Shown here piece by piece: positions 1-64,000 of a DNA stretch of 64,000 bases. This stretch comes from Macrostomum lignano (Eukaryota): NCBI GenBank assembly GCA_002269645.1, contig NIVC01003659.1, positions 1-64,000 of the forward strand, written 5' to 3'. The number at the start of each line of letters is the position of its first letter. The stretch's first letter is position 1. The position numbers were made by a program, and so were the translations under genes. A model generated the notes under the pieces. It saw only the letters and a program-made list of their open reading frames with translations, was not told the origin of the DNA and did not search any database.

Positions 1-433
1 AAGTGTGTAGCACTGTACGCATTTGTTTTTAAAAACCAATTTAGGAGGACCCAGAGCGCGGGGTGATCTACAGGCAGCGACTTGAGTTCTGTCGCTCGGA
101 CAATTCGGGAGTTTGGAACGGAGTTCTTGTAGGCATTAAAGGTAGGAGCTTCTGGCAGTGATCCTAGCACTTTCTGACACATCATGCGCACGGGAAATAG
201 GGCCAATTAAGGGTAATTTACTCTGGAAAAATATTTCTCGAATAGTAGGGTACAGAGATAGACAATTAGACTAAAGAAGAGACTAATACATCATCACAGT
301 TAATTTTGCCGCCTATAATATTGTTAATAATCATATACACATACAAGTGAGCATCCGGCATGTGCTCATGAAGCTTGTCCTCAAATCAAAATTAGAGTCA
401 GTCTGGTGGAAATTTTCCGCTCCTAATTACCAG

Positions 434-950
434 GTCTCATCCTTATCTTCGGCATCTTCTTTGCCTGGGAGACTCGCAAATAAAGGTGGAGGCGCTGAAC
501 GACAGCAGGCAGATCGGCATCTGCGTGTACAACACGCTCATCATGGCCGCCATCGGAGTGTCGCTGAGCTACGTCCTGCCCAACAGCCAGGCCACGCTTC
601 GATTCGTGCTGGTGGCAGCTTGCATCATCATCTGCTCGACTACCACTCTGCTGTTCGTGTTCGGCAGCAAGGTGGCCGTTGTTTTGCATGGGCTTCATAT
701 TTACTATTGATTTATTCTTGAGTTCCTAAGGAGTTTCTTTAGTTTGAGGCTAAATAGGACAGTGAACTGACGAACTTCATTATCTGTTCATCACCAACCT
801 CTCCGTTTTCAGATGATTCTGCTGGCCCAGCACGGACCAGGTAGAGTTGACGACCTCGCCAACGCTATGAACACCTTCACGGTACAGGAGCGGCTGGAAG
901 GGCAGGCAACAATGCAGGATGACTTCAGCTCTCGCAGTCCCATCGGTTAA
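434..950 (+). CDS. Last two exons of a class C GPCR, GABA-B receptor-like (TM5-TM7 region plus C-tail); gene starts left of the window
   Basis: Exon 434-671 (cag|G..AAG|gt) reads GLILIFGIFFAWETRK / (I)KVEALNDSRQIGICVYNTLIMAAIG...STTTLLFVFGSK, matching the GABA-B 'AWETR..ALNDS.IG..VYN' motif. One base is missing at ~478-481 (A-run), shifting the frame. Terminal exon 813-950 (ag|ATG..TAA). Confidence 0.85.
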
Positions 951-1904
951 TCTTTGGACGCGAATTAGGGACCTTTGATAAACGAGGCTCTCGTCAGATG
1001 ACAGATTTTGAGCTAATATTTCGCTAATGGACTGGCAAATCCAATAAGCCGATTATTATTCTTTGTCCCCTTCAATCCTAGGTTTTATCCGGTCAGCAAA
1101 ATCGGGTTCTAATCCACTTTAGCACTTGCTTATGAGCTACGAGGCAGATTAAGTCTCAATGGCATCAAGTATCGTAGGAAGATTCGTCTATAGAAGACTG
1201 AGTGATTTCGGATATTCCTTGTTCTTAAGCTCACTAATGGTCCTCGCTAAACCTTTCCCGTTTATTCCTCAAATGATTTGAGTTAATCGACTTAGGGCCA
1301 ATCTTTCTCATTTTTCTTATTGTTGTTTTAACGCATTACGAGCGTAGTTGATGTCAAATTTTAAGACGCACAAAATGAATAAAAAATGTGTTTTTTAGTT
1401 GCGTAGAGGCGAACATTCATGGAGGAACATTACATTCCTTCCTTCCATGCGAATGAAAGACGAAGGAATGTAATGCAATTTTAGCAGCACCAGTTGCACT
1501 AACCCTTCGTAGTCATCAGCCCTTAGAAAACAAATCTTAGTTTTTTTGAGCTCATTGCTCGCACAAGCAAATGTAAAATTGTTTATCGGCTGACAATAAA
1601 AATTTATCACTTCGTCTATTGATTTTTTTTCACTTTATCCTTTAACAAAGCGAAACTAATTAAACTAATTGAAAAACTGACTACAAAATTATTATGCAAA
1701 ACGATCCCGTTGTACTATAAGTAGTGCTTCGTTGATATTTATCTTTGCCCCCTACTTTTTAGATATTGGATTGATTTTTCCGCTTGCTTTTGCAGCCTTG
1801 CTCAATAGAATTAACTCCAGTTATAACAGAAATGAAAATTTGTCATTAGTACACTAGAGCATGTTTCTGAACAGCAAATTCGTTTGAACAGCATTTAAAC
1901 GAAC

Positions 1905-2350
1905 GGTTCCAGGACATTTCGTCAACCGGCATTTCGTCAACCAGCATTTCGTCAACCAGCATTTCGTCAACTGGTATTTTGTCAACCAGACATTACGGCA
2001 ACCGGACATTTGGTTCAAGCTAAAATTATTCGTCCGTCATGTTAGCCGTTAACGTTAACATATTTAAATTTAAGTTTTAAGTTTTCTTTTAGAAAATATT
2101 GAAACCATGTGCATGGTATTCAGGTACCATGGTACGAGTATTACGACACCATTGAGGACCGAACGTTTCTACGAAAATTTACTTCCAAGAAGTGTACATG
2201 TTTTAAACAAATTTGAAATCGCATTACCACTTCTCACATTCTCTGGCTGGTGCAGCTATAATAATCAGCTACAATTTTCCGAGTTGCCGTAATGTCTGGT
2301 TGACGAAATGCCGGCTGACGAAATGCCGGTTGACGAAATGTCCGGTCACG
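1905..2350. mobile_element. Non-autonomous DNA element (MITE) whose inverted arms are built of 15-bp tandem units, with an apparent 8-bp TSD
   Basis: Left arm has (CATTTCGTCAACCRG)n then CAGACATTACGGCAAC; the right arm 2284-2350 is the reverse complement with fewer units. AAACGAAC flanks both ends (1897-1904 and 2351-2358). Confidence 0.7.
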
Positions 2351-3383
2351 AAACGAACAGCAATCTCACAGAAACAATTAATAAGTACTGATAATTTTGG
2401 CCATAGACATTTTTGTCTACTCATATTTATAGAGGATTTATTTTTTAATCTGTTAATTCAGAGGATTCTGGAACTCATCCAAAAGGTTTACATGTATTTC
2501 AATGCCACGGACTTGAAGTCACCCTATTATGCAGTTCTGAGTGTACATGACAAGCCAAATAATTTATTGACAAACCCTTAAAGAAAGGACACAGAGCATG
2601 TGTGTTTGTGCCTGAGATAGATTGCTCGTAAGGCTGATTTTGATTGTGCAACAATTCTGTAAGTCTACACTTAAACAGGAAAACAGGAAGTGAACTTCAC
2701 TGGCTCAGCTCCCGTCTCTGACAAAACTCTGTGGCTATAAACGGCAGGTTTAGTTGTTGTCTATGGCCCAACCTCTCTTTGCTGTGTAGGCTCTTAACTT
2801 AACTTAACAAAAGTCAATTAAATCCGCTGGTGCTAGTGAATTAGTCTGCATCCAGCACACACTGCCTTTTGCCGTTCGCAAGTCCAGACGGTAAGGATCA
2901 TTTGTCAAATTTGCTTTTTCGAAGAAGATTTTTCTCTCTTTTTCTCTTTGGTAAAATTGACCTTGTTCTAGAGAAAGGTAGACAATTTTGGTGCCTTTGT
3001 CCCGGAGTCGAAATTGGTGTCAAATATAGGGGTCCGAATCTTCTGGATTGAGTTGGTTGTGCAACAAATTACCCCACTCGCGCGGAGTGGCCAGTTGCGT
3101 GCATGGAATCGGCCATGCAATGAGTTAAAAGTTGCACAAGCCGCTTTCGTCATCCTACGCAGCTTTTTGTTCTTTGTGTGAATGCTAGTTCTTGGTGCTG
3201 CATAACTATTTTCTAAATGGTTATTTCATGGCTAGAGTTTGCGCTTGACCTCCCAACTTGTTAGCAGTTGAACAGAAACTGTATGAAATGGGAAAACCAC
3301 TTGTCGCTGAAATTCACTCACTTTTTTGTTTCGTATTCAGCATGCTTTGTGGTGAGTATTCATAGTCATGCTCAGGTTGATTA

Positions 3384-4250
3384 TGAGGGATGATCAAAAA
3401 GTTCTGTTACTGCTTAATTATTTCTACACATGGGGCTTTTCCTTAAATTTATTGTAGTTGTTACTATAGACTAATTACGAGTATGTCTCCTACTTAAACA
3501 GATTTTTGAAGCCAGTCTTGCTTAGCTCGAGAATCTACTACATTTTTCTTCACTACCAATGAGTGTCTATATCAGTTTCAAGCCAAGCCATACGTGCCAG
3601 GCTGAGCACAGCAACAAAGGAACTCAAGTCTGCGCCTTCATATCGCACCATCATCCGCTGGATTCACAGTTTCGAAGAAGGCGAAGGTGACTTCGAAGAT
3701 GAACCTCGCAGTGGCAGACCCAGGACCTCCACCAGCCAGAGTGTCGTCGCCAATGTCCAGAGCCTTTTTGACGAGGACAGGCGAGTGACTATTGCTGAGA
3801 TAGCAGAGGCCTGTGGCATCAGTTATGGCAGCGTGCTGTCCAGCCCAGCTGGGAATGTTGAAGGTTTGTGCCAGATGCGTGCCGAAACTCCTGGCTCCAG
3901 ATGCAGACTTTTCAGCACCTGCTCCACCTGATCCAATACCGCCAAGAGGAGTTTCTCGACTCTGTCTTGACGGGAGACGAGTCGATGTCGAGTCGAATCG
4001 ATGTACGAGCCGGAGACCAAAGTTCAAAGCAAGCAGTGGAATCGCCCCGATGAGCCCCCCACCGCTGGAGGCCAAGACAGTGCCATCGATGAAGAAGCGG
4101 ATGGGCACCATCTTCTGGGATCGGAAAAGAGTACTGCTGAGTGAGCTGCCTGAGAAGCGGACGGTCACGCGAGACTCCTGCCACACTGCACCAGCTGAAG
4201 GAGGAGAAAGAGGTTCAAAGAGAAGAGGTGCGGACATAAAAGCCTGGATC
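3384..4250 (+). pseudogene. Decayed, 3'-truncated mariner (Tc1/mariner) transposase with 5' TIR
   Basis: TA|TGAGGGATGATCAAAAAGTT mariner-like end at 3382. Translated pieces in shifted frames: SYRTIIRWIHSFEEG..DEPRSGRPRT..DEDRRVTIAEIAEACGISYGSV (HTH), VPKLL, VLTGDES, YEPETKVQSKQW, KRMGTIFWD. Confidence 0.88.
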
Positions 4251-7200
4251 CGCTACTATGGCTGGCATACAGTTTTAAAAACATACTGTAGCTACCATGC
4301 TTCCAGTCTCAAGTCTTTCCCCGAAGGTCAACGAAAACTCGATAAGAGTTGCCAAAAGCAATACCAACAAACAGATTTGCTCGGACTGAACAGAAAAATT
4401 CGAGTCTTATTTCTCTATTGTTTTATTCCCCACTAGCTACGTCAGCGTAAATGCAATGCATCGTAAACTTCGCGATGGCCTTGCCGTGTGTTTGGAGGTG
4501 TGGTCAAAGGCAAAAAAACAGTGGATGCCCGCGTGCTCGCGCAAAGGAACCCGCAGCACACACTATACGAGTGAAACTGGGTCAGTGTTGCTCGCAGAAC
4601 GCAGGAAAGAATAGAGAGATGGAGTGAAAATGCTTTCTGACGGGGGGGCGTACGCAGACACAGCGTACAGTCTGGGCCTGTACACTGCTAGCGGGGGGGT
4701 TTCGAGAAAGATGAAAAGATGAGGCGGGGCACAAGACTCTCCCTCTCTTTCCCTCTCCTGCTCCTTCCTTCTCTCCCCCTGCCCCTCGCGCCCCTCCCTC
4801 TCCCTATCTTGTCCATCTGCAGAGGGGAGAGAGAGGAGGCGTGAAGGACAAGGCCTAGCGGAGCGGCAGGGGAGGGAGGGGAGGGGTGGAGCGGAAGAAA
4901 CCCGGTCGTGTACCGTGGCGCCGCTCTAGACGCATATAGAAAGCTTTGCAGGCTCTGCCAGAGCAGCTAAGCCTGGCACCCTCCGTCTAACCCAATACCC
5001 CGGAAAGGGCCGATAGCAGCGGCAGCAGCGGCAGCAGCAGCAACCACAGTAGCAGCAGCAGCAAGCAGGGACAAACAAACTGCGTAAGTGAAGGCTTGAA
5101 TTGTGTTGTCGGCGTGAGGCATGAGAACCGAGCATGTTTTTAGTCTGGATACGACCCCACCCACAGGCAAATCCCCCTGTAAACCGATTTTGCAATACTC
5201 ATTTTTATCGATCTGTACTGGGGCCTAGTTAGGATGACACGTTTTTCTGCTAAATAGTTTTTTTGAGTGCCAGTTCCAAAGCCAAAAAGCAATAATCGAA
5301 TCTAATACGAAAATTACGTAAATGCAAATAGCTGTCAATGGGAATAGTCTTCAACGCCAACGAGGCTCTAGGCTCCCAGACTGACTATGCTATAGGAACA
5401 AAACTATCATTTTTGCGTTTAATAAACGCTAACTTGAATTTCAAAATTAGAGCAGTTCAAAATTGGGCCCACCGCCCCAAGACAAGATACCAAAGGCTAT
5501 CTCTGCACCCGCTTGCATTGTGGCACTGTTGCTTTTTTGTTGAGGTGGGCCTTGTGTACACCAGTGCTGTCGGAACAATACGTTATGAAGTAAATAACAT
5601 ATTAGCCTTGTTTTTCTTGCTTTCCACTCTTCTTTGAGCCCCATAGCTACCGCCGCTTCTTTGCACTCGCAGTGGACTGGCAAGCAGAAACCTAAACCCA
5701 ATATTTCTGGCCGCCCACACGGACTAACAGTTTCAAAACGGGCCTGATTGTCACGAATTCTCAGTTCATTTTTGCTCGGCTATAAAAGTTGAGTTTTAAG
5801 CATTAAATGTCTAAAAATAAGTGGAATACATGTAGGAGCTGATTGGCATTGTTTACTCGTAAAGCAAGCACGATCAAAATTGGTTGAGGCATTCAGCCTG
5901 TAGAGCAGAATCCTTAAATAACGGGTTTACTAAAGTGCGTAAACCTAAACTTTCCCGCTGCACTAACTGCAAATTGCCATTTTTAGATATCCTTTCTGTA
6001 GTTTGACTGTCCTATGATGAACATCTGGCAGTCATTGTCCCAAATTATTGGTCTTAAAATGATGTGACAAATGAAAATACAAGAAACATGCAAAGTTTGA
6101 AACTATCGTGTGTAAAAAATGATTAAAAGTATGTGTATAAAGAACTTTTGGTTACTATAAAGCGTCCAACACACAGATAGAAACGCAATTGTAATGTGTT
6201 TCCCATAATTGATATCTATGGTAAAAAAAGCCAAAATTAGCCCGCCTAAGCATTCAAGTATCAACCTAATTTTTAACCTAATTTCAATAAATAACCTTTC
6301 GGGGCATAAAAACTTTTGTATTGTATTCCTATTACTATGTTACTATGCTACTATGCGATTCGCTGAATTGGCTCTTATTAATAAAATCTACATCGAACGG
6401 TGAGTGCTTTATTGACCATATGAGAGCATATTTATTAGCATCATACAGCTCTGTGCTCTCTGCTTTGAAGTCAGCATTGTGTTCAGTTATTGTCTCTCTC
6501 CACCATACCGTACACCTGCTGTTTAACAGAAAATGGCTCACCTATAAGCCCCATCTGCACTCGCTTCTGTCTGCGGTATGTTTGGCAATGCTTGTTGTAG
6601 CGTGTTGAGGTTCGAGGTTGGCGCTAAACAAATGCATAGCCCCGTGCCAGGGGTTGGGGCCGCTTGCACAGGGTTTAGGTTGCCTGCTCAGAGCGGCGTG
6701 GGAGTTTCGACCTCTGCGCAGAGGCCGCTATTTTAGACTGGAATTTCACGGGTTTCAGTATGCAACAACGCCCCGCGGGCTTAATACTTTGTGCCGCGAT
6801 GTTCTCGAATTGAAGAATGCTAATTCGCTCTGTAGATCTACATTGCATTTGCTACCCCACCTCTCTCTGTCCCCCTGTCCGCTCTCTTCTTGTACACACG
6901 TCTCTCTTTGTTGGCTGACTTTTCGCATTTAGATTTAGAAGACTGTTACACACTGTAGTCAATAGTTTGGCTCTCTGAGTATAGGAGAATTCTCTTGTTC
7001 TGCAGACACAGCTGGCAGACTCAAACTGCCATCCAGTTCTATTCACTTTTCTCCGTGCTTTGCCAGTTCATTCGTTTTTCCGCTAAGAAGCAAAATTAAA
7101 ATCCAAGTAAGTGTACACATTAGGAAGTTTTTTGTTCTATATAAACAGGAGAAATCATTCACATTCACTACAGGCTGTTTTTTATCATTGTGGGCTCTGG

Positions 7201-7777
7201 ACTTCACTCAGGGGGGGGGCTGCTAAGCTCCATTTTATTGCGCCACCAATGCCAAAGATGGCCAAACCCCCTGCCAAATGCATAGTAGAGGTGCACTCTG
7301 TACATCCATATGTACATGTAGGCACTTTCAGTCGGGTGAGATGGATGGAATTGAAGTAGCCAAAGGCCTTGCACTTGTAGGGAAGGGTGACTACCCTAAC
7401 TAGACGGCTGAACAGCCAGCCTATAACTGCCTCTCCAGTCTATAAACATTTCTTAAGACCTTATTTAAGGCCTTGCCTCAGACTTTGGCGACTGGATCAG
7501 TATCTAATTTTATTCGAGGAGGCAATGAAAACAGAGAGCGCCGCGATGACGTTTCATCGCCAGTTTTTACTGTTCTAAATTCAAGATACAGCGCTAAGGT
7601 TAGAAACATTATTACAAGAAAAGAGAAACAGTGATTTATTTTTGCCTGAACAATGCGCTGTGTTTCTGCTTTTTTTACTATTTGAATGTAAGTGTTATTT
7701 CGTCACATTTTACATGCAATAAGTACGGCTTGCAATGTCCCTCAGTCCGCCCTTTTCCACCTGTTACCAGCAGCAGC

Positions 7778-10700
7778 ATGACGTCTTCAATGATGGCCCA
7801 GCATTTGCCCAGAGTGGCTCGGCTTCTCGCGCGGCCCCGCTGCCACCGGCTGCTGATGTCGCCCGTATCGACGTCAGCTTCGTCGGAGAAGAGCGCCACA
7901 ACTTTGACCGCCACTGAGCAGGTGCCAACCGCGCCTTTGAACAGCCATCCGGAACTGGACTTGAGCTTCTCCGACTACAAGGAGGCATTCCGGAGCAAGA
8001 GCATGTCCGAGCTGATGCGAGCCGTCTTCGTGTTCAACATGTGCTCCATCAGTATGCTTGTTGATAAAAACAAGCAGGTGAGAGCCTTTTTTAACTCTAG
8101 ACAAGAAAAGAATTTTAGCACTGAGACCGAGTTTAGAGAAGTGGGTGATTTGGGTCCCACAGCCCATTTCCGGTCGCCAAGAGTGGCTGTGGCTCTTTTT
8201 AAGTTCAAGTTGTTTAAACTTTCTTTCTAAGCTCATAGCTTCGAATTTACTGGCAAAATTTGTCATTGAGTTACCACAATGCTGGATACTGGAGAGATTA
8301 GACAGATGAGGTAGACTCCGGACATGTTAGGGAGATGCGGGAGAGATTAGACAGATGAGGTAGACATCGAAAAGGTTAAGGAGATACTGGAGAGATTAGA
8401 CAGATGAGGTAAACTCCGGACAGGTTAGGGAGATACGGGAGATGGATTACTCGTAAGGTAGATGCTTCAAAGATTAGAAAGCCACTTGAGATTACTAGTC
8501 TCCTTGGATTAAAATGATACTCCCATATTATACATTTACCACAATTTGCTACTAGCTATATATAGTCCACCTATTACATGTAATCCTTATAGTCCTAGTG
8601 GCCCCTAATGGAATCTGCTGATGCATGACCGGCTGGGGGACAGGAGAATCCAAACCATTATTTTTGTGAGTCAGCAACTCTCACAAGCTTTGCTATGACT
8701 TCTGCCCCTCTCCTTCCCTCACCCTGTTGTCAAGGAGATCATGCTCCATGATGTGGAAGACCAACTACTCCTCAGAATCTGAGAATTCGTACACGAGAAG
8801 GTCACTGCAGATTATCTATTTATACCGAGTTTCCTAACAAATTTTTAATCTTTGACCATTTTTCCATTCTCCCGTGACAGTTGCTGCAGTGAAGAGTGAC
8901 AGTTTAGTTGGCAGTGAAGAGTGACAGTTTAGTTGGCAGTGAGGAGTGACAGTTTAGTTGGCAGTGAGGAGTGACAGTTTAGTTGGCAGTGAGGAGTGAC
9001 AGTTTAGTTAGCGGTGAGGAGTGACAGTTTAGTTGGCAGTGAAGAGTGACAGTTTAGTTGGCAGTGAAGAGTGACAGTTTAGTTAGCGGTGAGGAGTGAT
9101 AGTTTAGTTAGCGGTGAGGAGTGACAGTTTAGTTAGCGGTGAGGAGTGACAGTTTAGTTAGCGGTGAAGAATGACAGTTTAGTTAGCGGTGAAGAATGAC
9201 AGTTTAGTTAGCGGTGAGGAGTGACAGTTTAGTTAGCAGTGAGGAGTGACAGTTTAGTTGGCAGTGAAGAGTAACAGCTTAGTTAGCGGTGAGGAGTGAT
9301 AGTTTAGTTAGCGGTGAAGAGTGACAGTTTAGTTAGCGGTGAGGAGTGACAGTTTAGTTAGCGGTGAGGAGTGACAGTTTAGTTAGCGGTGAGGAGTGAC
9401 AGTTTAGTTAGCGGTGAGGAGTGACAGTTTAGTTGGCAGTGAGGAGTGACAGTTTAGTTGACAGTGAAGAGTGACAGTTTAGTTGGCAGTTTAGTTGGCA
9501 GTAAAGAGTGACAGTTTAGTTAGCGGTGAGGAGTGACAGTTTAGTTGGCAGTGAGGAGTGACAGTTTAGTTGACAGTGAAGAGTGACAGTTTAGTTGACA
9601 GTGAAGAGTGACAGTTTAGTTAGCGGTGAGGAGTGACAGTTTAGTTGACAGTGAAGAGTGACAGTTTAGTTGACAGTGAAGAGTGACAGTTTAGTTAGCG
9701 GTGAGGAGTGACAGTTTAGTTGACAGTGAAGAGTGACAGTTTAGTTAGCGGTGAGGAGTGACAGTTTAGTTGACAGTGAAGAGTGACAGTTTAGTTGACA
9801 GTGAAGAGTGACAGTTTAGTTAGCGGTGAGGAGTGACAGTTTAGTTAGCGGTGAGGAGTGACAGTTTAGTTGACAGTGAAGAGTGACAGTTTAGTTGGCA
9901 GTGAAGAGTGACAGTTTAGTTAGCGGTGAGGAGTGACAGTTTAGTTAGCGGTGAGGAGTGACAGTTTAGTTAGCGGTGAAGAGTGACAGTTTAGTTGGCA
10001 GTGAAGAGTGACAGTTTAGTTAGCGGTGAGGAGTGACAGTTTAGTTAGCGGTGAGGAGTGACAGTTTAGTTGGCAGTGAAGAGTGACAGTTTAGTTGGCT
10101 GTGAAGAGTGACAGTTTAGTTGGCAGTGAAGAGTGACAGTTTACTCGTAGTGGGCGCTGATGCAGGAGTATCTCTATTTCCGTTCTCTCCATACTGTCTG
10201 CAACGCCCACTGCCTGTCGCACGCAGGTGATGCACCTGTCGCGGAAGCTGCTCGGCAAGCGCCTGTTTGAGAAGCTGATGAAGATGACTTTCTACGGACA
10301 GTTCGTTGGCGGTGAGAATCAGGCCGCCATCAAACCGTTGATTGAGCGCAACCGAGCATTTGGAGTCAAGGCCATACTGGACTACTCGGCTGAGCAGGAC
10401 CTCTCCGAGGAAGAGGCCAAGGAGAAAGTCGTTGAGTAAGGGCTTCGAATATTCTCAGTCTTGTTTGTTTTGTTCTATGAAATTTCGTCCTACAGACATT
10501 GGCATTATATTGGATGGACATTTTGTCCGATGGACGCCTCTTCCGAAAATTGGAAGAGGCCATATTGGAAGCATTTAAAATTAGAAATTGATAGACATAT
10601 TTAGCTCTTGTGACACTGAAAGCACAGATCAATTTCTACACTTACGAGTATAAACTAGACTTCTTATTAAATACTAAAATTTTACTTGCCGCCTGAATTC

Positions 10701-13700
10701 CAATATTTTGTAAAAGCAAATTTCAGGAAAGTTTCAATCATTTTGAACGCCATCTTTGAAATTTTCGGACTAAGGTCTCGCAGCCCTATTTTTTAACAAG
10801 TCCCTACCGTATGATGAAGCATTACAGCATCTCTAACTGGCTGAAACTCCCTGCAGAGAGAGCGAGGTTGTGTTCGCCGAGAACGTCACCACTCGAGACG
10901 GCAAGCTGGCAGCGGCTGCTGTTCCAAAGTTCCAGCCGCACTTGGAATTTGCCAACCGGTCTAGCAATGTCATCTCGGCCAAGACCTACTACTATGAGAG
11001 CGAGCGGCAGTGCGACAACCACATGGATATCTTTCTCAAGTGCATCGACTCAGTGTCTGACAGCACCAGAAAGGAAGGCATGGCAGCAATCAAGTTGACT
11101 GCCCTGGGTCGACCGCAGCTTTTGGTGAGCCGTGTTTTCACTTAAGTTTTGATTTGAGCAACTTTTTAAACTTATCTTTGATTAAAATTAATAACGTAAT
11201 AATCTCCTATGATCAGTGATAGTTTAGTTAGCGGTGAGGAGTGACAGTTTAGTTAGCGGTGAGGAGTGACAGTTTAGTTAGCGGTGAGGAGTGACAGTTT
11301 AGTTAGCGGTGAGGAGTGACAGTTTAGTTAGCGGTGAGGAGTGACAGTTTAGTTAGCGGTGAGGAGTGACAGTTTAGTTAGCGGTGAGGAGTGACAGTTT
11401 AGTTAGCGGTGAGGAGTGACAGTTTAGTTAGCGGTGAGGAGTGACAGTTTAGTTAGCGGTGAGGAGTGACAGTTTAGTTAGCGGTGAGGAGTGACAGTTT
11501 AGTTAGCGGTGAGGAGTGACAGTTTAGTTAGCGGGGAGGAGTAACAGTTTAGTTAGCGGTGAGGAGTGACAGTTTAGTTAGCGGTGAGGAGTGACAGTTT
11601 AGTTAGCGTTGTGTTAAACCAGCCAGCACTGAAAGCTTGACTTAACTTGACTGCCAAGCACCCTCATTGGTAACTTCTCCGCAGCTGCAAATCTCCAACA
11701 TTCTGGTCCAAGCGCAGCGGTTCTTCGACTTCATGCACAACCCAAGCGAGGTGCCCTCTCTCGCTGGAAAAGTTGACAAGGAATTTTTCCGTCAGCGGTT
11801 GAAAAACCTCGGCGTGGACTTTGCCTACGACGACGATGTACAGTGGCTCAGCATTCTGCAGAAGAAAGAGGAAGGGTAGGTTTTCTGCGTGTATTTATTA
11901 TTGTACCAAAATAGTGCTACACTCTCTCCGCTCTCTACTTGTGAGTAAGCTGTCTCGTTAATACAAATCCAAACCTCCTAATTGATTCAGCTCCGCGGAC
12001 CTGTTGGCTTGGGAGAATCTCGTGGAGGCAAGGCAGGATCTGGCCAAGATCTTCAAAGTTAAAAGTCTTGTGGTAAGCGTGCTTGCTCTGGCTTGTAACT
12101 TATCGAACTGTTTAAAACACTTTTCGATCCCTGGTTTTGCCACAACTGTTCATAATCTCAAACTATCTCTATATGAAAATACATCGATTTTCATACTGCG
12201 ATGTGAAACCTATGTCAGATTTGGCAGAGTCAATCTGATAATTTTTCGACTCAACAATACGGCCTTTCAGACAGGAAATGTGGAACAAATTGTGCCGGTT
12301 CTTTCCGAGGAAGGTCAGGAAGAGCTGAGGCAGATGCTGCATCGAACTGACACTATTGTGAAGGTAAGGTGGGCGGTGGGCTGTCTCATCGTTTCACTGG
12401 AATGGTTTTTTACGCGTGATCAAGTACATGCTATCACATTAATAACTTTTGCTATTCTCGTTCACAATCTGACAGCTGTTTCTGAAACATACCATGGTAC
12501 TATCGATGCTATGACTGGCTTGTCGTTCTAGTTTTGAGTTGAATTGAAAGTGCTTCTTTTTTCCAGCACGCAATCGACCGTGAAGTCCGGGTGATGATAG
12601 ACGCCGAGCAGAGCTACTTCCAGCCCGCCATCCGGCGCATCACCATGGAGTTGATGCGGAAGTACAACAAGCAAAGGAATGTCGTGTTCAACACCTACCA
12701 GTGCTACCTCAAGGTGAGGAGGGACGCAATACCATATTCACCTGGTCTCTATCTCGGCATCATCGCAGTGTCGCTTTGCTTTAGGCGACGGGAGCCGACT
12801 AGAGACTTGCCAAAGCCGACGTTGCGCAACCTGCAGCGCTGCGGCCCGTCCTGCCTGAGCTCCTCTACCAGCTGCTAAGAGGCAAACTGCCTACAGTAAA
12901 TTTCACTTTCAAATTACGTATGAAGTAGCTAATGAACTCTTTAAGTGTTCTTTAGTTGCCGCAGTCTGCCTGTTTACATATAAATCATTCCCCCATTCTT
13001 CTTTTAACCAAAACCTCCAGTCGGCCCTAGACATGGCCCGGACAGACTTGAACCTGGCAGAGAAAGAGGACTTCTACTTCGGCGCCAAACTTGTCCGAGG
13101 CGCCTACATGAACCAGGAGAGAGAGCGAGCGAGTAGTCTTAAATACGAGGACCCAATCAACCCCACCTACGAGGCGACCAACCAGATGTATCACAATGTA
13201 CTTGACGAAGTGTTCCAGTCCATCAGCCGACGTGAGAAAGGCAAAATCGCTGTTATGGTGGCCACACACAATGAGGACACGGTGCGATTTACCGTCAAGA
13301 AGTGAGTGAGACGATCGGGGTAAAGGCATAAGGACCGCTGTATTTAAGAGAACGAGATGTTTCGAAATTTGAGAAAATATTTTTTAAAGTCATAATAACG
13401 GTTCAGAATGCGTTAGCGAGATTGGAATTTTTTTGTTTTTTAGCTCAAAATTTTCGATTTCACACCCTCTCTTTAGTGTTTGGTCTGAGGTGGCTTGACA
13501 AGTTTTTAGAATTCTGGAGAAAAGTATTACTGGCGACCACAGGTAGCTCGTACTAAAATAACTAGATGGGCCACTTAGGCAAGCCCGAAGAAAATGTTAC
13601 CGGGACAAGAATCGCTAAAAAGTCACTACAAAAAACTCACTAGTGACTCTTGGGCTACTCTTGTGACTTTTTGACGACTCAAACCACTGCACTGCAACGC

Positions 13701-14607
13701 GGAGAGGCGACTGTTGAGTCACGAGCGCATCACTTGAGTTGTTGAACCGTAAGATTCGTAAAGAAGTCGTCCAAGAGCTATTTTGTTAGCGGTGAACTTT
13801 TCACTCACTTAAGTAGACTAAATAAAATCGTTATAAATGCGAAATGCGATTCTAATTCATGAAGTGACGCAGATGCTTTTTAAACGCAACTCAGCGATTC
13901 TAGCACGCCTCAGACACAACTCTGCGGCCGTAGAGTCATTATAGAAGCTCCCCAGAGTCGTTTCAGAGTCGCTTCTTTCCTAATTTACCTAGGGTCTGGG
14001 TCGTTTATAGACCTAAGTACAATTTCCATCAGGATATATGCTTTGTAAAGCAGTCTTCTTATTTCAGTTCAGTAGCAAGGAAGGATGCATAATAATTAAA
14101 AATTTGCTACCCTTCCTGATTGATATTTTTGAGGAATTTTTCTCACCAGACAGTTGCATTTAACAAAGCGTTCTATAAAATCAGTCAAGAAGAGTGTCTG
14201 ATATTTACAAGATGACTAGCACTAGCGCTTTCTTTAACCTATACTTTCAGGATGAAGGAGTACGATGTGTACCCATCTGACAAGCTAATCTGCTTTGGCC
14301 AGCTGCTCGGCATGTGCGACCACATGAGCTTTCCGCTTGGTGAGTCTGCGAAACTTTTCATACATAAATTTATTTGCCTTGAATATTGCTTAGCGACAAT
14401 GTAAAAACAAATTTACCCGCGAACAACTCGATAGGCCAGAAGGGGTACTCGGTGTACAAGTACGTGCCGTACGGCGCCGTGAGCGAGGTCCTGCCTTATC
14501 TGGGCCGGCGCGCCTGCGAGAACCGGGGCCTGCTGGACAAGGTGCGAAAGGAGAAGCAACTTCTGACCCGCGAACTGCGGCGGCGGCTGACGAGCCGAGG
14601 GGAGTAG
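7778..14607 (+). CDS. PRODH: Proline dehydrogenase (mitochondrial proline oxidase), 10 coding exons
   Basis: Exons 7778-8077, 10227-10435, 10857-11124, 11685-11875, 11991-12072, 12271-12363, 12567-12713, 13021-13301, 14251-14339, 14435-14607, all GT-AG with matching phases. Motifs: [92 protein letters not shown]. Arg-rich presequence; AATAAA at 14651. Confidence 0.96.
8285..8445. repeat. 49-bp tandem repeat, ~3 copies (PRODH intron 1)
   Basis: GGAGAGATTAGACAGATGAGGTA recurs at 8291, 8340 and 8389. Confidence 0.8.
8886..10143. repeat. 25-bp minisatellite, ~50 copies with interspersed variants (PRODH intron 1)
   Basis: Unit AGTGACAGTTTAGTT[AGCG/GGCA/GACA]GTGA[A/G]G. Confidence 0.97.
11214..11609. 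repeat. Same 25-bp minisatellite, ~16 nearly identical copies (PRODH intron 3)
   Basis: Unit AGTGACAGTTTAGTTAGCGGTGAGG, identical to one variant in intron 1. Confidence 0.97.
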
Positions 14608-15961
14608 GGGGGGGACTTGCGGGCAGGGAATTTTGAGGGGATTGAAGTCCAATAAAAGATTCTCAAGTTACCGAGATGCTTGTGAGATGCCCCAGAAAGG
14701 ATCTTATGAGGCCGATAAGATTAATTTCCCCTACTATTCTTACTTCTATTGGGGCATTTCGTAGCCCCCCCCCCCCGAATCAGCATAATTTAGTTGTTGT
14801 GCTGCATGTATTCTCAGGTGTCTATCTGTTTATTTTCAAAATCAAGAAACACCTGATGCTCAAAGGACTTAGGCTGTTAAGTTTGGGAATCCCGCTATTA
14901 GTCTCCTCATTAGTATCCTTCTTGTCTTCGTGGTCTTCATTCGGCTATAGTAATAGACAATGGCAGTGACACTTTTTAGCCTGCAGCATCCAGCAGATGA
15001 AACTCGGTCCCTAACGCTTTGTATTGCCCGAATACAATACCGGTATGTGCCCTAGACAAAGAGAGCTCAGATGGCGAATGGCTTGCACTGGGTGAATTCT
15101 TTGTAAATTCCAGACGCACTTTGCTGGTCTTTGTTGCCCTCCGGTTGCTGATTTTTTGGGCGCCGATGCTTTCCTGTTGTACATTTTTCGAATCGATTTT
15201 TCTCCCGAACCCGTTCCAAAACTATGTTGAGTTGAATTCTCTCTTTTTTTCATAGCCAACAGCACCTGGCACTTCCACTAATCGAATCATACCCAGCGAC
15301 CTGAGTGCATAGCTGTGCTACAAGTCCGCACGAGACTCACTCACTACTTACCAAACGCAATACCCAAATTATGTTTTCTCCATTCAGTTTTTTTCTCTTC
15401 TTTTTCTCCGCTTGCATACTTTTTTCTCGATGATTTTTGTCGAAAATTGGCCCTTGTCGACCCGATTTTACACACAAAGGTCAAAACTTGTCTGGCCGTT
15501 GCGCTGGCGGGCCCCGCTGTCTTGCGCCGCAACTTCCTAGCCAGTCTGTTTTAAAAACCACTCTTGGCGTTGTGTGCCCACCGCCGCAGATCGTCAGCAA
15601 CTGCTGTCCCGAACTCCTTGAAAATGAATCTTTTTATTGACTGCAAATCCGTAATAATGCCTGTCCTGCATTGCATTGCCCTCTTATCAAACTTAGCTAT
15701 TTTGTTGGCAAAATACACCGATCACACAGAGAGCCTAACTATATTGGTTTAATGTGCTTTTTTCAGGTGTATCGAGTATTGTTCACTTTCAGCGTGAATA
15801 ATTTGACAGCTTCAAAAGTTAATTAAGGGCTCCTTTTCATTAGCAATTTTAGGCAGGGGTCGGCAAACTTTGGCCCGCCAAGCCTCTCTATCCGGCCCTC
15901 AGGTCCTTTGGAACTTCACAATAGCAATTCGACCCGCTCAAGGTTTGTGTCTCTTCTCTTC

Positions 15962-16069
<108 letters not shown>

Positions 16070-16579
16070 TCTCTCCTCTCATCTTATCTATCATCTCTCA
16101 TCTCTTTCCTTTCTTGTCTCCTCTATTCCCTCTCCTCTTTCTAAATAAAGAATTAGATTTTTTGTCTGGCCCTCTAGGTAAAAAACCCTGCCAACCACCT
16201 GAGCTAAGGCAGGCGCGAAGTCTCTCGTGCGATGCGATTACAGATTCTGGATCAGTTCAGAAAAGGCAGTACGACCGTCTGTTTTATGTTAGTTTCAATA
16301 AAAGTAATATTTATGCACGATTTTTAGCTACTTCCAGTCCCCATCTCCGTTTAATAACTAACTCTTATTATACCTTTTTTGTGATCAAGTTTGCCAAAAC
16401 TGCAATCAATTTTGCTCAAGGAAACTCTTGCCTATCTTTGCCCAATTATGACCCCAGCTTGAGCCATCGACTATGATCTCCGAAAACTGCAGCTTGGTTT
16501 GAGACCTAGAAATTTTTTTATTTATAATCAAGTCAGAAATGGATCAGCAATTTACACAGCATACATGTAGATACATGTA

Positions 16580-17362
<783 letters not shown>

Positions 17363-17772
17363 GACGCTGAAGAGCCAAAGACCCTTAGCGTTCACATGGT
17401 TGCGAAAAAGTTCAGATGGGCAGGACGTGCAGCCTCAATCGGGGTGAGGTGGATGGCCTGACGGTCACTAGCAAATGTCTTTAGAAGCGTCTCAGTGTAC
17501 AAGACACGGCATACGAGCTACATGTACTCGCACTCAAAGATGTCTACCCGCTCAAGACACCTTTTGACGTAAGTTTAAGAATATGGTTCACCCACCGAAT
17601 GCACTTCTACTGGGTGATGACATTTTATCGAGGCCTACCTCTCGCCTGAGCTCCATAGAGTAGCCAGTATCAGAAACAGCTGAGTGCTGCAGCAACTTTG
17701 AAGTACTCCTACCTAAATAGACCAAAGACGCCTGGACTTTCATTTGAGAGATCACTGATGCAGGTAATCGTA

Positions 17773-18917
17773 CGAGCTTGGCTGATAAAGTAGAAACTGA
17801 AGCTGCATGCTGTCTTTTTTGCTACTAAATTTTTTTGTTGAAAACAATACGAGCAATCCATTTTCACATTCAAATGAAGTTTGACGTTAAGTACTCGTAG
17901 AAATAATATTTGCCGAAGGGTTGCAGAGATAGCTTGGCAAAAAACGATTTTGCTTAGTCCGGTCTCAAAAGTTCGTAGAAAGGGATGGAAAGCAAGCAGC
18001 TAGATATTAATAAGCGGTTTACAGCGGAGATGAGCTCATCACGAGTTTCAAACAGCTTTGCTCCTACACCGGCTGATTGCTTTTCGGAAATAAGCAGAAA
18101 ACGCACGGCGCCAGGTCCGGCGAATAAGACGGAGCGCTCACCAGCTGGATGCCATGAAGCCTCAATGTGTTGCACTGTGTGAGCAGGCGCATTGTCGTAG
18201 TGCAGGAGGTAGCGACGGTAACTTTGCCTTTTCGCGGCCAGCTGCAATTGAGTTGAACACGACGGGCAAGCAGATGATGGTCACGTACGAATCAGAGATC
18301 ACTGTTCAACCTTGCTCAACTAATTACCGATTGACCGCAATGGCCCTCAGGCTTCGTCAACAGTGACGATGTTCTGAGAAAGTTCGCAGAGGTGCCAGCT
18401 TTGAAATTTTTCAGGAAATGACACCTGCAGAAATGATTCCTGCAGAATTCGATCGTCTGCCGCTTGTGCTCTGGTGATAGGATTAGCGGCACCCATTTAG
18501 CAGCTTAATTTCTTGGTGACACGAGGATCTTCGTGCAATATCCTCCAAATCGATGTGGCATCAATGCCCAGGCTTCCCTCCATCCTCTCAATTGTCATTC
18601 TTGTGTCTTCGTTCAGAGCAGACTGCACACAGCAGCCACATTCAAGGAGTCCGTCGAGGGTTCTTGGACAACCTTTTCTTGGCTCGTCAGCCAAATCGAA
18701 ATGGCCGGACTTGAAGCGACCAAACCATTTGTGCACAGTGCGGAGGGATGGAGCTTCATCCTCTGCGGTACCGCGTTTTTTATCTCAGCAGCAGCTTCGC
18801 TGGCGCTAGAGCCTCGGCGAAATAGGAACAGCATTATGCTCTTGACATTGTGTAACATTTTTAAGGCTATACTCGTAGCTTTATGAAAAGACACTTGAAC
18901 TTTTTAAAGATCCCTCG
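17773..18917 (-). mobile_element. Decayed mariner element with both ends recognisable
   Basis: Minus strand 5' end is TA|CGAGGGATCTTTAAAAAGTT (18919 downward); a probable diverged 3' TIR is TA|CGAGCTTGGCTGATAAAGT at 17771. Frameshifted peptides: IMLFLFRRGSSASEAA, TVHKWFGRFKSGHFDLADEPRKGCP, LLHYDNAPAHT, PSYSPDLAPC. Confidence 0.85.
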
Positions 18918-18939
18918 TAGAAGCTTGCCAATATTGTAC

Positions 18940-19075
18940 TCAGGCACGCATTCATACACACGCTCACACAGGATGTACAGAGGCCCTGAATTTCTTCTAA
19001 TCGTCAGGCACGTACACTCTCTGTGCCTTGTGGGTTGGCCCTCATGCAGGGTGTGAATCGCGCGACAACCCCGGA
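18940..19075 (-). mobile_element. SINE core fragment, same family as the SINE at 52021
   Basis: Reverse complement GGCCAACCCACAAGGCACAGAGAGTGTACGTGCCTGACGATT..GGCCTCTGTACATCCTGTGTGAGCGTGTG aligns by eye with 52157-52240. Confidence 0.65.
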
Positions 19076-19198
19076 AATCGTTGCTTTTTAAGTCGATCCG
19101 AATCCAGGTCGAGTTGCAATGGCGAGTTTTTTATTGGTTAAAACTCGTGTGGGGTTGGCTCGGTCAGCCTTCCCACCAGATGCTCTCTCTAAAACTCC

Positions 19199-22100
19199 AT
19201 GGTTGAACTGATAAAAGAAGAGCCGCAAATTGACTTGGCTGGTACTTCAGCTATCCAGCAAGTAAGTTCAGCTCGGCTCAAGCAGACTTCCAGGATGCTG
19301 CTCCCCGATCCGCGCCTGCACACTCGCCGCGCTAAAAAGGTTCGCTTCTTTCGGAACGGCGACCGCTACTTCCGCGGCTACCAGTTCGCCATCTCCGTCG
19401 AACGGCACCGCACATTCGACTCGCTGCTGAGCGACCTCACCAACAGCCCCGTGTGCGACCGCAACATCCTGCCGCAGGGCGTTCGCTACCTGTTCTCCCT
19501 CAACGGCCAGCGGGTGCGCACTCTGGACGATTTGGCCGACGGCGGCAGCTACGTGTGCGCCTCCTTTGACCAGTTGAAGCGAGTCGAGTACGAAACCACC
19601 GGAGGTAGCGGCGACGGTGGAGCATGCGGAGGCGGCGGCAGCGGCAGCGGCTGGTTCCCGGCTTTGAAGGCTGCCCGGCCGCTGCACCAGACGCCCGCGC
19701 CGCCGCCGACGCCAGATTGGTACTTGAGACGGCCGAGGTCGGCGCCACCATCGTCCGCCTCTGATGCCGCCCGAGCGGCTTCCGGGTCAGTGCGACCGCG
19801 CATCATCGCTGTGCTGCCTGGCGGAGGCTCGCGGCCGAGGCGGGCGGCCCGCGTCCTGCTCAACAGCCGCACCGCGCGCTCCTTTGACCGCGTACTGGCC
19901 GACATCAGCGAAGCGGTGCGGCTACCTACCGGGCCAGTGCGACGGCTGTTCAATACGGACGGGCGGCTGGTACGTTTTACAGAAAAATTGACATTTAATG
20001 TCCCGTATATTTGATGGGTTTGCATAGAAAGGTCCCAGGTGACAACTGTTATTCTCTCTAACATGGACAACTGTACAGAAGGAGGCTGTAGTGGCAAACC
20101 GTGCCGAGTTTCGCTCCAAAATTCATTAGCGAAACTGCATCGCTCTTTCCGAGGATTAATCACAACTTTCTTGACAAACCATAGGTAATAAAAAGCCTTT
20201 GAACTATTTACTCGTGCGTAATAACTAGAAACTTACTCTTTCTTAAAACGAGTGGTTTCTCAGCTGCTGAGATCCGATCCGTGGCCTGGACTGAACTATG
20301 ATCCTTTCGGGTGTAATAGTTTGCTATGATGGCATTCGTTTGCGTCAGTCTACAGCTGAGCCAACATCGTCAAGTTTTGCACTAAGCTTCGCCAGGCTCC
20401 TAATGCGTTGCAGTTTAAATTTCCGAGGCTCTAGGTTGTCTAAATTTTAGCAGCACAATCTCAATCTTAGCGCAACCAAACCCCATTGGTCAGGTCACGT
20501 GTCTAGAGGATCTGCTCGGCAACAGTGGCGTGTTCATCGCGTACGGAACGGAAAAGGTCAACAATTCGGACTTCGTACTGGACGAGAATGGTGAGGCATT
20601 GGGGACGCTTTTGTGTGGGTGATTGACAGGACAGTGGCTTGTAGGCATAGAAGTCAATCATACATAGGATATGTATGATTGTAGATGCCAAACGTAGTAG
20701 CATGGATGCTTATGGACGCAACACTCCGTTTTCTTAGTAATGAGCAGGAGATCCGGCCGTAAGGAGTGAGTATTACGAAAATATACTTGCAAGGACTACT
20801 CAAGTAACATATATATAGGACGCTACACTCGAAATCCATGGTAAATGTTTTGAAGGCAACTTTTCGCCGAAAAATACACTACAGAGATAGGAGGTTTTAA
20901 TTTTTTCAGCACAAAAATTGTTATTGCTTTTAATAGGAGGCAGATCCAGTGTTCATCTTTTGATATATTGTGCCTTTTTTATTGCTCTATCGATATTCAT
21001 AAAGCTTTTCGTTCAGAAATAGTTTTAAAGGCAGGTTTAACCGGAAAACTACACTGCGGAGATAGGAAATTTCCAGATTTTCAACACTAAAACAGTGATT
21101 GGGTCTCTTAACAGTGTCAGAGAAAGTTCTAATCACACTATTTTGTGCCTCACATGCTGCTCTAACGATGCATTAATCGATTTTTCATGTTAAATTGGTC
21201 TGTCACTTGAGAAAACGTTAAAAATAATAAAAAGACTTCCTGTACGTTCCTTACCTGCCTACGTTCGTCTACTTCAGCTGGCCAAATGTAGAAGCGGGTC
21301 ATCAGAAATTTGTGCATACGAGTGTAATAATATTTTCTGGTTGATTTTTTGATACCGCCCTTTGAATCCAAGTTGATTCGATAGGATGTACAGGTAGATA
21401 GTGACTGAAAAGGCTCCTTAAGTTGAAAAATCTACATGAATGTGTTGACTCAATGTGAAACACATTGGTGAATTAAGTGAAAAACAGCAGAGCACCATTC
21501 TGTTCCAGAAAAATCCTAAATACAAAAAACGAGTTGTCTGTCTGTAGCTGGCTAGCAATGCAATGGATTTTAGAAAACTTTCCACTAAAAGCGAGCGAGT
21601 TTATTACTAACCGAGCCGACCGCCTCTTCTCCAGACCGACGCGCCATTGGCATGCAGGGCGCGAAGACGGCAGCGGAGGCGGCTAAACTGGCGGCCACTG
21701 GTGAGTGACAGCCGCGTGCCTTCATCGGCTCTGATTTCCCGCGAGACGGGCCGCCAGCCTCCTGAATTGAATGAGATGAAGATCTCATTTAGAAAAATCT
21801 CAAAACTGCAGTCCAACGTTATTTAATTTTAGAATAATTTTTGTTGCGCCATTTTAGATTCACCGGAGCCACCGCAGAACCGGCGGAAAATTCGGCCACA
21901 GCAGCAGCCGCCCCAGGTAACAGCTAAGGGCTTTAAATTATCCACTGTCGTCGGTAGGATTTCTTTGCACTTCCATAGACTTGAAAATTCAGTTGAGCTC
22001 CAGATGTGACGGGTAGCAGCTCTGGGCTGTGTTGGAAATACAAGGTGGGAGATGCGGCTGATTAAGTACGAGTATTGATTAAATAGCTTTATTCACTCGA

Positions 22101-22550
22101 TGTGACGTACTGTTTGTACTTTGAGTATTTGGAGAATTTTTACACGTAAAGCCAGTATGCAGCTCAGCTCAGCTGTGAACGCGTCTGACTCTCGTGCCAT
22201 GACCCCTGGTTCGATTCCGTGCTACGCAAGTGCTATTTGGTTTACATGCCTGACGATTAGAAAGTCAGAACTGCTATAGTACACCCTGTGTGAGCGCGTG
22301 TATTGAGTGCTTGCCTGCTTACAGTTTTGCCGTCAGTGCTGGTTGTGGAATTAAAGTACACTCGTAGCACATCAGAGCTAAACTTTACCTGAACAAATTT
22401 ATCAAGGCCAAGTCGGGAAATTCTGACTCTGAGCATCGCAACGCAGTCAATAGTGAGGAGGGCGGCCGCAACGGCGGCGGCGGCGGCTCTGCGAGCGGCC
22501 CAGACGCAGTAGAGTCGAGCGCCGACAATGGAACAAACGAAAGCGCTTGA
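19199..22550 (+). CDS. Doublecortin-family protein with tandem DCX domains (DCX/DCLK-like); no kinase exons found
   Basis: Exon 19199 (or ATG 19295)-19969 has AKKVRFFRNGDRYFRG..LPQGVRYLF..GGSYVCAS and RPRII..RAARVLLNSRTARSFDRVLADISEAVRL. Exon 20494-20590 (VTCLEDLLGNSGVFIAYGTEK..DFVLDEN) matches the DCX second domain. Further phase-consistent exons 21635-21700, 21858-21916 and a probable last exon 22407-22550 are less certain. Confidence 0.88.
22160..22315 (+). mobile_element. tRNA-derived SINE fragment
   Basis: A-box-like AGCTCAGCTG and B-box GGTTCGATTCC, then TACATGCCTGACGATT..GTACACCCTGTGTGAGCGCGTG shared with the 52021 SINE. Confidence 0.65.
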
Positions 22551-23889
22551 GACTGCAGGATGAAGATGAGCAACCAGGAACAATCATGCAACGAAGATGA
22601 CGAAACTGCCCCAGCTTCTAGGGAAAATCATTCGACAGAACTGGTTTTCCTCTTTTCCTCAGCTCTTGATTTCTTAGAATTTTAAATAGCTAGCTATACC
22701 AGTAGCTTAGTCGTTCCTTGAAATTAGCATACTTTTTATGGTCCACTTTTTCAAAACAATTACAAGTCGCTAATATGACCGAATCTCCATGATTCCCATT
22801 CCCATTTCTATGAAAGCTTTAGCCCTAATTAACTGAAATTATATTGCTATTCGATTCAGCAATCGCGCTTTCTTCAATCCGCAACTTTAGTTACTGCGGT
22901 TGCTACTTTTGACATTTACTAAATCCTTTCCTATGAATATTAATCCTATGGAAGTATTTCCAGCGCAAGATGTGTTCATGACACCATTTTTTTGAAGGGC
23001 TACCTGGAAATCTCTCCAATGTCGCCCCAGTTGGCACCTCAGTTTTATTTAAGGCATAAATTTAGTTTTTGCTTTGTTTTCGTCTGGAAGTTTACAGCTT
23101 ATTGCCGTTGTGTCCATTTACGTACTTCAATATTGAAATTGACTCCGTGAAATTTTGCTATTTGAGCATCTGGATTTTGAAAAAGAAACCCTGCTTTCAA
23201 GACCATTATTCTCTTCTATAGAGAAATTTGACTGCATCAAATAATAAGCTCAATTCATTAAATCATTAAAAAGGAAGACAAAACAGAGAAAACAGCTCAG
23301 ATTGTACGTGTAATTTCCTGCCCAGGATGCTCTACGCTCGTACTGTATTGTTATGAGACAAATCACCACTCACAGTGGGCCAGTCTGTTCCCAAACCTCA
23401 TTGTGAACTCATTGCCCAGTATGCTTCTACAAGTGGTACATTGGACGCGGCAGACAAAAATAAAGCTGTTAGAACGAGAAAAAAGACAGATTTTTTTCTC
23501 AACTCAATGTGTTGTTCGCAAATTAACAAGGTTCTGTTAGGACGCGAGCTACTGGTACAAAGACTACAATTGATAGAAAATACACCAAGCGTTAGTGTTC
23601 AAAACTCTAATACAGAAGTGTCCTACAAAGAAAGTGGCAGAGGTAGGTGATGAACGAGAGACTTTCGAAACTTAATTGCGAGTAAAACTGTCGATGGGAC
23701 CTCTTGCACTGTCAAAACTTTCGAAGGGCATTACGAGCTAGTATTTTAGAGGATTAGTGTGTCAGGAATGAACAGAGGCATCACGACCTGGATCATGCAG
23801 AAAATAAATCAGTTAAATTGTGTGGATTGTGTGGAAACGTTGCTCTTATCTACTACGATCGTATTTCAGTTTTAATGTCGCTTCTAATC

Positions 23890-24162
23890 TTACCCAGCCA
23901 GCCAATTAGCCTTAGCGTCGCTTTGTCACCTAACCCAGCCAGCCAATCAGCTTCAGTGCTGCTTTCTCACCCTTACCCGGCCAGCCAATCAGCTTCAGTG
24001 TCACTTTCTCACCCTTACCCGGCCAGCCAATCAGCCTTAGTGTCGCTTTGTCACCTAACCCAGCCAGCCAATCAGCTTCAGTGCTGCTTACTCACCCTTA
24101 CCCAGCCAGCCAATCAGCTTCAATGCCGCTTTCTTATCCTTACTTAGCCAGCCAATCAGCTT
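23890..24162. repeat. Degenerate ~38-41-bp tandem repeat, ~7 copies, each with AGCCAATCAG-type CCAAT box
   Basis: CCCAGCCAGCCAATCAGC recurs at regular intervals. Confidence 0.8.
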
Positions 24163-25384
24163 AATTATTGAGTCCACATATGGTATCACTAGAAGTGCGG
24201 AAGCAATGAGTTAGTATTCATTAAAGGTAGACAAGCAGAAATGGGCGCAGATGAAGCACAGAATGTTATCGATGGTATATAACGCAGTACTACAGTGCAT
24301 GTATGTATGACAATTTTCTCTTTTTTATCGCTATCTAAGTTTTATTAGGGTTACAAATACGGATGGAGAATCTTTTGGTGACAGCTGCGCGAACCAGCAT
24401 AGAGAACAGAGAGAAAAGCCGCATACAAGGTATATATTTATATATCGCAGAAACTGTTCCGAGCTCATCACAAACGATTGTTGACTAGATTGTATTCGGG
24501 GGGAAAAACTCCCCAACTCGAATCGCTAAAGGGAATAATGCTAGAGTGTTGAGGAAACACACAAAACGTCGGCATGTGAGAAAATAAAACAGTTGCAACT
24601 GAGACCAGAACAAGTCAAAAGTGCATCGATAATCAGAGACTAGAGGCTACAACTGTGCAGTACTTAGTCACGGCAAATTCACATTTACAGACTAGAATTT
24701 TATCAAATTAGTTATATCGGAAACAAAAAACCGCGCATCGGAAAAATAGCAGATCAAAGCAGAGTGTTAGGCCACGCTGTCCCAGTTGCAAACGCGTTTA
24801 ATGGGCAACAAAAAGCTTCGAGGCTAATACAAACAATTATAGTTTTAAAAAATCGCTTAAGAGTTACATCTAAAAGTACAACAAAACCTTATGGTGCCTT
24901 TCCGCTCGGTCAGCCAATCGGGCAGATCACGTCAAGATCTCTAAGTCAAGAAATAGTTCAACGGAATCCAGTGCTATTACCGCAATATTGGCTATTCGCT
25001 ATAGAGCGCTGTTTAAGTCAACTTTTGGAGCCAACTGAAATGGAGCACACGGATTAAAGTTAGTGCCAAATTAAAACTTGTACCGGCGTTAAAGTATGCA
25101 TATATTTTTTGTATTCAAATTTGAATTCGCGCCAAAATGGCATTGTCAAACAATCGTTTAACTAACAGGTAAAGCTTAAGGGTAGGTATTTATTTTATTC
25201 TTTGTATCTTTATGATTAAACGAGACCGACTCCTCCGTTGGAGGAGAAAGGGGATGGAACTCCTATCGCCAGAATTCCATTCCCTGAAATCCATTAGCTG
25301 AATCCCATGACCGAATCCCATCTTCCATATCCTCTCCAACTCCTCTATAAAACCTCTCAAATACCATCTCTCTACTGCCATCGT

Positions 25385-25635
25385 TCAGACTGAGACTCTC
25401 TCCTGTCTCCTCTCTCCTCTTTAGTCTCTCATCTTTAATCTCTCCTCTCTCCTCTCTGCTCTCATCTCTCCTCTCTCCTCTCTCATCTCTACATCTCTAA
25501 TCTCTCATCTCTCATCTCTCCTCTCTGCGCTCTCATCTCTCTACTCTCTCCCCTCTCCTCTCCTATCTCATCTCTCGCCTTTTCTTTTCCCTCTTTCTCT
25601 CCTCTCCTCTCTCCCCTCTTCTCTCCTCTCTTCTA
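25385..25635. repeat. CT-rich low-complexity tract
   Basis: Degenerate CTCTC/CTCATCT repeats. Confidence 0.85.
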
Positions 25636-25854
25636 TATATCTAAGTTCCGCATTTGAGTTACCAGCCGTCTAGGAGGAGATACCCGTTAAACCCGGTCGG
25701 TAGGTCCACTCAGCTTTAGATATAAGATGTCATTTTTGGTTGCTTGTAAGTAAAATAATTTTCAGGACGTTTGAGGATTGTCAAACAATGTTTCAGGGCC
25801 GTTTGGGCGCGGATTTGAGTTGGATTTACTTTTTTACAAGCGAAACCAGACATA

Positions 25855-40276
<14,422 letters not shown>

Positions 40277-40635
40277 CTACTACAGGGGTCGGCAAGCCTT
40301 TTTAATCTAAGGGCCTTGCTAATGAAGAGAGAAATAAGTCACAGAAATAAGTTTGCGAAACCTGAGCTACTATATTGTCGGCTGATTTTCCATGCAGGAA
40401 TGGCATTCTTGCACTCTTTTGCGTGCAGGAATGGATGTCTATGGTAAAATCTCACTGAAAAAGCATTAGCGCAGAAATGCATTTCTGCACTGTTTTGTGC
40501 ATCCCTGCACGATGAATAATCCGACAATGGGATTCCTTCACGTTCACTCGTGCGTGAAGGACATCGTGAAATCGTGCGCTAGCGCGCACTCGTGCAGATG
40601 TCATTCCCGCACTCGTGACCGTGCAGGAATCATTC

Positions 40636-40864
40636 AGTACCGTCGCCCAGTTTCCGGCAGACCCCTGAGCTACTATAGTACCGTCGCCCCAGTTTCCGGC
40701 AGACCCCTGAGCTACTATAGTACCGTCGCCTCAGTTTCCGGCAGACCCCTGAGCTACTATAGTACCGTCGCCTCAGTTTCCGGCAGACCCTGAGCTACTA
40801 TAGTACCGTCGCCTCAGTTTCCGGCAGACCCCTGAGCTACTATAGTACCGTCGCCTCAGTTTCC
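40636..40864. repeat. 42-bp minisatellite, ~5.5 copies
   Basis: Unit AGTACCGTCGCCTCAGTTTCCGGCAGACCCCTGAGCTACTAT. Confidence 0.93.
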
Positions 40865-41862
40865 GATTGTCTCTTGTTTCTGTTTGTTAAAAGTCCAGAA
40901 GGAGCTAATATTCATTGCAGGGAGTAGCTCAGGGCCAACTTCAACTATTTCAGAGCTACTGATTCTGGACTGCATGCAAGTTTGCGGGCACCAGACGCCT
41001 ACTAAACAAAAGAATATAAAAGTACACTAAAGCAATTTGTGAATTTTCCCATCGCGCGAAATATTGCCGAATCCTAGGAGAATAGATTGCTCTATAATTA
41101 GCTAATTATTGCAAATAGTTTACAGGGATTTGGGGCGCACCTGCCGCTTCAAACAGCAGCAGTTCAGGGCGCTAACACACCTTTTCTGCAGTTGGCCAAA
41201 TTGGCGGGAGCCGCTGAATACGCGCAGCCCTGAAATCTGATGAAAGCGCCGCGAAAATTGCAAAGGCAAAAAAGGGGTCCAGAGCATGGAGCTCTAAACA
41301 TAGCTGTCTAGATTGGAAACTGCTTGAAAGAGAAATTTGTGTCTGAAATCCATTGAACTCGCGTGTAATCTTTGATACACAGGTGAACCTACCAGGACCA
41401 CTGTAGTATAACAAGACGGAAAACCCAAAGATCGTGCAATTTTTTAGGAAGCCACGATTTCCTGGAAAAAAAATACACTGCAGAGATAGGAAAAAAATAA
41501 TTTTCATTACAAAATCAATGACTGCATTTGATCTGGGCAGTGAAGATTCTCATTTATTTAATTTAGCATGCAGGTACTCTTAGCCTTAAGCTAGTCTTTG
41601 TTTAAAAAGGGATAACTTTCTAAAGACAACAGAGTATGAATAATGATATTGGTAAACATTGTCTACATTCAATAATTTATCATTGATCTGGTGATTAAAA
41701 ATGACTGTTTCCTATCTCCGCAGTGTATTTTTTCCATAAATTGGTCTCCTAAAAGTACAAGATTTTTTAGTTTTACGTCCTGTTATACTAACAGTGGTCC
41801 TTGGTACCGTAGTCATTGTAACCACTCTAAGTTTCAATTCCAGATGCCCTATTTAGAAATCC

Positions 41863-42613
41863 NNNNNNNNNNNNNNNNNNNNNNNNNNNNNNNNNNNNNN
41901 NNNNNNNNNNNNNNNNNNNNNNNNNNNNNNNNNNNNNNNNNNNNNNNNNNNNNNNNNNNNNNNNNNNNNNNNNNNNNNNNNNNNNNNNNNNNNNNNNNNN
42001 NNNNNNNNNNNNNNNNNNNNNNNNNNNNNNNNNNNNNNNNNNNNNNNNNNNNNNNNNNNNNNNNNNNNNNNNNNNNNNNNNNNNNNNNNNNNNNNNNNNN
42101 NNNNNNNNNNNNNNNNNNNNNNNNNNNNNNNNNNNNNNNNNNNNNNNNNNNNNNNNNNNNNNNNNNNNNNNNNNNNNNNNNNNNNNNNNNNNNNNNNNNN
42201 NNNNNNNNNNNNNNNNNNNNNNNNNNNNNNNNNNNNNNNNNNNNNNNNNNNNNNNNNNNNNNNNNNNNNNNNNNNNNNNNNNNNNNNNNNNNNNNNNNNN
42301 NNNNNNNNNNNNNNNNNNNNNNNNNNNNNNNNNNNNNNNNNNNNNNNNNNNNNNNNNNNNNNNNNNNNNNNNNNNNNNNNNNNNNNNNNNNNNNNNNNNN
42401 NNNNNNNNNNNNNNNNNNNNNNNNNNNNNNNNNNNNNNNNNNNNNNNNNNNNNNNNNNNNNNNNNNNNNNNNNNNNNNNNNNNNNNNNNNNNNNNNNNNN
42501 NNNNNNNNNNNNNNNNNNNNNNNNNNNNNNNNNNNNNNNNNNNNNNNNNNNNNNNNNNNNNNNNNNNNNNNNNNNNNNNNNNNNNNNNNNNNNNNNNNNN
42601 NNNNNNNNNNNNN
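41863..42613. other. Assembly gap (N run, 751 nt)
   Basis: Run of n; ORFs spanning it are artefacts. Confidence 0.99.
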
Positions 42614-44556
42614 TCGATAACGTTGTCGGCCCAGACGACTAGAATCGCCGAGACATCCCATCCGGCTCCCTTCCTTGGGTCCCAGGGGATAAAGGGATAA
42701 AATGGGGATCTCATGTCAACTTAAGGCTCTGGAATGGAGCCCGAAGTTCAGCTCCGGCCCAAACCGACTGCAATCGATAACTTGTCGGCCCAGACGACTA
42801 GAATCGCCGAGACATCCCATCCGGCTCCCTTCCTTGGGGTCCCAGGGGATAAAGGGATAAAATGGGGATCTCATGTCAACTTAAGGTCTGGAATGGAGCC
42901 CGAAGTTCAGCTCCGGACCAAACCGACTGCAATCGATAACTTGTCGGCCCAGACGACTAGAATCGCCGAGACATCCCATCCGGCTCCCTTCCTTGGGGTC
43001 CCAGGGGATAAAGGGATAAAATGGGGATCTCATGTCAACTTAAGGCTCTGGAATGGAGCCCGAAGTTCAGCTCCGGACCAAACCGACTGCAATCGATAAC
43101 TTGTCGGCCCAGACGACTAGAATCGCCGAGACATCCCATCCGGCTCCCTTCCTTGGGGTCCCAGGGGATAAAGGGGATAAAATGGGGATCTCATGTCAAC
43201 TTAAGGCTCTGGAATGGAGCCCGAAGTTCAGCTCCGGCCCAAACCGACTGCAATCGATAACTTGTCGGCCCAGACGACTAGAATCGCCGAGACATCCCAT
43301 CCGGCTCCCTTCCTTGGGGTCCCAGGGGATAAAGGGGATAAAATGGGGATCTCATGTCAACTTAAGGCTCTGGAATGGAGCCCGAAGTTCAGCTCCGGCC
43401 CAAACCGACTGCAATCGATAACTTGTCGGCCCAGACACTAGAATCGCCGAGACATCCCATCCGGCTCCCTTCCTTGGGGTCCCAGGGATAAAGGGGATAA
43501 AATGGGGATCTCATGTCAACTTAAGGCTCTGGAATGGAGCCCGAAGTTCAGCTCCGGACCAAACCGACTGCAATCGATAACTTGTCGGCCCAGACGACTA
43601 GAATCGCCGAGACATCCCATCCGGCTCCCTTCCTTGGGGTCCCAGGGGATAAAGGGGATAAAATGGGGATCTCATGTCAACTTAAGGCTCTGGAATGGAG
43701 CCCGAAGTTCAGCTCCGGCCCAAACCGACTGCAATCGATAACTTGTCGGCCCAGACGACTAGAATCGCCGAGACATCCCATCCGGCTCCCTTCCTTGGGG
43801 TCCCAGGGATAAAGGGGATAAAATGGGGATCTCATGTCAACTTAAGGCTCTGGAATGGAGCCCGAAGTTCAGCTCCGGCCCAAACCGACTGCAATCGATA
43901 ACTTGTCGGCCCAGACGACTAGAATCGCCGAGACATCCCATCCGGCTCCCTTCCTTGGGGTCCCAGGGGATAAAGGGGATAAAATGGGGATCTCATGTCA
44001 ACTTAAGGCTCTGGAATGGAGCCCGAAGTTCAGCTCCGGCCCAAACCGACTGCAATCGATAACTTGTCGGCCCAGACGACTAGAATCGCCGAGACATCCC
44101 ATCCGGCTCCCTTCCTTGGGTCCCAGGGGATAAAGGGATAAAATGGGGATCTCATGTCAACTTAAGGCTCTGGAATGGAGCCCGAAGTTCAGCTCCGGCC
44201 CAAACCGACTGCAATCGATAACTTGTCGGCCCAGACGACTAGAATCGCCGAGACATCCCATCCGGCTCCCTTCCTTGGGGTCCCAGGGGATAAAGGGATA
44301 AAATGGGGATCTCATGTCAACTTAAGGCTCTGGAATGGAGCCCGAAGTTCAGCTCCGGACCAAACGACTGCAATCGATAACTTGTCGGCCCAGACGACTA
44401 GAATCGCCGAGACATCCCATCCGGCTCCCTTCCTTGGGGTCCCAGGGATAAAGGGATAAAATGGGGATCTCATGTCAACTTAAGGCTCTGGAATGGAGCC
44501 CGAAGTTCAGCTCCGGACCAAACCGACTGCAATCGATAACTTGTCGGCCCAGACGA
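42614..44556 (+). repeat. 161-bp satellite array, ~12 copies (left arm of the inverted structure)
   Basis: Unit TCGATAACTTGTCGGCCCAGACGACTAGAATCGCCGAGAC..GGGGATCTCATGTCAACTTAAGGCTCTGGAATGGAGCCCGAAGTTCAGCTCCGG(C/A)CCAAACCGACTGCAA; several single-base indels. Confidence 0.97.
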
Positions 44557-45093
44557 TTATTCCATTCAAAACATCGATAGCTACGAAGGTGACTCCTGGA
44601 GAGACTTTGAGTTACACATCCAAGCCGCCGGGAGTGTTGGAAGTTTCGGCAAGCGACGCCGCTAGAAAACTGGAGCAACCGATTCGGTCGGTGGCATCCG
44701 TCTTGATTTTTCTTGATTTGATTCTGCCATAATTCAAAATCCTACCGCGTGATTCTTAGAGTGTGTGACAGCAGCGGACAATCGCTTTGGTTTTAGAGAT
44801 CCAGGATTGCAACTTCTTCCTGGCTTCTACTCGTCAGCAAAAGCAGGAAGTAGGACTGCAGGCTGCGATTGTCATGTACGAGCGTAATGGCATTGCTCAA
44901 ACTCCTGGGCTGCTACGCTTACCACCAAGATACATATGTAGCTATCGAAGGTCTGGTGCCGGCCTTCGCTTTGTTGATTTCGCTCTTCCACGCAGCCTTG
45001 TTGCCAGACTTTATGCTAGAGAAAACGCTTTACCACAGCAGCGAAAGCCTACTGAGCAACATTTTAGGGGCCAGCGAGAGGAGTTTCAGTCAG

Positions 45094-47637
45094 CCCAAGG
45101 AAGGGAGCCGGATGGGATGTCTCTGCGATTCTAGTCGTCTGGGCCGACAAGTTATCGATTGCAGTCGGTTTGGGCCGGAGCTGAACTTCGGGCTCCATTC
45201 CAGAGCCTTAAGTTGACATGAGATCCCCATTTTATCCCCTTTATCCCCTGGGACCCCAAGGAAGGGAGCCGGATGGGATGTCTCGGCGATTCTAGTCGTC
45301 TGGGCCGACAAGTTATCGATTGCAGTCGGTTTGGGCCGGAGCTGAACTTCGGGCTCCATTCCAGAGCCTTAAGTTGACATGAGATCCCCATTTTATCCCC
45401 TTTATCCCCTGGGACCCCAAGGAAGGGAGCCGGATGGGATGTCTCGGCGATTCTAGTCGTCTGGGCCGACAAGTTATCGATTGCAGTCGGTTTGGGCCGG
45501 AGCTGAACTTCGGGCTCCATTCCAGAGCCTTAAGTTGACATGAGATCCCCATTTTATCCCCTTTATCCCCTGGGACCCCAAGGAAGGGAGCCGGATGGGA
45601 TGTCTCGGCGATTCTAGTCGTCTGGGCCGACAAGTTATCGATTGCAGTCGGTTTGGTCCGGAGCTGAACTTCGGGCTCCATTCCAGAGCCTTAAGTTGAC
45701 ATGAGATCCCCATTTTATCCCCTTTATCCCCTGGGACCCCAAGGAAGGGAGCCGGATGGGATGTCTCGGCGATTCTAGTCGTCTGGGCCGACAAGTTATC
45801 GATTGCAGTCGGTTTGGTCCGGAGCTGAACTTCGGGCTCCATTCCAGAGCCTTAAGTTGACATGAGATCCCCATTTTATCCCCTTTATCCCCTGGGACCC
45901 CAAGGAAGGGAGCCGGATGGGATGTCTCGGCGATTCTAGTCGTCTGGGCCGACAAGTTATCGATTGCAGTCGGTTTGGTCCGGAGCTGAACTTCGGGCTC
46001 CATTCCAGAGCCTTAAGTTGACATGAGATCCCCATTTTATCCCCTTTATCCCCTGGGACCCCAAGGAAGGGAGCCGGATGGGATGTCTCGGCGATTCTAG
46101 TCGTCTGGGCCGACAAGTTATCGATTGCAGTCGGTTTGGGCCGGAGCTGAACTTCGGGCTCCATTCCAGAGCCTTAAGTTGACATGAGATCCCCATTTTA
46201 TCCCCTTTATCCCCTGGGACCCCAAGGAAGGGAGCCGGATGGGATGTCTCGGCGATTCTAGTCGTCTGGGCCGACAAGTTATCGATTGCAGTCGGTTTGG
46301 GCCGGAGCTGAACTTCGGGCTCCATTCCAGAGCCTTAAGTTGACATGAGATCCCCATTTTATCCCCTTTATCCCCTGGGACCCCAAGGAAGGGAGCCGGA
46401 TGGGATGTCTCGGCGATTCTAGTCGTCTGGGCCGACAAGTTATCGATTGCAGTCGGTTTGGTCCGGAGCTGAACTTCGGGCTCCATTCCAGAGCCTTAAG
46501 TTGACATGAGATCCCCATTTTATCCCCTTTATCCCCTGGGACCCCAAGGAAGGGAGCCGGATGGGATGTCTCGGCGATTCTAGTCGTCTGGGCCGACAAG
46601 TTATCGATTGCAGTCGGTTTGGTCCGGAGCTGAACTTCGGGCTCCATTCCAGAGCCTTAAGTTGACATGAGATCCCCATTTTATCCCCTTTATCCCCTGG
46701 GACCCCAAGGAAGGGAGCCGGATGGGATGTCTCGGCGATTCTAGTCGTCTGGGCCGACAAGTTATCGATTGCAGTCGGTTTGGTCCGGAGCTGAACTTCG
46801 GGCTCCATTCCAGAGCCTTAAGTTGACATGAGATCCCCATTTTATCCCATTTATCCCCTGGGACCCCAAGGAAGGGAGCCGGATGGGATGTCTCGGCGAT
46901 TCTAGTCGTCTGGGCCGACAAGTTATCGATTGCAGTCGGTTTGGGCCGGAGCTGAACTTCGGGCTCCATTCCAGAGCCTTAAGTTGACATGAGATCCCCA
47001 TTTTATCCCCTTTATCCCCTGGGACCCCAAGGAAGGGAGCCGGATGGGATGTCTCGGCGATTCTAGTCGTCTGGGCCGACAAGTTATCGATTGCAGTCGG
47101 TTTGGTCCGGAGCTGAACTTCGGGCTCCATTCCAGAGCCTTAAGTTGACATGAGATCCCCATTTTATCCCCTTTATCCCCTGGGACCCCAAGGAAGGGAG
47201 CCGGATGGGATGTCTCGGCGATTCTAGTCGTCTGGGCCGACAAGTTATCGATTGCAGTCGGTTTGGTCCGGAGCTGAACTTCGGGCTCCATTCCAGAGCC
47301 TTAAGTTGACATGAGATCCCCATTTTATCCCCTTTATCCCCTGGGACCCCAAGGAAGGGAGCCGGATGGGATGTCTCGGCGATTCTAGTCGTCTGGGCCG
47401 ACAAGTTATCGATTGCAGTCGGTTTGGTCCGGAGCTGAACTTCGGGCTCCATTCCAGAGCCTTAAGTTGACATGAGATCCCCATTTTATCCCCTTTATCC
47501 CCTGGGACCCCAAGGAAGGGAGCCGGATGGGATGTCTCGGCGATTCTAGTCGTCTGGGCCGACAAGTTATCGATTGCAGTCGGTTTGGTCCGGAGCTGAA
47601 CTTCGGGCTCCATTCTGGTGCTTAAGTTGACATCCCC
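45094..47637 (-). repeat. 161-bp satellite array, ~16 copies, inverted relative to the left arm
   Basis: Reverse complement of the same unit; ends in a variant CTTAAGTTGACATCCCC followed by TTA. Confidence 0.97.
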
Positions 47638-47949
47638 TTACATTAACTGTGATTAACAGAAACTCAAATGGGCAGATGAGTTGCAACTGAGGCTTTGTGA
47701 CCTCATTAAATAAATGCATGATGCAGACTGTTGCAGCAGGCTTGAATAATATTCGACTGGCTTTCTGAACTTGAATTTTGTAGTGATCCGCTAGTTTGGT
47801 GTTAGGCGTCGCACTTGGTCAGTAGTTTCCCTCGCCCTCGCCCTCGCCCTGGGGTCGCTGTTTGCCGCTGGTCAGCTTACTGGTGGCCTGTTTCCCCTTG
47901 ACTGGTGACTTGCTCACATGACAGACCTTGTTTTCTTGAAGTCCTAAAA

Positions 47950-48179
47950 GTGCAGTAAACATGTTTACTGCACTCGCTGGTCTGTGTTTACGGCAGAATC
48001 ACTTGCCTAAGGCCCATTCCTTCTCTAAGGAAAGGAGTGACTCATGTTTCTAAAAATAGATACTGAGTCACAACCTAGTGCACTCTGCCAGGAGACCCCA
48101 AGTGACGTCAGGTCTAAAAATAGAACAAAGTCACCAGGTCTTGTGCGTTGGGGCAGTGGAGAATCCCGCGCTATAAATA
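47950..48179 (+). promoter_or_regulatory. Pol II promoter/enhancer: FOX palindrome, 2x AP-1, 2x MEF2, CRE, TATA
   Basis: 24-bp palindrome GTGCAGTAAACATGTTTACTGCAC (47950-47973); TGACTCA 48038; CTAAAAATAG 48050; TGAGTCA 48064; TGACGTCA 48103; CTAAAAATAG 48114; TATAAATA 48172. All are exact consensus matches. Confidence 0.72.
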
Positions 48180-48196
48180 CAGACCCCCTCACCCTT

Positions 48197-48457
48197 TGTC
48201 GGATTTCCATCCTCCAATTATTTGTACTTTCTGTTTTGCAATTCAGCCTTGTACTTTTCAGTTAGCCGACTCCCTTCGTCTGCCATGCTCTTCCCCACAG
48301 ACAATCTCAATCGTTAATTCACCATAGATTATACAACTAACCTGTTCATTCTGTTAGTATAAATACAAGTTAAACTCGCGGATTAAGCCCTTCACCTTTT
48401 TTCTTTCTGCACCACTAATAACATATTATTAGTTATTAGTTTATTGTCTATTCGACA
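48197..48457 (+). repeat. 5' LTR (261 bp)
   Basis: Matches 54541-54564 plus 55217-55455 with about 8 substitutions by eye (~3%). Confidence 0.95.
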
Positions 48458-48476
48458 ATTTTGGTGGCAGAGCGTC

Positions 48477-51400
48477 ATGGTCATCACACGATCGATAACT
48501 GACCAATCTGGCGACCAGACCCATCAGTCCCAGAATGACCACAGCACAGCCTCTGCAGAAGCGACCACTGCCACGGAGCAGCCACCCGTCGAAGCCAGCG
48601 ACCCCCCACCAGCCGCTTCATCCGCCACATCTGCTCCTCCCGCTGCTCCTTCTACGGCTCCGATATCTGCAACAGCTCCCACTGCCTCCGTCGACGTCAA
48701 CGCCCTCCTGACCGCAATGACTGCGATGATGCAGCAGAACCAGCAGCTCATTCAGCAGCTCGCCGCCACCGTCCGTCCAGCCTCGACACCAGTTGCCTCA
48801 ACGCCCGCATCAGATGCGCACGATCCGGCCGGGCTCATCCGCTCCACTGTCCTCAAAAAGGTCCGTCTCCCGACATTCGACGGCACCGACCCTGCTGCAT
48901 TTCCCGGGTTCTGGGACGCCTTCATCTACCGCGTCGACCAATCCAGCCTCAACGACGTCGACAAGTTCGAGGCACTCCGCGGTCTTCTATCCGGCCCCGC
49001 CCTCAGGAAGCTGGGCGCCCTTGATGCCTACCAACCCAACGCCTACGCCGAGGCCTGCCGCGTTCTCCAGGCTAACTACGCTGACGCGCAGGAGCAGAAA
49101 GACACCTGCTTCCAACGCCTCCTCGGACTATACTGCAGCTCTGCCTCCGACGTAGACGAGCTCGAGACCTTTACCGACGCCCTCCGACTCGCTACCGGCC
49201 AGCTCCTCCGCCTTGGCGAGCCCGCCTTCACCCTCGACGGCTACGTCTACGCTCTCTGGAGCCGCCTCCCGATCGAGCTGCAGAACGAGATCGGCAACCT
49301 TCGTGCTGCCAACGGGCAGCCTCTCGTGCCAACCATGACACAGCTCCAGAGCCACCTTGACTGTAAACTTAGGACTCTCCGGGCTGCCGCCACGACTACA
49401 CCGACAGCGCCCTTTGCTACCGCAGACTTCCTGGGCAACACTGACTCTCAGCCGCCAATAGCGCGCTACCCCAGTGATCGCCGCCAGTCCACCACTCCTC
49501 GCACGGGCGCCACCCTTCACCACGTCACTCTGCACGCTTCGCTCCTACCACCAACCAGCAACAGCACAAGCCCAGCCACTCATGCCTCTATTGCAACAGC
49601 TCCGAACATACCACCATGTCCTGCTGCAACATCCGCAAGCCCGATGACCGGCTTAAAATCGTTCGAAATAAGAACCTTAGCCACAACTGCCTTCGCCGAC
49701 ACCAAACCAAGGACTGCCGCGACAACCGACGCTGTCGTATGTGCGACGCCGCACACCACACCTCGCTGTACGGGGCCTCCTTCGACGCCCGCTCCAGCCA
49801 TCGCTCACCACCTAAGACAGCCCAAAACGCTCACGTTAATTCAAGTGGTGACGCCGACTCCAAAGAGACAGCCAACTCCCTAGTCTCTGCCGCAGCCGAC
49901 GGAGGTCTCGTGCCGACCATCATGGCTACCTTCCGGGCGAAGGCCGTCAACCCAAAAGATGGCCGCTCCGTCGACTGCACAATTCTTCTCGACTCAGGCT
50001 GCTCGTACTCGCATCTCGACGGCACCGTTGCCCACAAGCTTGGCCTCAAATCCACCAAGAGACTCTCGATAGCCACCTCCACCTTCCACTCAGAGTCCAG
50101 GCGTCAGATAACGGCGGACCTCGTCAGTTTCGACTTCCAGGCCCCAGACGGTCGCCGCTGGCCAATCACAGCCCTCGCCTCCGACCAGCTAGCAGCCCCG
50201 ATCCAAATACCGGCCGTAAAGCCCCTGAAGATGTCCTTAACACCCTGGGCAGTGTCAACAACGGCGTCTGCAACCTCCCGCCCGACCACGATACAGACGG
50301 TACCCTCGACCTCATCCTCGGTGGTGACGTGAACCAGTTACTCACCGGTCTTGCAATTTCTGTCCTCGCTCTTCGACCAACTCTAACGGCCTACCTGACG
50401 CCCTTCGGAGCTATCCTCAACGGTGCCATCAACGACACGGGTGCCCGCAACATCAACAGCTTCCTCGGGTCCTCTCAGGTTCTCGTCGCTAACACCTACC
50501 TCAACATCAACAACGACAACCTTCACCTCGACCGACTCCTGGACCACATGTCCAACCTTGAAGCTCTCGGCATAGCAAAGGATGCTGGAAGGCCGGACCC
50601 CAAGGATGACAGGCTCACTAAGCACCTGCTCGACACCATCACGCGTGATTCTGATGGTCGAAGCTCAGTCGACTTGCCATTTAAAATCAGCGCTGAACTG
50701 CTCTCATCAAACTTCGGGCAAGCCTTAGGACGAGCGCAGGCCACGCACCGGCGACTAAGCCTCCCGGAGCGAGAAGCCTACTACGCCGAGTTCGAAAAAC
50801 GGAAAGCCGAAGGAGTCTTAGAGCGAGTTGACCCCAAGCGAGACAACAACGGGCAGATCCTTCACGTTCTACCGCACTTCCCTGTCATCAAGGAAAGCTC
50901 GAATACCACAAAAATTCGCCCCGTTGTCGACGCATCAGCAAAGACCTCTCTTGCCGGCGCTACGCTCAATGATTTTCTAGAGCCTGGACCAAACCTGTTG
51001 ACCTCTCTACTCCAAATCCTTTTAGTCCATCGCGCCCACCGCTTCGCCATCTCGTCCGACTTCCAAGCTGCGTTCTATCAGATCGGGGTCAATGAACGCA
51101 TCAATCTACGTATCATTGTCCCAAGAGACATCTCTCAACCGCTCATCGACGGCAACTTTGAAAAATGGCGCCTCACCCGCATCGTCATGGGTGCTTCTCC
51201 CAGCCCGTGGATCCTTCTCGCAGTCCTGCACAAGATTTGTCTCGACGCTCTTAACTCTGGAGAAACATGTCTGACTCGTACCGAGCTCGAACGCGTCATA
51301 GGTGGTCTCTACTTCGACAATCTAGAATCGTCGGAACCGACACTGAGGAGGACGCCGCCCGACTAGTCCGTGGACTTTGCGAGCTCTTCCGGCGTGCCTG

Positions 51401-54100
51401 CTTTCATCTTTGCGAGTTTGCCACAAACCTGCCCAGCTGCCTCTCCACGATTCCCAATGAGGATTGCATCCGCAGCCACAAATTCGGCCTTCTGGGTCTC
51501 ACCTGGGCCACCAACGCAGACCGCATCACCCTCAAGAAGCCCAACCTGCCACGCCCAGAGGAACTGACCCGCCGAAAGATATGCCAAGGTGTCCACACCC
51601 CCTACGACCCAGCCGGTTACGCCGCTCCACTCATACTCAGCGGTCGTCTTCTATACCGCCACGCTTTCCAAGCCACCGATCACTGGGACGAGATCGCCAG
51701 CTCTGAAATCAGAGACGCCTGGGCAAAGCTCGCACCAGATTCTCCGCCTCGACGAAGTCACCGTGCCGCGCTTCGCCATTAAGGACGCCAGCTACTCAGT
51801 TCGTCTCGTTATTTTATCTGACGGTGCTCCTGGGGCCTATGGTTTTGCCATCTACGCCTGGCAGTGCGTCGGTTCCAGCGTCTCCTGCCGCCTCATCTTC
51901 GCTAAAGCTCGACTCACCCCAGCCACCAAGCAAGGCCTCCTCGTCACGGTTCCGCGACTCGAACTCTGGGCAGCCCTCAGTCATCCTCGACGCAATGCGC
52001 AGCCACTTGCAGTTCGAAGGGGGGGGGGCGTAGCCCAGCGGTAGCGCAGCTGCTCTGGTGTGCCAGCGACCCAGGCTCGATTCCAAGTGCAGTCACATTA
52101 ATTTGGGGCTGAATTGGAATCTCGGCTTGGCTCTGCTCGTGCAATTAACGGCCTTGAGAGCCAACCCCCCAAGGCGCAGTGAAGTGTACATGCCTAACGA
52201 TAATATACAGTTAGGGCCGCTGTACACTCCTGTGTGAGTGTGTGCCTGTGTACGTATCCGCGCGCTTGTGTGCCTGCTCAGGGGAGTCGGTGGAATGGGC
52301 AGTAATGCCTCTCGCCGGTTGGGTGCCTATGTCGCTTAAAGTGCGCCAGGGTGCACACAACCCCCTGCCTCTAATAAAAAAATGCAGTTCGAAGGCGTCA
52401 CCCACTTCATCGACAGCCAGATCGTCCTCTACTGGCTTGCCAACGGTACCCAACTCCGAAACTACGAGGCACGTCGCATTCAGCAGATTCTCGATTCTGA
52501 CGTCACTCGTGATTACCGGTACGTCCCAACAGCCGATAACCCAGCCGACCACTGTACCAAACCGCTGAGCCTTGATCGACTATTAGCGTCCAACTTCTAC
52601 GAGGGCCCCGCCTTCCTTAAGCGGCCGTTTCTCGATTGGCCTTCCTGGACCGCTGCGGCGCCTGACCCTTGCCTTCTGGTCGGTGTCCCTGCTAGGAAGA
52701 AGCCTACAGCACTCGGCGCTACTCTAGTCGCTGCTGGATCTACTGCCTGTGCCACGCCTGGCCACCTGAGCCTCGAGCGCTCCAACCACCTTGAACACAT
52801 TCTCGGCGTCACCTGCTATCTCCTCCAACTGAAGGCCGACATCCAACGCCGCCCATTCTCGAAAGACTTCCCGCCTTCTCACGCCGAGCGCCAGGCGGCC
52901 CTTCTCCTGTGGATCCGAGCAGCCCAAACTGTGTGCTACGGGGCCGTCATCCGAGCCCTCGAGTCTGGCCGGTCCAAGTCTGAGAAGATCGTCGCCTAGC
53001 TGGATCTTCATCTTTGCGACGGCTTCATCCGCCTCGGCAGCCGCTTCGCCAACGCTTCCATGGATGAGGACAGCAAGTACCCGCTCCTGCTGCCGCCCGG
53101 CCATCGCCTGACCCGGCTGCTCATCCTGCTCATCCATCGCCAGAACAGCCACGCTGGTGTCTCCACCGTTCTCGCCATGCTCCGCGACAAATTGGGTGCC
53201 TAAAGGCCTCCTAACCGTCCGTGATGCGCTCTCCGACTGTATCCAGTGCCGCCTCGCCAAAGGCTCAACTCGCGCGCCGCCCGCACATGGCCAACTGCCC
53301 AAGGAGCGCCTAGACACCGAAGCTGGTCCATTTGCTTCCGTACTCGTCGACCAGCTCGGGCCCGTCTTCACCTACGACCATAAGCTCGGAGTCTCCACCA
53401 AGCGCTGGGCCCTGCTCATCACCTGCTGCACTACGAGAGCCCTCCACATCGAGATCCTCTACGACTACTCCGCTGACGCCGTCCTCCACGCATTCGAGCG
53501 CTTCTGGTGCCGCCGCGGTCTCACCAAATGCACTGTCTACCTAGACCAGGCCACCGCCTTCCAAGCCGCAGGAAAGTTCATCGAAAGCCACATCGCCACC
53601 GACTTCCAAAAAAAGCTCCACAACAACCTTCGGCCACTCGCCGCCTCGCGACCCCTGGTGTTTAAGTTCGCGCCAGCCCGAGCCCACTGACACCAAGGGG
53701 CGGTCGAGCGCCTCGTCGCCCTCACGAAGTCCAGCCTTCGTCCCGCCCTCTGGCGCAAGCGCATCTCCGATGAGGAACTGCACACTCTCCTCGTCAAGAT
53801 CGAGGCCATCCTCAACTGCCGGCCGCTGACCAATGTCTCCAACGACCCGGCCGATCCGTCACCGCTGACTCCGGCTCACCTCCTCGGGGTTGGCCCTCAC
53901 CTGTTACTTCCGGTCCACGACGACACCTTCCTGCCTGCCGGTACTTCCACTGCTGACCGCCTCCGAGCTCTTCATCGCCGCCGCGATGCCATCCTCAACG
54001 AGTTCTGGGGCCGGTAGAGACAGGAGTACATCAGGCATCAGCCATCTCCGGTCTGTCCATCTACAAGAACGACGTCGCCACAGACAGCACACCAGCGACG
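48477..54100 (+). pseudogene. BEL/Pao gag-pol, broken by frameshifts, stops and a SINE insertion
   Basis: Domains are spread over ORFs 48444-49883, 49616-50332, 50329-51366, 51267-51782, 51589-52044, 52382-52999 and 53157-53690. In-frame TAG/TGA occur at positions where Trp/Gln is expected (e.g. AH*HQGAVERLV, FWGR*RQEY). Confidence 0.9.
52021..52382 (+). mobile_element. tRNA-derived SINE (362 bp) nested in BEL pol, with 13-bp TSD and A-tail
   Basis: TSD TGCAGTTCGAAGG at 52008-52020 and 52383-52395; A box TAGCCCAGCGG; B box GGCTCGATTCC; ends AATAAAAAAA. Confidence 0.92.
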
Positions 54101-54564
54101 GCAGCAGCTTTCAACCCGGCCAAGCCTGTCTGCTGGCTGAACTTACGCCTCGAGCGACATGGAAAGTGCCGGATTCTACAGCTGCATCCGGACCCAACCG
54201 GTGTCGTCCGCTATGTGACCATCCGCACCGTATCTGGCCACGATGTCCGGCGATCCATCGGACACCTCGTACCCCTCGAGTGCGACATCAACGGCCCACC
54301 TGCCGACCCACCTGCCGGCCCGCCTACCGGTCCGCCTGCCTGCTAGTCCACCTGTTGGCCCGCCGACTGGCCAATCACCCCGCGACAAGCGCGCTATACG
54401 CCGGCAAAAAATCCGTGACGGAATTTTTGACGCCTGAACTGAACTAAATAACCTAATACTCACAGTCACAAGTTAATCATTCTACTGTTTTACCGTTCAA
54501 AATCCCCGCTATCTATCGTTACCTGTTGGCCCCCCGAGCCTGTCGGATTTCCATCCTCCAATTA

Positions 54565-55216
54565 CACTCAGCAACATTTAAAACGCAACACTCTAACTAG
54601 AAGAAAAATCAACTCACTCAGAAGAGTCAAAGCGCATAGTCTATGGTTCAAATCGAGCTTCAGAAACGCGTGTAGCTTCCTCTCGCAAGTAACAGGGCGA
54701 TGACTATGGACTGTTTTCAGATAGAGTGATCCAGCTGAGAGAATGGTTCAACAGATGACAGACGCGGAAAGATGGCGAGCAGTCGGAATGTTGGAAGCAG
54801 GTTGTACTCTTCGAACAGTTGCGAACCACTTCGGGAGGTCGCCTTCAACAGTTTTACGTCTGCTACAGAAGAGCAGAGCACCTGCGTACTCTTCGGTGGC
54901 CCTCAAGATCCCCTGATATGAACCCAATTGAACATGTCTGGGACTTTATCAAGCGGAGTGTTCAACGGCAGAATCCGCCGCAGACAGTCGCTGAACTGCG
55001 AAACGCTGTTGCTAACGCGTGGCAGGAAATTCCCCAGGACTTTTTTCGACGCCTTGTTCTGGGAATGCCACGTCGAGTCAACGCCCTGTTACTTGCGAGA
55101 GGAGGCTACACGCGTTTCTGAAGCTCGATTTGAACCATAGACTATGCGCTTTGACTCTTCTGGGTGAGTTGATTTTTCTTCTAGTTAGAGTGTTGCGTTT
55201 TTAATGTTGCTGAGTG
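54565..55216 (+). mobile_element. Internally deleted Tc1-like element nested in the 3' LTR
   Basis: ~100-bp TIRs (CACTCAGCAACATT..GAGCTTCAGAAACGCG / reverse complement) and TA TSD. The N-terminal HTH (MTDAERWRAVGMLEAGCTLRTVANHFGRSPSTV) is fused directly to the C-terminus WPSRSPDMNPIEHVW..GGYTRF, so the catalytic middle is missing. Confidence 0.93.
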
Positions 55217-55463
55217 TATTTTTACTTTCTGTTTTGCAATTCAGCCTTGTACTTTTCAGTTAGCCGACTCCCTTCGTCTACCATGCTCTCCCCCACAGAC
55301 AATCTCAATCGTTAATTCACCATAGATTATACAACTAACCTGTTCATTCTGTTAGTATAAATACAAGTTAAACTCGCGGCTTAAGCCCTTCACCTCCTTC
55401 CTTTCTGCACCACTAATCACATATTATTAGTTATTAGTTTATTGTCTATTCGACACCCTTGGC

Positions 55464-55469
55464 TCAGTC
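55464..55469 (+). promoter_or_regulatory. Candidate initiator (TCAGTC) belonging to the TATA box at 48172
   Basis: Removing the element and one TSD gives TATAAATACAGACCCCCTCACCCTTGGCTCAGTC, placing the Inr A 30 nt after the first T of TATA. Confidence 0.6.
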
Positions 55470-56262
55470 AAGGAGGCTTCTAATTTCTGATTTCAGTGTT
55501 CTCTAAGTGCTTTGTCTGTCTGAACTAGAACGCCCGTTCTGTCTGCGTACGTTAATTCATTGCTATTGATCTGACCGACCCATCTGAAGACAAACCTCAA
55601 GCCTGCGAGAGGCTAGCACAGCCCCTCCCTTCCACCCACCAAGCCAGGCAGGATCTGCTAACGAGACGCCTTGTACGTTAAGCTGCAAATCTGCACGTTA
55701 TTTCGTCCCGACGGAGACTCACCTCACCGAAGGCGGAGACCCAACGGACTGGTGGCAGCACTACCGACGCTGCTAATAGCTAATAAGAAGGCTTCCGAGA
55801 AGAGGCTCGAGATTTAAAGTAAAGCTTAAGTGCCTGCAAATCGGGAAGCAAACAGCCTGTACTTCGATTGGAAGGGTGGCGTACGTATAGGGGGTGAACA
55901 ATCGACACAGAAGTGTGGAAATAAAATTTAGAGTGCGAGAGTGGATAAAATACAATGCTGTGGCGGTGCGCATAAAGTCAGCAACCAGCTGGAATGCATC
56001 AACAGCTGCCGAGACACTCCGGTCCCCCTGCCCGACTGACCCTCTCTCAGAACAAAAGTTTGCTCCGTTCCCAAAGCCGTGTCGCACCCTAAAGAAGCGT
56101 AGAGAGGCAGCTCACGATGACAGCTCCTACGGGGCGACGATCTCGATTGCTCTTCTTGCCATTTTGTTCTGCTGTTAGCACGGTCTGGCTCAGCAGAGCC
56201 TCGTGTACTTGTTCGGTGTCGGAAGATCTGGCCCTGGGTCGAGTGCGGCTCCCTCGCCTTCG

Positions 56263-56385
56263 CTCCTACAGAACTGACAGCTGGTGTGGGTGTTGAATAC
56301 ACAGTCTGCTCCTACAGAACTAACAGCTGGTGTGGGTGCTGATGTACAGTCTGCTCCTACAGAACTGACAGCTGGTGTTGGTGCT
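56263..56385. repeat. ~45-bp tandem repeat, 3 copies
   Basis: CTCCTACAGAACTRACAGCTGGTGT at 56263, 56309 and 56354. Confidence 0.8.
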
Positions 56386-56514
56386 GAACTCCGGACACAA
56401 GGGTCTTGATCAAGCAAGTTGTTTGGTTTAAAGGTCAGGTCATCCATTAAAATTAAAAAGGAACTATCGATCAGTTGATTCTGGGTGTAGAGTGGCTTGT
56501 GGGCCGGGAGTTGC

Positions 56515-56660
56515 CATGCGTGCCTGCGTACACTACTGGCGCGCTTGTATGTACGGAATGGAGTCGGCGGAATGAGCAGAATTGCCTCAGCGCTGGTTAG
56601 TGGGCCGATGTCATCGAAGGTGCAGCGTTAGGGTGGCCACAGCGGTCCTGCTATTATTAT
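56515..56660 (+). mobile_element. Diverged SINE/LINE 3' tail related to the 52021 SINE, with (TAT)n tail
   Basis: GTGCCTGCGTAC..GCGCGCTTGT..GGAGTCGGCGGAATGAGCAG..TGCCTC aligns by eye with 52243-52350. Confidence 0.55.
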
Positions 56661-57075
56661 GATCACCTTATTGACAAGTGGGTTATAAAATAATACTATA
56701 TTTAAGGCCGAGCAACTTCAAGGAAAAAAACGGCCAGGGAAACTTCTAAGAAGTGTCAAGCGGCCTGCTTTCTGTATATTTTACCGATAAAAATCAGAAG
56801 TATACAGTATTTTATCAATAAGCCATTGTGTGCCTTGCTGTCTTTTTTATCGAGTCATTCACGCGTGTGGTGCTAAATTACATGTAGAGCATGTCTTTGT
56901 ACGCATTTTCTACGCTTGCGACACTTACAAATACTACAAAGCGAAAAATAATAGAGTAAAATGTCTACTATGCTACTGAAAATCACTGTCAGTAGTTAAC
57001 TGGGCGAGTTGTTTTCACCAAACTGTTAAAAAAGACAATTCAAGATTCCACATTAATTTTATTGTCTCGACGAAA

Positions 57076-60000
57076 TCAGACCATCGACTTGGACTTGTCG
57101 ATTCTGACCCGACGTGTCAGGTAAAACCAGGCGACGGAGGAGGCCAGGTACAGGAAAGCTGACACCCAGGAGGTGGCCACCGACCAGCCAATGGACACGG
57201 TGCGGTAGGTGTCAGTGCAAAACTGGCGGATGGCAGAGCGGAATTTTACAGAAAATCAATTTCCGGTTCAGGGACTTGAAAATATACGAGTAATTACCAT
57301 GTAGATAAACCGGAAGTGGATAAACAGGCGTCACGGAGATAAACCGGAAGTGGATAAACAGGCGTCACGGAGATAAACCGGAAGTGGATAAACAGGCATC
57401 ACTGAGATAAACCGGAAGTGGATAAACAGGCGTCACGGAGATAAACCGGAAGTGGATAAACAGGCGTCACGGAGATAAACCGGAAGTGGATAAACAGGCA
57501 TCACTGAGATAAACCGGAAGTGGATAAACAGGCGTCACGGAGATAAACCGGAAGTGGATAAACAGGCGTCACGGAGATAAACCGAAAGTGGATAAACAGG
57601 CGTAACGGAGATAAACCGGAAGTGGATAAACAGGCGTAACGGAGATAAACCGGAAGTGGATAAACAGGCATGACTGAGATAAACCGGAAGTGAATAAACA
57701 GGCATGACTGAGATAAACCGGAAGTGGATAAACAGGCGTAACGGAGATAAACCGGAAGTGGATAAACAGGCGTAACGGAGATAAACCGGAAGTGGATAAA
57801 CAGGCATCACTGAGATAAACCGGAAGTGGATAAACAGGCATCACTGAGATAAACCGGAAGTGGATAAACAGGCATCACTGAGATAAACCGGAAGTGAATA
57901 AACAGGCGTCACTGAGATTAACCTAGCATCTATCAGGATTAATAAACATGGAGAAGCCTTGAAGCTTCAGCACGTACTTTCATTTTACTTAATTGGTTAA
58001 CTTCTGTACCTGTCCTCTTGTCTGCTCAGTGGCTGTGCAAGCATCGCATATTTATTGACTGAATAGTTGCACAAATAAAATCTGCTGCAAAGGGGCCACG
58101 CCTTACGAATACAAAAATAGAGCTTTCTTTGAGTCTTGGCTTACTATATATATAATCTTTTCTATAGTTGGGGCAGTACTTCAAAGAACAGTCAATTTTT
58201 AGTAACGATAGGAATCGGTTAAGACAGATCGATGACGAATTACAAAGTTTTTTTAGGATTGTAATTGATAGTGTTTATTGCTTGTAGAGTACGAGCTGCA
58301 GGCAAAGGTTCATGCAGTTAAGTACTCCTATAGTTACTGTTTTAACTAAATGGAACTCTTTTTATCTTACAGTAATAAACCCATACGACTCAAATTCCAA
58401 ATAGCTCAAATCCCATAGTGCTCAAATCCCATAGTGCTCTAATATCATAGTGCTCAAATCCCATTGTGCTCAAATCCCATAGTGCTCAAATCCCATAGTT
58501 CTCAAACCCCATTGTGCTCAAATCCCATAGTGCTCAAATCCCATACAGTGCTCAAATCCCATAGCACTCAAAGTTACCTGCTCAGGCGTTTTCACCAGGT
58601 TATAGCATGTGCACTGCGGGCACTCTTCAATCTGAGGTCGGCGAGTCATTCTTGAGGCTTTCTCGTGCTCGATGGAGTTGCTGAAGATCACAAAAATTCC
58701 TACATGGAGTAGAGATAAAAATAATAAGTCGAGTTTATGTGATTTTGCATAAAAAATGAGCATCATTGGCTTATCCGCACATCTAGAAACACATATCCGC
58801 ATATCTAGACACATGCACATATATGCACATCTAGACACACATATCTGCACATCTAGATACACATACCCGCTCATCTAGACACACATACCCGCACATCTTG
58901 ACGCACATATCCGCACATCTTGACACACATATCCGCACATCTAGACACACATATCCGCACATCTAGACACACGTATCCGTACATCTAGACACACATATCC
59001 GCACATCTAGACACACGTATCCGCACATCTAGACACACATATCCGCACATCTAGACACACATACCCGCACATCTAGACACACATATCTGCGCATCTAGAC
59101 ACACATATCCGCACATCTAGACACACATATCCGCACATCTAGATACACATATCCGCACATCTAGACACACATATCCGCACATCTAGACACACATACCCGC
59201 ACATCTAGACACACATATCTGCCCATCTAGACACACTAAACCGCCAAGCTCACCAGCAGTGAGATGCAGGACTCCAGTCACCATAATCGAGGGCACAATT
59301 TTAGCCAGCACTCCAATCGTTCCAGTGATGACGGAGGAGATGACGCAGATGAGCACCACTATGCAGCAGGCCATCGTGTTGTTTTGCATCTCTGCGATTA
59401 GGGTTGCAGGGCGGAGAGGCTTTGCATTTTAAGCTTTACAACGATACGCCTATGCATGTACACTCTCGTTAGCATTTCTGGGTTCGACATTTAAAAAGAA
59501 TACTACTGCGATTCACTTTCTCCTTTGGATGACTTTAGAGAAGAATAGACGTCCACAAGAAGACTCAGAAGCTAGTTTCGCAACAATAGGACTCAAGAGT
59601 GGCGCCACAATAGGACTCAGGATTGGCGCCGCAATAGGACTCGGGAGCTAGTGGCGCCATAATAGAACTCAAGAGTGGCGCCACAATAGGACTCAAGAGT
59701 GGCGCCACAATAGGACTCAAGAGTGGCGCCACAATAGGACTTGAGAGTGGCGCCATAATAGGACTCAAGAGTGGCGCCACAATAGGACTTGAGAGTGGCG
59801 CCACAATAGGACTCAAGAGTGGCGCCACAATAGGACTTGAGAGTGGCGCCACAATAGGACTCAAGAGTGGCGCCACAATAGGACTTGAGAGTGGCGCCAC
59901 AATAGGACTTGAGAGTGGCGCTACAATAGGACTGGATCAGGAGTGGCGCCACAACAGGACTTGAGAGCGGCGCCACAATAGGACGCAGGTGTGGCGCAAC

Positions 60001-61962
60001 AGTAGGACTCAGGAGCTATGAGTGGTAGCGTAACTGAGGGATCAAACTAAAGAAGTCAGTCGAACTTACTCAAAGCTTGTGCTCAAACTTACTCATTATC
60101 TGCGACTCCGCAGTGTTTTCGGTGGCATCCAGAATGTCCCTGGCGTTGGTGTAGCCAGAGATGTAGTCAAAGCAGCTGTTGTTGGTGATTAAAAAGCTGA
60201 AGTTTTTGCAGTAGGTGTCGTAATCTGCGTTCAGTGCATCTGAAATTTTTTGAACGATCATTTGTTTTGTAGTCTGAATTGGAATCATTTCGGGACTAAT
60301 TGGAATCATTTCGGGACTAATTGGAATCATAGGACTAATTTGAATCATTTCGGGACTACATGCAATCATATCGGGGCTGATTGGAATCATCTCGGTACTA
60401 ATTGGGATCATTTCGGGACTTATTGGAATCATTTCGGGACTAATTAGAATTATATCAGGACTAATTTGAATCATTTCGGGACTAATTGGCATCATATCGG
60501 GACTAATTGCAATCATTTCGGGACTAACAAGAATCACTCGGGGACTCTTAAACAAACCGTCAATAGGTCTACATTTAGATCAGTAAATATGATTGACTGG
60601 CCCAGGTGCATTGGCGAGCACCTGAGAGGTCTGTTATAAATATTTCATTTAATCAGCACCCGCTTCCGCGACGAAGTAGCGCGCACGGAAGGTGTGGGCC
60701 AGTGCGTTTAATAAATCAGGAAGCGGGCTGTCCTTCCTCAGGTCCTGTAAGCCTGTTTTCGATGAGTCGAAATTTTATATTTCTCGGCGCTGGAGCAGGG
60801 GATAGGCATAGCGGAGGCGTGACTTTGATGCAGCAGTGCACGCAGAGCAGTGTCCGCTTCCTTGAGTAGCTTTAATGAATCGGATTGAGTAGCTTAGGGA
60901 ATCGGATTGAGTAGCTTAGGGAATCGGATTGAGTAGCTTAGGGAATCGAATTGAGTAGCTTAGGGAATCGGATTGAGTAGCTTAGGGAATCGGATTGAGT
61001 AGCTTAGGGAATCGGATTGAGTAGCTTAGGGAATCGGATTGAGTAGCTTAGGGAATCGGATTGAGTAGCTTAGGGAATCGGATTGAGTAGCTTAGGGAAT
61101 CGGATTGAGTAGCTTAGGGAATCGGATTGAGTAGCTTAGGGAATCGGATTGAGTAGCTTAGGGAATCGGATTGAGTAGCTTAGGGAATCGGATTGAGTAG
61201 CTTAGGGAATCGGATTGAGTAGCTTAGGGAATCGGATTGAGTAGCTTAGGGAATCGGATTGAGTAGCTTAGGGAATCGGATTGAGTAGCTTAGGGAATCG
61301 GATTGAGTAGCTTAGGGAATCGGATTGAGTAGCTTAGGGAATCGGATTGAGTAGCTTAGGGAATCGGATTGAGTAGCTTAGGGAATCGGATTGAGTAGCT
61401 TAGGGAATCGGATTGAGTAGCTTAGGGAATCGGATTGAGTAGCTTAGGGAATCGGATTGAGTAGCTTAGGGAATCGGATTGAGTAGCTTAGGGAATCGGA
61501 TTGAGTAGCTTAGGGAATCGGATTGAGTAGCTTAGGGAATCGGATTGAGTAGCTTAGGGAATCGGATTGAGTAGCTTAGGGAATCTGATTGAGTAGCTTA
61601 GGTCTGGTCTATTATAAACTCCATCACTCACCCTCAGTATTGACCCTGTCGCACAGGCTCCACAGGCTTGAGTAGAGGTTGAGCAGGCAGTAGCCGGTGC
61701 TGTTGGACGTCAGCAGGATCATACCAGTCAGCGTGGTACTCTCCGCGTCCGAGTACAGCAGCTTCGGAGAGCCGTAGTAACTCGACGCCGATTGCATCAC
61801 GCTGGTGTTCACCAAATTAAAGTTGAACGTCACGGCGTCCCAGTTGCTAGTGGCAACGCTGAGCACCAGGAACAGCAGGCTGACGGCTGAGAAACTCGAC
61901 GCAACGGCGATCACTCCGATGCTGAATGTCTGGCAGGCCTTGGCTTCCGGGTTCTTCTGCAT
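57076..61962 (-). CDS. Claudin/PMP22/EMP/TMEM178-superfamily four-pass membrane protein, 5 exons
   Basis: Minus exons 61962-61632, 60239-60093, 59391-59254, 58699-58578 and 57222-57076 with consistent phases. TM1 ..SLLFLVLSVATSNW, ECL1 signature SLWSLC..C, two central TMs (MACCIVVLICVISSVITGTIG; IMVTGVLHLTAGIFVIF), and last TM SIGWSVATSWVSAFLYLASSVAW. Confidence 0.87.
57304..57920. repeat. 34-bp minisatellite, ~18 copies (intron 4)
   Basis: Unit GATAAACCGGAAGTGGATAAACAGGCGTCACGGA. Confidence 0.96.
58405..58570. repeat. 16-bp minisatellite (intron 4, abutting the exon 4 donor)
   Basis: Unit TGCTCAAATCCCATAG. Confidence 0.9.
58780..59236. repeat. 22-bp minisatellite, ~20 copies (intron 3)
   Basis: Unit GCACATCTAGACACACATATCC. 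Confidence 0.95.
59575..59995. repeat. 24-bp minisatellite, ~17 copies (intron 2)
   Basis: Unit CAATAGGACTCAAGAGTGGCGCCA. Confidence 0.95.
60278..60540. repeat. 21-bp minisatellite, ~12 copies (3' part of intron 1)
   Basis: Unit GGAATCATTTCGGGACTAATT. Confidence 0.92.
60872..61602. repeat. 22-bp nearly perfect minisatellite, ~33 copies (intron 1)
   Basis: Unit GAATCGGATTGAGTAGCTTAGG. Confidence 0.97.
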
Positions 61963-62891
61963 GACGCAGCTGCTTGACGACCTTGAGCTGATCCGTTTCT
62001 ACTAGCTCAATGCTAATCCTGTATGGGCAGGGCTGCTGGTCAGAGAGAATATGGCGAATAGGGATAAAAATGAATTGTGTTCGCGGGATTTCAGGGAAGG
62101 CTGTGCAAAGGGGAGAGGAGGGGGAGGCTGTGAAACTTCAGGGAAGAATTGCTCACAAGGTGATGCGGGCTCTCTTCCAAGTGCTGCATCCAATAGGCTT
62201 TGCTTTACACACAGTTTCAATGCAAGGGAGGGAAAGCCTCCGGCTGCTGCTGCTGCAGTGGCGTGAGCTGCGCGTACACCCCCCTCTTCTCCCCTTTTCT
62301 TCCTTCTTTCCTTCACCTGTCTCTTTTGTCACCAACCCGCCACCCTCGAAGGCCTGGACCAAAATTTTTTCCTCGTTCCTTATTCCAATCGAAAGCCGGC
62401 CCGCCCCAAATATCGCCATGGCAACTAGGGATACAATGTAATCGGCGTACGCGCGCTATGCCAATGTGGTCTATACTGGATGCTTTCAACTGTATATCGT
62501 ATGAGATCACGTGTACTCAAATGTGTACTCAAATCTCCCAAGACTTAGCTATGAAGGATCAATACAGCTATTATAGCTGCTCAAAGGCCATTCTCGTATA
62601 GAGTGAATAGCCTTTGGGGCCATTCTTGCAGTTGATTGATTGGGAAATTTTCCTTCTTTATCCTTCTGAGTGCAAACCGTCAGGATTTGAATGCAGATAT
62701 CCCAGCTTTTAGACCGTTATATACTCCCTCATAGAAAGTATTGTTAATGAACTAGCAAACTTAGCCCCAATATTTCTTCTGCAGTTAATTTTCTTGCGAA
62801 AAATCTATATTTAAAATAGGTTTTAGTACGGTCACTACTGTCAATGTCTTAAATATTAAGATGGTTCAAGCAGAAGAGCATTTAAGACAGA

Positions 62892-63592
62892 TCCCCTTTA
62901 GGACACTGAATCTCAGCAGCTCCCCTTTAAGACACTGAATCTCAGCAGCTCCCCTTTAAGACACTGAATCTCAGCAGCTCCCCTTTAGGACACTGAATCT
63001 CAGCAGCTCCCCTTTAAGACACTGAATCTCAGCAGCTCCTCTTTAAGACACTGAATCTCAGCAGCTCCCCTTTAAGACACTGAATCTCAGCAGCTCCCCT
63101 TTAAGACACTGAATCTCAGCAGCTCCCCTTTAAGACACTGAATCTCAGCAGCTCCTCTTTAAGACACTGAATCTCAGCAGCTCCCCTTTAAGACACTGAA
63201 TCTCAGCAGCTCCCCTTTAAGACACTGAATCTCAGCAGCTCCTCTTTAAGACACTGAATCTCAGCAGCTCCCCTTCAAGACACTGAATCTCAGCAGCTCC
63301 TCTTTAAGACACTGAATCTCAGCAGCTCCCCTTTAAGACACTGAATCTCAGCAGCTCCCCTTTAAGACACTGAATCTCAGCAGCTCCCCTTTAAGACACT
63401 GAATCTCAGCAGCTCCTCTTTAAGACACTGAATCTCAGCAGCTCCTCTTTAAGACACTGAATCTCAGCAGCTCCCCTTTAAGACACTGAATCTCAGCAGC
63501 TCCCCTTTAAGACACTGAATCTCAGCAGCTCCCCTTTAAGACACTGAATCTCAGCAGCTCCCCTTTAAGACACTGAATCTCAGCAGCTCCCT
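62892..63592. repeat. 29-bp minisatellite, ~24 copies (upstream of the claudin-like gene)
   Basis: Unit CTCCCCTTTAAGACACTGAATCTCAGCAG. Confidence 0.96.
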
Positions 63593-64000
63593 TTCGGCAG
63601 CTTTTGTACCTCAAGGGCTGGACAGCTCGTAAATATTTTAGTTACTCTTCGTTACGGCGCGGCAAAGCAAACGCAATATGAAATTCTATGCGCGTTTAAA
63701 GAGAATGTCTCATGATTAACTTTACCTGCGTTTTAGCTGACTGCCTTAACAAAACTGCCCCCCGCCACTTTGATCCTCGGGTCTTTTTGTATTCATGTTA
63801 GCTAATTGAAGCCGGGACGTGCAGACGGTTTGATGAACTGTGTGCTAATTTACTTTGAAGCCTTTTTCTTTGCTGTATGGCCCTTTGCAGTTTAACCTGT
63901 CATTCCTGTTATTTTTGCTATAGCAGCTCTTGCTTGCTCTAGGGAAACAGTGAATCTGAAGCTTGGGTATAAACTATGTACATGTAATAGGCGTGACGCG

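What the first reader, a model, noticed from the sequence alone, without database searches (positions are those of the whole stretch)
48172..55470. BEL/Pao retrotransposon inserted between a TATA box and its initiator
Seen: TSD CCCTT on both sides. The reconstructed empty site is TATAAATA-cagaccccctcaCCCTTggc-TCAGTC, with the Inr A 30 nt from the TATA start, which is canonical core-promoter geometry. The element is in the same orientation as the promoter. Inference: the insertion moved the host TSS 7.3 kb away, and would let the MEF2/CRE/AP-1 promoter fire into the 5' LTR and produce stress- or activity-induced retroelement RNA. It also suggests integrase targeting of the pre-initiation region, as known for some other LTR families.
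Basis: partly seen in the sequence, partly recalled or inferred. Interest (0 to 1): 0.8.

Follow-up and report, generated by a model that had tools for sequence, protein, structure and literature searches.

The report
Dead BEL/Pao retrotransposon splitting a promoter
A long-dead BEL/Pao retrotransposon in the flatworm Macrostomum lignano really does sit between a TATA box and its initiator, but this is one ordinary, decayed insertion and gives no evidence that the element family aims at promoters.

Summary
The sequence observation is confirmed and its coordinates refined. A 7,259-bp LTR retrotransposon occupies 48197-55455 on the + strand. It has 261-nt LTRs (TGT...ACA, 96.9% identical) and a perfect 5-bp duplication, CCCTT. 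Removing it restores TATAAATA-N22-TCAGTC, with the initiator A 30 nt after the first T. Just upstream lies a dense cluster of consensus sites: a FOX palindrome, 2 AP-1, 2 MEF2 and 1 CRE.

Gag DUF1759, the Pao Peptidase_A17 domain, an LLDSG protease motif, Cys-His boxes and colinearity with an intact 1,929-aa relative make it BEL/Pao. The host is Macrostomum lignano.

The copy is dead. It has at least six frameshifts and seven in-frame stops, a tRNA-derived SINE nested in RNase H, and a deleted Tc1-like element nested in the 3' LTR.

No gene could be tied to the promoter. There is no ORF, protein homologue, Pfam or Rfam hit downstream, and a convergent gene ends 1.6 kb away.

Integrase targeting rests on a single insertion. 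Rough genome arithmetic predicts roughly 6-40 such insertions by chance. No empty-site allele or sister copy could be retrieved. This is an ordinary insertion of modest interest.

The parts
47949..47974 (.). 26-nt perfect palindrome AGTGCAGTAAACA|TGTTTACTGCACT holding two inverted forkhead-type TGTTTAC sites. A third TGTTTAC is at 47985.
48038..48123 (+). Host regulatory module made of two diverged ~65-bp tandem units. Sites: AP-1 TGACTCA 48038-44, MEF2 CTAAAAATAG 48050-59, AP-1 TGAGTCA 48064-70, CRE TGACGTCA 48103-10, MEF2 CTAAAAATAG 48114-23.
   Evidence: It holds the only CRE and the only two strict MEF2 sites in the window.
48172..48179 (+). Host TATA box TATAAATA, now 25 bp upstream of the 5' LTR.
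48192..48196 (.). Left copy of the target-site duplication CCCTT (positions -10 to -6 of the reconstructed promoter).
48197..48457 (+). 5' LTR, 261 nt, TGTCGG...TCGACA, with its own TATAAATA at 48358-48365.
48462..48474 (+). Primer-binding-site-like TGGTGGCAGAGCG, 4 nt after the LTR. The tRNA it pairs with was not determined.
   Evidence: read from the sequence
48546..49496 (+). gag (DUF1759), an intact frame inside ORF 48444-49883. A frameshift near 49475-49500 disconnects it from the nucleocapsid.
49500..50218 (+). Nucleocapsid with three Cys-His boxes (two carry a substituted ligand) and protease with the ILLDSG motif. A frameshift near 50220 follows.
50224..51364 (+). Reverse transcriptase (YFDN at the YxDD position). 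It ends at an in-frame stop at 51364, where the reading frame is also lost.
51567..51978 (+). Pao 'Peptidase_A17' / RNase H region, split over two frames (shift near 51740; stop at 51565).
52021..52382 (+). Nested tRNA-derived SINE with A-box and B-box-like motifs and an A-rich tail. It is flanked by a 13-bp duplication TGCAGTTCGAAGG (52008-20 and 52383-95) and interrupts RNase H.
52394..53191 (+). End of RNase H and the integrase N-terminal zinc-finger region. In-frame stop at 52997; frameshift near 53191.
53193..54431 (+). Integrase core and C-terminal (DUF5641-equivalent) region. Stops at 53688, 54015, 54138 and 54216; the frame is lost after about 54040.
54541..54564 (+). First 24 nt of the 3' LTR, ending in the TA used by the Tc1-like insertion.
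54565..55216 (+). Nested, internally deleted Tc1/mariner-type element: 652 bp, 141-bp TIRs 97% identical, TA duplication, DDE_3 remnant ORF 54819-55121.
55219..55455 (+). Remainder of the 3' LTR (55217-18 is the duplicated TA). Its TATAAATA at 55356-55363 is 110 bp upstream of the host Inr A.
55456..55460 (.). Right copy of the target-site duplication CCCTT.
55464..55469 (+). Initiator-like TCAGTC (A+1 = 55466), displaced 7.3 kb from its TATA box.
57079..61962 (-). Context: a convergent five-exon gene for a four-TM, claudin-like membrane protein (UniProt A0A1I8G7P1, M. lignano). Its stop codon is 1.6 kb from the insertion site.

Best explanation
A BEL/Pao LTR retrotransposon, originally about 6.2 kb, integrated once, in sense orientation, into the 20-bp gap between the TATA box and the initiator of what was most probably a real, inducible RNA polymerase II promoter in Macrostomum lignano. 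The integration duplicated CCCTT at positions -10 to -6.

**Shown.**
- The element's anatomy, family, boundaries and duplication.
- The canonical TATA-30-Inr geometry of the restored site.
- A non-random cluster of FOX, AP-1, MEF2 and CRE consensus sites directly upstream.
- The heavy decay of the copy: 3% LTR divergence, at least six frameshifts, seven in-frame stops, a nested SINE and a nested Tc1-like element.

**Inferred.**
- The insertion was a chance, or at most open-chromatin-favoured, event and not a targeted one.
- It was tolerated because the transcription unit was dispensable or redundant in this neopolyploid, highly duplicated genome. The 3' LTR, which puts its own TATAAATA 110 bp upstream of the old start, may also have taken over as core promoter.
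- Today the host TATA could still start transcripts about 5-7 nt inside the 5' LTR. Any such RNA is non-coding debris from a dead copy, not a source of new elements.
For: **Anatomy.** LTR pair, termini and duplication are.

**Family.**
- DUF1759 and split Peptidase_A17 hits.
- The RT ORF finds 11,852 relatives, the best at 47-57% identity over its length.
- Those relatives have the architecture DUF1759 - Peptidase_A17 - Integrase_H2C2 - DUF5641.
- The element is colinear with the intact 1,929-aa relative P0007.

**Decay.** Frameshifts and stops are. The Tc1-like element with TA duplication, 141-bp TIRs and a DDE_3 remnant is.

**Promoter.**
- It is the only TATAWAWR of 31 in the window with TCAGT at +30; the chance is about 0.7% per TATA.
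- The window's only CRE and only two strict MEF2 sites, plus 2 AP-1 and 3 FOX sites, lie within 230 bp.
- Two diverged 65-bp units keep the sites identical while the spacers have drifted.
- The module is unique in the window and has no terminal repeats around it.

**Host and redundancy.**
- The neighbouring gene matches M. lignano A0A1I8G7P1 at 98-100% per exon. Two further near-identical or diverged paralogous products (P0002, P0004) exist.
- Mlig_3_7 has 180 Mb of non-repetitive blocks at least 95% identical (PMC5730564).

**Chance expectation.** This is my inference from PMC5730564 figures of 764 Mb, 21% LTR retrotransposons and 72,846 genes.
- About 3-8 x 10^4 LTR insertions are implied.
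- TATA-to-Inr gaps make up about 0.02-0.05% of the genome.
- Together these give roughly 6-40 such insertions per genome without any targeting.

**Precedent.** Drosophila roo, also Pao-like with a 5-bp duplication, has nine independent promoter insertions at one gene. Two of them donate the transcription start. Yet only 15.2% of roo copies lie in promoters or 5' UTRs (PMC4982627).
Against: - No transcript, gene or coding potential was found downstream of the Inr, so promoter function is inferred from motifs alone.
- Whether flatworm Pol II uses a TCAGT-type initiator was not established. The published M. lignano promoter sequences held here are truncated.
- Neither an empty-site allele nor other copies of the family could be examined, so chance versus targeting was argued and not measured.
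- No convincing polypurine tract lies in front of the 3' LTR.
Confidence: 0.7

Rival explanations
1. Targeted integration. The integrase of this BEL/Pao family is tethered to TFIID or the pre-initiation complex, or recognises TATA-bent DNA. It therefore inserts preferentially between the TATA box and the start site, as Ty3 does at Pol III starts or Tf1 at Pol II promoters.
For: - The insertion lies exactly at -10 to -6 of a canonical TATA/Inr pair, in sense orientation.
- Promoter hot-spots are known for a Pao-like element (roo at CG18446, PMC4982627) and for Tf1 (PMC5741268).
Against: - The evidence is a single insertion, and chance alone predicts roughly 6-40 such cases per genome (inference from PMC5730564 numbers).
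- No chromodomain or other tethering module was detected in three intact relatives.
- Genome-wide, roo shows no promoter preference (15.2%, PMC4982627).
- No other copy with flanks could be recovered to test the idea.
Confidence: 0.05
2. The flank is not a working host-gene promoter. It is an orphan or decayed regulatory relic, an enhancer without its own transcript, or part of another unrecognised repeat such as an old solo LTR. On this view the TATA/Inr split has no functional meaning.
For: - No ORF, homologue, Pfam or Rfam hit lies downstream. The first ATG is 490 nt away with a 6-codon ORF.
- The surroundings are a repeat-rich neighbourhood. A 161-bp satellite ends 540 bp upstream. A 45-bp minisatellite and a SINE fragment lie 0.8-1.2 kb downstream. 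A convergent gene ends 1.6 kb away.
- LTR U3 regions also carry TATA boxes plus AP-1 and CRE-type sites.
Against: - The site cluster is far beyond chance, and the sites are conserved between the two diverged 65-bp units.
- The TATA-Inr spacing is exact.
- The sequence is unique in the 64-kb window, with no terminal inverted or direct repeats.
- Many M. lignano transcripts are trans-spliced or non-coding, so the lack of an ORF next to the start is weak evidence (PMC5730564).
Confidence: 0.2
3. LTR promoter swap. The insertion persisted because the 3' LTR took over as the core promoter of the downstream unit. Transcripts would start about 30 nt after the LTR TATAAATA at 55356 and run through the last ~70 nt of the LTR into the old 5' end. 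The upstream enhancer cluster would then act mainly on the 5' LTR.
For: - The 3' LTR TATAAATA is 110 bp upstream of the old Inr, in the same orientation.
- There is no canonical AATAAA in the LTR; the only variant, AATAAC, is mutated in the 3' LTR.
- Two roo solo-LTRs donate the transcription start of CG18446 (PMC4982627).
Against: - There are no expression data.
- The LTR promoter's activity and specificity are unknown.
- The enhancer cluster is now 7.3 kb away, behind a competing 5' LTR promoter.
- No downstream gene has been identified.
Confidence: 0.12

Closest known systems
[quoted passage not shown]
   Same: - Both belong to the same superfamily and both make a 5-bp target duplication.
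- Both sit within tens of bp of a transcription start, changing the spacing of promoter motifs.
- In both cases the LTR is able to donate a start site.
   Different: - The roo cases are solo LTRs in a TATA-less DPE promoter, polymorphic, with nine independent events and measured effects.
- Here there is one full-length but dead copy, splitting TATA from Inr, with no expression data and no known gene.
Sinbad and Saci-1, BEL/Pao elements of the flatworm Schistosoma mansoni (PMC554778), and the five Bel/Pao families catalogued in M. lignano (PMC12801592)
   Same: - About 6.2-6.3 kb, with short TGT...CA LTRs.
- Cys-His boxes, a DSG protease, and the order PR-RT-RH-IN.
- A flatworm host.
   Different: - This copy is degenerate and carries two nested elements.
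- Whether it belongs to one of the five catalogued M. lignano families could not be checked, because their consensus sequences are not held here.
Targeted LTR elements: Ty3 at Pol III starts, Tf1 at Pol II promoters (PMC5741268), and Drosophila 17.6/297 inserting into TATA-like ATAT, including a histone H3 TATA box. The Ty3 and 297 cases are cited from my own knowledge and were not checked here.
   Same: An LTR element lies within a core promoter.
   Different: Those preferences are shown by many independent insertions and, for Ty3 and Tf1, by known tethering factors. Here there is a single insertion, a CCCTT target rather than ATAT, and no tethering domain found.
Classical Ty insertions between upstream promoter elements and the start site, for example his4-912 in yeast (from my own knowledge)
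   Same: Sense or antisense LTR insertion separates upstream promoter elements from the initiation site. It either abolishes expression or puts the gene under LTR control.
   Different: Those are experimentally characterised alleles of a known gene; this one is not.

Membership tests
BEL/Pao LTR retrotransposons | Paired LTRs with TG...CA termini and a short (typically 5-bp) target-site duplication | tested here: met
   261-nt LTRs, TGTCGG...TCGACA, 96.9% identical. CCCTT is present on both sides. A 5-bp duplication is as described for roo (PMC4982627).
BEL/Pao LTR retrotransposons | Gag of the DUF1759 type with a triple Cys-His nucleocapsid motif | tested here: met
   DUF1759 scores E = 2.5e-9. 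The three boxes align with those of intact P0007. They read CLYCNSSEHTTMSC, (S)HNCLRRHQTKDC and CRMCDAAHHTSLY, two of them with one ligand substituted. The motif definition is from PMC554778.
BEL/Pao LTR retrotransposons | Protease with the LLDxG/DSG motif | tested here: met
   ILLDSGCS is in ORF 49616-50332. The Pfam aspartyl-protease hit is weak (E = 0.003).
BEL/Pao LTR retrotransposons | Pao-specific Pfam domain Peptidase_A17 after the RT | tested here: met
   The domain is split over two frames, with E = 6.8e-9 and 3.1e-11.
BEL/Pao LTR retrotransposons | Domain order gag-PR-RT-RH-IN with integrase zinc finger and DUF5641 C-terminus | tested here: met
   tblastn is colinear with P0007 residues 61-1929. 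P0007, P0006 and P0009 carry DUF1759, Peptidase_A17, Integrase_H2C2 and DUF5641. Pfam does not detect the integrase domains in the decayed window copy itself.
BEL/Pao LTR retrotransposons | RT groups with BEL/Pao in a phylogeny | not tested
   Only best-hit evidence is available; no tree was built.
Autonomous (coding-competent) retrotransposon copy | Uninterrupted gag-pol reading frame(s) and intact LTRs | tested here: not met
   There are at least six frameshifts and in-frame stops at 51364, 51565, 52997, 53688, 54015, 54138 and 54216. A SINE lies at 52021-52382 and a Tc1-like element at 54565-55216 in the 3' LTR.
TATA + Inr RNA polymerase II core promoter | TATA box with its first T about 30-31 nt upstream of the A of an initiator consensus | tested here: met
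   In the reconstructed site, TATAAATA T1 is 30 nt upstream of the A of TCAGTC. It is the only such pair among 31 TATAWAWR sites.
TATA + Inr RNA polymerase II core promoter | Transcripts that start at the initiator | not testable with these tools
   No expression or cap data are available here. RAMPAGE data exist for M. lignano (PMC5730564) but are not held.
TATA + Inr RNA polymerase II core promoter | A transcription unit or gene downstream | tested here: inconclusive
   No ORF, homologue, Pfam or Rfam match lies in 55461-57000. A non-coding, spliced or trans-spliced unit cannot be excluded.
Site-targeted LTR retrotransposons (Ty3/Tf1/297-like behaviour) | Many independent insertions at equivalent promoter positions | not testable with these tools
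   There is only one copy in the window. Relatives were recovered only on short contigs without flanks. The metagenome scans were empty.
Site-targeted LTR retrotransposons (Ty3/Tf1/297-like behaviour) | Recognisable tethering module in integrase, such as a chromodomain | tested here: not met
   No such domain was found in P0006, P0007 or P0009 at E <= 0.001.
Tc1/mariner DNA transposon (nested element) | TA duplication, terminal inverted repeats, DDE transposase | tested here: met
   TA lies at 54563-64 and 55217-18. The TIRs are 141 bp and 97% identical. A DDE_3 remnant scores E = 1.6e-7. The element is internally deleted.

The most novel reading that the evidence does not exclude
The integrase of this Macrostomum BEL/Pao lineage is guided to TBP/TFIID-bound core promoters and inserts about 10 bp upstream of the start site. 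That would make it the first BEL/Pao family with Pol II pre-initiation-complex targeting, and it would hard-wire new copies to inducible host promoters.
Probability: 0.04. Interest if true: 0.65.

Novelty: new member of a known kind. Interest (0 to 1): 0.25.

Why it matters
As it stands, this is a tidy textbook example. A retrotransposon cleanly separates a TATA box from its initiator in a regenerating-flatworm model, and it carries a datable stack of nested insertions: first BEL/Pao, later a SINE and a Tc1-like element.

It would matter more in two cases.
- **Family-wide bias.** If copies of this family proved to be enriched in core promoters, that would be a new targeting mode for the least-studied LTR superfamily.
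- **Induction.** If the FOX/AP-1/MEF2/CRE module proved to be an activity- or stress-inducible promoter, it would be useful for M. lignano transgenesis. It would also be a natural case of enhancer capture by an LTR.

Neither was shown here.

Tried and rejected
**Empty-site allele or paralogue**
- The neighbouring claudin-like gene was used as a handle. Its products P0001 and P0002 exist only in UniProt and have no DNA on record.
- A 789-aa concatenate of all flank ORFs, including junction-spanning ones, found no protein in the 5.8-billion-sequence database.
- Exact-pattern scans of metagenome contigs with a promoter 24-mer and an LTR-end 21-mer found nothing.

**Other copies of the family, to test target preference**
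- The gag search gave one UniRef-only hit at 63% identity. The candidate list was probably swamped by low-complexity words.
- The RT representative search gave relatives at 47-57% identity over the RT ORF, with higher identity only on partial matches (P0008 71%, P0014 63%). Their contigs are element-length or shorter and lack flanks (L001-L004). P0008 is not on record.

**A gene for the promoter**
- The ORF scan, Pfam, Rfam and tRNA searches of the downstream flank were all negative.

**The promoter as part of another mobile element**
- No second copy lies in the window, and no inverted or direct terminal repeats surround it. The idea is rejected only weakly, because the rest of the genome could not be searched.

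**Initiator usage in M. lignano**
- The cloned promoter sequences in PMC5730564 Supplementary Data 1 are truncated in the held text, so nothing could be learned from them.

**Pfam on the decayed RT and integrase ORFs**
- No hits were obtained even at E <= 5. Classification therefore rests on the DUF1759 and Peptidase_A17 hits and on colinearity with intact relatives.

**A coordinate correction**
- An early LTR end of 48464, taken from the repeat finder, was wrong. The LTR ends at 48457.

Full report
**1. What is in the sequence**

Reading both ends and searching for repeats defines an LTR element at 48197-55455 on the + strand. It is 7,259 bp long.

- The 5' LTR is 48197-48457: 261 nt, TGTCGG...TCGACA.
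- The 3' LTR is in two pieces. 54541-54564 is an exact copy of the first 24 nt. 55219-55455 is the remaining 237 nt.
- Between the pieces lies a 652-bp insert (54565-55216). It is flanked by a TA duplication and has 141-bp terminal inverted repeats that are 97% identical. It also holds a remnant ORF with a DDE_3 transposase hit. It is an internally deleted Tc1/mariner-type element.
- The two LTRs differ at 8 of 261 positions (96.9% identity, JC distance 0.031).
- CCCTT flanks the element on both sides (48192-96 and 55456-60).
- A primer-binding-site-like TGGTGGCAGAGCG starts 4 nt after the 5' LTR. No convincing polypurine tract precedes the 3' LTR.

**2. Family and state of the element**

Several lines place it in BEL/Pao.
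- Pfam finds DUF1759 in the gag ORF, and the Pao-specific Peptidase_A17 domain split over two reading frames.
- The RT ORF (50329-51366) has 11,852 relatives in the representative library. The best are 47-57% identical over its length.
- Three of these are intact polyproteins of 1,768-1,929 aa. Their architecture is DUF1759 - Peptidase_A17 - Integrase_H2C2 - DUF5641.
- tblastn of one of them (P0007) is colinear with the element from gag to the integrase C-terminus.
- The alignment shows three Cys-His boxes and an ILLDSG protease motif. Both are hallmarks listed for Pao-like elements in PMC554778.

The same alignment shows that the copy is dead.
- The frame changes near 49475-49500, 50220, 51364, 51740, 53191 and 54040.
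- In-frame stops lie at 51364, 51565, 52997, 53688, 54015, 54138 and 54216.
- About 375 extra bases (the SINE and its duplicated target site) lie where P0007 has 20 residues.

That insert (52021-52382) is a tRNA-derived SINE.
- It starts with A-box and B-box-like motifs and ends in an A-rich tail.
- It is flanked by a 13-bp duplication, TGCAGTTCGAAGG.
- Related fragments occur elsewhere in the window, including at 56510-56660.

Without the two nested elements the retrotransposon would be 6,230 bp. That is close to Sinbad (6,287 bp; PMC554778) and to the relative in L001.

I did not build any repaired or consensus version of the element.

**3. The target site**

Deleting the element and one CCCTT gives GCTATAAATACAGACCCCCTCACCCTTGGCTCAGTCAAGG.

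This is more than chance.
- Among the 31 TATAWAWR sites in the window (both strands), it is the only one with TCAGT at +28 to +33. The chance per TATA box is about 0.7%.
- The 230 bp upstream hold the window's only TGACGTCA, its only two CTAAAAATAG sites, two TGASTCA sites and three TGTTTAC sites. Two of the TGTTTAC sites lie in a 26-nt perfect palindrome.
- The AP-1/CRE and MEF2 sites sit in two diverged ~65-bp tandem units. In these the sites are identical or equivalent while the spacers have drifted. That pattern fits constraint on the sites.
- The module is unique in the window and is not bounded by terminal repeats.

I therefore consider a real Pol II promoter the most likely reading. The evidence is motif-based only.

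**4. What the promoter would drive**

I could not attach a gene to it.
- The first ATG after the Inr is 490 nt downstream and opens a 6-codon ORF.
- Stop-to-stop ORFs on both strands of the flank, including two that span the restored junction, find nothing in the 5.8-billion-protein database, in Pfam or in Rfam.
- 0.8-1.2 kb downstream lie a 45-bp minisatellite and a SINE fragment.
- At 57079 a convergent five-exon gene for a four-TM claudin-like protein ends.

That gene identifies the organism. Its exons match Macrostomum lignano A0A1I8G7P1 at 98-100%. Two further M. lignano products (P0002, P0004) come from near-identical or diverged duplicates of the locus. This fits the published redundancy of the genome: 180 Mb in non-repetitive blocks at least 95% identical (PMC5730564).

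The transcription unit may be non-coding. It may be spliced or trans-spliced to exons outside the window; 38.8% of the annotated genes in M. lignano are trans-spliced (PMC5730564). Or it may simply be defunct.

**5. Consequences of the insertion (inference)**

- The host TATA now lies 25 bp before the LTR. TATA-directed initiation at +30 would therefore fall at LTR nt 6-7 (48202-48203), with no initiator consensus there.
Each LTR has its own TATAAATA (48358 and 55356). The 3' one sits 110 bp upstream of the old Inr in the same orientation.
- The LTR has no canonical AATAAA. Read-out, or an LTR promoter swap, is therefore as plausible as read-in. Two roo solo-LTRs do exactly this at Drosophila CG18446 (PMC4982627).

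**6. Targeting**

The claim that integrase targets pre-initiation regions cannot be supported from one insertion.

I tried to obtain other copies.
- The gag search returned a single UniRef-only protein.
- The closest representatives are on element-length Logan, JGI or ENA contigs without flanks, or are not on record.
- Two metagenome scans were empty.

Intact relatives show no chromodomain or other tethering module.

A rough expectation follows from published figures of 764 Mb, 21% LTR retrotransposons and 72,846 genes (PMC5730564).
- These figures imply about 3-8 x 10^4 LTR insertions.
- TATA-to-Inr gaps make up about 0.02-0.05% of the genome.
- Together these give roughly 6-40 such insertions per genome by chance, before selection.

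This is my estimate, not a measurement. In Drosophila, roo has a striking hot-spot at one promoter but no genome-wide promoter bias (15.2%; PMC4982627).

**7. Comparison and verdict**

The element is a degenerate member of BEL/Pao. This superfamily is already catalogued in M. lignano, with five families out of 137 (PMC12801592). I could not check which of the five it belongs to.

Insertion of LTR elements into core promoters, with loss or LTR take-over of initiation, is long known. Examples are the roo case above, and the yeast Ty alleles and Drosophila 297 at a histone TATA box, both cited from my own knowledge.

- Novelty is low: a new member of a known kind.
- The most novel reading not excluded is PIC-directed integration by this lineage. 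I put it at about 4%.

**8. Limits**

- No eukaryotic genome or expression data could be queried beyond protein-handle look-ups.
- Promoter activity, the empty-site allele and family-wide target preference are all untested.

Noticed in passing
window 52021-52382 (duplications 52008-52020 and 52383-52395); related pieces at 18957-19044 (-), 30090-30146 (-) and 56510-56660 (+): A tRNA-derived SINE family with A-box and B-box-like motifs and an A-rich tail. One complete copy with a 13-bp target duplication is nested in the BEL/Pao RNase H region. ARAGORN does not call it as a tRNA.
   Followed up: partly
window 54565-55216: An internally deleted Tc1-like element with unusually long (141-bp) terminal inverted repeats that overlap the end of the transposase ORF. 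It keeps the N-terminal helix-turn-helix and C-terminal DDE_3 pieces and is inserted at a TA in the 3' LTR.
   Followed up: partly
window 48035-48165 and 47949-47974: The promoter-proximal module is two diverged 65-bp tandem units. Each has a bZIP site, TCTAAAAATAGA and (G/A)AGTCAC. It is preceded by a 26-nt perfect palindrome with two forkhead-type sites. It is a candidate compact inducible promoter for M. lignano transgenesis.
   Followed up: partly
window 41863-42613, 42614-44556 and 45094-47633: A 751-N assembly gap abuts a 159/161-bp satellite. The satellite occurs as two arrays in inverted orientation (95-99% complementary) around a 540-bp spacer. This could be a real fold-back structure or a scaffolding artefact.
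   Followed up: no
window 57079-61962 (-): A five-exon gene for a four-TM claudin-like protein (M. lignano A0A1I8G7P1). Its introns are filled with minisatellites of 16-34-bp units. The UniProt models P0001 and P0002 each miss an exon that the paralogue P0003 shows to be present (about 59398-59252).
   Followed up: partly
window 27533-29164 (-) and 19199-20014 (+): Host genes: a 543-codon uninterrupted exon of a BRSK/SAD-type kinase (UBA_BRSK and KA1_BRSK domains), and a 271-codon doublecortin-domain ORF.
   Followed up: no
L001 (Logan SRR24204725 contig, 6,312 bp): A relative of the element with an uninterrupted 1,929-codon gag-pol ORF. Its first 30 nt are repeated at the contig end, which indicates a collapsed LTR. 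Its LTR also begins TGTCGG. It is probably a currently active BEL/Pao family in that sample's organism.
   Followed up: partly
window 3813-4436 (+): An ORF with a weak mariner-type Transposase_1 hit (E = 2.7e-5). It is another DNA-transposon remnant.
   Followed up: no
whole window: Minisatellite density is extreme: more than 20 separate tandem arrays with units of 15-171 bp in 64 kb. This fits the published 15% tandem-repeat content of the M. lignano genome.
   Followed up: no
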